Positions 1 to 64,000 of a DNA stretch of 64,000 bases are shown here, one piece after another. Position 1 is the first letter of the stretch. Each line of letters begins with the position of its first letter. Below the pieces are notes generated by a model, which had not been told where the DNA came from, searched no databases, and was given only the letters and a program-made list of their open reading frames with translations. The DNA lies in NCBI GenBank assembly GCA_052034405.1, contig JBPOIO010000004.1, forward strand, positions 64,751 through 128,750, read 5' to 3'. The position numbers and the translations under genes were made by a program. Source of the DNA: Candidatus Magasanikiibacteriota bacterium (GTDB taxonomy: Bacteria; Patescibacteriota; Patescibacteriia; Magasanikbacterales; UBA922).

Positions 1-549
1 ATCATATTCAGCAGCAATACGACCAAACATATCAAGAAATTCTGACCACTGAGGATATTTTTCTTCGAGTACCTGTTCAAGAGATTTTTCCGCATTTCGA
101 GCAAAACTCAAAATAGAACTCACAATAGCGACAGAAGGAATTTTCTTTTCACTTCGTTCCGCGCCATCTTCTTTCAAACACATTTTCAAAATATGTTTAC
201 TATCTTCACTATCGAGAATTGAAAAATTTTGTTTATAACCCAAGAGTCCTGCATACTGTGCCAAAATTCTATAGCCAATATGATGAAATGTCCCAGCCCA
301 AGGCAAACGCACTTTGCCATGCATAAGTCCCTCTACCCGAGAAGTCATTTCGCGCGAAGCTTTATTGGTAAAGGTGACGAGCAAAATATTTTCTGGAGCA
401 ATATTTTTTTCAAGTAAATATGCCACCCGAAACGTAATCGTACGAGTCTTGCCACTCCCCGCTCCAGCAAGCACAAGACAGGCTCCATCACCATGGAGCA
501 CGACCCGAAGCTGTTCACCATTGAGTTCATTTTTATAGTCGATCATAGA
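1..549 (-). CDS. UvrD/PcrA/Rep-family ATP-dependent DNA helicase, N-terminal part (runs off the left edge)
   Basis: Reverse-strand translation from the ATG at 547-549 reads MIDYKNELNGEQLRVVLHGDGACLVLAGAGSGKTRTITFRVAYLLEKNIAPENILLVTFTNKASREM..., which carries the Walker A motif AGAGSGKT and the UvrD helicase N-terminal signature. The ORF is open to position 1. It is not in the ORF track because it is unterminated. Confidence 0.8.
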
Positions 550-571
550 ACATATATCATAACAAAAAAAT

Positions 572-590
572 ACAGTCTGGGGAAGACTGT
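572..590 (-). terminator. Rho-independent terminator-like hairpin (acagtct-loop-agactgt) followed by a U-run on the minus-strand RNA
   Basis: A perfect 7-bp stem with a 5-nt loop has an A-run immediately 5' on the plus strand, which is a U-run on the minus strand. It lies downstream of the GC-rich segment at 590-740 and upstream of the helicase start. Confidence 0.4.
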
Positions 591-943
591 ACCTCATATA
601 TGGAAGGGGCGGCGAGGGAACCCGAGGGCTCCCCCGCCGCGAGGTCACAACGGATCCGCCGCATACTTCTGCATGGGATCGATAGGCTCGTCGTTTCCGA
701 CGTACGACATGGACTTTTCCTCCTGTGGCAAGTCCTGAAAAAATACTTGTCTAAATATTCTTTCAGAACTTTCACAAAAAAAGAACCACCTTCCGGCAGT
801 TCATTTACATTTTTATACATGCAAACAAATCACCGGGAAAGCGATCGAAAGAAAAAGAAATAAAAATTATGTATATACTGTTTCATATACTCTTATAATA
901 TCATTTTTTTTATCAAGGTCAATATTATTCTGTGGATAAATAT

Positions 944-1822
944 CTAATCAATCAGCAACACCACAGGCTGACCATTCGACACATCTCCATCATTCCAATC
1001 ATGAATGGCATTCATCAAGTCCTGATATTTATACTTGTAATTTTGCCCAAACTGCGTCCCAGGATCGTTTGTAATAAAAGAATCTTTGGTATATCCTCGA
1101 ATTACAAGAGCATGGTAAGGAGGTCCACCGTTTTGAAAATGTGGGTTTGGCAAAGTTTTTCCGTTAGCAACCACAAGCACCGGATGACCACTCGCAATAT
1201 ATTGTTTTATTTGATCTACTGTTGGATTTTTTATAATATGCAAATTACTTGAAGTATACCCAGTCAAATATTCTGCAAATATTTTTTGTATTTTCTTTAT
1301 TTCAATACTACGCCCCCAGCCCAAATCTTCTTCCCATTTTACCATTGCAAGAATATCGTGCTTTGCAGAATCAATCGACATACTCCTATCCTGTTCATAG
1401 GCATCCATCATCAAAATTGCTGCTTCTTCGCAAGCATCTTGCCAGGGCTGATCCCAATTTTTTTCTGGAGCTTGTGGGACAAAAGGGACAGCAAGATTAA
1501 TGGAATCGGGAATTTCAAGAGCCACCGGAATAGAAACAGAAGTCGAAGAAACAGCAATTGGAGTTTGAATCGTTGAAGAGGCAAGAAATTTACTTGAAGT
1601 CACGGTTACTTTTTGTGAAGAAGTTGAAAAAACTTGAACGGCAGCGGTTGAAGTCTGAACTCTTTTTTCTATTTCAGTTCGTGAAACTGCGACAGGAATA
1701 TCTGCATTTTGTTTTGCTACAAACCATTGTTTGACATACCCACGAGCAAAATATCCTGTACCCAAAATGGCAAGGAAAATCAAAAATCCACAAATAAAGT
1801 TGAAAAATCTATATTGTTTCAT
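944..1822 (-). CDS. C39-like peptidase domain protein (Peptidase_C39_2-like), N-terminal membrane anchor
   Basis: The 292-aa product has an N-terminal hydrophobic helix, a Ser/Thr-rich linker, and a C-terminal domain with a candidate Cys (QDACEEAAILMMDAY) and His (HALVIRGY) as found in C39-like peptidase domains. Confidence 0.5.
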   Translation of the reverse strand: MKQYRFFNFICGFLIFLAILGTGYFARGYVKQWFVAKQNADIPVAVSRTEIEKRVQTSTAAVQVFSTSSQKVTVTSSKFLASSTIQTPIAVSSTSVSIPVALEIPDSINLAVPFVPQAPEKNWDQPWQDACEEAAILMMDAYEQDRSMSIDSAKHDILAMVKWEEDLGWGRSIEIKKIQKIFAEYLTGYTSSNLHIIKNPTVDQIKQYIASGHPVLVVANGKTLPNPHFQNGGPPYHALVIRGYTKDSFITNDPGTQFGQNYKYKYQDLMNAIHDWNDGDVSNGQPVVLLID

Positions 1823-1876
1823 ATGTTTTTAGTGTAGCACAAAAAAAATTGAAATGAAACCCACAGAAAAACGCAA

Positions 1877-1898
1877 AGAGGGACACAGATGTGTCCCT
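1877..1898 (-). terminator. Terminator hairpin (gagggacac-agat-gtgtccctc, 9-bp perfect stem) followed by a U-rich tract on the minus strand
   Basis: It lies directly 3' of the stop of the GC-rich minus-strand gene 1914..2417. On the minus strand the hairpin is followed by tttgcgtttttctgtgggtttcatttcaatttttttt. Confidence 0.55.
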
Positions 1899-1913
1899 CG
1901 CTCAGCGCCTTGT

Positions 1914-2417
1914 TCAGAGCGCACCCCCTTTGTGAAATGTATAACGACCACCATCGCGGGCCTGAATGTCGACCCGCGTAAAATAGCCCTCCGGCGCCCA
2001 GCCCTCCACCACATCGACGACCACCTCGGCCAAGGTCCGACGGCCAAAGAGCAGGGCCCAATCCTCACGGCTACGGACCCATGGATGCAGAGGAAAACGA
2101 TGATCTTCATCCTGAGAAAAAGAATAGAAGCTATCCCCCCAAACAGCCTCCACTCGAAACTCTGTGAAATATCCTCGTGGGGCATGCCGAATGAGGTGGC
2201 AAAGCACCTCAAAGGGCGTCATATTGGAAAATAGCGTGTGCCAGGCCTGGTGGATGGCCACACGCAGACGCTTGAGATTTTTCCTTTCATATACCTGTGG
2301 AGAATTGCTCGTAGACGTCGGCACCATGTGATGCGTGGAAAAACTATACCATTCATCAATACGATGTCCAGACCGAGCCCGCCTCGATGCCTTTTTTCGG
2401 TGTTTTGACACCTTCAC
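1914..2417 (-). CDS. Hypothetical basic protein encoded in a GC-rich (about 58% GC) island; probable start at the second GTG (2409-2411)
   Basis: The 167-aa ORF has a Lys/Arg-rich N-terminus (KHRKKASRRARSGHR). A strong SD, GGGGAGGTG, sits 5 nt before the internal GTG. A TTGACA-N17-TTCAAT promoter lies at about 2437-2472 on the minus strand, and a terminator hairpin follows directly after the stop. The base composition is unlike that of neighbouring genes. No domain was recognised. Confidence 0.45.
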   Translation of the reverse strand: MKVSKHRKKASRRARSGHRIDEWYSFSTHHMVPTSTSNSPQVYERKNLKRLRVAIHQAWHTLFSNMTPFEVLCHLIRHAPRGYFTEFRVEAVWGDSFYSFSQDEDHRFPLHPWVRSREDWALLFGRRTLAEVVVDVVEGWAPEGYFTRVDIQARDGGRYTFHKGGAL

Positions 2418-2483
2418 CTCCCCAGATTTGAAACCTTGCGAGCATTGAACGCCAAATTCTCATTCTTGTCAAGGATATATTGA

Positions 2484-3716
<1,233 letters not shown>

Positions 3717-3727
3717 CTACAAAACAT

Positions 3728-4144
3728 ATGCTTTATAATGAAAGTGAATCAATGTTTCATAAACCCCAAGACGATTCTGTCTTTACAAAGGAAAATCCTT
3801 TGGTAGACACAGAAAAACCTTTAACAAATGCACCGATAAAACAAAGAAATTCAGTCTCTCTTAATGGAAATTTAGAAGAAATAGCTGCTAGACAGTTAAA
3901 CCCTGCAGATCTCTCCCCATCAATGAGAGGGGTAAAACTTCCCTATGAAATATATTCCAAAGAAACAGCAAAAGGCGCAGAAGAAGAGGCAGAGGACGAA
4001 GCAAGACTTCTTGCACAAACAGATTCTTATGACTCTTCAGAAAATGAACCCCTATCAAATCATGGGACAAAAACCGTACAAACCCCTCCACCGCTTGAAC
4101 TTTTTTATCCAGAAAACTATCCACAACAACAAGATCAAATATAA
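3728..4144 (+). CDS. Hypothetical acidic low-complexity protein
   Basis: The 138-aa ORF is Glu/Asp/Pro-rich and is followed by a bidirectional terminator. No domain was recognised. Confidence 0.35.
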   Translation: MLYNESESMFHKPQDDSVFTKENPLVDTEKPLTNAPIKQRNSVSLNGNLEEIAARQLNPADLSPSMRGVKLPYEIYSKETAKGAEEEAEDEARLLAQTDSYDSSENEPLSNHGTKTVQTPPPLELFYPENYPQQQDQI

Positions 4145-4163
4145 TTGAAACTCTACTTTGATT

Positions 4164-4191
4164 AAAAAAATCCGCTCTTATGCGGATTTTT
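4164..4191. terminator. Bidirectional rho-independent terminator (aaaaatccgc-tcttat-gcggattttt)
   Basis: A 10-bp stem is flanked by an A-run and a T-run. It lies between the convergent genes 3728..4144(+) and 4209..5351(-). Confidence 0.6.
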
Positions 4192-4208
4192 CTTTACAAA
4201 CAAATATA

Positions 4209-5351
4209 CTAAATTTGTGCAGAATTTTTTACCGCTTCGGCAACCGCAGAAGAAACAGATTTTTCAAAAGGACTTGGTAAAATATTTTCAACACTTGGCG
4301 TTGTTACAACTCCTGCAATCGCACGAGCGGCAGCTATACACATATCATTTGTTACCACTTTGATACGAGCATCGAGAAGCCCCCGAAATATTCCTGGAAA
4401 TGCCAAAACGTTATTGACTTGATTGGCAAAATCACTTCGACCAGTTGCGACAATAAAGGCACCTGCTTCTTTTGCCTCGTCTGGAAAAATTTCTGGAGTT
4501 GGATTTGCCATTGCAAAAATAACAGGCTTTTCATTCATCGTCTTGATCATATCACCTGTAAGAAGTCCAGGTTTACTCACACCAATAAATACATCCGCTT
4601 CTACGAGTGCATCTGCAAGACTTCCTTCTTTTTGCTCACTATTGGTAAATCCTGCAAGGTGTTTTTTTTCTTCATTCAAGTCAGATCGTTTCAAAGAAAT
4701 AATACCGACAGAATCTACTGCCATAATACTTTTGGCTCCTGCAGCAAAAAGAAGTTCTGCAATAGCAGTTCCAGCAGCCCCAGCACCATTTATGACAATA
4801 CGCACATCACCCAGATTTTTTCCTGCAAGTGGAAGCGCATTAAAAAGTCCAGCAAGTACAACTATCGCTGTGCCATGTTGGTCATCGTGAAAAACAGGGA
4901 TATCGAGCTTTTCGCGAAGTTTACGTTCTATTTCAAAACAACGAGGTGCAGAAATATCTTCTAAATTAATGCCACCAAACATTGGTGAAATTAATTCTAC
5001 AGTTCGAACAAACTCATCTACATCTTGTGTTTTGACAGCAATTGGAAATGCATCTACTCCTGCAAATTCTTTGAAAAGTACGCACTTCCCTTCCATTACC
5101 GGAAGGCCTGCCTCTGGGCCAATATTCCCAAGACCAAGTACTGCTGACCCATCTGTAATCACTGCAACCATATTCCCCTTGCGAGTATAGTCATATACTC
5201 TTTCTGGATGAAGAGCAATTTCTTTACAAGGTTCTGCAACTCCTGGAGTATAAGCAAGTGCCAGATCTTCTCGCGATGCAATTTTTGCACGTGAGATAAC
5301 CTCAATTTTCCCCTTCAAATCTGCGTGATACTTCAAAGCATCTTGTGACAT
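4209..5351 (-). CDS. NAD(P)-dependent malic enzyme (malate dehydrogenase, oxaloacetate-decarboxylating), short form
   Basis: The 380-aa product carries malic enzyme motifs: LALAYTPGVAEPC, DGSAVLGLGNIGP, the FHDDQHGTA divalent-cation site, and the NAD(P) Rossmann motif INGAGAAG. Confidence 0.9.
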   Translation of the reverse strand: MSQDALKYHADLKGKIEVISRAKIASREDLALAYTPGVAEPCKEIALHPERVYDYTRKGNMVAVITDGSAVLGLGNIGPEAGLPVMEGKCVLFKEFAGVDAFPIAVKTQDVDEFVRTVELISPMFGGINLEDISAPRCFEIERKLREKLDIPVFHDDQHGTAIVVLAGLFNALPLAGKNLGDVRIVINGAGAAGTAIAELLFAAGAKSIMAVDSVGIISLKRSDLNEEKKHLAGFTNSEQKEGSLADALVEADVFIGVSKPGLLTGDMIKTMNEKPVIFAMANPTPEIFPDEAKEAGAFIVATGRSDFANQVNNVLAFPGIFRGLLDARIKVVTNDMCIAAARAIAGVVTTPSVENILPSPFEKSVSSAVAEAVKNSAQI

Positions 5352-5360
5352 AAAAAAATA

Positions 5361-6452
5361 TTAATAGATAAACATGGCATCCCCAAAACTAAAAAATCGA
5401 TATTTTTCTTCAACCGCTTTTTTATAACAATCAAGCATAAATTCTTGATCTCCTGCAAAAGCACTCACCAACATCAAAAGTGTCGATTTTGGTAAATGAA
5501 AATTGGTAATCAGGGCATCAATAATTTTGAACTCAAATCCAGGTTTGATAAACATATTTATTTCTCCTCTATAGGGATGAATAAAATGATTTCGTCCATG
5601 ATCTTGATCGAGAAGCGCTATTCCTTCGAGTGTTCGGACTGTTGTAGTACCAACCGCCACTACACGGCGGCCTTCTGCTTTTGCACGATTTATTTTTTCT
5701 GCATTTTCGGGTGTGAGTTCTACCCACTCACTATGCATCGTATGATCTTCTACACGTTCTGTTTTCACGGGCAAAAAGGTTCCAAGACCGACATGAAGTG
5801 TTACTTCTGCAAATTCCACTCCTTTTTGTTTTAGCTTTTCAATTACTTCATTTGTAAAATGAAATCCAGCAGTTGGAGCAGCTACTGACCCCTCGTGTTT
5901 CGAATACACGGTCTGATACAGTTCTACTTCGTGTGGTTCGTCTTTCACATAAGGAGGAATTGGAATATGCCCATATCGATTGGCCGATTCACGAACTGCG
6001 TCTTCTTTTAAACTACTATTTTCACTCGAAAAAAATTGTACCAAAATGGTCCCAGTCGGTTCTTTGATCATCACATCACAAAAAAAATCTTTGGCAATTT
6101 CTACTCGAGTTCCAGGTTCAATATGTTTCCCAGGTTTTCCAAGAACTTGCCAGACACCATCGTTTTCCATTGGACGAACAAGAAATATTTCCACATCTCT
6201 TTTATGTTCCCACAAACCTTCGTTATTTTGTGTCAGCAATTTTCCAAGAAGTCTTGCCTTAAAAACTTTTGAGTTATTCCAAACCAGCAAATCCCCCGCC
6301 TCCAAATATTCAACAATATCAAAAAAATTTCGATGTTCCAAAGTTTTATTCTCTCGAGAAACAAGCATCAGTCGTGAATGATCACGTGGCTCTACAGATT
6401 TTTGGGCAATCAGTTCCGTTGGTAAATTGTAGTCAAAATCGGATGTATTCAT
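5361..6452 (-). CDS. queA: S-adenosylmethionine:tRNA ribosyltransferase-isomerase
   Basis: The N-terminal FDYNLPTELIAQ signature of QueA is present. The product is 363 aa and the similarity runs across the whole length. Confidence 0.92.
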   Translation of the reverse strand: MNTSDFDYNLPTELIAQKSVEPRDHSRLMLVSRENKTLEHRNFFDIVEYLEAGDLLVWNNSKVFKARLLGKLLTQNNEGLWEHKRDVEIFLVRPMENDGVWQVLGKPGKHIEPGTRVEIAKDFFCDVMIKEPTGTILVQFFSSENSSLKEDAVRESANRYGHIPIPPYVKDEPHEVELYQTVYSKHEGSVAAPTAGFHFTNEVIEKLKQKGVEFAEVTLHVGLGTFLPVKTERVEDHTMHSEWVELTPENAEKINRAKAEGRRVVAVGTTTVRTLEGIALLDQDHGRNHFIHPYRGEINMFIKPGFEFKIIDALITNFHLPKSTLLMLVSAFAGDQEFMLDCYKKAVEEKYRFFSFGDAMFIY

Positions 6453-6456
6453 AAAT

Positions 6457-7581
6457 TTAAAGTGAAGAAAGAAATTGTTCGGCTGTTTTTTTCCAAGAAA
6501 AATTTTGAATTTGGGAAAAACCTTTTTGTATAAATATTTTACTCAACTCTCGATCAGTCACAAAACGTCTTATTCCTTCAGTGATTTCCAAACTATTATA
6601 AGGATTCACATAATAGGCCGCATCTCCCGCAACTTCGGGTAAAGACGATCTCGAACTCGTAATAACAGCTACCCCCGAAGCAAAGGCCTCAAGCACCGGA
6701 AAACCAAAACCTTCATACAAACTGGGGTACACAAATACTGATGCCCCTGCGTAGAGTGCCGGTTTGTCTTGTGGACTAATATACCCAATATACTGTACAT
6801 TCCGAGTTTTTTCAATTGTCTCAAAAATATGCTTATTTTTCCAACCTTTTGCTCCAGCAATCACCAAATAATACTCAGGAAAATCTTTTTGAAAAATATC
6901 AAAAGCTTTGAGGAGCCCTTCGATATTTTTTCGTGGTTCAATAGTCCCCAAAAATAAAATATACTTTTCTGGCAAATGATACTCTTTTTGTATATCAGAT
7001 TTTTTTTCAAAAGAAGAAAACAATGAAGAAAGTCCAGGACTCAATACTTTTATTTTATCTTTTGCAATAGCATACAAATCGACAATATCTCGTTTTGTAT
7101 TTTCACTTGGTGTCAAAATAATATCAGCAGATTGACATTGACGACGAGGAGATAAAAAAGCATGCCACAAACGCATTTTCAAAGAAAAACATTCTGGAAA
7201 TATTTCAAATGAAAGATCATGAACAGTTAAAATGTGTTTTGTATTTTTGGAAATAGCCTGAAAACCAATGTTGGGAGAAAAAAAATAATCTAATTTTATT
7301 CCTGTTTTTGATTCAATCAAAGTATCAAATTTTGGATAATTGAAAATTTGTAACAAAAAATGAAAAATTTTATTAGGCCAGGATGTATGCACAAAGTGCA
7401 CATTTTTTTGCGTCCACTTTGGAATATTTATTGAAACATCGGCAAATGAGTTATAAAACAAAAAATATTGATTTTCACTATCAATATCAAAAAGTGCGTT
7501 CAAGAGCTCATAGGTATATTCCCCCACCCCGGTTCGAGAAGAAGACGTTAGTGGAGAGATATCAATCCCGATTTTCAACAT
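6457..7581 (-). CDS. Glycosyltransferase family 4 (GT-B fold)
   Basis: The C-terminal GT1/GT4 motif EGFGFPVLEAFASGVAVITS is present. The product is 374 aa. Confidence 0.85.
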   Translation of the reverse strand: MLKIGIDISPLTSSSRTGVGEYTYELLNALFDIDSENQYFLFYNSFADVSINIPKWTQKNVHFVHTSWPNKIFHFLLQIFNYPKFDTLIESKTGIKLDYFFSPNIGFQAISKNTKHILTVHDLSFEIFPECFSLKMRLWHAFLSPRRQCQSADIILTPSENTKRDIVDLYAIAKDKIKVLSPGLSSLFSSFEKKSDIQKEYHLPEKYILFLGTIEPRKNIEGLLKAFDIFQKDFPEYYLVIAGAKGWKNKHIFETIEKTRNVQYIGYISPQDKPALYAGASVFVYPSLYEGFGFPVLEAFASGVAVITSSRSSLPEVAGDAAYYVNPYNSLEITEGIRRFVTDRELSKIFIQKGFSQIQNFSWKKTAEQFLSSL

Positions 7582-8683
7582 AATTTTGAACTTCTAAAAA
7601 ATCTCTATACTTATCCTCAACGTACTGTTTTATATCCTTTTTAAATTTGGCAACATCAAACTGTTTTGCATGTTCACGAATCGCTTTTCGATCCCAAACA
7701 ATCTTATCAAAAGAAAGCATAGTATCAAGCAAAGATTCCCATGTTTGAGAATAAAACAAAAGTCCTGTTTTTTGCTGAATAATACTCTCTGTTGCACCAC
7801 CTACTCCATAGGCTATAACCGGTGTTCCAGCAGCCATAGATTCTACTACAGTAATTCCAAAGTCTTCAAGTTGTGGATTCAAAAAAGCTTTTGCATTTTC
7901 AAAAAGTTTTGCTTTTTGACTATCATCCACAAATCCAATAAATTCAATATTTGACTTTGCCATTTTTTTCAAACGATCCAAATCAGGTCCTGTACCAAAT
8001 ATTTTTAACTTCCACCCCAATCTATTAAATACCTGAATGACCAAATCAAAACGTTTGTATTTTACAATTCTTCCCCCCGTCAAATAATAATCGCCCAATT
8101 TTTGTGACACTTGAAAAAGATGCGTATCAACGGGAGGATAGAGCACATCACTTGGATGACGGTAATATTTTTGTATACGCTGTTTCACTGTACGAGAATT
8201 TGCGATAAACTGATCTACTCGATCAACACTGGCTTTATCCCACATACGCATATGATGCATAAGCCGAGGTAAAAAAGCTTTGATAATCGAATTATAATTG
8301 AGCTCTGCAATATACTCATGTGTATCAGTCCACAGATAGCGCGTTGGCGTATGACAATAAGAAATATGCAGAGTACTCGGCCGAGTCAAAATACCTTTGG
8401 CAAAGGCACTCGTACTTGAAAGGACGACATCAAATTCATGCAAATTGTGAGACTCTGTAGCGAGTGGCATAAATGGCAAATACCACTGATAGTGCGTACG
8501 ACCAAAAGGAAGAAAACGAAAAAAGGATTCTCGAACGTCTGCCGAGTCAAAACCAGCAACCGAACCTTTTTTATGAAATAAGACAAAAATTGGCGCTTCA
8601 GGCCAAATCTCATGAAATGCTTTTAAAACTCGTTCGGCTCCCCCATCCTGTGCCAGATAATCATGCACCAATGCAATCTTCAT
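7562..8683 (-). CDS. Glycosyltransferase family 4 (GT-B fold)
   Basis: The product carries the EDFGITVVESMAAGTPVIAY motif and is 373 aa. It overlaps the downstream GT4 gene by 20 nt. Confidence 0.85.
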   Translation of the reverse strand: MKIALVHDYLAQDGGAERVLKAFHEIWPEAPIFVLFHKKGSVAGFDSADVRESFFRFLPFGRTHYQWYLPFMPLATESHNLHEFDVVLSSTSAFAKGILTRPSTLHISYCHTPTRYLWTDTHEYIAELNYNSIIKAFLPRLMHHMRMWDKASVDRVDQFIANSRTVKQRIQKYYRHPSDVLYPPVDTHLFQVSQKLGDYYLTGGRIVKYKRFDLVIQVFNRLGWKLKIFGTGPDLDRLKKMAKSNIEFIGFVDDSQKAKLFENAKAFLNPQLEDFGITVVESMAAGTPVIAYGVGGATESIIQQKTGLLFYSQTWESLLDTMLSFDKIVWDRKAIREHAKQFDVAKFKKDIKQYVEDKYRDFLEVQNYVENRD

Positions 8684-10113
8684 AATGCCTTTCTTTTCTT
8701 AAACAATATGAACGGTGTTTTCAAAAAAATAATAATATCAAGACCAAGACTCCATTTTTCAATATACAGAACATCAAGACGCATTTCATCTTCAAAGCTC
8801 AAATCACTTCTTCCAGAAACCTGTGAAAGCCCAGTAATACCTGGTTTCAAAGCAAAAACCTTTCGGTAACTTTCTTCATACAATTCTACTTCTCGGGGCT
8901 GATGTGGACGAGGTCCAACAATACTCATATCTCCAAAAAATACATTGAAAAATTGTGGTAATTCATCAATACTCCATCTGCGAATAAAACGACCAAAAGG
9001 AGTCACTCGTGGATCATTTTGAATTTTATAAATAGGACCAGCCTTCATGCTTTGTTTTTTTATAAGTTCTCGTTCTTTTTCTTCTGCTTGTTTTCCACCA
9101 AACTGTGTTCCCGTAGAATCTTGTTGGTACATGGAACGAAACTTGAGAGTAAAAAATTTATGACCATGAATTCCAACACGTTCATTTTTGTAAATAATTG
9201 GACGTCCTGTTTCAATCAAAATAATAAGAGCAGTAACAAGCATAAGAGGACTTACAAGCACAATTACCAGTAAGCTCAAAATAACATCAAAAATACGTTT
9301 GATCACGCTTCCCCAACCATCAAGAGCCGTACGCTTGAGCTCGACAATAGGTACACTTCCTATCGGATACATTGCTGTATTGGCAGAAAGTGTTGAAAAT
9401 AAATCAGCAGAATATTTGAAGGTAATATGATGAGTATCAGCAAACTGTAAGGCACGCAATGATTCTTTTTCGTGTGCACGAGGATTTGCAAACATAATTT
9501 CATCAGGAAGATTTTTTTCTAGTTTTTCTTTGGTTGCCGTATCAAATTTTTCAAAAATGTCAGAAATAGTATAACCAAGTTCTGGTTGCGTTTCCAAAGT
9601 GTTTTTGAGTTCGAGTGCAATAGCATCGTGCCCAACAATAGCAACACTTCGCTGTCCAATATTCATACGAAAACAAGAACGACGAACGAGCCACATAAAA
9701 AACCGTCCCAAACTCATAAAGACAAAAGCAAAGGCATAACTCGCAGCTACCAAAAAACGAGAATCAAAAAGTTGTTGTGTAAACATGATATATAAAGCGA
9801 CAACAGCAACAGAACTTGAAAGTGCCAAAAATATACGAACAATATCAGTACCGAGCTTACGATTTGGATTTGGACGATACAGCCCAAGAACAGCAAAAAA
9901 CACAAGAGAAAGCAAAGCAAACCAAATAGCACGGTGAATAAAATCACCAAGAGACAAAGAAAAACTCACCGATTTGAGTTCCAAGGCCCAAGTACTAAAA
10001 CGCAAAAAATATGCTGAAATACCAGCACCAAGAAGAAGTACAAAATCCAAGGGAACTTGGATCACCATGAGAAAGAGTTGAAAACGTTTCATAACTCCTC
10101 TATAATAGCGCAA
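8680..10113 (-). CDS. Polyprenyl-phosphate sugar phosphotransferase (WbaP/bacterial sugar transferase family), initiating glycosyltransferase
   Basis: The N-terminus has several TM helices. The C-terminal bacterial sugar-transferase domain reads [43 protein letters not shown]...[21 protein letters not shown]. It overlaps the upstream GT4 gene by 4 nt. Confidence 0.88.
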
Positions 10114-10182
10114 AATTTGAGGAAGGTCAACTTGACAAAAAGGCTAAAACAAGGTATATTGCAAGCGTCTTTTTCTTGTGGA

Positions 10183-10540
10183 TGATCGCTTGAGCTTCGG
10201 CTCATGAGGAAAGTCCGAACTCCATCAAAAAGGTAGTGGGTAACGCCCACCTGCTGCATCGCGAGGTGTAGTACGGGACAGTGCCACAGAGACAATACTA
10301 CTGCAAGTTCGCTTGTAGAAAAGGTGAAAAGCGTAGGGAGGTTTTTGTCCTCGAGTCAAAAGCTACTCTACAGACGCATTTGGCGACAGATGCGTGTGGT
10401 AAACCCTACTTGGAGAAAGAGCAGCGTCCCCTTCGTAAGAAGGGTCGAAAAGTTCGCTCGTTTGAACTTGTCAGCAATGACAAGTCTAGAGAAATGATCG
10501 TCACCCGCAAGGGAACAAAATTCGGCTTAGAGCAAGAAAA
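10183..10540 (+). ncRNA. rnpB: RNase P RNA (bacterial rnpB)
   Basis: Universally conserved RNase P RNA blocks are present: GAGGAAAGTCCG (CR-I, about 10206-10217), AAGGTGAAA, and ACAAAATTCGGCTTAG (CR-V-like, about 10516-10531). The segment is GC-rich and non-coding. The overlapping track ORF 10281..10565 is therefore spurious. The end positions are approximate. Confidence 0.8.
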
Positions 10541-10547
10541 AGACAAT

Positions 10548-10580
10548 AAAAAAACCGACTCATAAAAGTCGATTTTTTTA
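10548..10580. terminator. Terminator hairpin (cgact-cataaa-agtcg) plus T-run, shared by rnpB (+) and the convergent tRNA-Ser (-)
   Basis: A short stem is flanked by an A-run and a T-run between the two convergent RNA genes. Confidence 0.45.
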
Positions 10581-10584
10581 TTTG

Positions 10585-10667
10585 TGCGCGAGAGAGGAGT
10601 TGAACCTCCATGGGGTTGCCCCCGCTACCACCTCAAGGTAGTGCGTCTACCATTTCGCCACCCGCGC
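10585..10667 (-). tRNA. tRNA-Ser (anticodon UGA), class II with a long variable arm; CCA not encoded
   Basis: The reverse complement reads GCGCGGGTGGCGAAATGGTAGACGCACTACCTTGAGGTGGTAGCGGGGGCAACCCCATGGAGGTTCAACTCCTCTCTCGCGCA. It has a 7-bp acceptor stem with one G-U pair, the D-arm, an anticodon loop CUUGAGG (anticodon TGA), a long variable stem-loop, and the T-arm GGAGG-TTCAACT-CCTCT. Confidence 0.85.
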
Positions 10668-10672
10668 TTATT

Positions 10673-11443
10673 CTAAAATTTTCTTGTCTTTCCCACAACC
10701 ATCTGGATTTGTCCTTTTGCCAAGCGAATCTTGAGTCTTGTTTCTTTTGACTCACGACCATCGGCATCAAGTACAAATGGATGATCACTACTCACGACCA
10801 TTTCTTCAAAAGGAAAGACGCTTGGGTCTTCGTATTCGTAACCAAAGAATCTTTTCTTATGCATTGGCCGCAAAAAGGCTTCGAGCTTTCCATCTTGTGG
10901 ATGAATAGTTTGTGCCTTGCCCTTTCCATTTTTCAATGTATAAGGCTGCAAGTTACAAACCACCAATTCAAGAGCCGTATTTTTTCCACGGCTTCGTACG
11001 GCAAACTTTTCGTCATATTCAACCAAAAGCTCTGCTGGTGCGATATGAAGCTGTGAAATAAAATAGCGATTGTTCACCCAGCCGACATCTAGGTACACCT
11101 TACGGCGACGAGAGAGTGTCTCACAGGCTTCAATCCCCGTAGGGATCCCAAGTACCCCAGCAATAGTATTGTATTGCTCTCCAATAGGGAGAAAGCCAAA
11201 TAATACTTTACAGGTAGCTGCTCGAGAAAGGACATGACCAAAGGTTACATCGTTTCCGACGATTACCACGGTTTTTGCCCCCTTTTTTATCTCATCTTCA
11301 ATAACGGCCTCAGCATTCGTAAAATTCTGAAGCCTGACTATTTTACCCGCAATTCAAAAATCTGTCAAGCGGGTCTCGATAGTCATCATAATAGAGTCAA
11401 AGCGCTTTTCTTTGAGGTAATTGTCGTAGAGATAAACGTACAT
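10673..11443 (-). pseudogene. Diacylglycerol-kinase-catalytic-domain (YegS/BmrU/DagK) family gene interrupted by an in-frame TGA at 11354..11356; catalytic GGDGT motif degenerate (GNDVT)
   Basis: Read through the stop, the product is MYVYLYDNYLKEKRFDSIMMTIETRLTDF*IAGKIVRLQNFTNAEAVIEDEIKKGAKTVVIVGNDVTFGHVLSRAATCKVLFGFLPIGEQYNTIAGVLGIP.... This aligns with the DAGK_cat N-terminus (IIYNP...VAGGDGT...IPMGTVNDF), but the key glycines are replaced. Only the part after the TGA (10673..11269) appears in the ORF track, as a GTG-start ORF. Confidence 0.6.
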
Positions 11444-11444
11444 T

Positions 11445-11930
11445 TTATTGATTTTCCTCTTCTTCGCTCGAAACTTCAAAATCTTCTTTTATACGACCAC
11501 GAACAACGCGTTTCTTTTCTGCTTTTGCACCATCCATTTCTATTCCGTCCATTGCGACCTTTCCATGAAGCAAAGCTCCGGCCTCAACAACCAAAACAGC
11601 ACATTCAATATCCCCAAGGATACGAGCCGTACTTGTAACTTCAAGACGTTCCAAAACTTTAACGTTTCCTTTGATTTCTCCAGCAATAACAGCATTTCCA
11701 GCACGAACATTAGCAATAATTCGGGCTCCTGGTTCAACCGTAAGAAGTTTACTTGTTTTCACACTTCCAGAAACAGTTCCTTTGACCAGAATATTTCCTT
11801 CAGAGGCAAAGTCTCCTTCAACATGCACAGAAGGTCCAACGACTGTTTCTACTTCGTCATGAGAATAAGTATTTGCGGCATAATTTTCTTCTTGTGCAAG
11901 TGCAATTTGAGGAGATGGTTTTTGAAACAT
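11445..11930 (-). CDS. Bactofilin (polymer-forming cytoskeletal protein, DUF583)
   Basis: Repetitive beta-helix motifs typical of bactofilins are present: GNILVKGTVSGSVKTSKLLTVEPGARIIANVRAGNAVIAGEIKGNVKV...LEVTSTARILGDIECAVLVVEAGALLHGKV. The C-terminal tail is acidic. The likely start is the MFQKP methionine rather than the first ATG of the track ORF. Confidence 0.8.
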   Translation of the reverse strand: MFQKPSPQIALAQEENYAANTYSHDEVETVVGPSVHVEGDFASEGNILVKGTVSGSVKTSKLLTVEPGARIIANVRAGNAVIAGEIKGNVKVLERLEVTSTARILGDIECAVLVVEAGALLHGKVAMDGIEMDGAKAEKKRVVRGRIKEDFEVSSEEEENQ

Positions 11931-12036
11931 ATCAAAAAAATAAAGATGAATACTTTGACATATAGTATACAACAAATTTCAAAAAAACAAAACTCCGAGG
12001 ATCGGAGCTTTGAATAATAAAAGTATTCAGTAGATA

Positions 12037-13731
12037 TTACATCTCATCTACTGTTTGAATAGTAAGAAGTGAAAGAGAATTCGTTACTACTATTTTTACC
12101 GCTTCACACAGAAATAAACGAAGATCTACAAGTTCTTTATTTTCTGCTTTTAGAATCTCATGCTTATTATAAAATTCATTAAAAGCCTGCGCCACATCAA
12201 ATGAGTATTTTGCAATCACCGATGGATTGTAATTTTCTAAGGCTTTTTGAATAATCCCTTCATATTCTGCTAGCAAAAGAAGAATATTTTTTTCTTCTGT
12301 TTCTTTGAGAAGAGCAAAGTTTGTTGTTTCATTTCTTTCTCCTGCTTTTCGTAACAAACTATTGATACGCGCAAGTACATACAAAATATAAGGTCCTGTA
12401 TACCCCTCAAAACTCGTAGCATCTTTCAAATCAAAAACAATATTTTTTGATGCTTCATGTTTTTGTAAGGTAAATTTGAGAGATGCTTGACTCAATTTTT
12501 TGACAGTATCTATAAGTACATCTTGATTCCAATCTGGATGGCGTTCTTGACTCTCACGGTACATTTTATCAGCAATTTCATCACGCAAATCTTCGTAGAG
12601 CACCACATTTCCAAGGCGGGATGACATTTTGCCTTCTGGTTTTGTTACCAAGCCATAACCAATATGTGTAAACTTCTTTTTGAAACCAAGCATCTCCAAA
12701 ATTTTGTAGAGCTGTTTGAAATAAAAATTTTGTTCAATACCTGTAATCACAATACTTTCGTCCACATCGTACTTTTCAAACTTTTCTTTTGCAAGAGGAA
12801 TATCACTCGTAAGATAAAGCCCTGTACCATCTGATTTTCGAAGAAGCGCAACATCCAATTTTTCCTTACTTAGGTCAATAATAATAGCTCCCCCTTCTCC
12901 CACTTGCGCAATACCTTTTTGAAGAAGTTCATCCACAGTTTTTTGTCCCGCCGCTTTGATAGTACTTTCATAAAATGTTGTTTCATGATGCACTCCAAGC
13001 TCGGCAAAAAGTTCATTGAATTTTTCAATACTCCAATCACGTGTTTCTTGAAACAATTTTGTAATTTCACTTTCCCCTGCTTCCAATTTTTGTTGAATTG
13101 CAGATACTTCTTTTTTGTATTCATCATTTTCTTTCACCGCGCTACTTGCTTCAGCATAGACTTCTCCCAGCCATTTTTGACGATTTCCCTCTGGAATAAT
13201 ACCATCATAGAGCTTTGTCACACCCCAAAGACATTTGGCAACATGAGATCCAAAATCATTGAGATAATTCACAGGAACAACTGTATAGCCACTTTTGCGA
13301 TACAAATTCACGAGAGTGTTTCCAATACAGACATTACGAAGGTGACCAATATGAAATTCTTTATGCGTATTGTTTGAAGGGTATTCAATCATGACAGACT
13401 TTCCCTGACCAATTTTATTTGCTCCAAAATTCTCTTGCTTTAAGGCAATTTCTGTCAAAATAAGTTTTGCAAGTTCCCCTGTATTCAAAAAGAAATTCAC
13501 ATAAGGACCAAAAGCAGCCACTCGATCGATAAGAGGATTACTTATCAAAGCTAATTTTCCAAATATTTCTTCTGCAAGCTCTGCGGGGTTTCGCCCTTGT
13601 TCTTTTGCAAGGGAAAAAACAGGAAAAGCAAAATCTCCCATTTCTGCCTTTGGTGACAGAGTGATTTCTACATTTTCAATACCAATATTTTTCAAAATGT
13701 CTTTGAGTTGTAGAACAATAATTTCTTTCAT
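12037..13731 (-). CDS. argS: Arginine--tRNA ligase
   Basis: The class I HIGH motif (HIGHLRNVCIGN) is present, as are the N-terminal Arg_tRNA_synt_N-like region and the C-terminal DALR anticodon-binding region. The product is 564 aa. Confidence 0.93.
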   Translation of the reverse strand: MKEIIVLQLKDILKNIGIENVEITLSPKAEMGDFAFPVFSLAKEQGRNPAELAEEIFGKLALISNPLIDRVAAFGPYVNFFLNTGELAKLILTEIALKQENFGANKIGQGKSVMIEYPSNNTHKEFHIGHLRNVCIGNTLVNLYRKSGYTVVPVNYLNDFGSHVAKCLWGVTKLYDGIIPEGNRQKWLGEVYAEASSAVKENDEYKKEVSAIQQKLEAGESEITKLFQETRDWSIEKFNELFAELGVHHETTFYESTIKAAGQKTVDELLQKGIAQVGEGGAIIIDLSKEKLDVALLRKSDGTGLYLTSDIPLAKEKFEKYDVDESIVITGIEQNFYFKQLYKILEMLGFKKKFTHIGYGLVTKPEGKMSSRLGNVVLYEDLRDEIADKMYRESQERHPDWNQDVLIDTVKKLSQASLKFTLQKHEASKNIVFDLKDATSFEGYTGPYILYVLARINSLLRKAGERNETTNFALLKETEEKNILLLLAEYEGIIQKALENYNPSVIAKYSFDVAQAFNEFYNKHEILKAENKELVDLRLFLCEAVKIVVTNSLSLLTIQTVDEM

Positions 13732-13746
13732 ACGAAAATAAAAGTT

Positions 13747-14028
13747 TTAAAGAGATTCTGGAAATTGAGCAAAAACCTCCAAAATGGTTTCACGAAGTTC
13801 TACAAGAAGCCCTCCCTGCTCTGCAGCAGAATCACGACTAGAAACCCCATTTCCATAAATACCCTCCGCTCTTGTATATTCAAGTAACTTTTTTTTCAGC
13901 CACTCTTTTGCTGCTTGTTTCTCTTCAATAGAAGAATCTGATCTTTTCAAAATCTCTAGATATGGCTCAAGTTTAAATAATTCTGACTCTCGTTCATACA
14001 CAGTTCTCAAAGTAAGTCTTTCTCCCAT
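13747..14028 (-). CDS. Hypothetical small protein
   Basis: The 93-aa ORF is tightly packed between tyrS and argS. No domain was recognised. Confidence 0.3.
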   Translation of the reverse strand: MGERLTLRTVYERESELFKLEPYLEILKRSDSSIEEKQAAKEWLKKKLLEYTRAEGIYGNGVSSRDSAAEQGGLLVELRETILEVFAQFPESL

Positions 14029-14033
14029 AGTAT

Positions 14034-15227
14034 TTATTTTATTTTGACAAAAAATCGTTTTCCTTTTTGGATAATATCCCCGGCTTTTGTTTGGGTTTCA
14101 AGTGATTCAACTTTTTCGTCATTGATTTTGACTCCGGCTCCCTCAATCTGACGGCGTGCCTCACCACGACTTTCTACAAAGCCAGCTTCAACGAGTACTG
14201 TAACAATATCATAAGCGCTTGGTTTCAATTCTGCAATTTCTGCTGGTTTTTCACTATTTTGAATCACTGCGGCAAAATGTTCGCGGCCAAGGCGTGCTGC
14301 TTCGTCCCCAAGAAACATTTCTGTCACATGATACGCAAGGTTGAGCTTGAAATCACGTGGGTTCGCACCATTTTTCATTGCCTCTTCTACTTCTTTTACT
14401 TCGTGCATTGGAATACGCGTACAAATTTCAAATCCAGGGACAATCATCTCATCACTCCAGCGCATGACTTTTCCAAACATATCCTCTGGTGAATCTGACA
14501 TGGCAATCATATTTCCTTCGCTTTTGCCCATTTTCTTTCCGACTGAATCCGTAAGGAGTTTTCCAGCCACAACAAATTTTTCTTTTCCACTCAAATCTTT
14601 CATGAGGTGACGCCCCGCAAGCATGTTGAATGTTTGATCGTTTCCTCCTACTTCACCGTCAACATCCATTGCTACAGAATCGTAACCCTGCATCAATGGG
14701 TAAAAAAATTCATGCATGTAAATAGGCTTTTCTTCTGCCATGCGTTTTTCAAACATATCACGTTCAAGCATTTGTTGCACAGTGAAATGACTTGCAAGGT
14801 CAATAACTTCGGCAAAAGTAAGTTTTCCAAGCCAGTCGTTATTGAAACGAAGTTCAGCAGGATTTTCTCCATCAAATTTGAGAATAGTCGATGCTTGTTT
14901 TTGGTACAATTTACAATTTTCCAAAACTTGTTCACGAGTTTGACGAACACGCGCAGCACCTTTGTCCGTAGGATCTCCAATAAGGGCAGTAAAATCGCCA
15001 ATAAGCATGATTACTTTGTGACCAAGTTCCTGAAAATCTCGAAGCTTCATGAGTGTAATTGCATGACCAATATGAAGTGTCGGACCAGTTGGATCGTATC
15101 CACAATAAATCGTAAGAGCTTTGCCCAATTTCAATTTTTCTTCCAAAAATTCGCGGTTTGGAAAAATATTTTCAACTCCGCGTTCGAGCAATGTCTGAAG
15201 TTTTGTTTCGTGATCAGTATGTGACAT
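14034..15227 (-). CDS. tyrS: Tyrosine--tRNA ligase with C-terminal S4 domain
   Basis: The product carries the HIGH motif (PTLHIGHAITL), the KMSKS-type motif KKMGKSEGN, and an S4-like C-terminus. It is 397 aa. Confidence 0.93.
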   Translation of the reverse strand: MSHTDHETKLQTLLERGVENIFPNREFLEEKLKLGKALTIYCGYDPTGPTLHIGHAITLMKLRDFQELGHKVIMLIGDFTALIGDPTDKGAARVRQTREQVLENCKLYQKQASTILKFDGENPAELRFNNDWLGKLTFAEVIDLASHFTVQQMLERDMFEKRMAEEKPIYMHEFFYPLMQGYDSVAMDVDGEVGGNDQTFNMLAGRHLMKDLSGKEKFVVAGKLLTDSVGKKMGKSEGNMIAMSDSPEDMFGKVMRWSDEMIVPGFEICTRIPMHEVKEVEEAMKNGANPRDFKLNLAYHVTEMFLGDEAARLGREHFAAVIQNSEKPAEIAELKPSAYDIVTVLVEAGFVESRGEARRQIEGAGVKINDEKVESLETQTKAGDIIQKGKRFFVKIK

Positions 15228-15237
15228 AGAAAATAGT

Positions 15238-16155
15238 TTAGGGCTTTAACTTTTGATTTTCTTTTAATAAATTTCCCCAGTTTATTGATAAAAAATTTGC
15301 TTTTTTTTCAAGGATACTACGCAACAATACAAGATTTTTAGGCGTTGGTTTTATACCCAATACAGTAATTGCCAAATCTCTTTCTTCAAGCGTCTGAGTT
15401 GGATTTTGATACCACTTGGCCAAAACCAAAGCAGCTTTCTCTAAGTTTGTTAATTCCGAGGTATTTTCAAGATCATAAATAACATTTTGAAGTCTTTCTC
15501 GAGAGATTTTTAATGATAGAGTTTCATCAATATCTGTTGCATCACCCCTTTTTTTATTTGTTACCAATTCCCAAAAATAATTATATTCAGGAAAAAGATC
15601 CCGAAGACGTACAATAATTTGAGATATTCTACTTTCATCCAACTTCAATTCATTGGCAATCTCCTTATTTGAATATCCATCAAATTTTCTATGAATTATA
15701 ATATTTATATTTTTTAAATATTGCTCGTCAATATTTTTAGATTCAGCCCTATCCACAATATCTTCCCAAATTTCCGCAAGATGATCATGGAGAAAATCAT
15801 ATTCATCAACGCCACCAAGAAAACGTTCTTCAGAAGTATTCGAAGGATAATCCATATCTCCGAGAATAGGACCGGACACTTTAATTTTAAAATTCCTGTG
15901 CCGTAATAAATCTACAAGTGTATATTTATAAAGCTGTAAGCGATATTGTTTATTCACCAAAAAATCATCTAGATTTACAGCATCGGGAGTATTTATTTTT
16001 ATCGTCATACGTCCAAATACTTCATCAGCGGATTCTTCATCCAAGTGACATAACTGAAGTATCTTCAATTTGTCAGCCAAAAGAAGCATATACGCTTGTT
16101 CGATACGTTCTTTTTCCATTCCAGATTTACGAAATTCTCCTCGGTTTTCTGTCAT
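15238..16155 (-). CDS. Hypothetical protein with sigma-70 region-4/LuxR-like helix-turn-helix
   Basis: The 305-aa product has an internal HTH segment, FDGYSNKEIANELKLDESRISQIIVRLRDLF. Its start overlaps the valS stop by 4 nt, which suggests co-transcription. Confidence 0.4.
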   Translation of the reverse strand: MTENRGEFRKSGMEKERIEQAYMLLLADKLKILQLCHLDEESADEVFGRMTIKINTPDAVNLDDFLVNKQYRLQLYKYTLVDLLRHRNFKIKVSGPILGDMDYPSNTSEERFLGGVDEYDFLHDHLAEIWEDIVDRAESKNIDEQYLKNINIIIHRKFDGYSNKEIANELKLDESRISQIIVRLRDLFPEYNYFWELVTNKKRGDATDIDETLSLKISRERLQNVIYDLENTSELTNLEKAALVLAKWYQNPTQTLEERDLAITVLGIKPTPKNLVLLRSILEKKANFLSINWGNLLKENQKLKP

Positions 16156-18821
16156 AGTAATGTAGATATTTGAGCTTGTAATTTTTCTAATTTTTCCATT
16201 GCCTCAGCAAGCTTCGCACGTTCTTTTTCGACGATTGGCGCTGGTGCACTCGTTGCAAAATCCCCTGCGAGTTTTGCTTCAAGTGACTTAACATATGGCG
16301 CAATAAGAGCAATTTCTTTTTGTAGACGTGCACGTTCTTTTTCTATATCAACCGCACTTGAAAAATCAAGGTATACTTCAATTCCACTTTCTACAAATGA
16401 AATTGCACCTTCTGTTTTTTCTGCATTTATACTTAAATCTTCAAGATTCGCAAGACGCAAAAATATTGCTTTATTTTCTATGATCAAATTTTCATTTTCT
16501 GCTACAAAATTTGCCTTGATTTTTTTTGCTGCTTCAATTTTGTATTCAGTACGAAGTGCTCGAATTTGAGTGATGATATGTTGCAGAGTAACAAAAGTGT
16601 TTGCATTGTTTTCGTTAATACTATTGTTTTCAATAAAAGGATATTTTTCTACCATCAAAATATTTTCTTCGCCATAAATTTCTTTCCACAAAGTTTCTGT
16701 GACATATGGCATAAATGGATGCCAGAGCTTCAAAATACTATTCAAAAGATAGTTCAAAATATCAGATTTTTCACCCTCAATTTTGGCAATTTCCAGATAC
16801 CAATCTGCCAAATCTCCCCAGGTAAAATCACGAAGACGCTCCCCTGCCGAAGAAAGATTGTATTTTTCAAGATCATTGATTGAGTCAAAAATCACTTGAC
16901 TCAGACGACTCAAAATCCAACGATCGGACAAAGTTTTTGCAACAGGAACAGCACTATCTTTTTTTGGATCAGAAATATTGAGCAGCATAAAGCGACTCAT
17001 GTTCCAAAGCTTGTTTGTAAAATTTCGAAATCCGGCAATCTTTTCTTCCGAGAGTTTCATGTCGTTTCCTGGAGTTGAGCCAAGAAGCAATGAAAGACGC
17101 GTTGCATCTGTTCCATACTTCTCGATCATATCAAGCGGATCGATAATATTGCCAAGCGATTTACTCATCTTGCGGCCCTGTTCGTCACGCACCAGTCCAT
17201 GCAAATATACAGTTTTAAATGGCACATCCCCAAGCGTGTAGGTTGTCATAAGGATCATGCGCGCCACCCAAAAGAACAGAATATCGTATCCTGTTTCAAG
17301 AACAGATGTAGGATGAAAGGTTTGCAAGTCTTTTGTTTTTTCTGGCCAGCCAAGAGTTGAAAAAGTCCAAAGACCAGAAGAGAACCAAGTATCAAGAGTA
17401 TCAGGATCTTGTATCCAGCCCTCACCTGCTGGAGCTTCTACTCCAACATACATTTCTTCGCCCCGATACCACACCGGAATTTGATGCCCAAACCAAATCT
17501 GGCGAGAAATACACCAATCACGCAAATTGTCGATCCAGTGAAAGTATGTTTTATCAAAACGCTCAGGCACAATTTCAATATTTCCTTCACGCACCACAAT
17601 CTGCATACGTTCTTTGAGACTGAGGTTTCCATTGAGTGCTGGAATTTTTGCATCATGGGTTTCTACTTTTTTGTTGACATCAATAAACCACTGCGTCTTT
17701 GGAAGTGGCTCCACAACATCTTTAAATCGATCACTGGTCCCAGCATTTTGCATAATATCTTCTTCTTTTTCGAGAAGCCCACTTTCAGAAAGCCAAGAAA
17801 CAACTTTGGCGCGCGCTTCTTCAACTGTGAGTCCAGCATATTCTGATCCAGCCTTCGCCGTCATACAACCATCTTCACCTATAACCTGAATAATGCCGAT
17901 ATCGTTGCCAAGTGCTTTTTGTTTTTGATACATCTCAAAATCAATTGGACTATGTGCTGTTGTTACACCAAGCGCCCCAGTACCAAAGCTATCATCAATT
18001 CCTTCGTCTCCAATAACTTTGATATGCAAAGTATGTCCCTCTTGCCCAAAATCAGAAACATCAAATTCTTGACCAATATATTGTTTCCACTTCCCATCAG
18101 GATGAACGGCAACAGCACTGTCCCCAAGTTTTGTTTCAGGACGAGTGGTCGCAATAGAAATTGGAAAATCTTTTGCATATTTGAAAGTATACAATTTTGC
18201 AGGACGTTCTACATATACAAGTTCATCATCACTACATGTTGACTGTCCTTTTACAGACCAATTGATCACACGGTATCCACGATAAATAAGCCCATCATCA
18301 TACATTTTTTTGAATACCGTTCGGACAGCTTGAGTACGAGCATCATCGAGTGTATAGGCTTCACGAGACCAATCCAGAGAACTTCCCATTTTTTTACTCT
18401 GATTCACAATCGTATCATGACTCTCCTTCGCAAATTTTTTCACGCGCTCCAAAAATACCTCGCGGCCGAGCTCTTCTTTTGGTTTTTTCATTCCTTCATC
18501 TTTGATCAAAATCCCTTCGACTTTTGACTCCGTTGCTACAGCCGCATGATCTGTCCCCGGAATCCAAAGAGTACGATCCCCTTTCATCCGGTGATATCGA
18601 ACCATACAGTCCTCGATTGCAAGCATCGCAGCATGTCCCATATGAAGTGTCCCCGTCACATTTGGAGGTGGCAAAACAATTGTAAAAGAATCCGCATCTG
18701 ACGCAGTTACACCCTTTTCAACACAAACATCGGGATTAAACAATCCGCTTTCTTCCCAGCGTTTATAAATAGCATCTTCATATTTTTTTGGCTCATATGC
18801 TTTATCAAGTTCTTTTGGCAT
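16152..18821 (-). CDS. valS: Valine--tRNA ligase
   Basis: The HIGH region PPPNVTGTLHMGHA, the KMSKS motif, the editing domain and the C-terminal coiled coil are all present. The product is 889 aa. Confidence 0.95.
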   Translation of the reverse strand: MPKELDKAYEPKKYEDAIYKRWEESGLFNPDVCVEKGVTASDADSFTIVLPPPNVTGTLHMGHAAMLAIEDCMVRYHRMKGDRTLWIPGTDHAAVATESKVEGILIKDEGMKKPKEELGREVFLERVKKFAKESHDTIVNQSKKMGSSLDWSREAYTLDDARTQAVRTVFKKMYDDGLIYRGYRVINWSVKGQSTCSDDELVYVERPAKLYTFKYAKDFPISIATTRPETKLGDSAVAVHPDGKWKQYIGQEFDVSDFGQEGHTLHIKVIGDEGIDDSFGTGALGVTTAHSPIDFEMYQKQKALGNDIGIIQVIGEDGCMTAKAGSEYAGLTVEEARAKVVSWLSESGLLEKEEDIMQNAGTSDRFKDVVEPLPKTQWFIDVNKKVETHDAKIPALNGNLSLKERMQIVVREGNIEIVPERFDKTYFHWIDNLRDWCISRQIWFGHQIPVWYRGEEMYVGVEAPAGEGWIQDPDTLDTWFSSGLWTFSTLGWPEKTKDLQTFHPTSVLETGYDILFFWVARMILMTTYTLGDVPFKTVYLHGLVRDEQGRKMSKSLGNIIDPLDMIEKYGTDATRLSLLLGSTPGNDMKLSEEKIAGFRNFTNKLWNMSRFMLLNISDPKKDSAVPVAKTLSDRWILSRLSQVIFDSINDLEKYNLSSAGERLRDFTWGDLADWYLEIAKIEGEKSDILNYLLNSILKLWHPFMPYVTETLWKEIYGEENILMVEKYPFIENNSINENNANTFVTLQHIITQIRALRTEYKIEAAKKIKANFVAENENLIIENKAIFLRLANLEDLSINAEKTEGAISFVESGIEVYLDFSSAVDIEKERARLQKEIALIAPYVKSLEAKLAGDFATSAPAPIVEKERAKLAEAMEKLEKLQAQISTLL

Positions 18822-19007
18822 AAAAATTTCAGTTTAGTAACCTTATAGTATCGAAATTTACAGTAAAAATCAAGTAAAAATAAAACCCATCCCCTTGAGG
18901 ATGAGCTTTTAAAAATATACAGAAAAACTCACCTCAAAGGAATTGGGCTACACGGACCACAGGATAACTCTGTACAAGATGATTTATCATATATGTTTAT
19001 ATAACCA

Positions 19008-19042
19008 CAACAGCCCCATGCTTGTCAAATAAGGGGCTGTTG
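19008..19042 (-). terminator. Hairpin (caacagcccc - 15-nt loop - ggggctgttg), immediately 3' of the lexA stop
   Basis: A 10-bp perfect stem lies between the lexA stop (19053) and the valS start region. No clean U-run follows, so it may act as a stabiliser or terminator. Confidence 0.35.
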
Positions 19043-19052
19043 TAGCCAATTT

Positions 19053-19637
19053 TTATGCGTATTTTCGAATAACACTCGTTACGACTCCACCAACACGAAG
19101 TTCATCCTGAGGATAAATGTCCTTGTATTTACGATTGGCTGGACGCAAAAAAGCATTTGCACCTTTTTGAATAAAAAATTTCAAAGTCCAACCCTGATCT
19201 ATCTCGGCTACCACCACATCACCACTTTTGGGGTGTTTTGACCGATCTACAATCACCATGTCCCCCTTCATAATTCCAGCATCAATCATAGAATCCCCCT
19301 CTACCGTCAATACATAGGCTGTATCCGGATTGCGAACCAACATCTCATCAAGACTAATCACCTCTGCCATAGCTTCTTCTTCACTACTCGTCGGAAAACC
19401 AGCCTGAATTGTCCCAAGAACCCGCAAACCATAAAGACGCTTGGTAGGAATAAGCTTGCCCGTCTCGCTCTTGGCCACAAGCCCATCATCAATAAATTTT
19501 TGAATATACGAATGAACAGAATTTTTGGATTTAACAGAAAAGACCTGGGTAAGCTCTTCGTAACTTGGCAAACGATGGTTCCGCTTATAAAAACGGAGAA
19601 CTTCTTCTTTTCGTTTTTTATACAAATTTTCAGTCAT
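19053..19637 (-). CDS. lexA: LexA repressor (S24 peptidase family)
   Basis: The N-terminus carries a winged HTH. The C-terminal S24 autoprotease region reads LTVEGDSMIDAGIMKGDMVIVDRS...VVAEID, with the Ser-Lys dyad context. The likely start is the ATG at 19635-19637 (MTENLYKKRKEE) rather than the earlier ATG of the track ORF. Confidence 0.88.
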   Translation of the reverse strand: MTENLYKKRKEEVLRFYKRNHRLPSYEELTQVFSVKSKNSVHSYIQKFIDDGLVAKSETGKLIPTKRLYGLRVLGTIQAGFPTSSEEEAMAEVISLDEMLVRNPDTAYVLTVEGDSMIDAGIMKGDMVIVDRSKHPKSGDVVVAEIDQGWTLKFFIQKGANAFLRPANRKYKDIYPQDELRVGGVVTSVIRKYA

Positions 19638-19652
19638 ACAAACAAACTTAGT

Positions 19653-19664
19653 GAACAAATGTTC
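19653..19664. promoter_or_regulatory. LexA operator 1 (Cheo-box type, GAACAAATGTTC), just downstream of the lexA -10
   Basis: A perfect GAAC-N4-GTTC palindrome lies between the -10 element (TATACT, plus-strand 19672-19677) and the lexA start codon. Confidence 0.6.
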
Positions 19665-19671
19665 TATATAT

Positions 19672-19700
19672 AGTATAGAGAACAAACGTTCTCCTGTCAA
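19672..19700 (-). promoter_or_regulatory. lexA promoter: TTGACA (19695-19700) - 17 nt - TATACT (19672-19677), with LexA operator 2 (GAACAAACGTTC, 19680-19691) inside the spacer
   Basis: The -35 is a consensus hexamer, the spacer is 17 nt and the -10 is good. Two Cheo-type LexA boxes overlap the promoter, which is the classical autoregulatory layout. Confidence 0.6.
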
Positions 19701-19784
19701 AGCATTTTTATACACTCTTTATCCACATTAAAATAAGAGTACTTTTTGCTTTTATATAGCACAAAAACGCCTCTTATCTCCCCC

Positions 19785-19813
19785 TTGACAATAAGACTCT
19801 ACTCTGATAGAAT
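19785..19813 (+). promoter_or_regulatory. Candidate sigma-70 promoter TTGACA-N17-TAGAAT for the DHH phosphoesterase gene
   Basis: A consensus -35 and a near-consensus -10 with 17-nt spacing lie about 85 nt upstream of the ATG at 19896. Confidence 0.4.
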
Positions 19814-19895
19814 GCCCTATCCCCCTAAATAAAGCATTCAAAAACATTAAAATTTAGCTTTATAAAGCAGAATTTTAAGATCGTGGGGAATTTTT

Positions 19896-21041
19896 ATGGC
19901 CCTCAATGATATTGAACAAATTCAGCATCTCTTGAACGAAAGCAAACATATTTTGATTACTTTTCGTAAAGATGGAAACGGCGACGCAATTGCATCATCT
20001 CTTGCGCTTGCTTTATTTTTACAAAAACAAAACAAACACGTCGACATTGTAGTCGATCGTTTTGTCTTGGCCAAAAAGTTTTCCTTTCTCCCTTCTTCAA
20101 AACATATCAAATCACAATTTCCTCATCTTCAAAAATTTATTATTACTCTTGATCTTAAAAACAGTGGTGCCCAAGAACTGAGCTATGATATCAAAGATAA
20201 CAAACTCCAAATTTTTATTACACCAAAAACAGGATCTATTAACCGTGACCAAATTCAAACCGCACAGTCCGAATTTCGATACGACCTGATTATTACTCTC
20301 GATAGCCCAGATTTGGCATCACTTGGTGCGCTCACAGAAATGAACACTTCGCTTTTTTACGCACTTCCAATTCTCAATATTGACTACAAAGCAAACAACG
20401 AACGCTACGGACAAATCAATGTGGTATCCCTCACTTCTACTTCCACCAGTGAAGTTGTAGCCGAACTTCTCCGTAAACTTTCTGAAACAGATATTGATCA
20501 CAATATTGCAACAGCGCTTCTCACAGGAATGATCGCCAATACCAACAGCTTCAAAACAAAAGATATCAAACCAAGTACACTCGCACTCGCCAGTCGTCTC
20601 ATCGGCATGGGAGCTGACCGCGAATATATTATCCAAGAACTCTACCGTACCAAAACACTCGCTGCCCTCAAACTCTGGGGACAAGCACTTGCACACCTAG
20701 AATTTGATACAACATTTGGTATTGCCTCAACTACTATTACACGAGAAGATTTTGCTCGCACAGGCGCTACAGAACACGATCTTTATGATATTGTAGACGA
20801 ACTTATTGCCAACTCACCAGAAGCAAAACTTATCCTTATCCTTCACGAACACCCACAAGATCATGAGAACAAAAGCATTCATGGAATTTTGCATACCACA
20901 GACCACATTGATGTACACAGCCTTATCGAAACATTTCATCCAGAAGGAACAGGTCGCCGAATATCATTTACCATTACAGGCAAAACTCTAAAAGATGCCG
21001 AAGAAGCAATCCTCGCAGAAATAAAAAAGAATCTTGCATAA
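19896..21041 (+). CDS. DHH-family phosphoesterase (NrnA-like nanoRNase/pAp phosphatase architecture: DHH plus DHHA1)
   Basis: The N-terminal DHH-domain motifs are GNGDAIASSLAL and a hydrophobic core, and there is a C-terminal DHHA1-like region. The product is 381 aa. Confidence 0.6.
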   Translation: MALNDIEQIQHLLNESKHILITFRKDGNGDAIASSLALALFLQKQNKHVDIVVDRFVLAKKFSFLPSSKHIKSQFPHLQKFIITLDLKNSGAQELSYDIKDNKLQIFITPKTGSINRDQIQTAQSEFRYDLIITLDSPDLASLGALTEMNTSLFYALPILNIDYKANNERYGQINVVSLTSTSTSEVVAELLRKLSETDIDHNIATALLTGMIANTNSFKTKDIKPSTLALASRLIGMGADREYIIQELYRTKTLAALKLWGQALAHLEFDTTFGIASTTITREDFARTGATEHDLYDIVDELIANSPEAKLILILHEHPQDHENKSIHGILHTTDHIDVHSLIETFHPEGTGRRISFTITGKTLKDAEEAILAEIKKNLA

Positions 21042-21059
21042 AACAAGATTCTTTTTTTA
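21027..21059. terminator. Bidirectional terminator (aagaatcttg-cataaaa-caagattctt plus T-run) overlapping the DHH gene stop
   Basis: A 10-bp perfect stem is flanked by an A-run and a T-run. It lies between the convergent genes 19896..21041(+) and 21069..22646(-). Confidence 0.6.
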
Positions 21060-21068
21060 TCTCAAAAT

Positions 21069-22646
21069 TTAAATCAAAGCCCGTCCACTCATCTCTGGCG
21101 GTTGTTCAAGTCCCAAAATACTCAAAATTGTTGGCGCAACGTCTGCAAGCATCCCAACCGGTGGCATAAGAGAGAGATCCCCTTCAATAGGATCCCCCGC
21201 TGGACCAGCCACTCCACGATACTGTTCACCAATAATCATAAAGGGCACAGAATTTGTACTGTGTTCTTTGTCAATTTCTCCAGTTTGCAAATTTTTTACT
21301 TCTTCCGCATTGCCATGATCTGCAGTAATGAGCAAGACCCCACCTTTGGCCATGGTATATTCGGCCAATGTACCAATCGCACGATCTACTGCTTCTACAC
21401 CCTTCACTGTTGCTTCCATATTCCCCGTATGCCCAACCATATCTGGATTTGCAAAATTCAAAAATATCACATCATATTGTTCTGCCTGAATTACTTTTAC
21501 TGTTTCTTTTACAATCTCATCTGCCGACATTTCTGGAGCCAAATCATAAGAAGCTACTTTTGGTGAAGGAATAATTTTGCGATCTTCTCCAGGAAAAGCT
21601 TCTTCACGAGTACCATTCAAAAAAAATGTTACATGCGCGTATTTTTCTGTTTCTGCAATATGAAATTGTTTCAGTCCTGCTTTACTAATCACTTCTGCCA
21701 AACAGTTACTTACCACCTGTGGAGGGAAAGCAACGGTCACGGGCAATTCTTTTTCGTATTCTGCCATGGTCACAAAAAACAGATCCTTCATGTATACCCG
21801 ATCAAATTTTGTAAAACCAGGAAGCACAAAAGCCTGTGCCAGTTGACGTGCACGATCTGGACGAAAGTTAAAAAATATCACTGAATCTCCATTTTCAATC
21901 TTGGCCGTAGGAGCACCTTCGGATCCAATAACCGTAGGAACAAATTCTTCGTCATATACTTTTTTGGCATAGGAAGCTTCTACTGCACTCACAGCGTCAG
22001 TTGCATACACATCTGCCCGACCATCGGTCATAGCAAGATATGCTTTTTGTACACGATCCCAACGATTATCACGATCCATGGCAAAATAACGACCTGACAA
22101 TGTTGCAATTTTTCCTACTCCAAGTTCTTTCATTTTTGCTTCAAGAAGTCGAACAAAATCAACCCCAGCATTGAAAATCGTATCGCGACCATCCAAAATT
22201 ACATGAACATAGACTTTATTCAAGCCCTGACGCTTACAAAATTCAAGTAAAGCAAACAAATGATCCTGCGAAGCATGCACATTCCCAGGACTCACAAGCC
22301 CGAGTAAATGTATAGGTTTGTCCGCAGATTTTGCATGCTCAGCAGCCTTTACAAAAGCAGTATTATCAAAAAAACTTCCGTCCTGAATACTTTTATTAAT
22401 GAGTGGAAATGTCTGGTAATATACTCGTCCTGCCCCAATATTGAGGTGTCCTACTTCACTGTTTCCCATTTCACCAAATGATAATCCAACTTCAGAACCC
22501 GAAGCGAGCACGGTCATCACTGGATATTCACGAATAAATTTGTCCCAATTTGGTTTATTCGCGCGAGTAATAGCATTGCCATCACTGTCTGGAGCAACGC
22601 CAAATCCATCCAAAATTGCAAGTACGAGTGGTTTAGGTCGAGGCAT
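21069..22646 (-). CDS. gpmI: 2,3-bisphosphoglycerate-independent phosphoglycerate mutase (iPGM), copy 1
   Basis: The N-terminal signature reads LVLAILDGFGVAPDSDGNAI...GSEVGLSFGEMGNSEVGHLNIGAGRVYYQ, and the C-terminal metal-binding motifs are ADHGN and DMVGHTG. The product is 525 aa. Confidence 0.93.
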   Translation of the reverse strand: MPRPKPLVLAILDGFGVAPDSDGNAITRANKPNWDKFIREYPVMTVLASGSEVGLSFGEMGNSEVGHLNIGAGRVYYQTFPLINKSIQDGSFFDNTAFVKAAEHAKSADKPIHLLGLVSPGNVHASQDHLFALLEFCKRQGLNKVYVHVILDGRDTIFNAGVDFVRLLEAKMKELGVGKIATLSGRYFAMDRDNRWDRVQKAYLAMTDGRADVYATDAVSAVEASYAKKVYDEEFVPTVIGSEGAPTAKIENGDSVIFFNFRPDRARQLAQAFVLPGFTKFDRVYMKDLFFVTMAEYEKELPVTVAFPPQVVSNCLAEVISKAGLKQFHIAETEKYAHVTFFLNGTREEAFPGEDRKIIPSPKVASYDLAPEMSADEIVKETVKVIQAEQYDVIFLNFANPDMVGHTGNMEATVKGVEAVDRAIGTLAEYTMAKGGVLLITADHGNAEEVKNLQTGEIDKEHSTNSVPFMIIGEQYRGVAGPAGDPIEGDLSLMPPVGMLADVAPTILSILGLEQPPEMSGRALI

Positions 22647-22660
22647 AGTATCAAAATTTG

Positions 22661-22789
22661 TAATTACTCATGTGGCGTATAAAGCATTTGCATTTTTTGC
22701 GGGTTACGACCTGCGCACAGGTCGTCCCTGATGAGCCCACGGCGAGGAAAGCAAAAAGAGCAAATGTGTATACGTCATGATGAGTAATT
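22661..22789. repeat. Intergenic element between the iPGM paralogs: 11-bp perfect inverted repeat (taattactcat / atgagtaatta) enclosing a GC-rich core with an 8-bp hairpin (acgacctg-cgca-caggtcgt, about 22706-22725)
   Basis: The two inverted-repeat arms are about 107 bp apart. The left arm lies 15 nt upstream of the gpmI copy-1 start codon. The core has a much higher GC content than its surroundings. Confidence 0.4.
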
Positions 22790-22795
22790 ATGAAT

Positions 22796-24370
22796 TTAAA
22801 TTAAAGATTTTCCAGTCATTTCTTTTGGCTTTTTAATACCAAGCAATTTTAATACAGTTGGAGCGACATCTGCAAGTTTTCCACTCTTTGCCTTCATTTT
22901 TTTCTTGAACAAATCTTTTTGCACAATGATAAACGGCACTGTGTTGATTGTGTGCTCGGTCAAATGTTCCCCTGTTACTTCATCAAACATTTCTTCGGCA
23001 TTGCCATGATCTGCCACAATCACTACGGTTCCATCTCTACGAAGTGTCGCCTCCACAATACGCGCCACAGCCCGGTCTACTGCTGTTACAGCAATCTTTG
23101 CAGCTTCAAAATCTCCTGTATGCCCAAGCATATCTGCATTTGGAAAATTCACACAGAAAAAATCAAATTTGCTCGAAGCCAAATATTTGAAAATACGTTT
23201 TGATATTTTTTTGATACTCATTTCTGGTTTCTCTGCATAGGACATTTCTTCAAAAGAAGAAACAAGTTCACGAATTTCACCATTAATGGCTTTGGCAAAT
23301 CCCCCATTCATAAAGTAAGTTACATGGGCATATTTTTCTGTCTCCGAAATAAAAAGCTGCCTGCGATTTTCACCAATCGCTTTTGCTAAACAATTTTGAA
23401 TATCTGGACTTGGAAATGCCGTCAAAATCCCTAGCAAGTCAGGACCAAAATCAGTAAGAGCCACAAAGCAAATATCTTTCAAGACTTTTTTTCTTTTGAA
23501 ACTTTCTATATTTTCTTCTTCAAAATCTTTTTGCACAATCGCCTTGGTAATTTGACGTGCACGGTCACTACGACAATTGAAAAAAATTACTGCATCATAA
23601 TCATTCATCTGAGCAATAGCTTTTCCATGCTCGGTAATAATCGTCGGAGTAATATATTCATCTGTTTCTCCTCGATTGTATCCGTGTTCCACCGCAGCTT
23701 CTGCACTTGGCGCTTTATGCATTCCTTCATCGAGCGTCAAGACATTGTATGCTTTTTCTGTACGATCCCAATTTTTGGCACGGTCCATGGCATACATGCG
23801 CCCCATGATACTAACAATTTTTTCATTGCCAGTCATATGTGTTCGCAAAATTCGAATATATTCTGTAGCAGAATGTGGAGAAGAATCACGACCATCGGTA
23901 AAGAGATGCAAATACACTGGAATTGTTTTTTCTTTTTTGAGCATGTCGAGAATAGCATAGAGATGCTCTGGATGTGCATGCGCACTTTGTCCATCGGTCA
24001 AAAGTCCCATCAAATGAATCGCACTTTTATTTTTGTGTGCATGTTCAATGGCTTTTTTGAGTGCAATATTTTTAAAAAATCTTCCGTCATCAATTTCTTT
24101 TGAAATAGTCACAAGATCTTGTTCGACGATACGTCCGGCACCAATATTGAAATGCCCCGCTTCACTATTGCCCTCTTGATCCGGAAAAAGTCCGACAGCT
24201 TCGCCATGAGCAGTAAGTTGTGTTGACGGATATTGGCGCATATATTCAAAAATATGCGGTGCCGTTTTGGGCGTAATAGCATTCCCAGGTAATTTGTGGT
24301 CACGAAGACCAAAGCCATCAAGGATAATGAGGAAAAAAGGTGAGTTTTTGGAAGTCTTTTTGGTAATCAT
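22796..24370 (-). CDS. 2,3-bisphosphoglycerate-independent phosphoglycerate mutase (iPGM), divergent paralog, copy 2
   Basis: The product shows FFLIILDGFGLRDHKLPGNAI...GEAVGLFPDQEGNSEAGHFNIGAGRIVEQ, ADHGNAEE and DMLGHTG. It is 524 aa and roughly 35-40% identical to copy 1 by eye. Confidence 0.9.
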   Translation of the reverse strand: MITKKTSKNSPFFLIILDGFGLRDHKLPGNAITPKTAPHIFEYMRQYPSTQLTAHGEAVGLFPDQEGNSEAGHFNIGAGRIVEQDLVTISKEIDDGRFFKNIALKKAIEHAHKNKSAIHLMGLLTDGQSAHAHPEHLYAILDMLKKEKTIPVYLHLFTDGRDSSPHSATEYIRILRTHMTGNEKIVSIMGRMYAMDRAKNWDRTEKAYNVLTLDEGMHKAPSAEAAVEHGYNRGETDEYITPTIITEHGKAIAQMNDYDAVIFFNCRSDRARQITKAIVQKDFEEENIESFKRKKVLKDICFVALTDFGPDLLGILTAFPSPDIQNCLAKAIGENRRQLFISETEKYAHVTYFMNGGFAKAINGEIRELVSSFEEMSYAEKPEMSIKKISKRIFKYLASSKFDFFCVNFPNADMLGHTGDFEAAKIAVTAVDRAVARIVEATLRRDGTVVIVADHGNAEEMFDEVTGEHLTEHTINTVPFIIVQKDLFKKKMKAKSGKLADVAPTVLKLLGIKKPKEMTGKSLI

Positions 24371-24482
24371 AGTACAGATAGTATAACGGATTTAGATATG
24401 TTTATCAATGAAGGATATTGACTTTTAGGCTAAAAATGATAGGGTGATACTAGACCAACGTCACCCAAGAAGGGGGTGCATC

Positions 24483-25286
24483 ATGCTCTGGTATTTCGTG
24501 TCCGCGGGTCTCGGCATTCTCGCCGGGATCCTAATCGGTAAAGCCCTGCAAAAGCGGGGCGAACCACAACGGATCGATGAAGCCATCGACAATGCAATCA
24601 AGACAGAGCGGGCCGAAGTCCGCAAGAAGGAAGAAGCAAATCTCCAAACGAGCCACCACGAGGTGGCGAAGTTCCTGAGCAACCACATCAAAGATCCAGG
24701 AGTAACCTGGGACATTGTAGAACTCTACAACGTCCGCAGCAAGATCAGCCTACGCCTGCTCCTCGGACTCGGGCAAGATAGCCCGATTCTGCTGACGGCA
24801 ATCCTGGCTTCCCACCCCAGCGGAGCTGACGGAACTTTCTTCAGGATGGCGCGCCCGGCGAATATGAGTTCGCCTCCGAATCTGATCACTCCACAACCCG
24901 ACTGGGATGTTGGGATTGCTCAGATCCGCCAGAAGATTCTGATTGTCCCGCAGATCCTGATGTTCAGTGTGATTCCTCGTGCCTACAGGCAAGCACAGTC
25001 CGAAAGCATGAAGACACAGATGAACCCAGGTCTCGGAATGCCACAGGCCTCTTCGCCACCGGCAACGCCCAACGACGAACCCACCCCCGAACTGGTTGTG
25101 GTCGAACCCAGCGCAGCGGCGCAGCGACTGGAAGACGCCGATCCTGACGTCCAGGCCCGCGCAACAGCTGCCCTGACCGAAGCCAAGGCAGCGCATCCTA
25201 TCCCCCCCGCCGACACGGCCCCAGCCGAGACCGAGGCGCCGCGCCCCGAACGCAAGACTCTGGCCTGGACCCCCAAGGGGGGCTGA
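24483..25286 (+). CDS. Hypothetical membrane-anchored protein with a Pro/Ala-rich C-terminal tail, encoded in a GC-rich (about 60% GC) island
   Basis: This is the track ORF 24444..25286, with the likely start at the internal ATG (MLWYFVSAGLGILAGILIGKAL, a TM helix). It has GC-rich third codon positions, an SD-like AAGGGGGTG 4 nt upstream, and a possible TTGACT-N16-TAGGGT promoter. The tail is PPATPNDEPTPELVVVEPSAAAQRLEDADPDVQARATAALTEAKAAHPIPPADTAPAETEAPRPERK. No domain was recognised. My nucleotide reading and the track frame differ by 1 nt near 25260. Confidence 0.45.
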   Translation: MLWYFVSAGLGILAGILIGKALQKRGEPQRIDEAIDNAIKTERAEVRKKEEANLQTSHHEVAKFLSNHIKDPGVTWDIVELYNVRSKISLRLLLGLGQDSPILLTAILASHPSGADGTFFRMARPANMSSPPNLITPQPDWDVGIAQIRQKILIVPQILMFSVIPRAYRQAQSESMKTQMNPGLGMPQASSPPATPNDEPTPELVVVEPSAAAQRLEDADPDVQARATAALTEAKAAHPIPPADTAPAETEAPRPERKTLAWTPKGG

Positions 25287-25294
25287 GCCAACCA

Positions 25295-25398
25295 CCCCGC
25301 GCGTACGATGCGCGGGGATCGTTCATTCACCACACGCAGGTCGCCGACGGCTGCGTGTCCCGCCATCTGTGCCACGAGGAGGGAACCCGTCGGCACAG
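25295..25398. other. Three consecutive perfect GC-rich hairpins (25295-25317, 25332-25358, 25367-25398) in the 3' region of the GC-rich gene
   Basis: The three hairpins are ccccgcgc-gtacgat-gcgcgggg, acacgcag-(11 nt)-ctgcgtgt, and ctgtgcc-(18 nt)-ggcacag. The 18-nt loop of the third contains GAGGAGGG. They resemble a REP-like or structured 3'-UTR module. Confidence 0.4.
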
Positions 25399-25407
25399 CA
25401 AAAAAAA

Positions 25408-25434
25408 CTCTCTTCTTTCGAAGGGAGTTTTTTT
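25408..25434. terminator. Bidirectional terminator (ctctcttc-tttc-gaagggag plus T7), preceded by an A-run
   Basis: It lies between the GC-rich plus-strand gene and the convergent ruvX (minus-strand stop at 25445). Confidence 0.6.
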
Positions 25435-25444
25435 GATCTACAAA

Positions 25445-25834
25445 CTAGAGAGAACTATTCTTTTTGCTAAGATAGGTTTCAAGGATAATCATGGCAGATT
25501 TTTCGTCCACACTCGACTCCCCTCCCATATTGTTGGCTTCGTGTGTAGAAAAACGTTCATCCACAAAATGCATAGGCACTTCTACATGTTCTTTGAGCTT
25601 TTCGGCGAATGTTCGAACACGTCCAGTGGCTTCGGTTTCTTCATTATTCATTCCAAGAGGAAGACCAAAAACAATCTCTTCAAAGTCTTCTTTCAAAACC
25701 AAATCTTTTATATTCAAAAATACTTTTGGCTCAAAATTTTGCATGCTTCCAAAAGGAAACACAATATCAAGATCAGTATCTGTCATAGCAAGACCAAGAG
25801 TTTTTGTTCCAAAGTCGATAGCGAGGATCTTCAT
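25445..25834 (-). CDS. ruvX: Putative pre-16S rRNA nuclease / Holliday-junction-resolvase-like protein YqgF
   Basis: The N-terminus MKILAIDFGTKTLGLAMTD is the RNase H-like YqgF signature. The 129-aa size fits. Confidence 0.8.
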   Translation of the reverse strand: MKILAIDFGTKTLGLAMTDTDLDIVFPFGSMQNFEPKVFLNIKDLVLKEDFEEIVFGLPLGMNNEETEATGRVRTFAEKLKEHVEVPMHFVDERFSTHEANNMGGESSVDEKSAMIILETYLSKKNSSL

Positions 25835-25843
25835 AAAATATTT

Positions 25844-26659
25844 TTATTCGTTTGGTCTTCGGGTAATTACCTCTGGACCTTTTTTTGTAATAATAACAGT
25901 ATGTTCAAAATGCGCACTCATACTTCCATCAGCCGTCTGTATACTCCAACCATCATTTGCTGTTTTTACTCTCCACGTACCAAGAGTAATCATTGGCTCA
26001 AGAGCCAGCACCACATTTTCTTTCAAGATCCACTGCTCGAGTTCTTCGTTATAATAATTGGCAACATGAGGTTCTTCGTGCACCGCATGACCCACACCAT
26101 GCCCAACCAGATCTCGTACAATACCATACTTCCCTTGAGAATCAACATAGTCTTCGATAGCGCGACCAATATCCGCAACAGTATTTCCAATAACACACTG
26201 CTCCAAACCTTTTTCCAAAGAAATTCTTGTTACTTCAAGTAAGTCTCTATATTCTTTTGAAATTTTTTTACCAGCCACAACAGTCAGTGCTGTATCCACA
26301 AAAAATCCATTTCCATTTGGCCCAGCCCCGCAATTTGCGGGGTACTGCATACCAATATCAAGACTCACCAAGTCCCCTGCCTGTATAATTTTTTCTGCAC
26401 TCGGAATCCCATGCACCACTTCGTCATTGAGAGAAAAACACAAAGTTCCTGGAAAAGGTGTATCTCCACGACGAGTTTTGTATCCTTTGAAAGCAGGAAC
26501 ACCACCAGACTCTAGAATTAATTTTTCTGCCATTCGGTCAATCTCCAAACTGCTAACCCCAGGTTTGATCATTTTTTCAAGGGTTTCCAAAATTTCGCCC
26601 ATCTTTCGACCGCCTTCACGCAAATACTTTATTTCTGAAGATTTTTTTGTATATGACAT
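25844..26659 (-). CDS. map: Methionine aminopeptidase, type I
   Basis: The metal-binding residues are in the expected context: D...D (LVSLDIG), H (VGHGVGHAVHEEP) and E...E. The product is 271 aa. Confidence 0.93.
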   Translation of the reverse strand: MSYTKKSSEIKYLREGGRKMGEILETLEKMIKPGVSSLEIDRMAEKLILESGGVPAFKGYKTRRGDTPFPGTLCFSLNDEVVHGIPSAEKIIQAGDLVSLDIGMQYPANCGAGPNGNGFFVDTALTVVAGKKISKEYRDLLEVTRISLEKGLEQCVIGNTVADIGRAIEDYVDSQGKYGIVRDLVGHGVGHAVHEEPHVANYYNEELEQWILKENVVLALEPMITLGTWRVKTANDGWSIQTADGSMSAHFEHTVIITKKGPEVITRRPNE

Positions 26660-26666
26660 AACAAAA

Positions 26667-27359
26667 TTAATTTATACCAAGAACACGTCGTAGTTCTGCA
26701 TCTACCTCGAGAATACTTTGACTTCCGTCAATTACAAAGACATGCCCTATACTTTTATAATAATCCACAATTGGCCGAATCATCACATTCCCCTGACTTT
26801 CAATACGTTTCTCGGCTATTTCTGGATGATCGTCATTTCGTACTTCCAAATTTCCTCCACATTTTTCACAAATTTCTTTTTTGAAATTATCTGGTGAATA
26901 TGGAATGATATATTGACAAAGCGAACATACTTTACGTTTTGTCAAACGTTGAAAACTCAGCTCATCACTAATTTGAATTTCCACAACCGCAACTTGATCT
27001 TGAATTCCCTTGGATTCAAAATATCTTTCGTATTCTTTGGCCTGCTCATAGGTACGAATAGCACCATCCAAAATTGCCACTTTTCCTTGTGCAAAAGCTT
27101 CGTCAATAGCATGAAAAGCAATTTTGTAGACCAATGCATCTGGCACCAAGGCACCAGATTTCATATGATGCACAAAATCCTTATCCTCTGGAGCAATACT
27201 TGGATCAGAATCAATATTGCGAAAAAGCTGTCCCGTAGAGATATGTACAAATGTTGTATCCTGTGCCAAAAGCTGTGCTTCTGTACCTTTTCCACTTCCA
27301 GGAATTCCCATGAGAATAATCACCTTCCACTTGTTGTTATCGGCCATAAAAAATGTCAA
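26667..27359 (-). CDS. adk: Adenylate kinase with zinc-binding LID
   Basis: The P-loop is GIPGSGKGT and the LID carries CSLCQ...CEKCGG. The gene sits in the conserved position next to secY and map. Confidence 0.93.
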   Translation of the reverse strand: MTFFMADNNKWKVIILMGIPGSGKGTEAQLLAQDTTFVHISTGQLFRNIDSDPSIAPEDKDFVHHMKSGALVPDALVYKIAFHAIDEAFAQGKVAILDGAIRTYEQAKEYERYFESKGIQDQVAVVEIQISDELSFQRLTKRKVCSLCQYIIPYSPDNFKKEICEKCGGNLEVRNDDHPEIAEKRIESQGNVMIRPIVDYYKSIGHVFVIDGSQSILEVDAELRRVLGIN

Positions 27360-27474
27360 AATTGAACTTAGAACAAGACGTCCGTACTATAACAAAAAAC
27401 CTGGTTCTATGCAAGAAAAAAAGAATCCTGGCTTTTCACCAGAATTCTTTTATTTTGAAAATTGTAAATATTTT

Positions 27475-28746
27475 CTAAACGTGATCGTATTCATGAAGTG
27501 TAAGCTGTGCCTCAATTTGTTTTGCTGTTTCAATACAAACACTCACCACAATGAGGATACTTGTTCCACCAATAATCAAAGATTGACTACCTGTAAAAAA
27601 CTGTAAGATATTTGGAAGTACGGCAATAATCCCAAGAAACAAAGCTCCTGAAAAAACCAAACGATGCATGATAGTTCCAATATATTCTTCGGTTTGTTTT
27701 CCTGGACGAATACCTGGAATAAATCCACCTTGACGCTGCAAATTTTCTGCAATTTTTTGAGGTTGGAAAATAACAGCAGTATAGAAATAGGTAAATCCAA
27801 ATACCAAGACAAAATATGCTACTCCGTAAAACAATTGATTTTGAAACAAAGTAATCACCTGCTGAGCAAAAATAGCTCCACGACCAGTTCCTCCAACAAA
27901 GAATTGAGCAATTACGGTTGGAAATAACACAACAGATATAGCAAAGATAATTGGAATTACACCAGCCATATTCACACGAAGTGGAAGGTGTGTACTTGCT
28001 CCAGCAGTCCCATATCCACCACGGCCTTGTTTGGCATAACTTACTGGGATATTTCGTTGACCTTCACTAATAAGTACGACTCCAAAGATAGTAAGAACAA
28101 CAACCGCAAGATATCCAATATAGGTCAAAATATTTGAAGAATCGTAGTTGACAATAACTGTTTGCAATGTTTGAGGAAGAGAAGATACGATTCCCGCAAA
28201 GATAAGAAGTGAGATACCATTTCCTACTTTTCGCTCTGTAATAAGTTCACCAATCCACATGAGGAACATGGTTCCGGCCGTTGCAGTAATCATAATTGCA
28301 GCCACAGAAAATGGAGAGATATCTGTCAAAATTCCACCACCTTGGCGAGAAAGAAGTTTGATAAGTCCATATCCTTGGAGCATCGCAAGAGGTACAGCTG
28401 CGATACGTGTATACATGCTAATTTTTTGTTGTCCTGATTCACCTTCTTTGGTCAATTCTTCAAGAGAAGGAATCACCATAGCAAGAAGCTGGAAGATAAT
28501 TGAAGCAGTAATATATGGAGCAACACCAAGAGTCACAATAGAGAAACTTTTGAGTGTTCCACCAGAAAAAACATTGAGAAGACCAAGAACCTGATTTCCT
28601 TCAAGAAAACTTTTCAAGGCCGCAGTATTAATTCCAGGAACTGGAATATGAGCAACGAGACGGAAAACAACAAGCAAAAAAATAACAAAAAGCAAATCTT
28701 TGCGAACAGAAGGAATCCCCCAAATGCGTTTCAATTTTTCAAACAT
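27475..28746 (-). CDS. secY: Preprotein translocase subunit SecY
   Basis: The 423-aa product has 10 TM segments and the SecY signature GVAPYITASIIFQLL. It sits in the conserved position after rplO. Confidence 0.95.
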   Translation of the reverse strand: MFEKLKRIWGIPSVRKDLLFVIFLLVVFRLVAHIPVPGINTAALKSFLEGNQVLGLLNVFSGGTLKSFSIVTLGVAPYITASIIFQLLAMVIPSLEELTKEGESGQQKISMYTRIAAVPLAMLQGYGLIKLLSRQGGGILTDISPFSVAAIMITATAGTMFLMWIGELITERKVGNGISLLIFAGIVSSLPQTLQTVIVNYDSSNILTYIGYLAVVVLTIFGVVLISEGQRNIPVSYAKQGRGGYGTAGASTHLPLRVNMAGVIPIIFAISVVLFPTVIAQFFVGGTGRGAIFAQQVITLFQNQLFYGVAYFVLVFGFTYFYTAVIFQPQKIAENLQRQGGFIPGIRPGKQTEEYIGTIMHRLVFSGALFLGIIAVLPNILQFFTGSQSLIIGGTSILIVVSVCIETAKQIEAQLTLHEYDHV

Positions 28747-28771
28747 ATAATTGTAAAGAGAAAAAACGGCA

Positions 28772-29221
28772 CTAGAATTTCAATGTGCCGCCGTTTTGTT
28801 CGATAGAAGCAATAACTGATTTTGAAGCAAGGCATCCTGTAAGATTCAATGCTTTTGTCAATTTTCCTGAAGCAATAATTTTTACTCCGTTTTTGGCACT
28901 ACGGATAAGTCCGCGGTCTTCCAAAATTTGAGGACTTACTTTTGCACCAGAAGCAAATACGCGTTCAAGTGTAAAAAGAGTCACAGCTTGAGGTTTCAAA
29001 AGTGAAGCTTTGAATCCCAAACCACGAAGTTTTGGTACTTTTTGAAGAGCATGTTTAAAAGAGCGACGAGCATTTCCACCACGTCCACCAGAACGAGCTT
29101 TTTGCCCTTTGGTTCCACGACCAGCAGTAGTTCCCTTTTGAGAACCATTACCACGTCCAACGCGTTTACTTTTACGGTTAGAACCAACACTTGGTTGTAG
29201 GGTATGAAGTTGAAGACTCAT
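28772..29221 (-). CDS. rplO: 50S ribosomal protein L15
   Basis: The Gly/Arg-rich N-terminus reads RKSKRVGRGNGSQKGTTAGRGTKGQKARSGGRGG. The product is 149 aa. Confidence 0.9.
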   Translation of the reverse strand: MSLQLHTLQPSVGSNRKSKRVGRGNGSQKGTTAGRGTKGQKARSGGRGGNARRSFKHALQKVPKLRGLGFKASLLKPQAVTLFTLERVFASGAKVSPQILEDRGLIRSAKNGVKIIASGKLTKALNLTGCLASKSVIASIEQNGGTLKF

Positions 29222-29231
29222 AATTCAATGA

Positions 29232-29816
29232 TTATTCTGCTTTTTTAGTTTCTTTTTTTGTTGCAACTTTCTTTACTGTTTTTGCAGTTTCAGAAGCAAC
29301 TTTTGGAGCTTCACTTTTTGAAGCAGGTGCACGATGTCCCTCTTTTTTAAAGAGTTCCAAAGCTTTAAAGGTCGCTTTTACATTTGTTACTTTGTTATTT
29401 GTTTTACTGAGTGTTTTTGCAGAAGCATTTGGAACACCAGCCATTTCAAGAACGATACGAGTAGCACCACCAGCGATAATACCAGATCCGATAGGAGCAG
29501 GTTTAAGCATGATGTGAGCTGCTTTAAATTTGGCTTCTACACGATGTGGGATAGTTTGTTTTTTCAAAGGAACACGAATAATGCATTTTTTTGCTTGATT
29601 TACTGCTTTTTCTACAGCAATTTGTACATCTTTTCCTTTGTCAACACCATAACCAACGCGACTATTACGATCACCGATAAGAACAGTGGCACGAAAACTC
29701 ATTTGTTTTCCACCTTTGGTCACACGAGTTACGCGAGCCAAATCCAAAATATGCTGGTCAAATTCAGGTTTTTCTTTTTTTTCTCCTCTAAATTTTCCTT
29801 TTCCTTGCTGTACCAT
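29232..29816 (-). CDS. rpsE: 30S ribosomal protein S5 (with a Lys/Ala-rich C-terminal extension)
   Basis: The S5 dsRBD and C-domain read VTRVTKGGKQMSFRATVLIGD...GSGIIAGGATRIVLEMAGV. It is directly followed by rplO with a 10-nt gap, and no L30 gene intervenes. Confidence 0.9.
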   Translation of the reverse strand: MVQQGKGKFRGEKKEKPEFDQHILDLARVTRVTKGGKQMSFRATVLIGDRNSRVGYGVDKGKDVQIAVEKAVNQAKKCIIRVPLKKQTIPHRVEAKFKAAHIMLKPAPIGSGIIAGGATRIVLEMAGVPNASAKTLSKTNNKVTNVKATFKALELFKKEGHRAPASKSEAPKVASETAKTVKKVATKKETKKAE

Positions 29817-29846
29817 ATTGAAATAATTTTAGAATCTATTTTTATT

Positions 29847-30170
29847 TTAGAATTCAAGTCCACCTTCACGAGCACCATCAGCAACTGCTTTTACTCGACC
29901 ATGGTAGGCATATCCAGCGCGGTCAAAAACTACTTTCTTGATTCCAAGAGCAATAGCTTTTGCAGCAATCTGTTTTCCAAGTTCTTGTGGTTCATCATGT
30001 TTCATTCCAACAAGTGTTGTACCTTTTGTATCATCAATAATCTGAACGTACAAAGATTTCAGAGATCTGAAAACAGACAAACGTGGACGTTCTGTTGTAC
30101 CAAGTACACGAGAGCGAACACGAGCTTTGCGGCGATTTCTCTTTTGAATTCGAGTCGTAAGTTTTTTCAT
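29847..30170 (-). CDS. rplR: 50S ribosomal protein L18
   Basis: The product matches [20 protein letters not shown]...[26 protein letters not shown]. Confidence 0.9.
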
Positions 30171-30197
30171 ATATTTTTGATACAGGTCTATTTATTT

Positions 30198-30737
30198 TTA
30201 AGATTTAGCAGTTTTTCCTGCTTTACGACGGATCACTTCATCCATATACTTGATACCTTTTCCTTTATATGGTTCTGGTTTACGAATCTGACGAATTTCG
30301 GCAGCAATCGCACCAAGAAGTTCTACATCAAATGATTCCAAAGTAATAACATTTTTTTCTACAGAAACAGTCAAATGTTCAGGGATTTTGAAAATCACAG
30401 GATGAGAAAAGCCAACATCAAGTCGCAAATCTTTTCCTTGCATAGCAACTTTATATCCAACTCCGTTTACTTCAAGTTGTTTTTTGAAACCAGTGGTAAC
30501 ACCATTGACCATATTTTGAATATGAGCACTGTATGTTCCCCAAAGTGAACGTTCTTTCTTTTCTTCTTTATTGACAACATCAACAGTAATAGCATTGTCA
30601 GCCATCGTCAAGTGAACGATTGCAGGAACAGCGCGTTTGAGTTCCCCTTTTGGTCCTTTTACAGTAACCAAATCAGGTTTCAAATCGACTGTAACTCCCG
30701 CAGGAATGGTAATAACTTGTTTTCCAATACGTGACAT
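30198..30737 (-). CDS. rplF: 50S ribosomal protein L6
   Basis: The product starts MSRIGKQVITIPAGVTV...VKGPKGEL and carries two L6 repeats. It is 179 aa. Confidence 0.9.
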   Translation of the reverse strand: MSRIGKQVITIPAGVTVDLKPDLVTVKGPKGELKRAVPAIVHLTMADNAITVDVVNKEEKKERSLWGTYSAHIQNMVNGVTTGFKKQLEVNGVGYKVAMQGKDLRLDVGFSHPVIFKIPEHLTVSVEKNVITLESFDVELLGAIAAEIRQIRKPEPYKGKGIKYMDEVIRRKAGKTAKS

Positions 30738-30742
30738 ATAAT

Positions 30743-31132
30743 TTAGAAAATACTACAAATAATTTCTCCACCAATTCCTTTTTGTCGAGCTTCTTTGTTT
30801 GTCATAAGACCAACAGAAGTTGAAACGATAGCAATACCGTAGTCATTGAGAACACGAGGTAAATCTTCTGCTTTCACATACATTCGGTGTCCTGGCTTAC
30901 TTTCACGTTTGATAGATGAAATAGCAGGAGTTCTGCCATCATACTTGAGGGTGATGCGCAGTGCTGGACGTTCAGCGTCAGTTTTTTCTACACTCAAAAG
31001 ATAGCCTTGGTTTTGCAAGATTTGGGCAATGTTTTCTTTGAGCTTAGAAAATGTCACTTCAATAACGCGTTTGTGTGCACGTTGTGCATTGCGAATTGAT
31101 GTGAGCATGTCAGCAATAGGATCAGTCATCAT
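30743..31132 (-). CDS. rpsH: 30S ribosomal protein S8
   Basis: The product starts MMTDPIADMLTSIRNAQRA and is 129 aa. Confidence 0.9.
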   Translation of the reverse strand: MMTDPIADMLTSIRNAQRAHKRVIEVTFSKLKENIAQILQNQGYLLSVEKTDAERPALRITLKYDGRTPAISSIKRESKPGHRMYVKAEDLPRVLNDYGIAIVSTSVGLMTNKEARQKGIGGEIICSIF

Positions 31133-31175
31133 ACGTTATGTGTATATAGTATAAATATACTCTTTATATTAAAAT

Positions 31176-31361
31176 TTACCAACTTGACTTACGAACTCCA
31201 GGCAATTTGCCTTCATTGGCAAGTTCTCGGAAACAGATACGGCAGAGCTTGAACATTCTCATATACCCGCGAACACGTCCACATTTCCAACATCTTCGTA
31301 CAATACGAGTTGGGAATTTTGGAGTTTTTTTGGATCTTGCGATTTGTGCTTGTGTAGCCAT
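31176..31361 (-). CDS. rpsZ: 30S ribosomal protein S14, zinc-binding type Z
   Basis: The 61-aa product carries the zinc ribbon CWKCGR...CRICFR. Confidence 0.9.
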
Positions 31362-31374
31362 AAATGTTTATAAA

Positions 31375-31926
31375 TTATTTTGCATCTCTAAATGGAAAAC
31401 CGAGTTTCGACAAAAGGAGTTGACCTTCTTTTGGATTCTTTGCAGAAGTCGAAATAACAACTTGGAGTCCATGAATTTTATCAATTGCATCAATACCGAT
31501 TTCTGGGAATGCAATGTTTTCTTTAAAACCAATTGAATAATTTCCTTGTCTATCAAAATTTTTCACAGAAACTCCACGAAAATCACGAACACGAGGAAAA
31601 GTAATGTGAATCAATTTATATAAAAAGTTATACATTGATGGTCCTCGAAGTGTTACTGACATACCAATTTCCATTCCTTCACGAATTTTGAAGTTAGAAA
31701 TTGATTTGGTTGTTTTATTTCGAACTGGCTTTTGTACAGTATTCTAAGTAACAGTATTTGCAACATTTTCAATATAAGCGTTGTCTTTGACATGACGCCC
31801 ATACCCAACGTTGACCACAATTTTTTTGAGGGCAGGAACTTGCATGATATTAGTATATCCAAGCTCGCTCTTCAAATCTTTTTGGATTTTTTTGTATTGT
31901 TCGTACAGTGGAGACATATATAACAT
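31375..31926 (-). CDS. rplE: 50S ribosomal protein L5, reading frame interrupted by an in-frame TAG at 31744..31746
   Basis: The track ORFs 31744..31926 (L5 N-terminal, ...GYTNIMQVPALKKIVVNVGYG...ENVANTVT*) and 31375..31674 (L5 C-terminal, MEIGMSVTLRG...FPRVRDFRGVS...GNYSIGFKE) share a frame, since 31926-31674=252. The connecting segment reads NTVQKPVRNKTTKSISNFKIREG, which matches E. coli [23 protein letters not shown]. An 8-nt direct repeat AATACTGT flanks the stop, consistent with a 15-nt in-frame insertion. Confidence 0.85.
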
Positions 31927-32243
31927 TAAATCATTTCACCGCTTTTTTTAGCAATGCGTTTTTTAGTTTCACCATCTTTGGTATATCCAATACGAGTTGG
32001 TTTTTTCGTACTTGGATCAATCACCATCACTTTTGAAGCGTGGAGTGGCGCAGCAAGTTCTAGAATCTGACCTTTTTCTCCAGCTTTACGGGTACGAAGG
32101 TGTTTTTTTCGCATATTTGCACCTTCAACAACAACGAAAAATTGTCCCGTAGATTTTTTCTTCAGTACTTGAATTACTTTTCCGGTCTTTCCTTTTTCAC
32201 GACCAGAGATAATTTTTACATTGTCATTGTTTTTGATTTTCAT
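31926..32243 (-). CDS. rplX: 50S ribosomal protein L24
   Basis: The KOW motif reads KIKNNDNVKIISGREKGKTGKV. Its TAA stop overlaps the rplE ATG in a TAATG arrangement. Confidence 0.9.
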   Translation of the reverse strand: MKIKNNDNVKIISGREKGKTGKVIQVLKKKSTGQFFVVVEGANMRKKHLRTRKAGEKGQILELAAPLHASKVMVIDPSTKKPTRIGYTKDGETKKRIAKKSGEMI

Positions 32244-32265
32244 ACGTGTAGTGAATTGCTAATGT

Positions 32266-32637
32266 TTATACAACCTCAGGAGACAGAGAAATAATCTTTT
32301 GGTATCCTTTTGTACGAAGCTCACGAGCAATCGGCCCAAAGATACGAGTTCCTTTTGGTTCATTGTTTTTCATGTCAATAATCACCGCAGCGTTTTCACT
32401 AAAACGGATATAGGTTCCGTCTTTGCGGCGAACTTCTTTTTTACTTCGAACAAGAACAGCGTGTACCACTTCACCTTTTTTGACCATACCACGAGGCACT
32501 GCTTCTTTCACAGAGCAAGTCACAATATCGCCAATACGAGCATAGCGTTTTTGATAACCACCAAGCACGCGAATACACATAAGTTTTTTGGCACCGGTAT
32601 TGTCGGCTACCGCGATCATTGATCTATGTTGAATCAT
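32266..32637 (-). CDS. rplN: 50S ribosomal protein L14
   Basis: The product starts [27 protein letters not shown] and is 123 aa. Confidence 0.92.
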
Positions 32638-32642
32638 ATAAT

Positions 32643-32918
32643 TTATTTCTTATTTACCAAAAACCAACGTTTTCGAGTTGAAAGTGGTCGGCATTCTTCA
32701 ATCGTTACCACATCCCCTACTTTTGCAATACCTTGTTCATCATGAACTGCAAAATTTCGGCGTTGTTTGTATTGTTTATTATATTTTGCTTGTACTTTGA
32801 TACTTTCAACACACACTTTCACAGTTTTGATTCCAGAAACAGAAACCACAACACCTTCAAACTGGCGCTTGCGCACTTCAGGGACTTTCGTTTCTTTTTT
32901 TACAGTCTTTTTTTCCAT
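32643..32918 (-). CDS. rpsQ: 30S ribosomal protein S17
   Basis: The product shows [23 protein letters not shown]...[22 protein letters not shown]. Confidence 0.9.
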
Positions 32919-32929
32919 ATTTGAAATAA

Positions 32930-33124
32930 TTATGATTGTTTCTTGAGTTTTGTAAGTGCAGTTGCAATTTGAGCAATCTCTTCACGAACAGGTCGAATTG
33001 CTTTGACATTTTTGAGCTGACCTTCCAAAATTTTGAAACGAAGCTCACGAAGCAATGCTCGTTTTTCACTAAGCAATGTTGTCAAAGTTTCTGCATCTTT
33101 TTGTAACAATTCATTAAAATCCAT
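32930..33124 (-). CDS. rpmC: 50S ribosomal protein L29
   Basis: The 64-aa helical protein lies in the conserved position between rplP and rpsQ and reads ...LREL...LKKQS. Confidence 0.85.
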   Translation of the reverse strand: MDFNELLQKDAETLTTLLSEKRALLRELRFKILEGQLKNVKAIRPVREEIAQIATALTKLKKQS

Positions 33125-33133
33125 AAGGCTTTT

Positions 33134-33547
33134 TTATATTTTCTGTGAAAATTTCCCTTTCAAAGGTAATTTGTGTGAAGCAAATACCAAGGCTTCTTTT
33201 GCTTTTTCTTCTGTGATACCAGTCATTTCAAACAAAACAGTTCCAGGTTTGACAGTACAAACATAATGATCTGGAGAACCTTTTCCTCCACCCATCGGAA
33301 TTCCGGCACCTTTTGAAGTTACAGGACGATCAGGGAAGATACGAATCCACAATTTTCCACCACGTTTGATATAACGGGTCAACACGCGACGAGCTGCTTC
33401 AATTTGACGTGAAGTCACCCATGCATGACTTGTAGAAGTAAGACCAAACTGACCAAACGCAATAGTATTTGTGCGTGAAGCAACACCTTTATTACGTCGG
33501 CGTGGTTTGTGCCATTTTCTATGTTTTACTTTTTTTGGTATCAACAT
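33134..33547 (-). CDS. rplP: 50S ribosomal protein L16
   Basis: The product starts [36 protein letters not shown] and is 137 aa. Confidence 0.92.
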
Positions 33548-33556
33548 ACAGTAATC

Positions 33557-34255
33557 TTATTTTTTATTTTGTTGTACTTTTTTTTCTTCTGGTTCACTTG
33601 CATGAGCAAAAGCGTCTTTTCTTCCAAATACCAAACCACGATAGATCCAAACTTTGACACCGATTTTACCATACATTGTTTGTGCTGGTACGGCAGCGTA
33701 GTCTACATCTGAACGAAGTGTGATCAATGGAATTTTTCCTTTTGCTAATGTTTCTGTACGAGCAATTTCTACACCATTCAAACGGCCAGACATACGGATT
33801 TTGATTCCTTGTGCACCAGCTTTCATCACACGTTCAATAGTTTGTTTCATTGCACGGCGGAATGGAATACGTTTTTCTGTATCAGCAACAATAGATTGAG
33901 CTACTACATGAGCAGACAATGCAGGTGATTTCAATTCTTGAACATTGAGTTTGATCTTTCCTTTCATTTTAAGAACAGATCGTTCCAAATGTTTTCGAAC
34001 TTCATTCAAGCCTTCGCCACTGCGTCCGATAATAAAACCAGGTTTTGCTGCCAAAATTGTAATATTTACACTTTTTTGATCTCGTTCAATACTCATTGAA
34101 TCAATACCCGCATCTTTGAATTTTTTCAAAAGGTATTCACGGATTTTGATATCTTGCTCAGCCAAAAGAGCATAGTCGTTTTTACTAAACCAGCGAGAGT
34201 CCCAAGTATAAATAACTTGTGTTCGATGAATTTTCGGATGGACTTTATGACCCAT
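33557..34255 (-). CDS. rpsC: 30S ribosomal protein S3
   Basis: The KH and S3-C domains are present (MGHKVHPKIHRTQVIYTWDSRWF...). The product is 232 aa. Confidence 0.92.
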   Translation of the reverse strand: MGHKVHPKIHRTQVIYTWDSRWFSKNDYALLAEQDIKIREYLLKKFKDAGIDSMSIERDQKSVNITILAAKPGFIIGRSGEGLNEVRKHLERSVLKMKGKIKLNVQELKSPALSAHVVAQSIVADTEKRIPFRRAMKQTIERVMKAGAQGIKIRMSGRLNGVEIARTETLAKGKIPLITLRSDVDYAAVPAQTMYGKIGVKVWIYRGLVFGRKDAFAHASEPEEKKVQQNKK

Positions 34256-34265
34256 AGTCGTAATG

Positions 34266-34646
34266 TTATTTAGCTGTTTTTTTGCTTACTTTTTTAGTTT
34301 CTTCAAGCACGTCGCCTTCGATAACCAAAGTGATATGACTTGTACGTTTGCGAATCGGAGTTGCACGTCCTTGTGCACGAGGCATTGATCGATACAGAAT
34401 AGGGCCTCCATCAACAGTAGCAGTTTTGATAATCAATGTTTCTGGATTAATACTTGCATTATGCTCAGCATTTGCTACGGCAGAAGCAAGAAGCTTGTGC
34501 ACGGGTAAAGAAGCATGTCGTTTTGAAAATTGCAACTGGAGCAATGCCTCATCAACTTTCATACCGCGAATCATATCAATCACAAGTCTGGCTTTTCGTG
34601 GAGCCATGCGCAAGTATCGTAATTTTGCTGTAGCAGTTTTTTTCAT
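34266..34646 (-). CDS. rplV: 50S ribosomal protein L22
   Basis: The product shows AKLRYLRMAPRKARLVIDMIRGMKVDEAL and is 126 aa. Confidence 0.9.
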   Translation of the reverse strand: MKKTATAKLRYLRMAPRKARLVIDMIRGMKVDEALLQLQFSKRHASLPVHKLLASAVANAEHNASINPETLIIKTATVDGGPILYRSMPRAQGRATPIRKRTSHITLVIEGDVLEETKKVSKKTAK

Positions 34647-34670
34647 AAAATATTGAAAACGTTACGTGTA

Positions 34671-34964
34671 TTATTTCTTAGCGTCTTTTCCTTGATCTTT
34701 TGCCATTTTTCCACCATGATGAAGGAATTTACGAGTTGGAGAAAATTCTCCAAGCTTGTGTCCTACCATGTTTTCATCAACAAATACATCCAAAAAGTTT
34801 TTGCCATTATGAACAGCAAATGTCATTCCAACCATCTCAGGAGTAATAGTACTTGCGCGAGCCCATGTTTTGATAGTTTTTTTATCATTTGCGGCTTTTG
34901 CTTTTGCTACTTTCTCTTGGAGCTTTTCATCGATGTATGGCCCTTTTTTCAAACTTCTTGACAT
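34671..34964 (-). CDS. rpsS: 30S ribosomal protein S19
   Basis: The product shows [12 protein letters not shown]...[37 protein letters not shown]. Confidence 0.92.
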
Positions 34965-34974
34965 ATAGAATTAT

Positions 34975-35817
34975 TTATTTCTTTCCTTTACGGCGTGACA
35001 CAATAAATGCATCACTCCACTTTCCACGTTTACGAGTTTTGATACCCATAGCTTTTTTACCCCATGGTGTTTTTGGACCTCCACGCAAACCGATTGGACT
35101 ATGTCCTTCTCCACCTCCATGTGGATGGTCTACTGGGTTCATGTTCTTTCCACCAACACGAGGTTTGATACCACGGTGACGCATACGTCCAGCTTTTCCA
35201 TATCGTACCAGTCCGTAATCAGCATTTCCAAGAGTTCCAATAGTAGCAGATGCGTTTTTCTTTACCAAGCGAACTTCTCCAGATGGCATTTTGAGCTGTG
35301 CATATTCACCCTCAATAACCTGAAGCTGTGCAGAATTTCCAGCACCACGAACCATTTGACCACCTTGTCCAGCAACCAATTCTACGTTGTGTACAAAAAG
35401 ACCAACTGGAATATTTTCAAGAGGCATACGAGTTCCAGGAGCTGGATCGATTTTTTTCTGAGAAGAAATAACCGTATCCCCTACTTTTACGCCATTGAAT
35501 CCAAGAATATATGATTTTACTCCATCCGCATATTCCACAAGACAAATTCGGCATCCACGATTTGGATCGTATTCAATCGTTTTTACTGTTGCTGGAATAT
35601 CAAATTTATTTTGAAGAAAATCAACTTTGCGGTACATCTGTTTTGCTCCACCACCATGGTGACGAACCGTGATAATACCCATGTTATTGCGTCCACTGTG
35701 TTTTTTTCGTGGTTCAATAAGAGATTTTTCTGGTTTGAAACTAGTAATATCAGAAAAATCCTGCACACTTGATTTGCGGCGTCCGGCACTGGTTGGTTTG
35801 TGATGTTTAATTGCCAT
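34975..35817 (-). CDS. rplB: 50S ribosomal protein L2
   Basis: The product shows the GRNNMGIITVRHHGGG and VDHPHGGGEG signatures and is 280 aa. Confidence 0.95.
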   Translation of the reverse strand: MAIKHHKPTSAGRRKSSVQDFSDITSFKPEKSLIEPRKKHSGRNNMGIITVRHHGGGAKQMYRKVDFLQNKFDIPATVKTIEYDPNRGCRICLVEYADGVKSYILGFNGVKVGDTVISSQKKIDPAPGTRMPLENIPVGLFVHNVELVAGQGGQMVRGAGNSAQLQVIEGEYAQLKMPSGEVRLVKKNASATIGTLGNADYGLVRYGKAGRMRHRGIKPRVGGKNMNPVDHPHGGGEGHSPIGLRGGPKTPWGKKAMGIKTRKRGKWSDAFIVSRRKGKK

Positions 35818-35847
35818 ATAAAGTTAGTTTCTTATTTTCAGTATCAC

Positions 35848-36285
35848 TTATACTCCTTCGTGAATTGCGAGTCTTTGTTCTTTGCTTACTTTTACAATTG
35901 CTTTTTTATAATCATTTCTTCGTCCAAGGCGACGTCCAAAATGTGTTTCTTTTCCTTGAACATGAATGGTTCGAACCTTCAAAGGTCGTACTCCATATAC
36001 TTCTTCAATAGCTTTTGCAATTTCAATCTTATTTGCATTTTTATCTACCAAGAAAGTATAACTATGCAAAGTTTCTGTTAACGTTGATTTTTCACTTACA
36101 ATAGGAGCAAGAAGTACGCGATGAGCATTACCATGCAAACTTACTTTTCCATGTGCAGATACTGTTTCAGTTTTTTTTGCTTTTGCTTTTTTTGGTTTTT
36201 CAGCAGAAACAGCAGACGCTTCAACAGAGGCTACTTCAGTAGCTTTTTTTGGAGTTCTTTTTTTAATAGTTTCGATAATACCCAT
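35848..36285 (-). CDS. rplW: 50S ribosomal protein L23 with a Lys/Ala-rich N-terminal extension
   Basis: The C-terminal L23 domain reads YTFLVDKNANKIEIAKAIEEVYGVRPLKVRTIHVQGKE. It lies in the conserved position between rplD and rplB. Confidence 0.85.
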   Translation of the reverse strand: MGIIETIKKRTPKKATEVASVEASAVSAEKPKKAKAKKTETVSAHGKVSLHGNAHRVLLAPIVSEKSTLTETLHSYTFLVDKNANKIEIAKAIEEVYGVRPLKVRTIHVQGKETHFGRRLGRRNDYKKAIVKVSKEQRLAIHEGV

Positions 36286-36318
36286 ATTTCAAAATTTATA
36301 CACTGTATAAGTGTGCCA

Positions 36319-36945
36319 TTAGGACAATCTTTTCTCTAAAATACGAACAGATTCAACACTTGCAATAATATATTTGTGATGGAGAAGATCCATAACATTT
36401 ACATCAACTGCTTGTTTGAATTCACAATTTGGCAAGTTCTTCAATGGTTGAATCAAATCTGCATTCATTGAAGGGAGCAAAAACAAAGTTGTTTTTCCTG
36501 AACCAGGAAGTGCTTTTCGTAAAGCTGCCATTTCTTTTGTTTTTCCTTTTGTAATAAAATCTTCAAGTACCAAAAATTCTTCGCCTTTTACTTTTTCAGA
36601 CAGAGTCATCATCACAGCACTTCGACTCATTTTTTTGTTGATTTTTTGTTTATAAGTACGAACACTCAAAGGACCAAAAGTGACACCTCCACCTTTCCAA
36701 ATTGGAGAGCGGATAGAACCATGACGAGCACGTCCAGTTCCTTTTTGTTTCCAAGGTTTTTTACCACCTCCACGAACTTCACCTTTGTCTTTGGTATCAG
36801 CCCAAGGACTGCGAAGATTCGCGCGAATAGCTTGGTATACTTGGTGTACCAAACTTGTTTGTACAGGAACAGCGAAAACAGCTTCGTTCAATTCCAAAGT
36901 ACTCGCTGATTTTCCTTCTTTGTTGTAAACTTTTACTTGTGTCAT
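36319..36945 (-). CDS. rplD: 50S ribosomal protein L4
   Basis: The product shows RGGGKKPWKQKGTGRARHGSIRSPIWKGGGVTFGP and is 208 aa. Confidence 0.9.
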   Translation of the reverse strand: MTQVKVYNKEGKSASTLELNEAVFAVPVQTSLVHQVYQAIRANLRSPWADTKDKGEVRGGGKKPWKQKGTGRARHGSIRSPIWKGGGVTFGPLSVRTYKQKINKKMSRSAVMMTLSEKVKGEEFLVLEDFITKGKTKEMAALRKALPGSGKTTLFLLPSMNADLIQPLKNLPNCEFKQAVDVNVMDLLHHKYIIASVESVRILEKRLS

Positions 36946-36949
36946 AAAA

Positions 36950-37681
36950 TTATTGTGCTACTTCTTCAGCCACAGGAGCGGCTTCAGGCGCAGTTTGAGC
37001 GGCGACCTCTTCAATAAGAGCTTGATTCATTTTTTCTACTTCGATATTTCCATTTTCTGTAGAAATAAAGACAAGTGAGCCAAATGCACCTGGCAAAGCT
37101 CCTTTGATCAACATTTCGTTTGTTTCTGGATGTACTTCAACAACTTCCAAATTCTTTACCGTAATCTGAGCATCACCCATGTGACCTGCCATACGCATAC
37201 CTTTGAATACACGCTGAACACCACCTGCACCAATACTTCCTGGAGCACGCAAGTCGTGTTTGTGTCCGTGACTTGTAGAACCTCCACGGAATCCATGACG
37301 TTTTACAACACCTTGAAAACCTTTTCCTTTTGAAGTTCCAATAACTTTTACCTTTTCTCCTGGAGTAAAGGTAGTAACCGTGAATCTATCTCCACGATTC
37401 AAAGCCTGATCACTTTCTGTTTCGCGCAAATAACGAACAGTCACACCATTTTCGTGGTTGATGTCTTTCAAGTGCCCGAGTTCCGCTTTATTCAAGCGAA
37501 AGGTCTTTTGCATGCCAAATCCAATCTGAATTTTGGCAGTGCCATTTTCTTGTCTTACTTGAGTGACAAAGCATGGACCGGCTTGTACACGAGTTACAGG
37601 AACAACTGTACCATCTTCGCGGAATACCTGTGTCATGCTAAGTTTTTTCCCTAAAATGCATTTCATATAATGTGTGCGCAA
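36950..37681 (-). CDS. rplC: 50S ribosomal protein L3 (with a C-terminal Ala/Glu-rich extension)
   Basis: The product shows GKGFQGVVKRHGFRGGSTSHGHKHDLRAPGSIGA. The true start is probably the internal ATG (MKCILGKKLSMTQVF). Confidence 0.9.
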   Translation of the reverse strand: MRTHYMKCILGKKLSMTQVFREDGTVVPVTRVQAGPCFVTQVRQENGTAKIQIGFGMQKTFRLNKAELGHLKDINHENGVTVRYLRETESDQALNRGDRFTVTTFTPGEKVKVIGTSKGKGFQGVVKRHGFRGGSTSHGHKHDLRAPGSIGAGGVQRVFKGMRMAGHMGDAQITVKNLEVVEVHPETNEMLIKGALPGAFGSLVFISTENGNIEVEKMNQALIEEVAAQTAPEAAPVAEEVAQ

Positions 37682-37690
37682 TTCAATGGT

Positions 37691-37737
37691 AACAAAAAAC
37701 TAGAAGTAGCATCTTACCAATAGGGTACTACTTCTAG
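37691..37737 (-). terminator. Terminator/attenuator-like hairpin (ctagaagtag - 18-nt loop - ctacttctag, 10-bp perfect stem) plus U-run, about 10 nt upstream of rplC
   Basis: It lies inside an unusually long (about 280 nt) rpsJ-rplC spacer. On the minus-strand RNA the hairpin is followed by uuuuuuguu. Confidence 0.5.
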
Positions 37738-37880
37738 CCTTTTATAAGTACAAAAACAGTTGTGGAAGGCTTTTTTAAATTTGTAAGTTCCTCACTGAAA
37801 ATCCTTGATTGGAGCAGATGTTTTCGTCCCAATAATGGGAGATCTTATCTGTATATCTTAGATTTTGTAAACGTGGGCCT

Positions 37881-37909
37881 ATTTTATACTATTTTTAGAC
37901 CCCTGTCAA
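37881..37909 (-). promoter_or_regulatory. Consensus sigma-70 promoter TTGACA-N17-TAAAAT inside the rpsJ-rplC spacer, reading toward rplC
   Basis: On the minus strand the -35 TTGACA (plus 37904-37909) and the -10 TAAAAT (plus 37881-37886) are separated by exactly 17 nt. Confidence 0.5.
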
Positions 37910-37962
37910 GGGTTTTTCTTGACTTCTTTTTTCCCGGAAATCTTGGCTTATTTTAGCCAAGA

Positions 37963-38313
37963 TTATAACATTTTGATTTCGATGTCCACACCACTTGGCA
38001 AGTGGATGTTCATAAGTGCATCCATTGCTTTTGGATTTAGCTGTGTAATATCGATAATACGTTTGTGGATACGCATTTCGTATTGTTCTTCAGATGTATT
38101 ATGGACAAAAGTTGAACGGTTCACACTAAATTTTTTCTTTTCAGTTGGAAGAGGTACTGGACCAACAACTTTTGCGTTGTTTCGTTCAGCTGTATCCAAA
38201 ATAATTTTTGTAGCCTCATCGATAATTTTGTTATCGTAAGAAAAAATCTTAATGCGCACACGTGGTTCGGTGCTTGTTTGTTTTTCGTCTTTTTTCAATG
38301 CAACTTGTGCCAT
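37963..38313 (-). CDS. rpsJ: 30S ribosomal protein S10
   Basis: The product reads RIKIFSYDNKIIDEATKIILDTAERNNAKVVGPVPLPTEKKKFSVNRSTFVHNTSEEQYEMRIHKRIIDI. The likely start is the MAQVAL methionine, internal to the track ORF. Confidence 0.9.
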   Translation of the reverse strand: MAQVALKKDEKQTSTEPRVRIKIFSYDNKIIDEATKIILDTAERNNAKVVGPVPLPTEKKKFSVNRSTFVHNTSEEQYEMRIHKRIIDITQLNPKAMDALMNIHLPSGVDIEIKML

Positions 38314-38340
38314 AGGAATATAAATAATGAACAAAACCAG

Positions 38341-38368
38341 CGAGGCGGGAGTAATAACTCCCGCCTCG
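38341..38368 (-). other. 11-bp perfect hairpin (cgaggcgggag-taataa-ctcccgcctcg) between the tuf stop and the rpsJ start
   Basis: It is followed by a moderately U-rich tract (cugguuuuguu) about 25 nt before the rpsJ ATG. It is probably a partial terminator that sets the tuf versus ribosomal-protein stoichiometry. Confidence 0.45.
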
Positions 38369-38378
38369 ACAGATTGTC

Positions 38379-39566
38379 TTATGCAATAATTCTAACAACT
38401 GCTCCAGCTCCAACAGTCTTACCACCTTCACGGATAGCAAAACGCATTTTCTCTTCAAGAGCAACAGGAACGATAAGTTTTACAGTAACATTTACTGTGT
38501 CTCCTGGCATAACCATTTCGGTTCCTGCAGGAAGAGTCACTTCACCAGTTACATCTGTTGTACGGATGTAGAACTGAGGTTTATAACCATTGAAAAATGG
38601 TTTGTGACGTCCACCTTCTTCTTTTGTCAAACAATACATTTGAGCTTCGAATTCAGTGTGTGGTTTGATAGTACCTGGTTTTGCAAGTACCATTCCACGT
38701 TCTACGTCATCTTTCTTTGTACCACGAAGAAGGATACCCGCGTTATCTCCAGCTTGACCTTGTCCCAATGATTTATTAAACATTTCAACTCCAGTCACAG
38801 TTGTTTTTGTAGTTTCACGGATACCAACGATTTCAACTTCATCACCAACTTTGATGATACCACGATCAATACGTCCTGTTACTACTGTTCCGCGTCCTTC
38901 AATTGAGAACACATCTTCAATAGGCATGAGCATTGGTTTATCGAGATCACGAACTGGTTCTGGGATATAAGAATCCAAAGTAGCAAGCAAGTCCAAAATT
39001 GGTTTTGATGCTGCTGGATCTGTTGGGTTTTCAAGAGCTTTGAGAGATGATCCACGAATAATTGGAGTTGTAGCTCCTGGGAATTCGTATTTTGTCAAAA
39101 GATCACGAACTTCTTCTTCAACGAGGTCGATAAGTTCAGGATCTGAAACCATATCAACTTTGTTGAGGTATACAATAATATAAGGTACACCTACTTGACG
39201 AGCAAGCAAGATATGTTCACGAGTTTGAGGCATTGGACCGTCTGCTGCAGAAACTACGAGGATAGCTCCATCCATTTGAGCTGCTCCAGTAATCATGTTT
39301 TTTACGTAGTCAGCATGGCCTGGACAATCAACGTGTGCGTAGTGACGAGTGGCTGTTTCGTATTCAACGTGAGCAGTAGAGATAGTAATACCACGAGTTT
39401 TTGATTCAGGTGCTTTATCAAGAGCATCTACGTCTTTGATATCAGCTGTCAAACCTTGAGCTGAAGCTACTTTCAAGATAGCTGCAGTCGTTGTAGTTTT
39501 ACCGTGGTCTACGTGACCAATAGTTCCTACGTTGACGTGTGGCTTTGTACGAGCAAAGTCTGCCAT
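38379..39566 (-). CDS. tuf: Elongation factor Tu
   Basis: The product shows [26 protein letters not shown] and the G1-G5 motifs. It is 395 aa. Confidence 0.96.
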
Positions 39567-39714
39567 ACGTGTAATGTTGTCGCCGCACTGTACTTTGAGT
39601 GGTCAAAGACAGTTTTGTTGTCCAGCGGGACCTTGTAAATTAAAATAAATACGTTTTTCAAAAGTGAGGATAGTATAATCGAAATTACGAGTGCCGTCAA
39701 GAGGGGGGTTGTGA

Positions 39715-40413
39715 CTAAACAGGCTCTTCCAAAAAAATAGGATCTTCCCCCTCTATTTCTGTCGCCATTTCACTTGTATTTTCTTCAAAACTCAAAACCT
39801 TCACAGATTCTGGAGATACGGGACTAAAATTTTTTCCTGTAAAAGTCCAATCTGTCCAAGAAAGTGCTCCAGCAAGATTAGGAACTGGATAATACGCAGG
39901 TTCTTCTTTTGCGAGTTCTTCCTTTGTTGCTACTTCTATCTTTGAAGATTCTTCGCCCAATTGGTGCCATTCTGGAGTATGGATCAAATCCTCTTCAAAA
40001 GGATCTGCTGGTGGATTTTCGAGAAGTTCTTCTTCCAAAGTCTTTTCTATTTCTTCACGTTCTTTTTCTTCACGTTTGGCCTTCCAAAGAGCCAGTTCTT
40101 CATTGCTTTGTTCGATTTCATCAAATTCTTTCCCTTCCTTCGCCGCATCAATTTTTTCTGTTATTTTTTCTTCAAGTTCTTCAAGATCATCAACAAGATT
40201 TACCGCACTATAGTTTCTTTGCAACAGCTCTTCGCCATGAGCATTTTGAGAAGGGTAGCTATTTTGAGACATTTTTCCAAAATTTTCTTCAAAATAGTCA
40301 AGCCCCATAAGTACTCCAGCACGATCGTATTTTGAGTCATACACAATTACAGGAACATTGTGATCTTCTGACATTTTCAACAATCTTTTCAAAAGTTGGT
40401 TCATACAGTACAA
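39715..40413 (-). CDS. Hypothetical highly acidic protein
   Basis: The 232-aa product has a short ordered N-terminus (NVPVIVYDSKYDRAGVLMGLDYFEENFG) followed by an extremely Glu/Asp-rich low-complexity region. It lies between the 16S rRNA and tuf. Confidence 0.35.
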   Translation of the reverse strand: MYCMNQLLKRLLKMSEDHNVPVIVYDSKYDRAGVLMGLDYFEENFGKMSQNSYPSQNAHGEELLQRNYSAVNLVDDLEELEEKITEKIDAAKEGKEFDEIEQSNEELALWKAKREEKEREEIEKTLEEELLENPPADPFEEDLIHTPEWHQLGEESSKIEVATKEELAKEEPAYYPVPNLAGALSWTDWTFTGKNFSPVSPESVKVLSFEENTSEMATEIEGEDPIFLEEPV

Positions 40414-40682
40414 AAAAATTACTCATTCATTATCGAAGTGTATATTTTGATTATATCGAGGAAAGACTCTTGAGTCAAGAGAAATATCAGAAGTTTTTGA
40501 AAACAAAAAAACGCCTTGCGGGCGATTTGTAATGGAACCAAAATGTAGGAAAGAAAAATGTTTTTTTCACTTCAAAAATGTGACAAAAACCAACAGTAGT
40601 CTATTATTTAGTACTCTATATACACGATCTATAAAAGATCGAGTCGACTAAAGAGATGTTGACTTTCGTCAAAATTTCTCCA

Positions 40683-42205
<1,523 letters not shown>

Positions 42206-42601
42206 TGAAAAGTAAAATAGTAAACTATCTTACAGATGTAAATCCCCAAATAAATGGGGCTTGAGATCTTGATAAATCTATAGACTCTTGTTTTGTATTC
42301 TTTCGAATACGGGTTCTTGTCACATTTTTATTGTGAATTTTTTACATTTTTGTTTCCTTACCTTTTTGTTGCATTTTGGTTGTATTCAATTGTAGAGAAC
42401 GCTTTCTCGAACGAGCCAAGAAAGAAAAAAGAGAAACCAATATATGTTCAGTTGCTCTTTTTTCTATCCTAGTTTTCTGCATTTGCAGAGCCTTGAGGAA
42501 GGGAGTTTTTTAAGTTGTAGCTCTTCTTGTTTTGTGGCCGTATTGTATATGAAGAATTATCCCCTGTCAAGTGCTGCTATTTTTGAAAAACTGTGGATAA
42601 G

Positions 42602-43303
42602 TTATTTGCCTTGTTTTTTGCGCCACTCTGCAATATTTTTATGATCTCCGGACATCAAAACAGCTGGAACTTTGTGCCCTTGAAAATCTGCAGGTTTTGT
42701 ATACTGTGGATATTCTCCGCCATTCATATCTGTATTATTGGTTTCTTCTTTGAGAGAATCTATATTCCCGAGCACTCCTGGAATAAGACGAGATACAGCT
42801 TCGGCAATCACCAGTGCGCCAAGTTCACCACCAGCAAGCACATAGGGACCAATCGAAATTTCTTCGTCAATCATATAGTCAACTACACGTTGATCTACTC
42901 CTTCGTAACGTCCACAAATAAAGGTGAGTTCACTATATTTACTCCATTCTTCTGCTATACGTTGGTCAAACTGACGTCCCCGAGGCGAAAGCAAAATAGT
43001 ACGTTTTTTCTTTTTGATATCTCCATTAAAAATTTTTTTAAGTTTTTGAAGCCCTGGAGTTTTGCCAAAAGGTATAGCATCAAGACTCTTCAATGCTTTA
43101 TAGAGTGGCTCTGGTTTCATAAGCATACCAGCTCCCCCACCATAGGGTGTATCGTCAACTTTTTGGTGTTTATCCTCGGCAAAATCACGCAAATACACAA
43201 CATTCAAATCAATAATTTTATTTTTTCGGGCACGAGCAAGAATGGTTTCTTTGAAGTAACTTTCAATAATATCTGGGAAAATGGTAATGATATTGAATTT
43301 CAT
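42602..43303 (-). CDS. trmD: tRNA (guanine37-N1)-methyltransferase
   Basis: The SPOUT/TrmD signatures MKFNIITIFPD...YGGGAGMLMKPEP...ICGRYEGVDQRV...VLAGGELGALVIAEAVSR are present. The product is 233 aa. Confidence 0.92.
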   Translation of the reverse strand: MKFNIITIFPDIIESYFKETILARARKNKIIDLNVVYLRDFAEDKHQKVDDTPYGGGAGMLMKPEPLYKALKSLDAIPFGKTPGLQKLKKIFNGDIKKKKRTILLSPRGRQFDQRIAEEWSKYSELTFICGRYEGVDQRVVDYMIDEEISIGPYVLAGGELGALVIAEAVSRLIPGVLGNIDSLKEETNNTDMNGGEYPQYTKPADFQGHKVPAVLMSGDHKNIAEWRKKQGK

Positions 43304-43312
43304 AATAGACTC

Positions 43313-43341
43313 ATACTAGCAAAGAAATTCATATTTTACAA
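43313..43341 (-). promoter_or_regulatory. Candidate trmD promoter TTGTAA-N17-TAGTAT
   Basis: It sits between the terminator of the giant gene and the trmD ATG, leaving a short leader of about 9 nt. Confidence 0.35.
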
Positions 43342-43342
43342 G

Positions 43343-43367
43343 AAAAAGCCCTCAATGAGGGCTTTTT
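43343..43367 (-). terminator. Terminator hairpin (gccctc-aat-gagggc within aaaaagccctcaatgagggcttttt) downstream of the giant gene
   Basis: The stem is flanked symmetrically by an A-run and a T-run. It lies 15 nt after the stop of 43382..55555. Confidence 0.55.
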
Positions 43368-43381
43368 CTATAACATTTTTT

Positions 43382-46300
43382 TTAAAGAGAATTGAGCACC
43401 GAGCGAGTTCCAGGACCTACAATTCCAAGATCTTCAAGGCCATGAGCACGCTGAAATGCTTTTACAGCTTCGACAGTCACAGGTCCATATAGTCCTGTTG
43501 TTTCATGATTGAAAAATCCTTGGGAAGCCAATATTTTTTGGAGGGCTTCTACTTCGCTGCCACTATCATTGAGAACAAGTGAATGTGTAAAAGTAAAACC
43601 CGAAGAAAGTGTCTGTCTATTGGGCAACAAAGAAGACTCTTCTCCAATTTGAGTTCCATCTCCATAAATGCTTGAAGCAGGAAGACGAATAATACGATCG
43701 GTTCTATAATTTAAACTTTTCCAAGCTGATTCACTCGCAATATAACGTTTCAGAAAAATTGAACTGTCTGCCACACTTGGTTCAAGAAAATACAAACGAG
43801 GAGAGTCTGCATACCCAATCACACTCAAAGCAGGTGCTTCGTTTTTTGAAATGACATCACCTTCTGCAAACATATCCAAAAGTTCCTGCGCTACATCTTC
43901 TACATAATTCCACTCAAAACCAAGACTCTTGAATATTTCTTCACTCGTAATAACGTGTTTTTTACCATTTACCAACAAATAAACATTTGGATCAGATACC
44001 ACTTTCATAAGAGTTCCATTTTGTGGAGCATATCGAGGACCCCGTGGCATAAATCCAAGTGCATCATCTGGAATATTTGCCAAATCTGCTTTTGGAACTA
44101 CCTGGACATCACTCCAAGAAGCAAAATAACTAAAGAATATTGGAGATGCTTTAAATGCACGTTTTGTACATGAACCTTCTATTGGCTGACCATCTTTGTT
44201 GTAAGGTGGAGTAATATAGTACACAGCATTTGAGTCGGGAGATTTGTAAGGACGACCCAAGTGTAAAGAACAACTTGTCATACTATGCAGCAACTGAATG
44301 CTCGCACTCGTGTCAAAAACACCTCCTGATTTTGAACGAAATCGTACGTATACGGTCTTTGGTCCATCTCCAAATGGAAGCGCCCAGACAGAACTGGTAG
44401 TAAATGTTTGGAAGGTTGCATCACTAAAATCAGGATTATTTGAAATTGCAACAAAAGATGCATTTACGATATTAAACTGCATATGTACCATACGAGAGAA
44501 TGTTTGCTTTGCTCCATTATTGATAAACACTGGAAGGAGTTCTTGTATTTCTGTAAAAGTAAATTTTGGATTTTTACCAAGCAAACCATCATACACAACA
44601 CGAAGATCAGGAATTCCATTTTTATCCGTATCCAAAATTTGAGCAATGTCTTTTTTCAAATGAACAACAATTGGCTCTGATTCAATAACAAGTACAGCCT
44701 CATCAGCACTTGCAGATACACGAATCACACGGTGAGAAGATGAAGGAAAATTGAGAGATTCACTATCTTTTGTCGTAAATACAATAGAGATATCACTCTC
44801 TCCGTTATTACTCAAAAGCGGAACGAGAGGAACACTTGGAATAGTCATAGCCCCTCCACCACCTCCAGCTTTTATAGGATCGCTCACAGCATCATTATCT
44901 GTAATATGTGCTGTTATATCTGCAATCACAATACCATTATATGAGATATCTGCAGAAAGTGCCGTTGCGGTAAGAGTACTTGTATGAGCACCCTCATCGA
45001 CAGCATCATCTACTGCAGTAACAGTCACTTCTACTGGAATGTTCCAACGATCTGGAGTAAAAGTAATACTGGTTGTAGAAAGCGTTGATTGTGCATCTGA
45101 AGCGAGCGTAACAACTACATCCGCTGTAGGAGTAGAACCAAGCACAAGAGTATAGCTATCGCTCGATCCAGCTTCAGAAATATCAGTCGAAGCAACACTC
45201 TCTACTACATTTATTCCAACTCCATCGTCATCAATATTTGTGACACTTACGTCATCAGGATTGAGTGCATTATAATGTGCATCTCCAGAAACTGCAGCAT
45301 CCAAAACTATACTAAAATCAATATCTCCATCATCAAAATAATCATCAACTCCGCTTACGGTTATAGTTCGTGGAATATTCCAATCTGCAGGCCCAAAAAC
45401 AAGAGTGCTGCTATTCACTGTTCCCTCTGTTAAATCCGAACTTGAAAGAGTTGTTGTTACAGGACCACTTGGCTCAGAATTCAAAACAAGTGTAAAAGTA
45501 GCCGTTGTTCCTGCTTCACTGGTATCTCCAGAAATAAGAGATACAGTAAATCCAGCAATATCATTATCGGTAATATGAGCAGTCACATCAACAATCGCAA
45601 GACCATTATAATTTGCATCGAGTGAAGAAGCACTTGCTGTAATTGTAGAGTCATGAGGATCTTCGACACTATCATCATTGAAAGCGCTTACTGTAATTGT
45701 TTGAGCAACATTCCAATTTGTAGAAGTGAAAACAATACTACTGGTTGAAACCGTCGACTGTGCATCTGGAGTTATTGTAATAGTGACATCATTTATTGGT
45801 TCTGTATCAAGCACAAGTGTATAGCTATCTGTTGCTCCACCTTCTGTAATATTTGTTGCTCCACCACTTTGGGTAAGACTTATTCCAGCAACATCATTAT
45901 CTGTATTTAGAGCATCTACATCACTGGCATTGAGTCCATCATAGTTATCATCAGTTGAACTTGCAACGCCATTTACAAGAGAATAGTTGATGGGACCATC
46001 CGCAATCAAATCATCAACTCCAGTTACAGTAACTGTTTGTGGGATATTCCAATTGAGTACTGTAAAAGTAAGCAAAGCTTGATCCACAGTAGCTTCACTT
46101 GCATCTGAACTTGATACTGAAATAAAGACATCATCTCTTGGTTCTGAATCCAAAACTACAGTATAGGTAGAAGTTGTTCCGCTTTCACTGGTATCACCAG
46201 AAATAGCAGAAACAGTAATACCTGCAGTATCATTATCTGTAACATTTGCGATTACATCACTTGTTGCAATAAGGTCATAGTTGATATCGAGAGAACTTAC

Positions 46301-49300
46301 GGTATGAGTAATTGTAGAAATATGCAACCCTTGGCTCACAGCATCATCGACAGCAGTAGTTGTTACTACACGTGGGATATTCCAATTGGCAATATTAAAC
46401 ACCAGAGAACTTGTCGAAATTGTTGAGGCCGCATCCGAAGTAATTTCAATTGTTACGTCTGCAAGAGGAAGTGCATTTAATACAATGGTATAAGAATCTT
46501 CAACACCACCTTCGGTAATATCAGTTGTTCCAAGTGACTCTGTCACTGTTACGCCTGGAGTATCGTTATCAATAACATTTGCCGTTAAATCAGCAATAGC
46601 AATTGCATTGTACGCTGCATCGAGAGAATCTGCGCTGTGAGTAATCACACTTGTATGTGGTCCTTCTACATCCGCATCGTCTTCTGCCATAACGCTTACA
46701 GATACAGGGATATTCCAAGTCGAACTGCTAAAGCTAATAGAAGTTGTTGAAAGTGTCGACTCCGCATCAGGAGTAAGCGTAATAGTAACATCCGAACTTG
46801 GCTTGGAATTCAATACAATAGTGTAGCTATCGCTAGCTCCCCCTTCGGCAATATTTGTCGTATCCGCACTTTGAGCAAGGGTCACTCCAGCGCTATCATT
46901 ATCGGTGATATGTGCCGTAATATCTGCCACCACAATAGCATCATACCCAGGATCAGTACTGGTAACACTGTGTGTCAGTGTAGAGTCATGAGCTCCCTCG
47001 GCAACAAGATCATTTACCGCCGTTACAGTAATAGTTTGGGCGATATTCCAAGTGCTGGTAGTAAATTGAATGGAACTTGTTGAAAGTGTCGCCTCTGCAT
47101 CTGCTGCAATATGCACAAAAACAGTATCCAAAGGTTCTGAACTCAAAACAATTGTATAACTATCTGTAACACCAGCTTCAGTAATATTTGTAGTACCAGC
47201 TGATTCTGTCAGAACCACACTATTACTATCATTATCTGTAATATGTGCTGTTAAATTTGGGATAATCACAGCATTATACTGCACATCATCTGACGATACA
47301 GTCTGAGTAATTGTTGAATCATGCGCTCCTTCTGTAAGACTATCATCTACAGCAGTCACAGTAATTGTCTGTGCAATATTCCAAGTTGTACTTGTAAAAA
47401 TAATACTCGAAGTCGAAAGTGTACTTTGTGCATCTGAAGTTAGAGTAATGCCCACAGTAGAACTTGGCTCAGAAGTAAGCACCAGTGTATAACTATCTGT
47501 AGCCCCACCCTCTGTAATATTTGTAGCAGCCGCTGACTCTGTCAAAGTTATCCCAACATTATCATTGTCTGTAACATTTGCAATAACATCAGGAATAGCC
47601 AAAGCATCGTAGGCTGGGTCAGTACTCGTCACACTATGAGCAATAACAGAGTTATGTCCTCCCTCAGCAAGATGATCATTCACAGCAGTCACGCTAATAG
47701 TTTTTGCAATATTCCAAGTGCTCGTTGTAAATATAATACTTGAAGTAGAAACTATACTCTGTGCATCTGAGGTAATATTTATTGACACGTCCCCTGTTGG
47801 CTGTGAGTTGAGTACCAAAGTATAGCTATCACCCGCAGCACCCTCTGTAATATCGGTTGTTCCCGCAGATTCTACAAGAGTAATTCCTACGCTGTCGTCA
47901 TCGCTATTGGTAACAGATACATCAGCAGGATTAAGTCCCGCATAGTGAACATCTGTAGAACTTGCAGTATCAAGAATTATACTATAGGCAATATCTCCGT
48001 CGACCAAATCATCATCAACACCCGTAACAGTCACCGTACGAGGCAAATTCCAAGAAGCAGCATCAAAAACTAAAGTACTGGTATTGATCGTTCCCTCTGT
48101 TGTATCCGAACTATGTACTGTTGTGGTGACTGTGCCACTTGGAGGACTATCAAGAACAACCGTAAAAGTAGCAGTACCCCCCGCCTCTGTTGTGTCCCCA
48201 GAAATAAGAGAAACAGTAAACCCAGCAGCATCATTGTCGCTTACATTTGCAATCACACTATCAATCGCAATTCCATCATATCCAAGGTCAGTAGAAGTTG
48301 CTGTATGTGTAATCGTACTGGTATGGTCACCTTCGGCAATAGCATCGTTAAGCGCTGTCACCGTAATAGTCTGAGCAATGTTCCAATTCAAAGGGGTAAA
48401 TACAATAGAACTTGTTGAGATTGTACTTTGAGCATCAGGACTCAAACTCAGAGCAACATTTCCTGTTGGCTCTGAATTCAATACAATCGTATAACTATCT
48501 GTTCCTCCCCCTTCGCTAATATCCGTTGTTCCTGCAGATTCGCTAATAGTCACTCCAACACTATCATTATCTATATTGGTTACAGATACATCTGCTGGAT
48601 CAAACCCATCATAATTCAAGTCTGTTGAAGTTGCTGTATCCAAAATTATCGAATAATCAATATTACCATCAACAAGAGCATCGTCCACACCTGTCACTGT
48701 CACCGTTCGAACAAAATCCCAATCATCCGGACTAAATACAAGGGTAGAGGTATTTATAGTTCCTTCTGTAGTATCAGAACTATGTACTGTTGTAGTTACA
48801 ATTCCTGTAGGAGGAGTACTCAAAACAACCGTAAAGGTTGCTGTACCACCAGCTTCTGTCGTACTCGCAGAAATGAGTGATACAGTAAATCCTGCTGTGT
48901 CATTGTCTATGACATTTGCTACCACATCCACAATAGCAATACCATCATATCCTGGATCAGTTGAGGTAACAGAGTGAGTAATCGTTGAAAAATGAGCCCC
49001 TTCATCAAATATATCATCGACCGCAGTAATTGTAAGAGTCTGAGCTACATTCCAATTTATTGGAGTAAAAACAATACTCGAAGTAGAAATAGTCGAGTCT
49101 ACATCAGCACTTAGACTCACAGCAACATCTCCTGTTGGTTGCGAATTCAAAACAATCGTATAACTATCTGTCGCTCCACCTTCTGTAATATCTGTCGTTC
49201 CTCCTGACTCAACAAGAGTTATCCCAACAACATCATTATCAATATTTGTAACAGCAACATCTGATGGATTTATTCCAGCATAGTTGACATCGTCCGTTGA

Positions 49301-52300
49301 AGTCGCCGTATCCAAGATAATTGAATAATTGATATTCCCATCTGCCAAAATATCGTCTACCCCAGTAACCGTCACAGTTCGTGCCAAATTCCAAGATCCA
49401 GGACTAAATACCAAAGTTGAAGTTGTAATCGTTCCTTCTGTTATATCACTACTATGAATCGTTGTGGTTACAATTCCTGTAGGAGCTGCATCCAAAACAA
49501 CCGTAAAGGTTGCAGTACCACCAGCTTCTGTCGTACTCGCAGAAATGAGCGATACAGTAAATCCTGCTGTGTCATTGTCTGTAATATTTGCGGTGACAGA
49601 CCCAATCATAATACCATCGTAAGCACCATCGGTACTGGTTGCACTATGAGTAAGGGTGCTCGTATGGGCTCCTTCAACTACAGCATCATTTACAGCGGTT
49701 ACAGTAATAGTTTGTGCGGTATCCCAATTTGCTGGAGTAAAGACAATACTACTGGTAGACACAGTGGCATCAGCATCAGCACTCACACTAATTGCAACAT
49801 TCCCTGTTGGTTGAGTATTCAAAACAATGGTATATGAGTCTGTTGCTCCGCCTTCTGTAATATCTGTTGTCCCTGCAGACTCGGTCACTGTCACTCCAAT
49901 AGTGTCGTTATCTGTATTTGTAACATTGACATCATTTGGGTTTATTCCTGCATAATTTACATCCACAGTAGACGTTGCAGTATCAAGAATAATTGTATAT
50001 GCAATATCACCATCACTCACAAAATCATCGACTCCGGTCACGGTCACGGTTCGAGGAATGTTCCAGTCATTGGAATGAAATACGAGTGTACTGGTAGTAA
50101 TCGTACCTTCAGTTGTATCACTACTGTGAATAGTGGTCGTCACAACTCCACTTGGCTCAGAATTTAATACCACAGTAAAAGTAGCAGTAGCACCAGCTTC
50201 ACTTGTATTTCCAGAAATCGCAGAGACGGTAAATCCAGCAGTGTCGTTATCCGTTACGGTGGCAACCACATCTCCAACCGCAATACCCTCATACCCCTCA
50301 TCCGTACTTGTGACGGTATGGGTAATGGTACTACTATGTTCACCCTGTTGAACGGCATCATCAACCGCTGTCACAGTGACGGTTCGTGCCACATTCCAAT
50401 TTGAAGTTTGAAAGGTAATACTACTGGTTGAAAGAGTTGACTCGCCATCTGTATTAAGATGAATTGCTACATTTCCCGTAGGCTGAGTATTCAAGACAAT
50501 AGTATAGGTATCAGTAGCTCCCCCTTCGGTAACATCCGTTGTACCGTCAGATTCTACTAAAGTCACGCCAGCACTATCATTGTCAAGATTGACCAACATA
50601 TTTACATCATCTGGATTCATACCATCGTAATTTGGATCTGTCGAAGTTGCAATATCCAAAATAACACTATTTGGCTGATTTCCATCATCAATATCATCAT
50701 CAACACCCGTCACAATCACAGTTCGGGTAAGATTCCAATCCTCAGGACTAAAAACCAAAGTACTTGTATTGATTGAATGTTCTGTCGCATCAAGAACATG
50801 AACGGTTGTAGTGACAATTCCTGAAGGCTCCGAAGTCAAAACAACAGTAAACGTTGATGTAGTTCCGGCTTCACTCGTATCACCCGAGATAGCAGAGACG
50901 TCAAATCCTGCAGTATCATTATCTGTAATATTAGCAGTTACATTTGGAAGAACAAAAGCATCGTATCCAGGATCTGTTGAGGTAACCGTATGGGTGATTG
51001 TAGTTGTATGTCCCCCTTCTGCAATAGCATCATCAACAGCTGTAACCGTAATAGTTTGGGCCACATTCCAATTCGCAGGAGTAAAGACAATACTACTCGT
51101 AGAAAGAGTAGATTCCGCATCTGGAGAAATACTTACCGCAACATGAGCACTTGGCTCTGTATCAAGTACAAGTGTATAACTATCCGTTGCTCCACCCTCT
51201 GTAATATTTGTTGCTTCAAAAGATTCTACAAGAGTAATACCTGCAGTATCATTATCGGTATTTGTAACAGATACATCAGCAGGATTCATACCACTATAAG
51301 TAAGATCCGTACTTGTAGCACTATCCAAAATTATAGAATAAGCAACATCTCCATCATCAACACTATCATCAACGCCAGTAACTGTCACCGTACGAGGCAA
51401 ATTCCAAGAGTCAGCATCAAAAACCAAAGTACTCGTGTTGATCGTTCCCTCTGTGGTATCCGAACTATACACCGTTGTCGTTACACTTGCACTTGGTTGA
51501 CTATCAAGAACAACAGTAAAAGTAGCAGTCCCACCAAATTCACTCGTATTTCCAGAAATTGCTGATACTGTAAATCCCGCTGTGTCATTGTCTGTAATAT
51601 TGGCAGTCACACTCGCAACAGCAATTCCATCATAATTTGCATTGGTACTAGTCACAGTATGCGTAATAACACAAGTATGTCCACCTTCTACAACACTATC
51701 ATCCACAGCTGTAGCAGTAACCGTTACCGCTCTATTCCAGTTTCCAGAAGTAAAAGAAATAGAACTTGTCGAAACAGTACATTCTGTATCAGAAACAAGA
51801 GCAATGTTGACGGTTCCTGTTGGAGCACTTGTCAACAGCAAAGTATAGGAATCTGTCAAACCTGCTTCGCTTATATCAGTAGTTCCCCCACTTTGAGTCA
51901 CTGTTACTCCTGCGCTATCATTGTCTGTAATATTAGCAGTAACCGAAGCAATTACAATAGCATTGTAATCACTGTCAGTACTCGTAGCACTATGCGTAAT
52001 AGTAGCACTGTGCAAACTCTCTGAATAGTCATCGTCAACAGCTGTCACTGTGATAGTTTGTGCAACATTCCAATTTGCAAGAGTAAATACAATACTTGAT
52101 GTTGAAAAAGAAACCTGTGAATCCGATGCGATATTTACAAAAACATTTCCTGTTGGTAAAGAGTTCAGTACTATAGTATAGGTATCTGTAGCAGCAGCTT
52201 CTGTAACATTGGTAGAACCAGCACTTTGACTGATCGTAACCCCCGCAGAGGCAGGAGCTTCGTTATCCGTATTTGTTACAGAAACATCCAAAGGGTTTAT

Positions 52301-55300
52301 TCCATTATAATTTGGATCACTACTGGTCGCAGTGTCAAGAATAATACTATACGCAATATCACCGTCTACATCAGCATCATCAACACCAGTAACAGTCACC
52401 GTACGAGGCAAATTCCAAGAAGTAGCATCAAAAACCAAAGTACTGGTATTGACTGTTCCCTCTGTGATATCCGAACTATGCACAGTAGTAGTCACAGTAC
52501 CTGTAGGTTGACTGGTGAGTACCACGGTAAAAGTAGCAGCCCCACCAACTTCACTGGTATTTCCAGAAATTGCTGATACCGTAAATCCAGCCGTATCATT
52601 GTCTGTAACACTCGCGACAACACTTGAAATTGGTATGGCATTATAGGTTCCGTCAGTAGACGTCGCACTATGTGTAAGTGTACTTGTATGTCCTCCCTCG
52701 ACCACACTATCATCCACCGCTGTTACCACAATCGTTTGTGCAGTATTCCAATTTGCTGTTGTAAAAACAATACTCGAAGTCGAAAGCGTACTTTGAGCAT
52801 CTGCAGAAATATTCACAAAAACACTATCTGTTGGCTGCGAATTCAATACCATAGTATAGGTATCAGTCGCCGTTCCTTCGGTAATATTTGTTGTTCCAGC
52901 ACTCTCGGTCACTGTTACTCCAGCAGTATCATTGTCAGTATTTGTAACAGATACATTATTTGGATTTACCCCATCATAATTTGGATCACTACTCGTCGCA
53001 GTGTCCAAAATTATTGAATAAGAAATATCTCCGTCATCTACACTATCGTCTACTCCAGTAACCGTCACCGTACGAGGCAAATTCCAAGAAGCTGCATTGA
53101 AAACCAAAGTACTGGTATTGATCGTTCCCTCTGTAGTATCCGAACTATGCACGGTAGTAGTTACAGTACCTGTAGGTTGACTAGTGAGTACGACGGTAAA
53201 TGTTGCTGTTGCACCAGTTTCAATCGTATCACCAGAAATTTCCGATACCGTAAACCCAGCAGTATCATTATCTGTAATATTTACGGTTTCACTTGCAATA
53301 CTAATATTATTAAAAGTACTATCCGTAGAGCTTGCAGTATGAGTAATCGTACTACTATGACTTCCTTCTGCAATACTATCATTGACGGCGCTTACAGTAA
53401 TTGTTTGGGCAGTACTCCAATTTGAAGTACTAAAGACAATACTCGAAGTAGAAAGTGTTGTTTGTGAATCAGCTGTTAGAGTAACCTCAACATTTCCTGT
53501 CGGACGATAATTGAGTACCACCGTATATGTATCAGTCGTACCCGCTTCACTGACATCTGTAGAACCACTCGAAGCATCAATAGAGACAGCCGGAGTACTT
53601 GTCGGAGGAGATTCCCAAGCTGCATAATCATAGGTATAAGTGCTTTCATTTGTTTCATTTCCTGTACCAACAGTAAATAAATTCGTTCCAAGAGCCGTAA
53701 TTTTACTCGCAGCATTAGCAGTACTTATAAAATATTGAGAATTTCCATCGGTTAAATTGTTTGCCAAAAACATACCCGCACGTGCAGTTCCCCCACTACG
53801 TTTTTTCACCCACACCAAATCTGGATCATTCCCTATACCCGTCACATCATGAGCAATTCCAGTACCTGTATAAGTTCCAACAGAAAAATAACTACTCGCA
53901 GCAAAAGCGAACCAATAACAAATTTCATTAACAGTATTTACTTCATATGGTTGAACAGCAATACCAACCTGAAAAGAATGATCTCCAATACTTTGAATCA
54001 TATCCGCTTGTGCAGCAACAGCATGGAACGCATTTGTCAAATCTCCACTCATGGCTGATGTTCTCCAAGAAGCAATACTCAAAGCTGGTGAATCTTTTAC
54101 AACAACCAAATCTGGAGTAAAAGGAAGACGATAAATATCACGAGAGTCAACCCCACTTCCAGTATAGGCACCAATGGCAAAATCTTTTGCCCCGCTATTT
54201 GAATCAGAGTCCCAAGCATTTCCAAAAGCTTCCCAATAAAACACAACCCCAGTATTATTCGCGTTTAGATTAGTACCAATACTAAATCCATCGTTATCAA
54301 TAGATGTAATAAGTGCAGCAATAGCGGCTCCATTATAACCAAGATAAAATGATTTATCACCAGGAACATTACTCGTACGAAAAAAAGCATATGCAGCATT
54401 AGCAGCTTTAACAATAACGAGATCTGGCTTGAACCCCAGCCCTGTTACAGAAAGTGCACTTCCAGTACCCGTATAAGTACCGCTTGCATAGCGATAAGTA
54501 CCACTAGTACTTGGAGCCGCAGCTCCACCAAAAGAGGCATAATACATAGGGGCACCACTTCCATTTACCGAAGAAAATGTTCCTACTTTGAATCCCCCCG
54601 TTGAAGTTTGCTCCCGAAAATATTTTCCTCCTGCCGCAGCATCTGTAAAAGCAACCGAAAAATTTCCACGATCAAAGGTAGCAACTCCTGCAGCCGCTGC
54701 ATTGGTGGAATTTTTCATGAAAGTAAAATCTGATTGAAAGGTAAGCCCTGCGTCGTCACTGGAACTAATAGTTTTATTTGCTCCAGTTCCAGTATAGGTA
54801 CCCACATCCATGGCACCAGCAACCTGTTTGAATGCAAAAAAGTAAAAAGTATGCCCACTTCGATTGGCATTATTCCCAGTTCCTACCGTAAAACCACTTG
54901 CATCAAGTGTTTTGATCATTTGTCCCCCTGTATCAGCAGCAGCCGCATGAAAATAGTTATTTTCATTGGCACCCATAGAAGACGATTTCCAAATAGCGGC
55001 AACAGTAGAAGCATCACGAGTCACCACCAAATCAGGTTGAAAACCTGTATTAATACTTTGTGCAGCACCGGTTCCAGAATATGTTCCCACACAAAAAGTT
55101 CCACTCGCTGTACAATCAGAACCACCAAAAGCAACCCATTCCCAGCGCACACCAGAAGTATTTACATTGGCGCCAGAACTCAAGGTAAATCCATCCGCAT
55201 CAAGAGTAATCAAGGTACTCGTATCATTCGCCGATGTCCCTGCAAAAAGTTGACTATGACTTGCAGGCATGGCAGAGGACTTTACCACCATACCAACACC

Positions 55301-55555
55301 AGAGGCATCATCGGCTTTGATCATAACAAGATTCGGGGTAAACCCAAGACCAGTAATAGATTTTGCTGCACCAGTACCTACATAATACCCAGTCTGCATG
55401 CTAAATGTTGCAGCCTTTACTTTTTGAATATCCAAAGCAGTAAACGGAAAAATTCCAGAAAAACCACCAAAAGCCCCCCACACAATCATGAAAAGCAAAA
55501 AAATCTTTTTTACAAAAAAGATGAAATTTTTTGGACTCAATTTCCCCCTAAACAT
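43382..55555 (-). CDS. Giant (4057 aa) secreted/cell-surface repeat protein
   Basis: The gene is one uninterrupted 12.2-kb ORF. The N-terminus has a hydrophobic signal anchor (KKIFLLFMIVWGAFGGFSGIF). About 7 degenerate repeats of about 85 aa follow, with the pattern G.Y.GTG......GF.PDLV..K......A.W.SS.M......F........I..LD..GF.VG...N..G..Y...AF. The central region holds roughly 27 tandem repeats of about 100 aa that alternate between two subtypes. Subtype A reads like TESAGTTDITEGGATDSYTIVLNSQPTGNV...STLSTSSIVFT.ANWN.AQTITVTAVDD...EG.H.STITH..TSTD..Y. Subtype B reads like SAISGNTSEAGGTATFTVVLTSQPTGTVTTTVHSSDTTEGTINTSTLVF...SWNLPRTVTVTGVDD..DDGDI.YSIILDTATSTD.NY.G.NP.DVSVTNTDNDTAG. The VDD..EG/DDxD motifs make the repeats resemble Calx-beta/Ig-like surface modules. 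The C-terminus ends with a PG_binding_1-like domain (ALQKILASQGFFNHETTGLYGPVTVEAVKAFQRAHGL). Confidence 0.8.
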   Translation of the reverse strand: MFRGKLSPKNFIFFVKKIFLLFMIVWGAFGGFSGIFPFTALDIQKVKAATFSMQTGYYVGTGAAKSITGLGFTPNLVMIKADDASGVGMVVKSSAMPASHSQLFAGTSANDTSTLITLDADGFTLSSGANVNTSGVRWEWVAFGGSDCTASGTFCVGTYSGTGAAQSINTGFQPDLVVTRDASTVAAIWKSSSMGANENNYFHAAAADTGGQMIKTLDASGFTVGTGNNANRSGHTFYFFAFKQVAGAMDVGTYTGTGANKTISSSDDAGLTFQSDFTFMKNSTNAAAAGVATFDRGNFSVAFTDAAAGGKYFREQTSTGGFKVGTFSSVNGSGAPMYYASFGGAAAPSTSGTYRYASGTYTGTGSALSVTGLGFKPDLVIVKAANAAYAFFRTSNVPGDKSFYLGYNGAAIAALITSIDNDGFSIGTNLNANNTGVVFYWEAFGNAWDSDSNSGAKDFAIGAYTGSGVDSRDIYRLPFTPDLVVVKDSPALSIASWRTSAMSGDLTNAFHAVAAQADMIQSIGDHSFQVGIAVQPYEVNTVNEICYWFAFAASSYFSVGTYTGTGIAHDVTGIGNDPDLVWVKKRSGGTARAGMFLANNLTDGNSQYFISTANAASKITALGTNLFTVGTGNETNESTYTYDYAAWESPPTSTPAVSIDASSGSTDVSEAGTTDTYTVVLNYRPTGNVEVTLTADSQTTLSTSSIVFSTSNWSTAQTITVSAVNDSIAEGSHSSTITHTASSTDSTFNNISIASETVNITDNDTAGFTVSEISGDTIETGATATFTVVLTSQPTGTVTTTVHSSDTTEGTINTSTLVFNAASWNLPRTVTVTGVDDSVDDGDISYSIILDTATSSDPNYDGVNPNNVSVTNTDNDTAGVTVTESAGTTNITEGTATDTYTMVLNSQPTDSVFVNISADAQSTLSTSSIVFTTANWNTAQTIVVTAVDDSVVEGGHTSTLTHSATSTDGTYNAIPISSVVASVTDNDTAGFTVSAISGNTSEVGGAATFTVVLTSQPTGTVTTTVHSSDITEGTVNTSTLVFDATSWNLPRTVTVTGVDDADVDGDIAYSIILDTATSSDPNYNGINPLDVSVTNTDNEAPASAGVTISQSAGSTNVTEAAATDTYTIVLNSLPTGNVFVNIASDSQVSFSTSSIVFTLANWNVAQTITVTAVDDDYSESLHSATITHSATSTDSDYNAIVIASVTANITDNDSAGVTVTQSGGTTDISEAGLTDSYTLLLTSAPTGTVNIALVSDTECTVSTSSISFTSGNWNRAVTVTATAVDDSVVEGGHTCVITHTVTSTNANYDGIAVASVTANITDNDTAGFTVSAISGNTSEFGGTATFTVVLDSQPSASVTTTVYSSDTTEGTINTSTLVFDADSWNLPRTVTVTGVDDSVDDGDVAYSIILDSATSTDLTYSGMNPADVSVTNTDNDTAGITLVESFEATNITEGGATDSYTLVLDTEPSAHVAVSISPDAESTLSTSSIVFTPANWNVAQTITVTAVDDAIAEGGHTTTITHTVTSTDPGYDAFVLPNVTANITDNDTAGFDVSAISGDTSEAGTTSTFTVVLTSEPSGIVTTTVHVLDATEHSINTSTLVFSPEDWNLTRTVIVTGVDDDIDDGNQPNSVILDIATSTDPNYDGMNPDDVNMLVNLDNDSAGVTLVESDGTTDVTEGGATDTYTIVLNTQPTGNVAIHLNTDGESTLSTSSITFQTSNWNVARTVTVTAVDDAVQQGEHSSTITHTVTSTDEGYEGIAVGDVVATVTDNDTAGFTVSAISGNTSEAGATATFTVVLNSEPSGVVTTTIHSSDTTEGTITTSTLVFHSNDWNIPRTVTVTGVDDFVSDGDIAYTIILDTATSTVDVNYAGINPNDVNVTNTDNDTIGVTVTESAGTTDITEGGATDSYTIVLNTQPTGNVAISVSADADATVSTSSIVFTPANWDTAQTITVTAVNDAVVEGAHTSTLTHSATSTDGAYDGIMIGSVTANITDNDTAGFTVSLISASTTEAGGTATFTVVLDAAPTGIVTTTIHSSDITEGTITTSTLVFSPGSWNLARTVTVTGVDDILADGNINYSIILDTATSTDDVNYAGINPSDVAVTNIDNDVVGITLVESGGTTDITEGGATDSYTIVLNSQPTGDVAVSLSADVDSTISTSSIVFTPINWNVAQTLTITAVDDIFDEGAHFSTITHSVTSTDPGYDGIAIVDVVANVIDNDTAGFTVSLISASTTEAGGTATFTVVLSTPPTGIVTTTVHSSDTTEGTINTSTLVFSPDDWDFVRTVTVTGVDDALVDGNIDYSIILDTATSTDLNYDGFDPADVSVTNIDNDSVGVTISESAGTTDISEGGGTDSYTIVLNSEPTGNVALSLSPDAQSTISTSSIVFTPLNWNIAQTITVTALNDAIAEGDHTSTITHTATSTDLGYDGIAIDSVIANVSDNDAAGFTVSLISGDTTEAGGTATFTVVLDSPPSGTVTTTVHSSDTTEGTINTSTLVFDAASWNLPRTVTVTGVDDDLVDGDIAYSIILDTASSTDVHYAGLNPADVSVTNSDDDSVGITLVESAGTTDITEGAAGDSYTLVLNSQPTGDVSINITSDAQSIVSTSSIIFTTSTWNIAKTISVTAVNDHLAEGGHNSVIAHSVTSTDPAYDALAIPDVIANVTDNDNVGITLTESAAATNITEGGATDSYTLVLTSEPSSTVGITLTSDAQSTLSTSSIIFTSTTWNIAQTITVTAVDDSLTEGAHDSTITQTVSSDDVQYNAVIIPNLTAHITDNDSNSVVLTESAGTTNITEAGVTDSYTIVLSSEPLDTVFVHIAADAEATLSTSSIQFTTSTWNIAQTITVTAVNDLVAEGAHDSTLTHSVTSTDPGYDAIVVADITAHITDNDSAGVTLAQSADTTNIAEGGASDSYTIVLNSKPSSDVTITLTPDAESTLSTTSISFSSSTWNIPVSVSVMAEDDADVEGPHTSVITHSADSLDAAYNAIAIADLTANVIDNDTPGVTVTESLGTTDITEGGVEDSYTIVLNALPLADVTIEITSDAASTISTSSLVFNIANWNIPRVVTTTAVDDAVSQGLHISTITHTVSSLDINYDLIATSDVIANVTDNDTAGITVSAISGDTSESGTTSTYTVVLDSEPRDDVFISVSSSDASEATVDQALLTFTVLNWNIPQTVTVTGVDDLIADGPINYSLVNGVASSTDDNYDGLNASDVDALNTDNDVAGISLTQSGGATNITEGGATDSYTLVLDTEPINDVTITITPDAQSTVSTSSIVFTSTNWNVAQTITVSAFNDDSVEDPHDSTITASASSLDANYNGLAIVDVTAHITDNDIAGFTVSLISGDTSEAGTTATFTLVLNSEPSGPVTTTLSSSDLTEGTVNSSTLVFGPADWNIPRTITVSGVDDYFDDGDIDFSIVLDAAVSGDAHYNALNPDDVSVTNIDDDGVGINVVESVASTDISEAGSSDSYTLVLGSTPTADVVVTLASDAQSTLSTTSITFTPDRWNIPVEVTVTAVDDAVDEGAHTSTLTATALSADISYNGIVIADITAHITDNDAVSDPIKAGGGGGAMTIPSVPLVPLLSNNGESDISIVFTTKDSESLNFPSSSHRVIRVSASADEAVLVIESEPIVVHLKKDIAQILDTDKNGIPDLRVVYDGLLGKNPKFTFTEIQELLPVFINNGAKQTFSRMVHMQFNIVNASFVAISNNPDFSDATFQTFTTSSVWALPFGDGPKTVYVRFRSKSGGVFDTSASIQLLHSMTSCSLHLGRPYKSPDSNAVYYITPPYNKDGQPIEGSCTKRAFKASPIFFSYFASWSDVQVVPKADLANIPDDALGFMPRGPRYAPQNGTLMKVVSDPNVYLLVNGKKHVITSEEIFKSLGFEWNYVEDVAQELLDMFAEGDVISKNEAPALSVIGYADSPRLYFLEPSVADSSIFLKRYIASESAWKSLNYRTDRIIRLPASSIYGDGTQIGEESSLLPNRQTLSSGFTFTHSLVLNDSGSEVEALQKILASQGFFNHETTGLYGPVTVEAVKAFQRAHGLEDLGIVGPGTRSVLNSL
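44900..53500. repeat. Near-identical tandem coding repeats (period about 290 bp, paired in A/B units of about 590 bp) inside the giant gene
   Basis: The protein-level repeats map to long stretches of highly similar DNA, for example the recurring acagtaaatcctgctgtgtcattgtctgtaatatt and accgtacgaggcaaattccaagaag. The boundaries are approximate. Confidence 0.7.
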
Positions 55556-55613
55556 ATTCCAATATATGTGCCACTAAAAAATGGGGTCTCATTATTATTA
55601 TTTTCTGTATACA

Positions 55614-55642
55614 ATTATACCAAAATTTCAAATTCATCGCAA
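55614..55642 (-). promoter_or_regulatory. Promoter for the giant gene: TTGCGA-N17-(TGg)TATAAT with an extended -10
   Basis: A perfect -10 TATAAT (plus 55614-55619) carries an upstream TG, and the -35 TTGCGA (plus 55637-55642) lies 17 nt away. The leader before the ATG at 55555 is about 50 nt. Confidence 0.45.
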
Positions 55643-55648
55643 CAAAAA

Positions 55649-55678
55649 ACACGAGCTCATTTGTGCTCGTGTTTTTTA
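55649..55678 (-). terminator. Terminator (acacgagc-tcatttgt-gctcgtgt plus T6) immediately after aspS
   Basis: An 8-bp perfect stem is flanked by an A-run and a T-run. It lies between the aspS stop and the promoter of the giant gene. Confidence 0.6.
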
Positions 55679-55684
55679 ATTTTT

Positions 55685-57448
55685 TTATTCGTGAATATCT
55701 GTCTTGATATGGAGTTCTTTGAGTTGTTTTTCGTCTACTTCACTAGGACTTCCAACCATTGGTTCTTCGGCACGTCCATTTTTTGGAAAAGGCACCACCG
55801 AACGAATATTTTTTTCACCCGTGAAAAGCATTACCAATCGATCAATTCCAGGAGCAAACCCACAGTGAGGAGGTGCACCGTATTCAAAGGCCTTGATCAT
55901 GTGACCAAATTTTTTGTCCACCACTTCGTGACCATACCCAGCCATTTCGAAGGCTTTGTACATAATAGCCGAGTCACGATTGCGCACTGCACCACTTGAA
56001 AGTTCAAGCCCATTGGCAATAATATCGTATTGATAAGCAACAATATCAAGTGGGTTTTTGTTCAAAAGTGCATCCATACCGCCCTGAGGCATTGAAAATG
56101 GATTGTGCGCAAAGTCAATTTTTTTGTCATCTTCATTCCATTCAAAAAATGGAAAATCTACCACCCAGGCCCAGGCAATTACATCTGGATCCGCAAGTTT
56201 GAGTTTTTCCCCAAGATGAGTTCGAAGAACTCCAAGGGCTTTGCAAGAAACTTCGTACTTGTCTGCGGCAAAAAACACAATACCGTTTTCTTTGAGATCA
56301 AGCACAGAGACAAGCGCAGCAAGTTGTTCGGCATTAAAAAATTTGGCAATAGATCCATCAAGTACCCCGTCAACAAACTTCAAACTCGCAAGTCCTTTTG
56401 CCTTGGCACGCTTCACCACATCAGTGAGTTCGCCATCGATTTCACTTCGAGAAAATTCATGTCCACCTGGCACAAACATAGCACGAACGTATTCGGCTTC
56501 TTGAAAAACCTTGAATTCACTCGCCTTTGCCCATTCACTCACATTGTGAATCTTGAGTCCAAAACGCAAATCTGGTCGGTCAGATCCATAGCTTTCCATA
56601 CATTCTTTGAATGGAATGCGAGGAAATGGATTGTTTTGTACTTTTTTGCCAGCAACTTTTTCGGTGAGCTCAATAAAAAGTGGTTCCATGAGCGCAAAAA
56701 ATTCATCTTGTGAAAGAAAACTGGTTTCACAGTCAAGTTGATAAAACTCTCCAGGTGAACGATCTGCACGAGGATCCTCGTCACGCATACAAGGCGCTAC
56801 TTGGTAATAGCGATCAAAACCTGCTACCATAAGCAGCTGTTTGTATTGCTGAGGCGCCTGAGGAAGCGCATAAAACTTTCCTGGATGAATACGACTTGGG
56901 ACAAGAAAGTCACGTGCACCTTCTGGAGAAGATACCGTCAAAATTGGAGTTGAAATGTCTACAAATTGTCTTTCTTCCATCCACTTGCGGATAAATCCAA
57001 TCATTTTTGCACGAAACAAAATATTATTTTTCAATTTTTCGCGACGAAGTTCCAAAAAACGATATTTGAGACGAAGTTCTTCGTCATCTTCACCTTTTGC
57101 AGTTTCAAAAATTTCAAATGGCATTGCTTTGGCAGTACTCAGCACTTCAACGCTCGTTGCCACAATTTCAATTTCTCCTGTTGCCATGTCACTATTAATA
57201 GATTTTTCATCACGCTTTACTACGGTCCCCTTGAGAGAAATAACATATTCGTATTTCAAACCCTCAACCACGGACATATCCCCCATTTTTTCTGGATTAA
57301 AAACAACCTGGGTCAAACCATAGCGATCACGCAAATCCACAAAAGCAAGGCTTCCAAAGTCGCGGCGTTTGTGCACCCAACCAGCGAGCATGACTTCTTC
57401 TCCAACATTTTTGAGGCTTAATTCCCCACAAGTATGTGTTCGATACAT
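55685..57448 (-). CDS. aspS: Aspartate--tRNA ligase
   Basis: The product starts MYRTHTCGELSLKNVGEEVMLAGWVHKRRDFGSLAFVDLRDRYGLTQVVF, which is the anticodon-binding OB fold. It also carries class II motifs 1-3 (FRDEDPRADRSPEFYQLD, GFAPGIDRLVMLF). The true start is the internal ATG, since the track ORF begins 30 codons earlier. Confidence 0.93.
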   Translation of the reverse strand: MYRTHTCGELSLKNVGEEVMLAGWVHKRRDFGSLAFVDLRDRYGLTQVVFNPEKMGDMSVVEGLKYEYVISLKGTVVKRDEKSINSDMATGEIEIVATSVEVLSTAKAMPFEIFETAKGEDDEELRLKYRFLELRREKLKNNILFRAKMIGFIRKWMEERQFVDISTPILTVSSPEGARDFLVPSRIHPGKFYALPQAPQQYKQLLMVAGFDRYYQVAPCMRDEDPRADRSPGEFYQLDCETSFLSQDEFFALMEPLFIELTEKVAGKKVQNNPFPRIPFKECMESYGSDRPDLRFGLKIHNVSEWAKASEFKVFQEAEYVRAMFVPGGHEFSRSEIDGELTDVVKRAKAKGLASLKFVDGVLDGSIAKFFNAEQLAALVSVLDLKENGIVFFAADKYEVSCKALGVLRTHLGEKLKLADPDVIAWAWVVDFPFFEWNEDDKKIDFAHNPFSMPQGGMDALLNKNPLDIVAYQYDIIANGLELSSGAVRNRDSAIMYKAFEMAGYGHEVVDKKFGHMIKAFEYGAPPHCGFAPGIDRLVMLFTGEKNIRSVVPFPKNGRAEEPMVGSPSEVDEKQLKELHIKTDIHE

Positions 57449-57513
57449 AAAATAATCAATAAAAGATAGAGATACCTTAGCAAAGAATCTCCAAAAAAGC
57501 AAGAGTCGGTCCC

Positions 57514-58182
57514 CTATTTTTTGGGCAACATTTCCCACTTCAAAATCTTTACATTTTTGCCCCCCTCTAGCAAAAAGCCCACCCGAGCACGAAAAGCATT
57601 ATGCCCGTCTTCGTATTCGACAATAGCATTGCCCGAGTTTTCAAAAGTAATATGTGTAATATAAAATTTTCCGCCCAAAACGGCTTTTTCTGGTGAAAGC
57701 TGCGAAAGATGCAAAGCAATATATTTGGCAACAAGTTCTTGACCTTCATCCACCGCCTGGGCAGGACTCGACGAGGCAATAATATCAAACGATACAATAT
57801 TCAAATTTTTTGTACCAGTAATTTCAAAAACCCCTTTGGCAGTATAGGTTTGGGTCGTATCACTATAAACCACACGGGTTTCTCCAGGGCCAGTGTGTTC
57901 AATAGAACTCACCGTAAAAGCTGTACCAGTTGCCGGGGCCACAGGTGACAGTACAATAATACGCGTAGAAATAAATTGATCAATGGCTTTGTTGATATCA
58001 AGAGTAAAAACAGGCGTACTCGAAGCAGTCTGTGATACAGGACTTTGTGGTGGAAGAGATTTTTTAAAAATTTTATCCCGAAAAATATATCCAGCAATCC
58101 CAAGAGCGAACACAATACAAACAACCCCAAAAACAGTACCAGACTTCCCCGCACTTTTCTGCTCAACAATTTCTTCATCCAT
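57514..58182 (-). CDS. Hypothetical membrane-anchored protein (N-terminal TM, extracytoplasmic domain)
   Basis: The 222-aa product has the hydrophobic segment TVFGVVCIVFALGIAGYIF near its N-terminus. No domain was recognised. Confidence 0.4.
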   Translation of the reverse strand: MDEEIVEQKSAGKSGTVFGVVCIVFALGIAGYIFRDKIFKKSLPPQSPVSQTASSTPVFTLDINKAIDQFISTRIIVLSPVAPATGTAFTVSSIEHTGPGETRVVYSDTTQTYTAKGVFEITGTKNLNIVSFDIIASSSPAQAVDEGQELVAKYIALHLSQLSPEKAVLGGKFYITHITFENSGNAIVEYEDGHNAFRARVGFLLEGGKNVKILKWEMLPKK

Positions 58183-58205
58183 AGCGCAAAATATTTAAAA
58201 ACAAA

Positions 58206-58640
58206 CTATTTCTTGGCTTCAAGCAAAATATCCTTCAAATAATCGACACCCTCTTGCAAAAATCTTTTGTGATACACTTTTCCATTGTAAGAAAAAGCAA
58301 TTTGCTGACACTGTGGATCCAAATTGATCATTGCAGGCTCTACAAACAAGGCTTTTCCCTTGGCATAAAATTGAATGGTCCCAGTAAAATCACATTTTAT
58401 ATTTGGAACATTGCTATCTGTAATAGTACCTGTTATGAGCCAAACTCCTGGCTGGTACTGCAGTGTTTTTCGGTATGTTTTATTTTCTGCAGCATCAGTA
58501 AAAGTGATTTCAGCAGTATCTGCAGCCGAGAGCATTTGGTGAAAATTCCCCGCACTTTTTTGCTGCAAAAAATACCAAACACCAAAGCCCATTCCACCAA
58601 GAATAAGCAGTCCAAATAAAGCCATGAATACTTTTTTCAT
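58206..58640 (-). CDS. Hypothetical membrane-anchored protein
   Basis: The 144-aa product has the N-terminal TM segment MKKVFMALFGLLILGGMGFGVWYFL. No domain was recognised. Confidence 0.4.
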   Translation of the reverse strand: MKKVFMALFGLLILGGMGFGVWYFLQQKSAGNFHQMLSAADTAEITFTDAAENKTYRKTLQYQPGVWLITGTITDSNVPNIKCDFTGTIQFYAKGKALFVEPAMINLDPQCQQIAFSYNGKVYHKRFLQEGVDYLKDILLEAKK

Positions 58641-58770
58641 AATTGAACGAAATGAGAGAAGTAAAAGTTTGTGAGTAAAAAATTATATTTATATAAGTTT
58701 TTATGAACAAATTTTTACTTCCGAATGAGTGAAAATTATATAGCCCACAGGGCATATATAAGGGAATAAA

Positions 58771-60243
58771 TTAGCTCAAAATTAACGTTGCAAGCAGCAC
58801 AATAAGCCCAACTGTTTGTACAATAATATGATGATGCTGACGACGAATTTCAATAACAATAGACAAAATAAGTGCCAGAGAAAAAAAGACAAGAAAAAAC
58901 AAATACACGCCGCGAGAAAAATCAAAAATACGAGAAACAGAACTGCCCACATCACGCGCACGCATATACTTTTCAAGAGGACTTGGCGAGAGCACTTTTA
59001 TTTGTTTCCAAGATACTACAGCGTTGATAGTTTGACCATCTCTTCCCAAGATTTGGAGTGAAGGTTCGAGGACAGGTTTAAAAAAATTATCTGCCGCTTC
59101 GTCTACTGTCAGCGTCGCATAAAAAAATCCATCGTCACTTTTTCTTTCCAAGTTCAAAGAATGGTTGTTTACGGTCAATACTGCAGAAGCAACATCTCCG
59201 AGGATATGCACCGTGGCAGACAAAATCGTTTTGTTATTTTCTTCTTTCCAATCCAAAAATGAATCTTCGGCAATAAAATGCGCCTGGCGAACAATTGTTT
59301 CAGAACGACCAGGAGCCACATCAATAACAGCCAAAGGTACAGGAACGGGTACAGCAGCAAGTGTCGAAGTTACGCTAGAGCTTACAATCTTGGGTTCTTC
59401 CTTGAGAACAGCAGCTGTCGGAGCTCGCGTCGCAATCGTTGCAACTTTTGTTTCTGTCTTAACTTCGTTTTTTACTTCCGTCTTTGCTTTCAGCTCAGTT
59501 TTTGCAAGTGGAGCAGATTCTTTTACTCGGAGTGCGGCAGTCCCTGCAGCAACTTTTTCCAAACTTTCTGGAAATGCTTTTTCGGGAACAACTTTGGGAC
59601 TTCCAAAATGCTGTGCAACATACACCGTAGAAAGATCATTATAAGTACCACTTTCCATACTCACCCCAAATTCTTTGAAATCTGGATCAATCAAATTGGC
59701 ATAATGCGTCGGACTCTTCACCCAACCCGAGAAAATTTCTTCGGCACTACTAAATCCCATAGCAAGATTTTCTCCTGCTGTTTCGTAGCGATAACCCGCA
59801 GTAGAAAGATAATGCGCCAAACCATAGCCCTTTGGACTAGTGTGACTAAAATAATGCAAATCCGCCATGTCTGTTGCCTTGAGATCACTCGATACATGCA
59901 GCGGAACCATGGCTGTGAGAGGCGCAATCCCTTTCTGGGCACGAAGATTATTGGTCAATGTCAAAAGTTTACTTTCTTCACCCTGCAAAACATCTGGCAT
60001 CACAAACACCACACTCGGGATAAGCATAGCAAAAAGAAAAACCATTGCTTTGAGAGACAAAAAAAATGCCGTATAAAAAACAGCACGCTTGGTATGCAAA
60101 ATATGAGGGTGATAATTGTTTCCCTCATGTGGTATAAAAAAATGTTTCAGATGCTGACTCATAATACCCCCATATTTTAACACAAAAGAGAAAAGTCTCC
60201 AAATAAAAATCCCCTGAAGATTCAGGGGATTTTTTGTCTCCAA
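58771..60243 (-). CDS. CAP-domain (SCP/PR-1/YkwD-like) protein with N- and C-terminal membrane segments
   Basis: The CAP-like core reads LTNNLRAQKGIAPL...HYFSHTSPKGYGLAHYLSTAGYRYETAGENLAMGFSSAEEIFSGWVKSPTHYANLIDPDFKEFGVSMESG...VYVAQHFG. Hydrophobic helices sit at both ends. The product is 490 aa. Confidence 0.6.
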   Translation of the reverse strand: METKNPLNLQGIFIWRLFSFVLKYGGIMSQHLKHFFIPHEGNNYHPHILHTKRAVFYTAFFLSLKAMVFLFAMLIPSVVFVMPDVLQGEESKLLTLTNNLRAQKGIAPLTAMVPLHVSSDLKATDMADLHYFSHTSPKGYGLAHYLSTAGYRYETAGENLAMGFSSAEEIFSGWVKSPTHYANLIDPDFKEFGVSMESGTYNDLSTVYVAQHFGSPKVVPEKAFPESLEKVAAGTAALRVKESAPLAKTELKAKTEVKNEVKTETKVATIATRAPTAAVLKEEPKIVSSSVTSTLAAVPVPVPLAVIDVAPGRSETIVRQAHFIAEDSFLDWKEENNKTILSATVHILGDVASAVLTVNNHSLNLERKSDDGFFYATLTVDEAADNFFKPVLEPSLQILGRDGQTINAVVSWKQIKVLSPSPLEKYMRARDVGSSVSRIFDFSRGVYLFFLVFFSLALILSIVIEIRRQHHHIIVQTVGLIVLLATLILS

Positions 60244-60255
60244 AGATTTTAATTT

Positions 60256-61086
60256 TTATCTACTTGCGAGGTATTTTTCTACCGCTGCGCGAGTGATTGG
60301 CCCAAAGTATCCTGTTGAAGGAACTCCTGCTGGGAAAAATCCAAGTTTTTTGAGAGTATTTTGAAGTGCTACTACTTTTGGTCCGCGCATTCCAAAGTGC
60401 AAAGCTCCAACGATATCATCGGTACTTGGAGTTTCTGGAGCTGGAGTAGGAGCTGGTGTTGCAGGAGTATTCACACTTGCAAGGTATTTTTTTACAGCAG
60501 CTTCTGTCACAGGTCCCCAAAATCCAGTTGAAGGAAATCCTGCTGGAAAAAATCCAGCCTTTTTGAGAGCGTCTTGAAGCATTTTTACTTTTTCACTACG
60601 CTCACCACGGCGAGTTTCAGCGAGCAATCCATCAATATCAGTGATTTTTTCACCCAAAACTTCTTGTGGAGCAGCATTCAAATTGATTGAATCTGCCAAA
60701 ACTGGTGAGTTATTATTACTATTTGGGCGGAAAAATTTTACATACACTGTTTTCACCCCAGCACCTTCAGATAAAGTCCAAGGGAGAGAAGATTGATATG
60801 GAATTACTGTTGTATCAGCAAAATCTGGAGTATTTGAGATTGCCATTCCACTTGCATCTTTTCCACCTTCGAGATGAAGCATAACATTTGTAGATGCAGT
60901 ACTCTCGGCATCGTTATTGATAATCACATGAAGTGAAAGGTCAGGACGAGGAGCTCCACCACCTCCACCACCACGATGTCCACCACCTTCACCTCCACCA
61001 CCATAACCAAAAGCATGGCCAAATCCGACCAAAGAGAGTGCAACTGCCGCAGTTGCTACCAAACCAGTTTTGAGAAACTTGTTCAT
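60256..61086 (-). CDS. Secreted protein with two C-terminal peptidoglycan-binding (PG_binding_1-like) repeats and a Gly-rich segment
   Basis: The product has a signal peptide (MNKFLKTGLVATAAVALSLVGFGHA) and a GGGGEGGGHRGGGGGG segment. Its middle domain, NTPDFADTTVIPYQSSLPWTLSEGAGVKTVYVKFFRPNSNN, resembles a C-terminal-region segment of the giant protein (NNPDFSDATFQTFTTSSVWALPFGDGPKTVYVRFRSKSGG). Two PG-binding repeats follow, LQDALKKAGFFPAGFPSTGFWGPVTEAAVKKYLAS and LQNTLKKLGFFPAGVPSTGYFGPITRAAVEKYLAS. Confidence 0.6.
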   Translation of the reverse strand: MNKFLKTGLVATAAVALSLVGFGHAFGYGGGGEGGGHRGGGGGGAPRPDLSLHVIINNDAESTASTNVMLHLEGGKDASGMAISNTPDFADTTVIPYQSSLPWTLSEGAGVKTVYVKFFRPNSNNNSPVLADSINLNAAPQEVLGEKITDIDGLLAETRRGERSEKVKMLQDALKKAGFFPAGFPSTGFWGPVTEAAVKKYLASVNTPATPAPTPAPETPSTDDIVGALHFGMRGPKVVALQNTLKKLGFFPAGVPSTGYFGPITRAAVEKYLASR

Positions 61087-61218
61087 AAATAAAGATAAAA
61101 CTATAATAAATAACTTAAGAATCTAGAGGATAGTACTATAGGAGGGCCTATGCTGTCAAGAAAGTATTTTTGCCAGGCAATAGCTTTTGTGATAGTCTAG
61201 AATAAAAGAAAAATTTTT

Positions 61219-62727
61219 ATGCTCAAAAAACAAAAAAATAAACTTTATTTAGTGACTTTTGTCTTTGTTTTGGCAGGAATATTTTTTCGACTTTCCAATC
61301 TGAGTACTGCCCCCTATTGGATGGACGAAGGCTATACCGTCAATGCCATAGATTCACAGATTCGCAATGGAACAGAAAATTTTGCCGCCAAGCTTGACTC
61401 TGGCGAAACATATTTTTGCCCACTTTACTGCAGCCCTACAGCCAAAATTGTACAGTGGTCAAATCAAGACCCCGCAGCCTACCGAATTCTTTCGGTTTTC
61501 TTTGGACTTCTTTTTATTCCACTCGTATATTTTTTCACCCAAAAATTTTTCAAAAACACCTCTCTCTCCGTCCTTTCTACATTTTTTACAACTTTTTCTT
61601 ACTGGCAAATCGCCTGGTCACGCCAAGCACGTTGGTATACCGAGCTTGAATTTTTCTTTTGGGCTGCGCTTTTTCTTTTTTATCTTTTTCTCCAAGCAAC
61701 CAAAAACAAAGAAAAATATATCTATTTGGGCAGTAGTATTGTCGTGACACTGCTCGCTATTGTCACGCATAGACTCGCATACATGCTCCCTATCGTAATG
61801 TTGATTTGGTACGCCATTGAAAAAAAGCCCAGCAAAAAACAAATTGTCATTGGAAGCGCAATAAGCGTCGCAGTTCTGCTCATTGCCGAGTTTGGCCTAG
61901 GGCTTCACTTTGTGTCTCATGCTCTCAAAAACGTTTCGTTTCACTACATTCTCCCCTACTATCTCAATTTTTATATACGAAATTATTGGATGTTCCTACT
62001 CCTTGGACTCTACGGATATTTCAATGTACAAAAAGAAATACAAAAAAAGATTTGGATGCTGGCCACACCATTTATCGTCTATCTTTTTTTCTTATCATTT
62101 TTCACAGAGATCGTACACTATAGATACCTTTTTCATACAACAGTCGCCATGTATATCATTGGCAGTATTGGAATAATTGACACTCTTGCAAAAATCGCAA
62201 ACAAACAAAAACGTTTTTGGATCGTATTTGCAATATTTGGAATATTTTTTGCGACAGGTCATGGAGTAGCCACACAGCGAAATTTTTATCTTCTTGAAGC
62301 AGACGATCCGAGTGTCATGAACCGCCCCTACTATGCCTATACACCACAACCAAATTTCAACACTGCCTACGCAGCGATAAGAGCCGAAAAAAAGCCCGAG
62401 GATATTGTAATTTCGAGCCACCCACATTTTAACAAAATATTTTTGAATACAGCGGGATACTGGCTCAAATACAATTACCTCGGAATGGAAGATACAAATA
62501 AAACAATCACAAACAACAAAGAATATTATGTCGGCGCAAACGTGGTGAACAATCTGAATGAACTCAAAACTTTGATCGAGACAAATCACGGATATATCAT
62601 CTACGACTACATGGCCCGAGATGGCAAAATTTCACCAGAAATAACAAGCTATATTCAAAATAATCTCCAGCAATTTTACTTCGACGAAACAAATAGCTAT
62701 TCCAAAATTTGGGTGTATCGATTTTAG
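61219..62727 (+). CDS. Membrane glycosyltransferase of the GT39/GT83 (PMT/ArnT-like) family
   Basis: The 502-aa polytopic membrane protein carries the conserved Asp-Glu motif in the first extracytoplasmic loop (YWMDEGYT). The architecture matches dolichyl/undecaprenyl-phosphate-sugar dependent GT-C transferases. Confidence 0.65.
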   Translation: MLKKQKNKLYLVTFVFVLAGIFFRLSNLSTAPYWMDEGYTVNAIDSQIRNGTENFAAKLDSGETYFCPLYCSPTAKIVQWSNQDPAAYRILSVFFGLLFIPLVYFFTQKFFKNTSLSVLSTFFTTFSYWQIAWSRQARWYTELEFFFWAALFLFYLFLQATKNKEKYIYLGSSIVVTLLAIVTHRLAYMLPIVMLIWYAIEKKPSKKQIVIGSAISVAVLLIAEFGLGLHFVSHALKNVSFHYILPYYLNFYIRNYWMFLLLGLYGYFNVQKEIQKKIWMLATPFIVYLFFLSFFTEIVHYRYLFHTTVAMYIIGSIGIIDTLAKIANKQKRFWIVFAIFGIFFATGHGVATQRNFYLLEADDPSVMNRPYYAYTPQPNFNTAYAAIRAEKKPEDIVISSHPHFNKIFLNTAGYWLKYNYLGMEDTNKTITNNKEYYVGANVVNNLNELKTLIETNHGYIIYDYMARDGKISPEITSYIQNNLQQFYFDETNSYSKIWVYRF

Positions 62728-62794
62728 AGAAATCTTTCCAGCGAAAACAAAAGGAATATGCATTTTTTGCACATTCCTTTTTTAATGAAATAGA

Positions 62795-63115
62795 CTAAAC
62801 AATCTTCACACCTTCTTTTTTTATTTCTTCAGCAAGAATTGAAGCACTATTTTTTTTGAAATCATCTTTGGAAAGAAGAATTGGTTCGAGACGGCTATCC
62901 ACTTCAACCGCCATTTCCCACAGCTGCATTTTTTGTTTCAAATATTTTTTGTCTCTTTTCCCTTTTGTCACTACAGCTACATCAATATCACTATTTTTTG
63001 TTGCTTTGCCTGTAGCATAAGAGCCAAACATATATATTTCAGCAAACACAAAATCACTCTTTTTCAAGAGACTTGCATATCTTTTTACAATTAATTTTGC
63101 TTCAGATTTTGACAT
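62795..63115 (-). CDS. Minimal nucleotidyltransferase (MNT, Pol-beta superfamily)
   Basis: The GS-x9-13-DxD motif is present as MFGSYATGKATKNSDIDVAVV. The product is 106 aa. Its start overlaps the end of the upstream HEPN gene by 25 nt. Confidence 0.7.
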   Translation of the reverse strand: MSKSEAKLIVKRYASLLKKSDFVFAEIYMFGSYATGKATKNSDIDVAVVTKGKRDKKYLKQKMQLWEMAVEVDSRLEPILLSKDDFKKNSASILAEEIKKEGVKIV

Positions 63116-63498
63116 AACTTTTTATAAATAGCTTTTATACCTTTGTAATATGCATCCGTAAATTTTTTATTACACATTTTGTAAAAAGCAAACTTGACGT
63201 CAGGGTACCTTGCTTCCATATTGAACTCATTTACTTTTGCCAAAAATTTTATTTCTTCAGTAGACAATTCCAGATCGGTCAATTCAACCAGACGTGAAAG
63301 ATTATGTATTTTCGGAGCATTGTCCTTTGTATTCTCCACAACAAAAGACTTCAAAATACATTCCAAGGCTAAATGACCAAAGAAAAGACAGTCCGAATAC
63401 TTTTTGCTTTTATAAAGAGTCTCCATTACTTCTACCTTTTGTTTCGAATTTTCTTGCCAGTATGATATAAACTGTTTCCTTTGAAGAGTGGAAAGCAT
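63091..63498 (-). CDS. HEPN-domain protein (partner of the downstream MNT)
   Basis: The HEPN-like helices with the R-x(4-6)-H region read FGHLALECILKSFVVENTKDNAPKIHNLSRLVELTDLELS...EARYP. It forms an overlapping pair with the nucleotidyltransferase gene, as in HepT/MntA-type modules. Confidence 0.6.
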   Translation of the reverse strand: MLSTLQRKQFISYWQENSKQKVEVMETLYKSKKYSDCLFFGHLALECILKSFVVENTKDNAPKIHNLSRLVELTDLELSTEEIKFLAKVNEFNMEARYPDVKFAFYKMCNKKFTDAYYKGIKAIYKKLCQNLKQN

Positions 63499-63525
63499 AG
63501 TATATATTAGCTTAAATATAACAAT

Positions 63526-64000
63526 TTATTCGCAAAAAATCAAATTTTGAACTATCCGATTTTTCCACTCATCCGTCAACTCCTCACGAATTTCAATCCC
63601 TCGCATTCTTTTTTCAATCCAAGCCTCTGAGTATCCTTTTTGCTTGTACAGTTCCCGTGTGCGCTTTGTAGCGAGCTCTGGATCCTCAATTTCCTGGATG
63701 CGTTCATACCCGACCTTGGCAAGCCAGAGTTTGAATGGCTCGGCTTTGGGTGAAGGGATAGACTGAATAATACGAAATATACCTTCTGTGTTAGCACAAT
63801 TCATTTTTTGTTTACCGCCTTTTGTGATAACTTCAAGGGTGTGGACAAATTGTCCATACCCTTTTGATAACTCCGGATCTCGAAGGCGCATTTTATTTAT
63901 ATAGTCTTTTACGTTTGCGCTATCAATAAGCGCCAAAACTACATCCTCCACTACAAACCACCACTCCCCACCATGAAACACCTTGCGAATCTCGGCGCCA
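63526..64000 (-). CDS. Bro-N / DinD-like (DNA-damage-inducible protein D family) protein, N-terminus beyond the right edge
   Basis: The reading frame continues upstream of the GTG that the track treats as a start (...GAEIRKVFHGGEWWFVVEDVVLAL, a Bro-N-like motif). The C-terminal part, FKLWLAKVGYERIQEIEDPELATKRTRELYKQKGYSEAWIEKRMRGIEIREELTDEWK, matches the DinD/Bro-N family. Confidence 0.5.
   Translation of the reverse strand, partial: GAEIRKVFHGGEWWFVVEDVVLALIDSANVKDYINKMRLRDPELSKGYGQFVHTLEVITKGGKQKMNCANTEGIFRIIQSIPSPKAEPFKLWLAKVGYERIQEIEDPELATKRTRELYKQKGYSEAWIEKRMRGIEIREELTDEWKNRIVQNLIFCE

Follow-up and report, generated by a model that had tools for sequence, protein, structure and literature searches.

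A GC-rich, Shine-Dalgarno-led HNH-like gene beside tgt in Magasanikbacteria: probably an old, often lost single-gene cassette

A GC-rich island between tgt and a C39-like peptidase gene in a Candidatus Magasanikiibacteriota bacterium is probably an autonomous single-gene HNH cassette, old and often lost, whose product is predicted to be an accessory endonuclease of a selfish or defensive kind. The island lies in a 64,000-nucleotide stretch of contig JBPOIO010000004.1 (positions 64,751 to 128,750), which was analysed at full length and is called the window here. An initial annotation took the codon usage and unusual composition of the gene as a sign of recent horizontal acquisition, possibly from a phage or high-GC host, and noted its strong Shine-Dalgarno (SD) sequence and its private expression signals. 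The cassette is instead old yet dispensable, and its site, flanked by tgt and the C39-like gene (tgt|C39), is a variable slot of Magasanikbacteria. Its history is mostly vertical, with frequent loss and occasional exchange among close relatives. Atypical GC and the SD are traits of the family and of the orthologues, and hence provide no evidence for recent import. The case corrects a tempting 'foreign gene' call, as unusual GC, a strong SD and separate expression signals can be passed down stably within a gene family. Composition-based detection of horizontal transfer would misfire on this gene.

Gene structure and expression signals

The gene is monocistronic, lies on the minus strand and most likely spans 1914..2411. 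An open reading frame had been given as 1914..2417 (-) with 167 aa; the frame exists, but initiation at the GTG of 2411, giving 165 aa, is preferred. A length of 165 aa is also that of the public protein P0001, for which an exact-sequence look-up gave no match, and the orthologues begin MSK.... A start at 2417 would overlap the SD, the GGAGG core of which (2421..2417) lies upstream of the preferred GTG with 5 nt between them. The cassette and its signals are as follows.

1868..2481, minus strand: entire cassette from promoter through terminator (about 614 bp), which makes up the additional sequence separating the tgt promoter from the C39-like gene
1914..2411, minus strand: coding sequence of the predicted stand-alone HNH-like protein, 165 aa, preferred GTG start at 2411
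2467..2472, minus strand: -35 hexamer TTGACA, by sequence reading; identical in the orthologous loci L001 and L003
2444..2449, minus strand: -10-like hexamer TTCAAT, 17 nt past the -35, by sequence reading; kept in L001 and L003
2415..2423, minus strand: Shine-Dalgarno sequence GGGGAGGTG, by duplex energy with the 16S tail
1868..1899, minus strand: intrinsic terminator GAGGGACAC-atct-GTGTCCCTC, 9-bp stem and 4-nt loop (1899..1878), then TTTGCGTTTT, by terminator scan
2482..2510, plus strand: divergent tgt promoter TTGAAT-N17-TAGACT (context), back-to-back with the cassette promoter

The earlier reading of a complete, autonomous gene is borne out by this set of its own -35/-10, SD and intrinsic terminator. 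The TTGACA-N17-TTCAAT promoter is present as described, and its -35 becomes TTGACC in the orthologous loci L002, L008 and L009. A consensus promoter scan did not list it, TTCAAT having no A at position 2. Judged from the position of the -10, the mRNA leader would be roughly 26 nt long. The 9-bp hairpin after the stop, also described before, was recovered together with a T-run by the terminator scan and is kept in L001 and L003. The 165-aa reading frame is under purifying selection, with a dN/dS of 0.12-0.20 between the window and L001 and L003.

The GC content was first put at about 58%, an overestimate of the measured 53.6% (GC1/2/3 of the coding sequence 0.61/0.46/0.54; peak of 0.64 in a 150-nt interval). 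The claim that composition and translation signals are atypical for the genome nevertheless stands. Against the 50 other genes of the window, the gene has a GC z of 5.2 and a GC3 z of 5.1; the GC3 of those genes is 0.269 +/- 0.053, with a maximum of 0.40. The rise in GC3 has sharp borders at the gene. Duplex formation between its SD and the 16S tail is worth -14.7 kcal/mol versus a mean of -0.8 kcal/mol over 52 window genes, only 3 of which reach -6 or lower, so that the SD is indeed unusual among genes that are almost all SD-less. GATCACCTCCTTTC is retained in the 16S rRNA.

A predicted HNH core and a duplicated module

No known domain had been recognised in the protein. Remote homology and structure modelling now place it in the HNH/His-Me finger superfamily as a predicted member, through a transitive link. 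The basic N-terminus reported earlier is indeed present, and the nucleic-acid binding read from it is plausible as a prediction from sequence. Four segments can be distinguished.

2361..2411, minus strand: basic N-terminal tail, residues 1-17, MSKHRKKASRRARSGHR, by translation; low model confidence (pLDDT 56-58 for residues 1-20)
2229..2342, minus strand: predicted HNH beta-beta-alpha-metal core, residues 24-61, with H27/H28/N45/H54/H58, by conservation and AF2 model
2106..2255, minus strand: repeat 1, alpha-alpha-beta-beta module, residues 53-102, its first helix being the predicted HNH metal-binding helix
1923..2072, minus strand: repeat 2, alpha-alpha-beta-beta module, residues 114-163, with the histidines replaced (EDWA for HQAWH)

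The full-length AF2 model (pLDDT 88.6, pTM 0.82) sets the secondary structure of the core as strands 24-28 and 46-50 followed by a helix at 51-61. H28, H54 and H58 do not vary among 40 full-length family members, in which H27 and N45 show conservation of at least 90%; the same HH..N..H..H pattern is found in 50 short members. A 63-residue sub-model of the core (pLDDT 92.8) returns a Foldseek list made up mostly of HNH nucleases, each with a weak E of at least 0.33. The best of these fold matches are the NmeCas9 HNH domain (TMq 0.58), ColE7/E9 and Gme HNH, and the sub-model superimposes on ColE7 with an rmsd of 1.7 A at 32% identity. Neither the PDB nor a set of viral structures (BFVD) gave a significant fold match to the full-length model.

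Pfam and NCBIfam models, including PF01844 and PF14279, give no significant match to the window protein or to the 40 members of the full-length family. The HNH link is transitive and runs through the short relatives. Profiles of the full-length (A2) and short (A3) families align in hhalign at 99.7% and E = 1.5e-25. Short relatives (n = 50) match Pfam HNH in 13 cases, HNH_5 in 9, NCBIfam IscB in 11 and HlpB in 7, and their profile matches PDB HNH domains of IscB (E = 0.0024), McrA and ColE7. A PDB sequence search with the full-length profiles found nothing meaningful, a weak match to the 53BP1 Tudor domain not being significant. The window protein matches phrog_16870 (E = 0.0032).

Repeats 1 and 2 align with each other in hhalign at 99.1% and E = 1.8e-18 over 49 columns. 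The duplicated module might form an extended, pseudo-dimeric surface for contacts with DNA. The protein would bind DNA and nick or cleave it, with H28 as the predicted general base and with H27, H54 and H58 holding a divalent metal. A predicted fold and a likely chemistry are thereby given to an unannotated family, the members of which are called 'hypothetical protein' or 'uncharacterized protein' in public records, where they are named at all.

A profile search collects 339 family representatives at E <= 1e-3, and the informatively named homologue records are all from CPR bacteria. In other CPR lineages the family members occupy unrelated contexts. A conserved operon partner was considered and rejected, as the neighbours differ in L004, L005 and L010-L012. 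Phage origin was likewise rejected: tblastn found no match in 50,697 phage records, no homologue was found in viral contigs, and BFVD gave no significant fold match. No high-GC homologues were found.

A variable slot beside tgt

The slot is occupied in 8 independent assemblies, the window and L001, L002, L003, L006, L007, L008 and L009, in the order tgt <-> gene -> C39-like peptidase -> UvrD helicase. The immediate neighbours of the gene are thus tgt and the C39-like peptidase gene. The tgt of these orthologous loci is 62-94% identical to that of the window, and the most divergent loci reach only 62-71%. The distance from the C39-like gene start to the tgt start is 694 bp in the window.

Relatives sampled through tgt present a different picture. 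The gene is absent at this locus in all 8 of them, in a small presence/absence sample in which the HNH-positive loci had been found by searching for the gene itself, and its absence there indicates that it is dispensable. Six of the slots (L060, L061, L064-L067) are without a gene, L063 holds an unrelated gene, and L062 holds a two-gene pair, one member of which weakly matches a HigB-like toxin. The corresponding start-to-start distance is 36-254 bp in L060, L061 and L063-L067 and 607 bp in L062. By tblastn, no remnant of the HNH gene was found in these 8 relatives. A TTGATT-N17-TAGTAT-type promoter lies directly upstream of tgt in the empty slots of L060, L061, L064 and L065. A variable accessory slot adjoining tgt is thereby identified in Magasanikbacteria.

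The HNH and tgt trees agree at deep nodes (support 98%/100% and 84%), and the gene evolves fast relative to tgt. Within the clade of the window, L001 and L003, the gene departs from its flanks in similarity and dS, in keeping with an exchange of alleles. The window and L003 are 93-99% identical over 2345..1745 and about 85-88% identical in the flanks, with a dS of 0.24 in the gene versus 0.59-0.70 in the flanks; L001 displays the opposite pattern of gene and flank similarity. Searches for hallmarks of mobility found no integrase, a single tRNA at 10584 and short border repeats at chance level. Flanking repeats or a target-site duplication were therefore rejected, the matches being at chance level only.

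Composition, SD and mRNA structure as family traits

Excess GC3 is a regular feature of the orthologues (0.52-0.62 versus 0.22-0.46 in neighbouring genes), with L002 as the exception. Across the wider family, 25 of 29 members exceed their neighbours in GC3 (mean +0.124, p = 1.3e-5). The SD is stronger than that of the neighbours in 27 of 32 members, with medians of -9.9 and -3.3 (p = 1.5e-6). Folding of the mRNA follows the same pattern, with a mean z of -2.3 in 8 orthologues versus +0.2 in neighbouring genes (p = 2.6e-4). In the window, the mRNA folds better than its shuffles at z = -3.05 including the terminator and z = -2.2 for the coding sequence alone. L002, the sole orthologue without excess GC, also has an unstructured mRNA. 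The initial annotation had held that similar-GC homologues universal in related AT-rich genomes would speak for conserved function; such homologues recur but are not universal, as 0 of the 8 tgt-sampled relatives carry the gene.

As a separate observation, GC3 remains high across divergences at which synonymous sites are saturated. GC-biased gene conversion from a hot spot was considered as a source of the high GC3 and rejected, given that no GC3 gradient extends into tgt or the C39-like gene and that the edges are sharp. The link between SD, excess GC3 and mRNA structure is reproducible in near SD-less genomes, and could be used to study start-site choice in CPR bacteria.

Origin and role

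A recent import from a phage or high-GC host, its composition still unameliorated, is largely refuted and now very improbable. It would account for GC and GC3 about 5 SD above the window genes, for an SD, promoter and terminator unlike those of the neighbours, and for the lack of the gene in every one of the 8 relatives sampled through tgt. Relatives whose tgt is only 62-71% identical, however, have the gene in this very slot and with the same excess of GC3, and the HNH and tgt trees are congruent at deep nodes. Informatively named homologues are all CPR and none is from a phage, the borders are free of flanking repeats, integrase and tRNA, and the GC3 excess is family-wide over many host genomes. 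Hardly credible at all is the proposal that the 165-aa frame is incidental and the island in fact a structured RNA, an antisense gene or an overlapping gene, or that it is an assembly mis-join. The folding of the mRNA relative to shuffles is in line with a structured RNA, and L006, L008 and L009 have no stop in the codon-aligned antisense frame. Against both stand purifying selection on the sense frame and a protein family with a confident fold. A structured RNA was rejected because Rfam returns no match at gathering score or even at E <= 1, and an antisense or overlapping gene because composition accounts for the open frame (P = 0.04-0.58, not significant after correction). A chimeric assembly, raised as a concern in the initial annotation, is contradicted by identical junctions that recur in independent assemblies.

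An accessory selfish or defensive endonuclease, with nuclease activity predicted, is most likely and is preferred over a housekeeping enzyme. Such a nuclease, unguarded by an immunity partner, would be toxic if it were neither specific nor tightly regulated. In a selfish form, which is unlikely when taken singly, the protein would be a free-standing homing endonuclease that cuts the empty tgt|C39 allele, with repair copying the cassette in ('intronless homing'). Homing would account for a constant slot with patchy occupancy and for a cassette that carries its own expression signals. It is consistent with an HNH core whose catalytic residues are intact, with strict reuse of one intergenic slot that has occupied and empty alleles, and with evolution that is fast relative to tgt. 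The high-identity tract of the window and L003 runs past the gene into the terminator and the C39 start, like a co-conversion tract, and a 165-aa monomer with extra modules resembles I-HmuI-type HNH homing enzymes in size. At deep nodes, however, the HNH tree follows the tgt tree, which fits vertical descent and loss alone; this agreement argues against frequent horizontal spread and so weakens the selfish reading. The degenerate copies that homing predicts were not seen in the tgt-sampled slots, and family members in other CPR lineages lie in unrelated contexts. Fold searches returned neither I-HmuI nor other homing enzymes, and only 1 of 40 members matches a PHROG 'homing endonuclease', weakly. 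The gene is also GC-rich, whereas homing genes are usually AT-rich.

A single-gene defence nuclease of the type IV restriction/McrA kind, acting against foreign (e.g., modified) DNA from an accessory hot spot, is doubtful to a like degree. An HNH protein without a methylase or immunity partner has the architecture of McrA, which is among the PDB matches of the short family, and the C-terminal module might serve in recognition. The patchy distribution of the gene and its rapid evolution are in keeping with defence, as is the L062 slot, where a pair with a weak HigB-like toxin match is typical accessory or defence cargo. PADLOC matches none of 40 members, however; there is no recognisable modified-base reader domain, and the 13 contexts inspected reveal no clustering with other defence genes. 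A housekeeping factor in DNA repair or recombination, like Bacillus subtilis HlpB/YisB and acting with the nearby UvrD/PcrA-type helicase, is less probable again. HlpB is a stand-alone HNH-like DNA binder tied genetically to the AddAB helicase-nuclease (PMC3765158), the NCBIfam HlpB model (NF058586) is weakly matched by the 7 short relatives mentioned above (best E 2.9e-4), and a gene for a UvrD-family helicase follows at a distance of 1-2 genes downstream, in the same orientation. All 8 tgt-sampled relatives nevertheless lack the gene at the locus and retain UvrD, so the HNH gene is not required with UvrD. Neither the window protein nor any of 40 full-length members matches the HlpB model at E <= 1, and a terminator separates the gene from the genes downstream.

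Resemblance to known systems

The gene product, as modelled, shares with the ColE7/E9 DNases and the HNH domains of Cas9 and IscB the beta-beta-alpha-metal topology, the HH that ends strand 1, the Asn before strand 2 and the H-x3-H of the helix. The spacing of N45/H54/H58 (9 and 4 residues) equals that of ColE9 N118/H127/H131. The protein differs from these nucleases in having no Zn-ribbon cysteines and no immunity partner, in not being part of a larger effector, and in its unique duplicated alpha-alpha-beta-beta extension. Free-standing HNH homing endonuclease genes are exemplified by the phage T4 mob genes and by the I-HmuI type. Like the cassette, homing genes lie between conserved genes with a promoter and a terminator to themselves, come in occupied and empty alleles and show a local tract of discordant similarity; unlike them, the cassette is GC-rich, has a deep vertical signal and resides in a CPR bacterial chromosome, and no homing enzyme is among its sequence or fold matches. 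With McrA type IV restriction enzymes the gene has in common a single-gene HNH design without a partner. In contrast to McrA, its HNH is N-terminal, and it has no known modified-base reader domain and no PADLOC match.

HlpB is the closest characterised stand-alone relative, with DNA binding and no cleavage shown (PMC3765158). According to that paper, which cites Pediaditakis 2012, HlpB binds DNA in both single- and double-stranded form together with divalent cations (PMC3765158). HlpB/YisB resembles the gene product as a small stand-alone HNH-like protein, and its model is weakly matched by the short relatives. HlpB, however, has about 100 aa, is conserved and is essential unless addAB is deleted, whereas the protein described here has 165 aa, a duplicated module and a patchy distribution.

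The SD of the cassette has a partial counterpart in rpsU of Flavobacteriia, where the anti-SD is likewise kept, almost no genes have an SD and very few have an extended one. In Flavobacterium, the SD of rpsU gives conditional, autoregulated translation (PMC9976891, PMC7797042, PMC13000453). The lineage and the gene are different, however, and the SD here accompanies a GC-rich structured mRNA.

A possible SD-dependent expression mode

The GC-rich, structured, SD-led design might reflect a working way of expressing the gene and not a scar of its history. A GC-rich structured mRNA could not use the SD-less, short-leader initiation of the genome and would depend on the SD. A bolder proposal, that the cassette has an SD-only expression mode and, compatibly, is the first free-standing HNH homing element in CPR chromosomes, is rather unlikely. 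If true, a few genes would be translated through SD pairing alone in CPR genomes that elsewhere start without SDs but retain the anti-SD, and a nuclease that may be toxic could be expressed conditionally or at a throttled level, by analogy with the rpsU/bS21 circuit of Flavobacteriia. The HNH cassette may belong to a small SD-paired set in the window, together with the genes at 24483-25286 and 10673-11269 and a mini-ORF at 651-716.

A GC-rich gene with private expression signals

The initial annotation placed a GC-rich, foreign-looking gene at 1914..2417 on the minus strand. The ORF is confirmed, but its start is likely the GTG at 2411 rather than 2417, because the GGAGG core then lies 5 nt upstream, the public protein P0001 is likewise 165 aa long and orthologues begin MSK.... 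Its GC content is 53.6% (GC1/2/3 = 0.61/0.46/0.54) instead of the roughly 58% first reported; the richest 150-nt window has 0.64. The whole window has 39.7% GC, and relative to 50 other window genes (GC3 0.269 ± 0.053, maximum 0.40) the gene stands out in both GC (z = 5.2) and GC3 (z = 5.1). The Shine-Dalgarno (SD) sequence is as exceptional as proposed: it pairs with the 16S rRNA tail at -14.7 kcal/mol, when the mean of 52 genes is -0.8 and only 3 of the 52 reach -6. The TTGACA-N17-TTCAAT promoter is present at 2472..2444 (-) and conserved in the related loci L001 and L003, although a consensus promoter scan does not accept its TTCAAT hexamer; a scan recovers the terminator at 1899..1868 (-), also conserved in relatives. 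Apart from GC value and start codon, these observations were largely right.

An HNH-superfamily protein

The product lies within the HNH superfamily and is notable for its expression and composition syndrome. No Pfam or NCBIfam model matches it significantly, and a word-indexed search finds only three proteins. Searching 1.84 billion representatives by profile yields 339 relatives at E <= 1e-3 (47 at E <= 1e-10). The full-length ones number about 40 (roughly 160-175 aa), and many of the rest span 70-110 aa and match residues 24-75 only. Across the 40 full-length members H28, H54, H58, P66, F122 and W138 are invariant and H27, N45, W57, F61 and E68 nearly so. The short members share the consensus HHxxPxSRGGxxxxxNIxxxxxxxHxAWHxLFxNxTPxE, and 50 of them include matches to Pfam HNH (13/50) and HNH_5 (9/50) and to NCBIfam IscB (11/50) and HlpB (7/50). 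Their profile matches the HNH domain of IscB in the PDB (E = 0.0024), along with McrA, a group II intron maturase, Cas8f-HNH and ColE7, and aligns with the full-length profile at 99.7% (E = 1.5e-25).

AF2 models the protein with confidence (pLDDT 88.6, pTM 0.82), placing strands 24-28 and 46-50 before helix 51-61, the beta-beta-alpha-metal order. The full-length model has no significant fold match in PDB or viral structures. A 63-residue sub-model (pLDDT 92.8) matches mostly HNH nucleases (NmeCas9 HNH, ColE7/E9, Gme HNH, Cap5, retron HNH) with weak E-values, unsurprising given how small the motif is. Residues 53-102 are duplicated in tandem as residues 114-163 (hhalign 99.1%, E = 1.8e-18), and the second copy has lost the histidines. 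The repeat hairpin carries the motif W(A/S)PxGYFxxVxI (window 1923-1990, residues about 131-152), and its likeness to the 53BP1 tandem Tudor is not significant (whole-sequence E = 0.039, domain E about 5). Pfam SPDY/DUF317 is matched by 6/50 short members in alignment A3 (e.g. P0041; best E = 6e-7) and 1/40 full-length members, a hint of kinship between this Streptomyces 'domain of unknown function' and the HNH helix module.

Locus history

L001, L002, L003 and L006-L009 share the arrangement tgt <-> gene -> C39-like peptidase -> UvrD-type helicase, at 62-94% identity to the window in tgt and 33-93% in the HNH protein; tgt homologue names and record labels assign these genomes to Candidatus Magasanikbacteria. 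At all of these loci except L002, GC3 is 0.52-0.62 in the gene and 0.22-0.46 in its neighbours. Neighbor-joining trees of HNH and tgt are congruent in their deep branching. The HNH tree unites the window clade with L006 at 98%, a grouping that falls inside a 100% clade of the tgt tree; the tgt tree joins L007, L008 and L009 at 84%, and the HNH tree places these three together with L002 at 52%. The recent horizontal acquisition originally suggested is therefore wrong, ruled out by the shared slot between tgt and the peptidase gene, GC3 in relatives and deep tree agreement; slot and trees also rule out an assembly mis-join. The MAGs of L003, L004, L005 and L007 are labelled 'uncultured Gammaproteobacteria bacterium'. 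These look like mislabels, since gene order and tgt identity (62-93%) in L003 and L007 match Magasanikbacteria-type loci.

Eight further relatives were sampled by tgt alone (69-88% identity). In six of them the slot contains no gene, with gaps of 36-172 bp, and none of the eight retains an HNH remnant there. L062 (2993-3497) instead holds a two-gene pair, one with a weak HigB-like toxin match, and L063 (2773-3246) an unrelated AT-rich 157-aa gene, so the slot looks like an accessory-gene hot spot. Because HNH-positive and HNH-negative lineages are interspersed in the tgt tree, the simplest reading is ancestral presence followed by repeated loss. The gene has also undergone local allele exchange. 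Window and L003 are 93-99% identical over 2345..1745 and about 85-88% in the flanks, and dS is 0.24 for the gene but 0.59-0.70 for the flanks; for L001 the pattern is inverted (66-79% identity, dS 1.41).

Composition and translation initiation

The syndrome extends across the family. In a survey of 38 distinct members, taken from loci in genomes and metagenomes, 25/29 have a GC3 above the mean of their neighbours (mean +0.124, Wilcoxon p = 1.3e-5), and 27/32 have a stronger SD than the median of neighbouring genes under the same start-picking rule (p = 1.5e-6; median energies -9.9 and -3.3). GC3 does not decay into the flanks of the HNH gene. An overlapping antisense gene is rejected, the open antisense frame being as predicted from composition.

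Other GC-rich or SD-led features, and further features of the window
551-751: small GC-rich island
716..651 (-): SD-led mini-ORF, 21 aa, in the C39-like/UvrD intergenic region (546-944)
10170-10545: RNase P RNA, found in the same RNA search as 16S
10673-11269 (-): third SD-led gene, 198 aa, SD AAGGGGGC, -10.0 kcal/mol
24483-25286 (+): second protein-coding GC-rich island, terminator-like hairpins to about 25430
40684-42209: 16S rRNA, GC-rich stretch
43382-55555 (-): single 4057-aa ORF, GC2 = 0.50

Coding mRNAs of eight orthologues are more structured than dinucleotide shuffles (mean z = -2.3), compared with +0.2 for 16 neighbour-gene segments (Mann-Whitney p = 2.6e-4). The unstructured orthologue, L002, is also the one that lacks excess GC. 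In the window, the mRNAs of the two further SD-led genes are strongly structured too, with z of -5.0 for 24483-25286 and -4.4 for 10673-11269; 9/10 control genes fall between +0.4 and -1.3, and the malic enzyme gene has -3.4.

The genome is almost SD-less, with ribosomal-protein genes at about 0 kcal/mol, yet the 16S rRNA (3' end near 40684) retains the anti-SD CACCTCCTT and its tail still carries GATCACCTCCTTTC. A structured, GC-rich mRNA is probably unable to use the SD-less, short-leader initiation that this genome typically employs and would then depend on an SD. Flavobacterium rpsU offers the nearest parallel, a case of SD-led genes being a rarity in an SD-blind genome (PMC9976891; PMC7797042; PMC13000453). 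In many window genes a -10-like box lies just a few nt upstream of the ATG (e.g. TACACTaaaaacatATG, TAGACTtggactatATG), a spacing suggestive of mRNAs with no leader or a very short one.

Function

The catalytic residues are intact and the gene is under purifying selection (dN/dS 0.12-0.20; tgt, the malic enzyme gene and queA have 0.04-0.08), both of which point to an active, metal-dependent protein that binds or cuts DNA. Patchy distribution, private expression signals, fast evolution and the toxin-like pair in a relative's slot favour an accessory role, either selfish and homing-type or single-gene defence, over a less likely housekeeping role of the HlpB kind (PMC3765158). Vertical signal at deep nodes and the lack of decayed copies speak against homing; the lack of any PADLOC match and of a reader domain speaks against known types of defence.

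Other SD-led features

The 24483-25286 gene (GC 0.60; GC3 0.67, z = 7.6) has the SD AAGGGGGTG at -13.7 kcal/mol. Its 267-aa product has no Pfam match; by eye, the N-terminus includes a hydrophobic segment and the tail is rich in Pro/Ala. Homologues are confined to close relatives (70-100% identity), and L013 has the gene in the same place, flanked by iPGM and RuvX. The 10673-11269 gene, its product likewise without a Pfam match, adjoins tRNA-Leu(GAG) and RNase P RNA.

The C39-like/UvrD intergenic region is 93% identical to L003 (7440-7880), except for about 45 nt forming the body of the mini-ORF, which are almost wholly different (MSYVGNDEPIDPMQKYAADPL in the window, MTVGRPYDHDAEPSFTADPF in L003). 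The SD (within a GGACTT/AAGTCC hairpin), ATG and C-terminal ADP(L/F) are conserved, as are two further hairpins, one GC-rich and one terminator-like with T7; L006 and L009 lack the stretch. The mini-ORF may encode a hypervariable peptide, or it may serve uvrD as an attenuator-like leader.

Follow-up and report, generated by a model that had tools for sequence, protein, structure and literature searches.

In the window analysed here (the whole 64,000-nucleotide stretch of DNA), GC change-points at 24452 and 25399 bound a sharp island with a GC content of 0.56-0.72 (0.60 overall) versus a window mean of 0.397. The presence of a GC-rich island between an iPGM paralogue and ruvX, proposed in a sequence-only reading of the locus, was thereby confirmed. 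The island contains one gene on the + strand (24483-25286, called gene X below), three GC hairpins and a bidirectional terminator. The features of the locus are as follows:

22796..24370, - strand: left neighbour, the second of two tandem iPGM paralogues (Pfam iPGM_N and Metalloenzyme)
24418..24445, + strand: putative sigma-70-type promoter of gene X, read from the sequence
24452..24482, + strand: 5'UTR of gene X, 58% GC, where the GC jump starts
24483..25286, + strand: gene X, a listed ORF coding for a 267 aa orphan, with the stop codon TGA at 25284-25286
25295..25317, + strand: 3'UTR hairpin 1, 8-bp perfect stem 25295-25302/25310-25317, CCCCGCGC / GCGCGGGG
25332..25358, + strand: 3'UTR hairpin 2, 8-bp perfect stem 25332-25339/25351-25358, ACACGCAG / CTGCGTGT
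25343..25394, + strand: predicted long-range helix, GCCGACGG (25343-25350) / CCGTCGGC (25387-25394)
25367..25398, + strand: 3'UTR hairpin 3, 7-bp perfect stem 25367-25373/25392-25398, CTGTGCC / GGCACAG
25399..25435, no single strand: bidirectional intrinsic terminator of gene X (+) and ruvX (-), made of an A-tract, a 15-bp stem and a T-tract
25445..25834, - strand: right neighbour ruvX, convergent with gene X (Pfam RuvX, E = 1.8e-29)

High GC sets in at the predicted transcription start, 24452, and ends where the A-tract of the terminator begins, at 25399; the GC-rich part spans the interval between promoter and terminator, each of which has 30% GC. The base composition and codon usage of gene X deviate from those of the genome, as in acquired islands, with a GC3 of 0.67 versus about 0.30 in the neighbouring genes. 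The iPGM promoter (TTGATA-N17-TATACT match of a consensus scan, - strand, 24408-24380) points away from gene X. The nearest named RuvX is from Candidatus Magasanikbacteria. The other GC-rich patches of the window are RNA genes (16S rRNA and RNase P RNA), and a second GC-rich orphan, 1914..2417, is kept beside tgt in a sibling lineage (flank d4 0.72).

The promoter predicted for gene X consists of a -35 box TTGACT (24418-24423), a 16 nt spacer and an extended -10 box TGaTAGGGT (24437-24445), with a predicted start at about 24452. It is absent from the output of the simple consensus scan. The same putative elements (TTGACT, N16-17, TAG..T) are kept in the siblings L008, L012 and L016 and are missing in L014 and L018, two genomes with an empty site. 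Gene X would be driven by this AT-rich promoter of host type. A Shine-Dalgarno sequence, AAGGGGGTG, is located at 24470-24478, 4 nt 5' of the ATG; it is complementary to the 16S 3' end (...CACCTCCTTT) and kept in all homologues, in agreement with the SD-like sequence noticed earlier. A short 'GACCAAC' likeness between the 5'UTR, the region after the stop codon and the 5'UTR of the island-1 homologue is not conserved and was judged to be due to chance.

Gene X is protein-coding, as seen from its frame, its stop codon, a core dN/dS of about 0.1 (0.08-0.18, purifying selection) and its codon-position GC pattern (GC1/2/3 = 0.65/0.47/0.67, that is GC1 > GC2 < GC3). All indels among the homologues are multiples of three and keep the frame, and start, SD and stop are conserved. 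The product begins with a transmembrane (TM) helix (residues 2-22, 24486-24548), supported by a Kyte-Doolittle 19-residue maximum of 1.93 at residues 10-15 and by a helix at residues 2-24 of the AF2 model, so that the description of 24483..25286 as a membrane-anchored gene is upheld. It is followed by a charged helix (residues ~26-70) and a conserved core of about 115 residues (~71-185, 24693-25037); the remainder (186-267, 25038-25283) is a disordered Pro/Ala/Glu tail which ends in RPERKTLAWTPKGG and of which a short C-terminal motif is conserved. Since basic residues lie just after the TM helix, the positive-inside rule predicts a single-TM topology with the bulk of the protein in the cytoplasm. 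The 82 residues of the tail include 33 P+A, 13 D+E and 7 K+R, as expected from the Pro/Ala-rich acidic tail described before; its likeness to proteins of high-GC Gram-positive bacteria should not be taken as a hint of origin, any disordered segment encoded by GC-rich DNA being expected to look alike. For more than half of the product, the prediction is either disorder or of low confidence, and the AF2 structure model, based on a 6-sequence alignment, is unusable (pLDDT 39).

Two long antisense ORFs, 24750..25295 and 24983..25396, are found inside the island. A further ORF of 295 aa on the + strand, 25355..26242, is the antisense shadow of ruvX and map. An in-frame fusion of gene X with this downstream ORF had been suspected, together with a 1-nt ambiguity near 25260. 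The TGA at 25284-25286 and the different frame of the 25355..26242 ORF contradict the fusion. A frameshift near 25260 was rejected as independent assemblies are identical there: the Logan assembly L005 matches 24449-25356 with 100% identity, L001 shares both the G6 run and the stop with the window, and in every homologue the reading frame ends about 10 nt 5' of hairpin 1.

Downstream of the stop codon, the 157-nt 3' region folds with a predicted energy of -71.2 kcal/mol (z = -5.35 versus shuffles), and five double-sided pair changes were counted in the 3' structure versus 0-1 in slid controls. In the predicted fold, the stem of hairpin 1 is extended to 10 bp; the clade of the window retains this stem with a variable loop, and L016 and L012 lack it. 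Hairpin 2 is 100% identical, loop included, in 7/7 window-clade sequences despite synonymous differences of up to 0.84 substitutions/site, and shows a compensatory C-G to G-C change in L016. Hairpin 3, which has further inner pairs and a GGAGG in its loop, is kept in the window clade and in L016 but not in L012. The segment GCCGACGG is located in the loop of hairpin 2, and its pairing with CCGTCGGC, missed in the sequence-only reading, means that the hairpins are not simply consecutive: the three perfect stems stand, whereas a fourth pairing crosses them. This predicted helix would either combine with hairpin 2 into an H-type pseudoknot or form in place of hairpin 3. It is pairable in 6/6 full-length sequences, including that of L012 with one G-U, and displays no covariation. 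The motif CCGTCGGCAC is the sole one of the island common to all three lineages (window clade, L012 and L016).

The terminator that follows (stem 25401-25415/25420-25434, A8 before and U7 after) is AT-rich and host-like in appearance. Two of its pairs carry compensatory changes across lineages, with 100% of cells paired, and L014 has an equivalent terminator at its empty site. It is absent from the output of a simple terminator consensus scan. The 25399-25435 segment has the features of an intrinsic terminator and hairpins 1-3, devoid of a U-tract, do not; the succession of three perfect 7-8-bp hairpins (25295-25398) and a bidirectional terminator with a 15-bp stem agrees with the earlier description. 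Transcription of gene X would end at this shared terminator, and the three or four stable hairpins without U-tract probably shield the mRNA 3' end and probably also stop read-through from ruvX.

Stabilising 3'UTR stem-loops and REP elements are known in enterobacteria. As in those cases, the GC hairpins of gene X lack a U-tract and are located after the stop codon but ahead of the true terminator, in a convergent intergenic region. Unlike them, the loop of hairpin 2 is conserved and a possible pseudoknot connects it to the segment immediately before the terminator. The hairpins are also single-copy, and thus the REP-like module once proposed is not retained: searches for hairpin 1 and for hairpin 2 that tolerated up to 3 mismatches gave one occurrence each in the 64-kb window, a window-wide repeat search gave no repeat family that includes the island, and the hairpin-2 25-mer was found in metagenome contigs only at the same locus and in no viral contig. 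With Rfam 15, nothing was detected in the island at the gathering threshold and only chance-level matches up to E = 10. A number of short Logan contigs break off close to the borders of the island or just past hairpin 2. A structural polymorphism after hairpin 2 was considered and rejected, the contig ends varying by several bases; more likely, the GC hairpins affect coverage or assembly.

The search for the island in sibling genomes revealed the same iPGM/X/ruvX context with the same island in L001, L002/L003/L010, L007, L008 and L011, which are independent assemblies; equally GC-rich homologues occupy the same slot in at least six independent sibling assemblies. Between the window and L008, X has a 4-fold-site distance of 0.84, as against 0.91 for the iPGM next to it. 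These equal-GC syntenic homologues speak against both a chimera and a recent capture. Among more distant siblings, the site is empty in L014 and L018, with ruvX, the terminator and the iPGM promoter and nothing between, and occupied in L012 and L016, a presence/absence polymorphism of the kind seen in acquired islands. In the latter two, the slot harbours a GC-rich gene (0.54-0.60) on the same strand and with the same TM/charged-helix/core/tail layout, the promoter, hairpin 2/3, CCGTCGGCAC motif and terminator of which can be aligned with those of the window. Identity between the window and L012/L016 amounts to 75% in hairpins 2-3, 92% in the terminator and 73-75% in the flanking genes. The coding sequences of the three lineages are unalignable (32-42% nucleotide identity) whereas UTRs and flanks remain at about 75%, the 3'UTR being the best-conserved part between clades. 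At the protein level, hhalign of window X with the L012/L016 protein gave E = 0.18 over 13 residues only, and shuffles of local composition gave z from -0.9 to 2.2; protein homology is not demonstrable and a hyper-diverged version of the same gene is consequently indistinguishable from a replaced coding part.

Six homologues of gene X, all syntenic, were obtained by a word-indexed search of 5.8 billion clusters, and outside these six same-slot homologues gene X has no detectable relative in about 15 billion proteins. When 1.84 billion representatives were searched with a full HMMER profile, its own cluster came up together with one spurious match, P0007, rejected as a homologue on the basis of Pfam, which shows a protocadherin-like repeat protein. 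No family was assigned by Pfam, NCBIfam, PHROGs or PADLOC at E up to 0.1-1, the best PDB profile match had E = 0.37, tblastn against phages and plasmids found no match, and neither did viral-contig scans with both protein families. The GTDB genome scan yielded one contig only, filed under an 'uncultured Gammaproteobacteria' MAG, probably due to mis-binning. No donor lineage and no homologue in an unrelated taxon appeared in the global protein, phage, plasmid and viral collections, so that composition is the one observation which points to a foreign origin.

The island bears no mobility signature, whether integrase or transposase, tRNA target or flanking direct repeats, between its flanking genes iPGM and ruvX. 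No tRNA is located at the island (the sole tRNA found is at 10584-10667) and its borders share no direct or inverted repeat of at least 7 nt. Several mobile or hypervariable systems were considered. An IS or MITE was dismissed for want of terminal repeats. An integron cassette was rejected for want of attC cores, no RYYYAAC / GTTRRRY core being present in 25287-25400 or at the 5' border. As for a DGR target, no template repeat was found, blastn with word 7 gave nothing similar to the island in the window (best match 18 nt), and the alleles differ by indels as well as by substitutions of every type.

Comparison of alleles within the clade revealed a mosaic structure. In the L002-L006 pair the tail has a dS of 0.09 and the core of 0.68; between the window and L002 the core dS is 0.17 and the N-terminus dN 0.55; in the L007-L008 pair the N-terminus dN is 0.11 and the core dS 1.5. 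The identity of the neighbouring iPGM is mosaic as well. Recombination between alleles has shuffled N-terminus, core and tail within the clade.

We favour the reading of gene X as a lineage-restricted, rapidly diversifying accessory gene cassette with a foreign-looking composition and a structured 3'UTR, and give this explanation as a whole a probability of about 0.6. The island would be one complete single-copy transcription unit, from about 24452 to the terminator at 25399-25435. Judging from synteny and divergence, it would have been inherited vertically within the clade and be old relative to the sibling-species splits. Its coding part evolves far faster than the flanks, and the slot between the ruvX terminator and the iPGM promoter is variable within one small clade of CPR bacteria (Patescibacteria), which are ultra-small, X having been lost or never gained in some siblings. 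The composition suggests an ancient acquisition from an unsampled GC-rich source, followed by only slow drift to AT. Horizontal transfer into Patescibacteria, membrane-related genes included, is documented (PMC12455944).

The favoured reading can be set against acquired islets and orphans, for which an amelioration framework, cited in PMC12455944, was reportedly formulated by Lawrence and Ochman in 1997. Like them, gene X is a single accessory gene with deviant composition, presence/absence polymorphism and fast evolution. Unlike them, it comes without donor, mobility gene, tRNA or border repeat, and it is GC-rich in an AT-rich genome, an unusual direction. Moreover, its anomaly coincides exactly with the predicted transcribed region and outlasts about 1 substitution per synonymous site and a complete turnover of the coding sequence.

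These last differences bear on a possible but less favoured explanation, in which high GC is actively maintained over exactly the transcribed region, by selection on the RNA (for stability or structure of the transcript as a whole) or by GC-biased gene conversion at a hot spot of recombination, and the gene may be native and old. The GC-rich stretch is the predicted transcript, flanked by a promoter and a terminator of 30% GC, and GC4 is 0.67-0.76 in three lineages (0.53 in L016) with unalignable coding sequences. In an F81 decay, with flanks 0.9-1.36 apart at 4-fold sites, the present 0.67-0.76 would require an ancestor with a GC4 of about 1.0 or above, the ceiling of passive decay from GC4 = 1.0 being 0.59-0.64; passive amelioration is only marginally tenable under this crude model. 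With the same estimator, the implied equilibrium GC3 is 0.43 in X versus 0.20 in the flank, and the S>W/W>S rate ratio of X is weaker than that of the flank by a factor of about 3. The clear recombination in and around gene X, the empty donor searches and the second GC-rich orphan, 1914..2417, likewise conserved beside tgt in the sibling lineage, are also compatible with maintenance. However, polarised third-position changes in X comprise 50 S>W versus 16 W>S (p = 3e-5), and this significant excess means that X is not at compositional equilibrium; the counts are small and the polarisation relies on parsimony with one outgroup. Compared with shuffles, the fold of the coding part is only modestly more stable (z = -2.8, 20 shuffles), and GC-biased conversion is unlikely to end sharply at the ends of a transcript.

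The remaining explanations are all improbable, to different degrees. That gene X was born de novo from a GC-rich non-coding insert, e.g. a former structured RNA or the remnant of a mobile element, is unlikely: the orphan protein is restricted to one narrow clade and largely disordered or of low confidence, the 3'UTR is the part best conserved between clades, and GC-rich DNA, with its few stop codons, easily opens long reading frames such as the antisense ORFs mentioned above, but the core is under strong purifying selection (dN/dS ~0.1), the TM/helix/core/tail architecture is ordered, and Rfam gives only chance-level matches at E = 10. Still less probable is a recent capture from a high-GC host or phage, as first suggested for this gene. 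CPR bacteria are generally thought to live attached to host cells, the organism is one of them, and the contrast of composition with the genome, which prompted the suggestion, is real. Against it, siblings with flanks up to 0.9 substitutions per 4-fold site away carry the gene in the same slot, with equal GC and a synonymous divergence equal to that of the flanks, the UTRs are common to more distant siblings, and no homologue in another context was matched in phage, plasmid, viral-contig or global protein collections. What remains of the suggestion is the foreign-looking composition and not the source. A structured non-coding RNA gene, with the ORF as a by-product of high GC, is highly improbable. 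The other GC-rich patches of the window, 16S rRNA and RNase P RNA, and the highly structured 3' 110 nt are in its favour; codon-patterned substitutions with a core dN/dS of ~0.1, indels in multiples of three, the conserved start, SD and stop and the lack of an Rfam family match contradict it for 24483-25286, the 3'UTR may still act as an RNA element. Finally, the joining of reads from a GC-rich organism into a CPR contig can hardly be entertained: the compositional borders are sharp and several short Logan contigs end near them or just after hairpin 2, but both junctions recur in JGI, NCBI, ENA and Logan assemblies of different samples (L001, L002, L003, L007, L008 and L011).

The speed at which gene X diversifies, together with its dispensability and its atypical composition, hints at a role in conflict or interaction, e.g. 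phage exclusion or contact with the host cell, which we offer as a guess with rather poor odds. Small membrane-anchored phage-exclusion and abortive-infection proteins occur in prophages and defence islands, e.g. the lactococcal Sie-type proteins. Gene X resembles these, and only resembles them, in being a single gene with a promoter and terminator of its own, and in its N-terminal anchor, atypical composition, patchy distribution, rapid diversification and mosaic alleles; it differs in having no PADLOC or PHROGs match and no visible prophage or defence-island context. Bitopic N-out/C-in scaffolds are represented by ZipA, YhcB/ZapG and the N-terminus of RNase Y. Here again there is a mere resemblance, in the short N-terminus, one TM, basic residues, long charged helix and Pro-rich disordered region; unlike these conserved housekeeping proteins, gene X is dispensable and hypervariable and has no Pfam or NCBIfam match.

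The locus is a tidy example of a lineage-specific accessory gene and shows that a sharp GC island in a CPR genome is not necessarily an RNA gene, a chimera or a fresh transfer. Gene X diversifies rapidly, its alleles are shuffled and its structured 3'UTR is conserved; this combination is the signature to be expected where a gene takes part in phage or host interaction, here in organisms with few known partners. That high GC has persisted through such heavy turnover is hard to fit with foreign DNA decaying to host composition. It is possible, if doubtful, that GC is a maintained property of the transcription unit, a transcript of about 950 nt staying at 60-70% GC, in an AT-drifting genome of 40% GC, despite near-complete turnover of the protein; the force behind it could be RNA selection, GC-biased conversion where recombination is frequent, or a GC-rich partner from which the gene is imported again and again, and the orphan 1914..2417 would then be another instance. 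If this were true, the locus would be a small, well-bounded case for studying what sets local base composition in streamlined bacteria.

The sharp compositional jump described in the sequence-only reading was confirmed by cumulative-deviation analysis, which placed the island borders at 24452 and 25399, with a GC content of 0.56-0.72 inside versus a mean of 39.7% for the window. Codon positions 1, 2 and 3 of its plus-strand ORF (gene X) have GC values of 0.65/0.47/0.67, which bears out the GC-rich third positions noted for it; GC3 of the neighbours is about 0.30. The GC-rich stretch corresponds to the predicted transcript, with the promoter on one side and the terminator on the other both at 30% GC. 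Apart from this island, only the five stretches marked below exceed 50% GC, and RNase P RNA and tRNA-Leu were the only RNA genes found besides 16S.

Features of the window
24483-25286, plus strand: gene X, 267 aa
21069-22646 and 22796-24370, minus strand: tandem iPGM paralogues
25445-25834, minus strand: ruvX
25295-25317, 25332-25358 and 25367-25398: hairpins 1, 2 and 3
25399-25435: bidirectional terminator
40684-42209, minus strand: 16S rRNA gene (>50% GC)
10170-10545: RNase P RNA (>50% GC)
10584-10667: tRNA-Leu gene
441-800 and 60861-61060: short patches (both >50% GC)
near 1820-2440: second GC island (>50% GC)

The island carries a real protein-coding gene. A search of 5.8 billion protein clusters recovered six homologues (60-100% identity); in their codon alignment every indel is a multiple of three, the ATG, Shine-Dalgarno and stop are conserved, and dN/dS over the central 160 codons is 0.08-0.18, with dS up to saturation. 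On these grounds a purely non-coding RNA was ruled out for 24483-25286, within which Rfam gave no match. The suggested Shine-Dalgarno was recovered as AAGGGGGTG (24470-24478), complementary to the anti-SD carried by the 16S rRNA encoded in the window. Some assemblies call an in-frame upstream extension; since a TAG interrupts it in the window, and it would run into the predicted promoter, ATG 24483 was retained as the start. The stop is TGA 25284-25286, all homologues stop at the equivalent position and an independent assembly made from the same run shows no difference over 24449-25356, so that the 1-nt ambiguity suspected near 25260 is absent. The supposed in-frame fusion with the downstream ORF was wrong: the 295-aa ORF at 25355-26242 (+) sits in another frame and was rejected as an antisense shadow of ruvX and map, which it lies opposite. 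ORFs of 181 and 137 aa run antisense to gene X within 24750-25396 (-). Annotation could be misled by such long antisense ORFs, which are shadows of real genes.

The N-terminal transmembrane helix and the Pro/Ala-rich acidic tail announced for the product were both found, as a hydrophobic helix at residues 2-22 and as 33 Pro+Ala in the net acidic last 82 residues. No basic residue precedes the helix and K/K/R (or R/R/K) follow it, from which the positive-inside rule predicts that the short N-terminus lies outside and the body of the protein in the cytoplasm. No match was obtained in Pfam, NCBIfam, PHROGs, PADLOC or PDB, and the structure model was unusable.

Gene X had been read as a capture from a high-GC host or phage. 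In assemblies made from different samples (JGI, NCBI, ENA and Logan), every homologue with available flanks has the second iPGM paralogue on one side and ruvX on the other, is oriented opposite to both and stands amid AT-rich flanks, and all are equally GC-rich (GC3 0.67-0.74). Between the window and L008, the contig of the most distant family member, the 4-fold-site distance is 0.84 for gene X and 0.91 for the adjacent iPGM, so that gene X diverged together with its flanks. The recurrence of the slot in independent assemblies excludes a chimeric join, and the conserved slot, equal GC3 and co-divergence exclude recent capture into this genome, a result which the sequence-only reading had itself named as counting against its proposal. 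The two copies of iPGM, the cofactor-independent phosphoglycerate mutase, are only 43% identical to each other and have stayed adjacent in every sibling lineage examined; in contig L001 the first copy is broken into two ORFs.

Four further lineages were reached through RuvX homologues, and flank identities divide them into L012, sister of the window clade, and a second clade of L014, L016 and L018. The site is empty in L014 and L018 (ruvX, terminator and iPGM promoter, spanning about 95-105 nt). The slots of L012 and L016 are occupied by a same-strand GC-rich gene (GC 0.60 and 0.54; 227 and 215 aa) whose product is laid out as in gene X: short N-terminus, transmembrane helix, basic residues, charged helix, core and Pro-rich tail. 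A relationship between these two is clear (z = 16 against local shuffles), but none to the gene X protein can be demonstrated: a profile of the gene X core missed both although they were present in the library, hhalign aligned the last 13 residues only (RPERKTLAWTPKG versus APQRPTLGWDPKK, E = 0.18), and shuffles preserving local composition gave z of -0.9 to 2.2. All occupied lineages (window, L012, L016) have TTGACT-N16/17-TAG..T upstream of the slot gene; L016 shares hairpins 2 and 3 (75% identity) and the terminator (92%) with the window, and L012 retains CCGTCGGCAC and the terminator. The non-coding parts are thus homologous, and the locus is old and orthologous. In L016 the flanking genes are 73-75% identical to the window and the coding parts unalignable (32-36%). 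Either divergence has made the coding part unrecognisable, or another has taken its place while the ends were conserved; likewise, the unit has either spread from one lineage to another or undergone at least two losses. The same slot of L016 contains an extra AT-rich orphan (5397-6305, +; 302 aa) without family match, which supports the view of a hot spot for accessory genes. The L002/L010 contig CAZQRI010000007.1 carries the label of an 'uncultured Gammaproteobacteria' MAG. In gene order and sequence it agrees with the window's CPR lineage, and the closest named RuvX comes from Candidatus Magasanikbacteria; the contig is probably mis-binned or mislabelled.

Within the window clade, the nearest neighbour differs among the N-terminus, core and tail of gene X: L002 and L006 have the tail in common (dS 0.09) but not the core (0.68), the window and L002 the core (0.17) but not the N-terminus (dN 0.55), and L007 and L008 the N-terminus but not the core. 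The N-terminal helix and tail change fast, by indels, whereas the core is held constant. On the iPGM side (23500-24400) the window matches L003 at 95-96% identity and L001 at 82-92%, and from 26950 onwards is 100% identical to L001, a pattern which indicates recent between-strain recombination next to the island. Both mosaics show that alleles are being shuffled by recombination.

Downstream, the three perfect hairpins and the A-tract/stem/T-tract terminator were found where they had been placed, and the 157-nt 3' region folds much more stably than shuffled sequence (z = -5.35). A fourth pairing had been overlooked, between the hairpin-2 loop (25343-25350) and 25387-25394; it is possible in every sequence, with no informative variation. 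Hairpin 2, loop included, is identical in 7/7 window-clade sequences and shows a compensatory C-G to G-C change in L016. An extra hairpin in L002, L006, L007 and L008, deleted in the window and L001, contains two compensatory pairs, as does the terminator stem; overall, 5 pairs changed on both sides versus 0-1 in slid controls. Hairpins 1-3 are not terminators, as no U-tract follows any of them, nor REP elements, as they occur once; of the proposed 'REP-like or structured RNA module' only the structured part stands. Most economically, they would stabilise the 3' end of the transcript and insulate it from read-through of convergent ruvX, actual termination being left to the AT-rich host-type terminator. 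That the hairpin-2 loop and CCGTCGGCAC are so strictly conserved hints at a sequence-specific partner in addition. Five independent short Logan contigs (L004, L005, L006, L008, L009) end within a few bases past hairpin 2 (window 25353-25361 equivalent), which the GC hairpins probably cause through their effect on coverage or assembly; a structural polymorphism may also be responsible.

No donor of gene X was found in any collection searched (protein clusters and representatives, phage, plasmid, viral), and no mobility signature at the island. In the window clade, polarised third-position changes run GC-to-AT 50 times versus 16 in reverse (p = 3e-5), indicating that gene X is drifting towards host composition. 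This drift looks too slow for passive decay: under a simple F81 model that takes flank 4-fold sites as calibration (pairwise distances of 0.9 inside the clade and 1.26-1.36 between lineages), the present GC4 of 0.67-0.76 would require an ancestor of at least 100% GC, and the per-site GC-to-AT bias is about threefold weaker in gene X than in the flank. Together with the coincidence of the GC-rich stretch and the transcript, these figures would fit active maintenance of the GC content. Because they come from small counts and crude models, an ancient foreign gene, slowly ameliorating, was kept as the working explanation, and maintenance is considered rather unlikely. The coding part is only modestly better folded than shuffles (z = -2.8).

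The second GC island (1823-2417) holds another orphan (1914-2417, -; 167 aa, GC 0.54, GC3 0.54 versus about 0.30) without family match and with only three homologues in 5.8 billion clusters. A 77%-identical, likewise GC-rich homologue adjoins tgt at the same place in the sibling contig L020; the perfect hairpin GGGACACA-TC-TGTGTCCC (about 1880-1897) follows the gene, its 2-nt loop being flipped to GA in L020. A giant ORF (43382-55555, -; 4057 aa) consists mostly of about 27 tandem repeats with a period of 333 nt (111 aa). At the universal 515F primer site, which normally reads CAGCAGCCGCGG, the 16S rRNA gene has CAGCAGCAGCGGTAATAC, so that standard amplicon surveys may miss the organism.

REP element, integron cassette, DGR target and known RNA were all rejected for the island unit. 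Its behaviour is that of a small islet gained by horizontal transfer, or of an orphan accessory gene: of the four characters tested for that class it shows two, atypical composition and presence/absence polymorphism, but no donor and no mobility signature. Dispensability, fast mosaic evolution, odd composition and a self-contained promoter-gene-terminator unit are a combination typical of conflict or interaction genes, and on this basis gene X might, quite speculatively, serve in such a role, e.g. phage exclusion or host contact.

Follow-up and report, generated by a model that had tools for sequence, protein, structure and literature searches.

Genomic context of the interrupted gene

The stretch of DNA analysed here (64 kb, hereafter referred to as the window) carries, on the minus strand, the S10/spc ribosomal protein operon of a low-GC bacterium (~39% GC), in the order tuf, rpsJ, rplC, rplD, rplW, rplB, rpsS, rplV, rpsC, rplP, rpmC, rpsQ, rplN, rplX, rplE, rpsN, rpsH, rplF, rplR, rpsE, rplO, secY, adk and map. 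The gene for ribosomal protein uL5, rplE (31375–31926, minus strand), was identified from its translation, Pfam domains, PDB chains and gene order, and it is interrupted by an in-frame stop codon. The source organism belongs to the Patescibacteria/CPR, and the best L5 matches among the species representatives in genome_contigs were found in Paceibacter, Parcubacteria and Magasanikbacteria MAGs (63–67% identity), which places it no more than broadly, in Patescibacteria/Parcubacteria-like lineages. The gap between rpsE and rplO is 10 nt (29222–29231), with no rpmD (L30) gene there; the loss of L30 is a hallmark of the CPR/Patescibacteria.

Several other features were recorded in the window. A complete 16S rRNA gene (40684–42209, minus strand, 1419 bits) has no adjoining 23S rRNA gene in the window; it is followed immediately by a hypothetical gene and the tuf-S10 operon, suggesting that the rRNA genes are not linked. 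A class A RNase P RNA (10170–10545, plus strand, 184.6 bits) adjoins a Leu-GAG tRNA gene (10584–10667, minus strand). A single ORF of 4057 residues (43382–55555, minus strand) presumably encodes a giant surface or secreted protein, and cofactor-independent phosphoglycerate mutase (iPGM) is encoded by two paralogues in tandem (21069–22646 and 22796–24370, minus strand; 525 and 524 residues), both of which also occur in the JGI contig L171. No convincing ORF was found on either strand at positions 1–940 and 1830–2420, and these segments gave no Rfam match at the gathering thresholds.

The rplE gene and its in-frame stop codon

The rplE gene consists of 183 codons and a TAA stop (552 nt). Translation gives a single frame throughout, with 60 codons, a TAG at codon 61 (31744–31746, minus strand) and a further 122 codons before the TAA. 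An internal ATG (Met85; 31672–31674, minus strand), which had been proposed as a restart site, encodes the methionine of a conserved R-E-G-M stretch and is identical in all relatives. The coordinates given in the original prediction for the gene, the TAG and this next ATG, the single frame and the quoted 15-mers were all correct.

The predicted product of rplE is clearly uL5. With X placed at the stop, it matched PF00281 with 57.4 bits (residues 26–82 against positions 1–57 of the 57 in the profile; gathering cut-off 34.9 bits) and PF00673 with 115.2 bits (residues 86–179; gathering cut-off 27.8 bits), the two domains being in order and collinear. The N-terminal fragment alone scored 33.5 bits with PF00281, under the cut-off. 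Bacterial uL5 chains in the PDB matched the product with E values down to 5.7e-53, and rplE occupies its conserved operon position between rplX (L24) and rpsN (S14), in the gene order L14-L24-L5-S14-S8. An unbroken frame with the I-[TS]-G-Q-K-P motif of uL5 is lacking; the window reads stop-N-T-V-Q-K-P.

Comparison with close relatives

Relatives were selected as contigs encoding an identical neighbouring L24 protein, which yielded 13 contigs from NCBI, JGI, Logan and ENA assemblies. All the complete L5 genes on these contigs are uninterrupted, with 183 residues and 552 nt, and the nucleotide alignment of rplE from the window and nine relatives contained no internal gaps (mean column identity 97%). 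Comparison with orthologous rplE genes, suggested as a check in the original prediction, proved informative: all ten relatives read TCG ATT ACT GG(A/C) with no stop, and the TAG was thus seen in none of ten independent assemblies that are 95–98.5% identical to the window. The position of the internal TAG reads TCG in L171, L172 and L001. The window is 98.5% identical to a JGI contig (L002/L171) over 6.3 kb, with zero gaps, and 95–98% identical to the other relatives; judged from these alignments, it represents a distinct strain. The TAG-allele pattern had no exact match in genome_contigs or metagenome_contigs. Furthermore, both L5 fragments, the S17, L2, L16 and S8 proteins of the window and a strain-specific hypothetical protein are not on record as gene products, so no second sampling of the window strain was reached.

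The closest public relatives carry lesions of a different kind. In L171 (JGI 3300056626), two 1-nt insertions split rplD and a 1-nt deletion splits an iPGM gene (positions 3791–4419 and 17965–19550 of the contig), and in L172 (JGI 3300056999), 1-nt indels split tuf and disrupt the start of rplE (1168–2357 and 8811–9363). These indels have the appearance of errors made in sequencing or assembling the two contigs, and rplD, iPGM, tuf and the start of rplE are all intact in the window.

Divergence from the relatives is unevenly distributed along the window. There are zero differences from L002 at 29664–30826, and 29350–30830 is 100% identical to L174, with the neighbouring kilobases ~2% different; this mosaic identity suggests recombination among co-existing strains. 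In a hypothetical protein (39715–40413, minus strand), codons 47–69 are hypervariable, with nearly every residue unlike those of L171 and L172, and the gene has a 12-nt indel at 40251; the flanking genes are 97–100% identical.

Private substitutions in rplE and rpsQ

We considered as window-private any position that differs from every relative covering it, and 39 such positions were found in the ribosomal operon. Three of them, all transversions at codon position 2, form a cluster in rplE (31736–31745, minus strand), where the relatives read ACT TCG ATT ACT GG(A/C) CAA AAA CCA and the window reads ACT TAG AAT ACT GTA CAA AAG CCA. The first changes TCG to TAG (31745, Ser61 to stop), the second ATT to AAT (31742, Ile62 to Asn) and the third GGA to GTA (31736, Gly64 to Val). 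The adjoining private change, a synonymous AAA to AAG transition at Lys66 (31729, minus strand), looks like ordinary divergence. Among ~170 diverse bacterial loci, uL5 varies at position 61; 168 of 169 loci have Ile at position 62 and all 169 have Gly at position 64. In the predicted protein, the stop therefore comes with two changes at essentially invariant residues of the I-T-G-Q-K-P motif.

The alignment and the private-variant table revealed a second cluster in rpsQ (S17), a pair of window-private transversions at 32789–32790 (minus strand). The pair changes CAT CCA to CAA GCA, replacing His43-Pro44 of a conserved motif, HP in all relatives, with Gln-Ala. In S17 from other loci, these positions are occupied by His (76/83) and Pro (66/83), and never by Gln or Ala. 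The pair resembles the rplE cluster in style, lies ~1 kb away from it and probably represents the same kind of error.

The 34 private changes outside the two clusters comprise 32 synonymous and two conservative substitutions (Ile to Thr and Ile to Val), with 20 transitions, 11 transversions and three mixed cases. By contrast, the five changes within the clusters are all nonsynonymous and all transversions. The rplE gene has eight other private changes, all of them synonymous and at third positions. Six of these lie downstream of the TAG, where there are no nonsynonymous private changes, so this 3' part has been under purifying selection on the window branch, and an old pseudogene is thereby ruled out. 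The rplE lesion is either very recent or not real. It is private, clustered, unlike the background divergence and located at invariant residues.

Gene length, repeats and local folding

The original prediction placed the TAG inside a 15-nt duplication-like insertion. The gene-sense sequence on which this was based, AATACTGTTACTTAG followed by AATACTGTACAAAAG, is present in rplE and contains an exact 8-nt direct repeat with copies 15 nt apart, but there is no 15-nt insertion or duplication. Neither extra length relative to the orthologues nor an alignment gap, as a tandem duplication or insertion would leave, was found: rplE has 552 nt in the window as in every full-length close relative and aligns with them without gaps, solved bacterial uL5 chains in the PDB align across the stop with no gap, and the PF00281 profile (1–57/57) covers the region without an insertion. 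The removal of 15 nt had been thought to restore collinearity with E. coli L5. However, rplE is already collinear with the 15 nt kept and, given the equal length and gap-free alignments, their removal would create a 5-residue deletion, which was present in none of 172 homologous loci.

The downstream copy of the repeat, gene-sense AATACTGT (31736–31743), reads ATTACTGG in the relatives, and the upstream copy (31751–31758) is shared by the window and every relative. Two of the three transversions thus turn a 6/8 quasi-repeat into an exact one, and this is why a duplication had been perceived. By itself, an 8-nt repeat is short and close to chance. When three random substitutions, spaced as in the window, were placed in the ancestral gene 20,000 times, such a repeat arose in 1.5% of the simulations; in this post hoc test, a repeat was scored if it was direct and local, had a length of at least 8 nt and included two of the mutated sites. 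This result is suggestive of templating, either by biological template switching or by misalignment during consensus building or read correction. However, the C to A change that makes the stop is unexplained by templating from the quasi-repeat and runs against it. No ectopic template for the mutated 21-mer or for the rpsQ 18-mer was found elsewhere in the window.

In the relatives, codons 61–69 of rplE (31718–31746 of the window, minus strand; 3498–3524 in L002) form a hairpin, with arms TCGAttaCTGG and CCAGtTCGA and the loop acaaaaa. Every private change in this segment lies in the 5' arm or the loop, and the hairpin is lost from the window. The 121-nt fold around and downstream of the stop is no better in the window than that of shuffled sequences, with a z value of −1.32, as against −3.16 for the relatives' version, which folds better because the wild-type bases pair as this small hairpin. 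An RNA structure stimulating read-through was also sought here and rejected, given the weak fold of the window and the weakening of the hairpin by the mutations.

Origin of the interrupted rplE allele

We suggest that the rplE cluster is probably an error of the sequence record, introduced locally during sequencing or assembly. An artefact was among the explanations initially offered for the TAG, and it is the one that best fits a private lesion in which a tight cluster of three transversions destroys two invariant residues. The TAG is part of a 10-nt, three-substitution cluster in an otherwise intact, normal-sized and strongly constrained rplE gene. The consensus bases would be wrong as a result of sequencing, read correction or local assembly, and the underlying reads would lack support for them. 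The living organism would have TCG ATT ACT GGA (Ser-Ile-Thr-Gly), like its relatives, and would make a normal 183-residue uL5. The route by which the error arose is speculative; the candidates are misalignment with the quasi-repeat that lies 15 nt upstream and difficulties caused by the local hairpin. We infer that the lesion originated in silico or in the library, and not in the cell.

This reading is favoured because the lesion is private, with ten independent assemblies having the wild-type codons and no public match to the TAG allele, and because a second cluster of the same style occurs in rpsQ, 1 kb away. It is also favoured because both clusters consist entirely of nonsynonymous transversions on a mostly synonymous background, because the invariant Ile62 and Gly64 have been struck, and because the same neighbourhood is error-prone in public assemblies, as illustrated by the 1-nt indels in L171 and L172. 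The post hoc simulation adds a hint of templating, and the purely synonymous private changes downstream of the TAG agree with a lesion that is recent or not real. The presence of the anomaly in one assembly and its absence from near-identical independent ones is as expected for a local assembly error. Finally, such errors are documented as corrupting coding genes in MAGs. Chen et al. (2020, Genome Res, PMC7111523) reported 13 of them in one 1.13-Mb curated CPR genome, defining a local assembly error as a consensus without perfect support from even one read, and described these errors as a routine MAG defect that spreads incorrect protein sequences into databases. Counting against an error, the window has no frameshifts over the comparable 20 kb and otherwise looks like a clean assembly, templating from the quasi-repeat accounts for two of the three substitutions and not for the one that makes the stop, and a consensus sequence would have the same appearance after a genuine multi-nucleotide mutation.

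Such a mutation, real and very recent, is the next explanation to be weighed, although we regard it as rather unlikely. A single event, such as error-prone synthesis or a template switch involving the upstream quasi-repeat (15 nt away), would have changed three bases within 10 nt and produced a dead rplE allele, and the assembler would have caught a minority, dying or non-viable sub-population, or relic DNA. A tight, transversion-only cluster is what a single event would be expected to leave, and the upstream quasi-repeat is matched at two of the three changed positions (P ~0.015 in the simulations). The lack of decay downstream of the stop, with its six synonymous and no nonsynonymous private changes, and the otherwise clean assembly are also consistent with this scenario. 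However, uL5 is essential in E. coli and would be expected to be encoded by a single-copy gene in small CPR genomes, and an allele with a stop and two changes of invariant residues should not attain consensus frequency in a living population. Furthermore, the rpsQ cluster would demand that essential genes 1 kb apart had each undergone an event of this kind, and the allele is present in no other assembly.

It is improbable that the allele is real and remains functional because full-length uL5 is still made from it, either by amber suppression, with a tRNA whose anticodon is CUA, or by UAG read-through at a high level. The preserved frame and the purifying selection on the 3' part of the gene on the private branch would be accounted for in this way, and a suppressor tRNA may be encoded elsewhere, the window giving a view of 64 kb of the genome. 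However, no tRNA with a CUA anticodon was found in these 64 kb, in which the Leu-GAG tRNA is the sole tRNA, so the search for a suppressor suggested in the original prediction yielded no candidate in the window. TAG is also a routine terminator: it ends secY (27475–27477, minus strand), rplO in the same operon (28772–28774, minus strand), ruvX and a hypothetical gene, all of which also end in TAG in L171, and terminates 15 of the 64 ORFs of a greedy ORF set (TAA 38, TGA 11). The other conserved genes of the window contain no in-frame TAG, and the sequence downstream of the stop has no notable RNA structure. A conserved stop in a stimulatory context in the relatives, the mark of programmed read-through or bypassing, was not observed, as no relative has the stop. 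Moreover, the product of suppression or read-through would still have Asn62 and Val64 at invariant positions. Our search of the literature on amber or in-frame stops in Patescibacteria found nothing relevant. We consider it more doubtful still that the TAG-Asn-Thr-Val haplotype truly dominates in a living patescibacterial population, which would then produce its essential uL5 by efficient UAG suppression or read-through in spite of the changes at two otherwise invariant residues. If it did, it would imply an unrecognised suppressor system, or an unusual tolerance in the 5S rRNA-binding protein of a CPR ribosome.

A split or bypassed L5, made either as residues 1–60 plus a product restarted at Met85 or by a hop past the stop between the AATACTGT or ACT repeats, is extremely improbable. 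A GAAGGA sequence precedes the ATG at 31674, and the TAG is flanked by matched ACT codons and by the AATACTGT repeats. However, the uninterrupted relatives all have these ATG, GAAGGA and ACT sequences unchanged, and there they simply encode R-E-G-M and Thr60/Thr63. Restarting at Met85 would drop residues 61–84, the second half of PF00281 (profile positions 36–57), and a hop between the ACT codons or between the AATACTGT repeats would delete three or five residues, giving a product without the I-T-G motif; no such deletion or split was found in the 172 homologous loci. Restart and hopping were therefore rejected as explanations, and none of read-through, restart and hopping would restore the Ile62 and Gly64 of I-T-G-Q-K-P.

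The idea that TAG has become a sense codon throughout the genome, or that it is recoded in the pyrrolysine manner, is effectively refuted within the window. An altered code known from some CPR lineages offers a precedent of sorts, although it is UGA to Gly (code 25) and not UAG. Against such a change, TAG here ends well-conserved proteins at their normal length, with the same stops in a relative, occurs in frame once in ~60 genes, and is neither recurrent within genes nor avoided as a terminator, the close relatives having the same stop usage and Ser at codon 61. Even taken jointly, a split or bypassed gene and a reassigned code remain very improbable.

If the haplotype were real and fixed, it would be of interest, as an essential ribosomal protein would then depend on stop-codon suppression. 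With a local error in the sequence record as the preferred reading, the main value of the rplE lesion is as a caution. It could be mistaken for recoding or for the splitting of an essential gene, and a gene caller would give two L5 fragments, lowering marker-gene completeness scores.

Relationship to known systems

The rplE lesion resembles the local assembly errors described in MAGs (PMC7111523) in that one gene of a CPR-type MAG is corrupted by a brief segment of the consensus while its neighbours are fine. It differs from them in being a pure substitution, with no change in length. A classical amber mutation of the type associated with supE and supF in E. coli is similar in involving a one-base change, TCG to TAG, in an otherwise intact gene. 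However, rplE has two further missense changes at invariant residues, 3 and 9 nt away, and, in contrast to the pairing of an amber mutation with its suppressor, the window has no suppressor tRNA and uses TAG as a routine operon terminator.

Mutagenesis by quasi-repeats and template switching offers another parallel, as two of the three rplE substitutions perfect a 6/8 copy of a sequence 15 nt upstream. Unlike in that process, the change that makes the stop is not templated in register, and the local hairpin is destroyed rather than perfected. As in the bypassing of phage T4 gene 60, the codon immediately before the stop in rplE, ACT, is found again a few codons further on. However, these ACT triplets are ordinary conserved Thr codons in uninterrupted relatives, and a hop between them would delete conserved residues. 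The Gracilibacteria and Absconditabacteria, in which UGA encodes glycine (code 25), belong to the same broad bacterial radiation and also have a stop codon inside conserved genes. The case of rplE is different, since it concerns a single occurrence of UAG, and both TAG and TGA terminate genes in the window.
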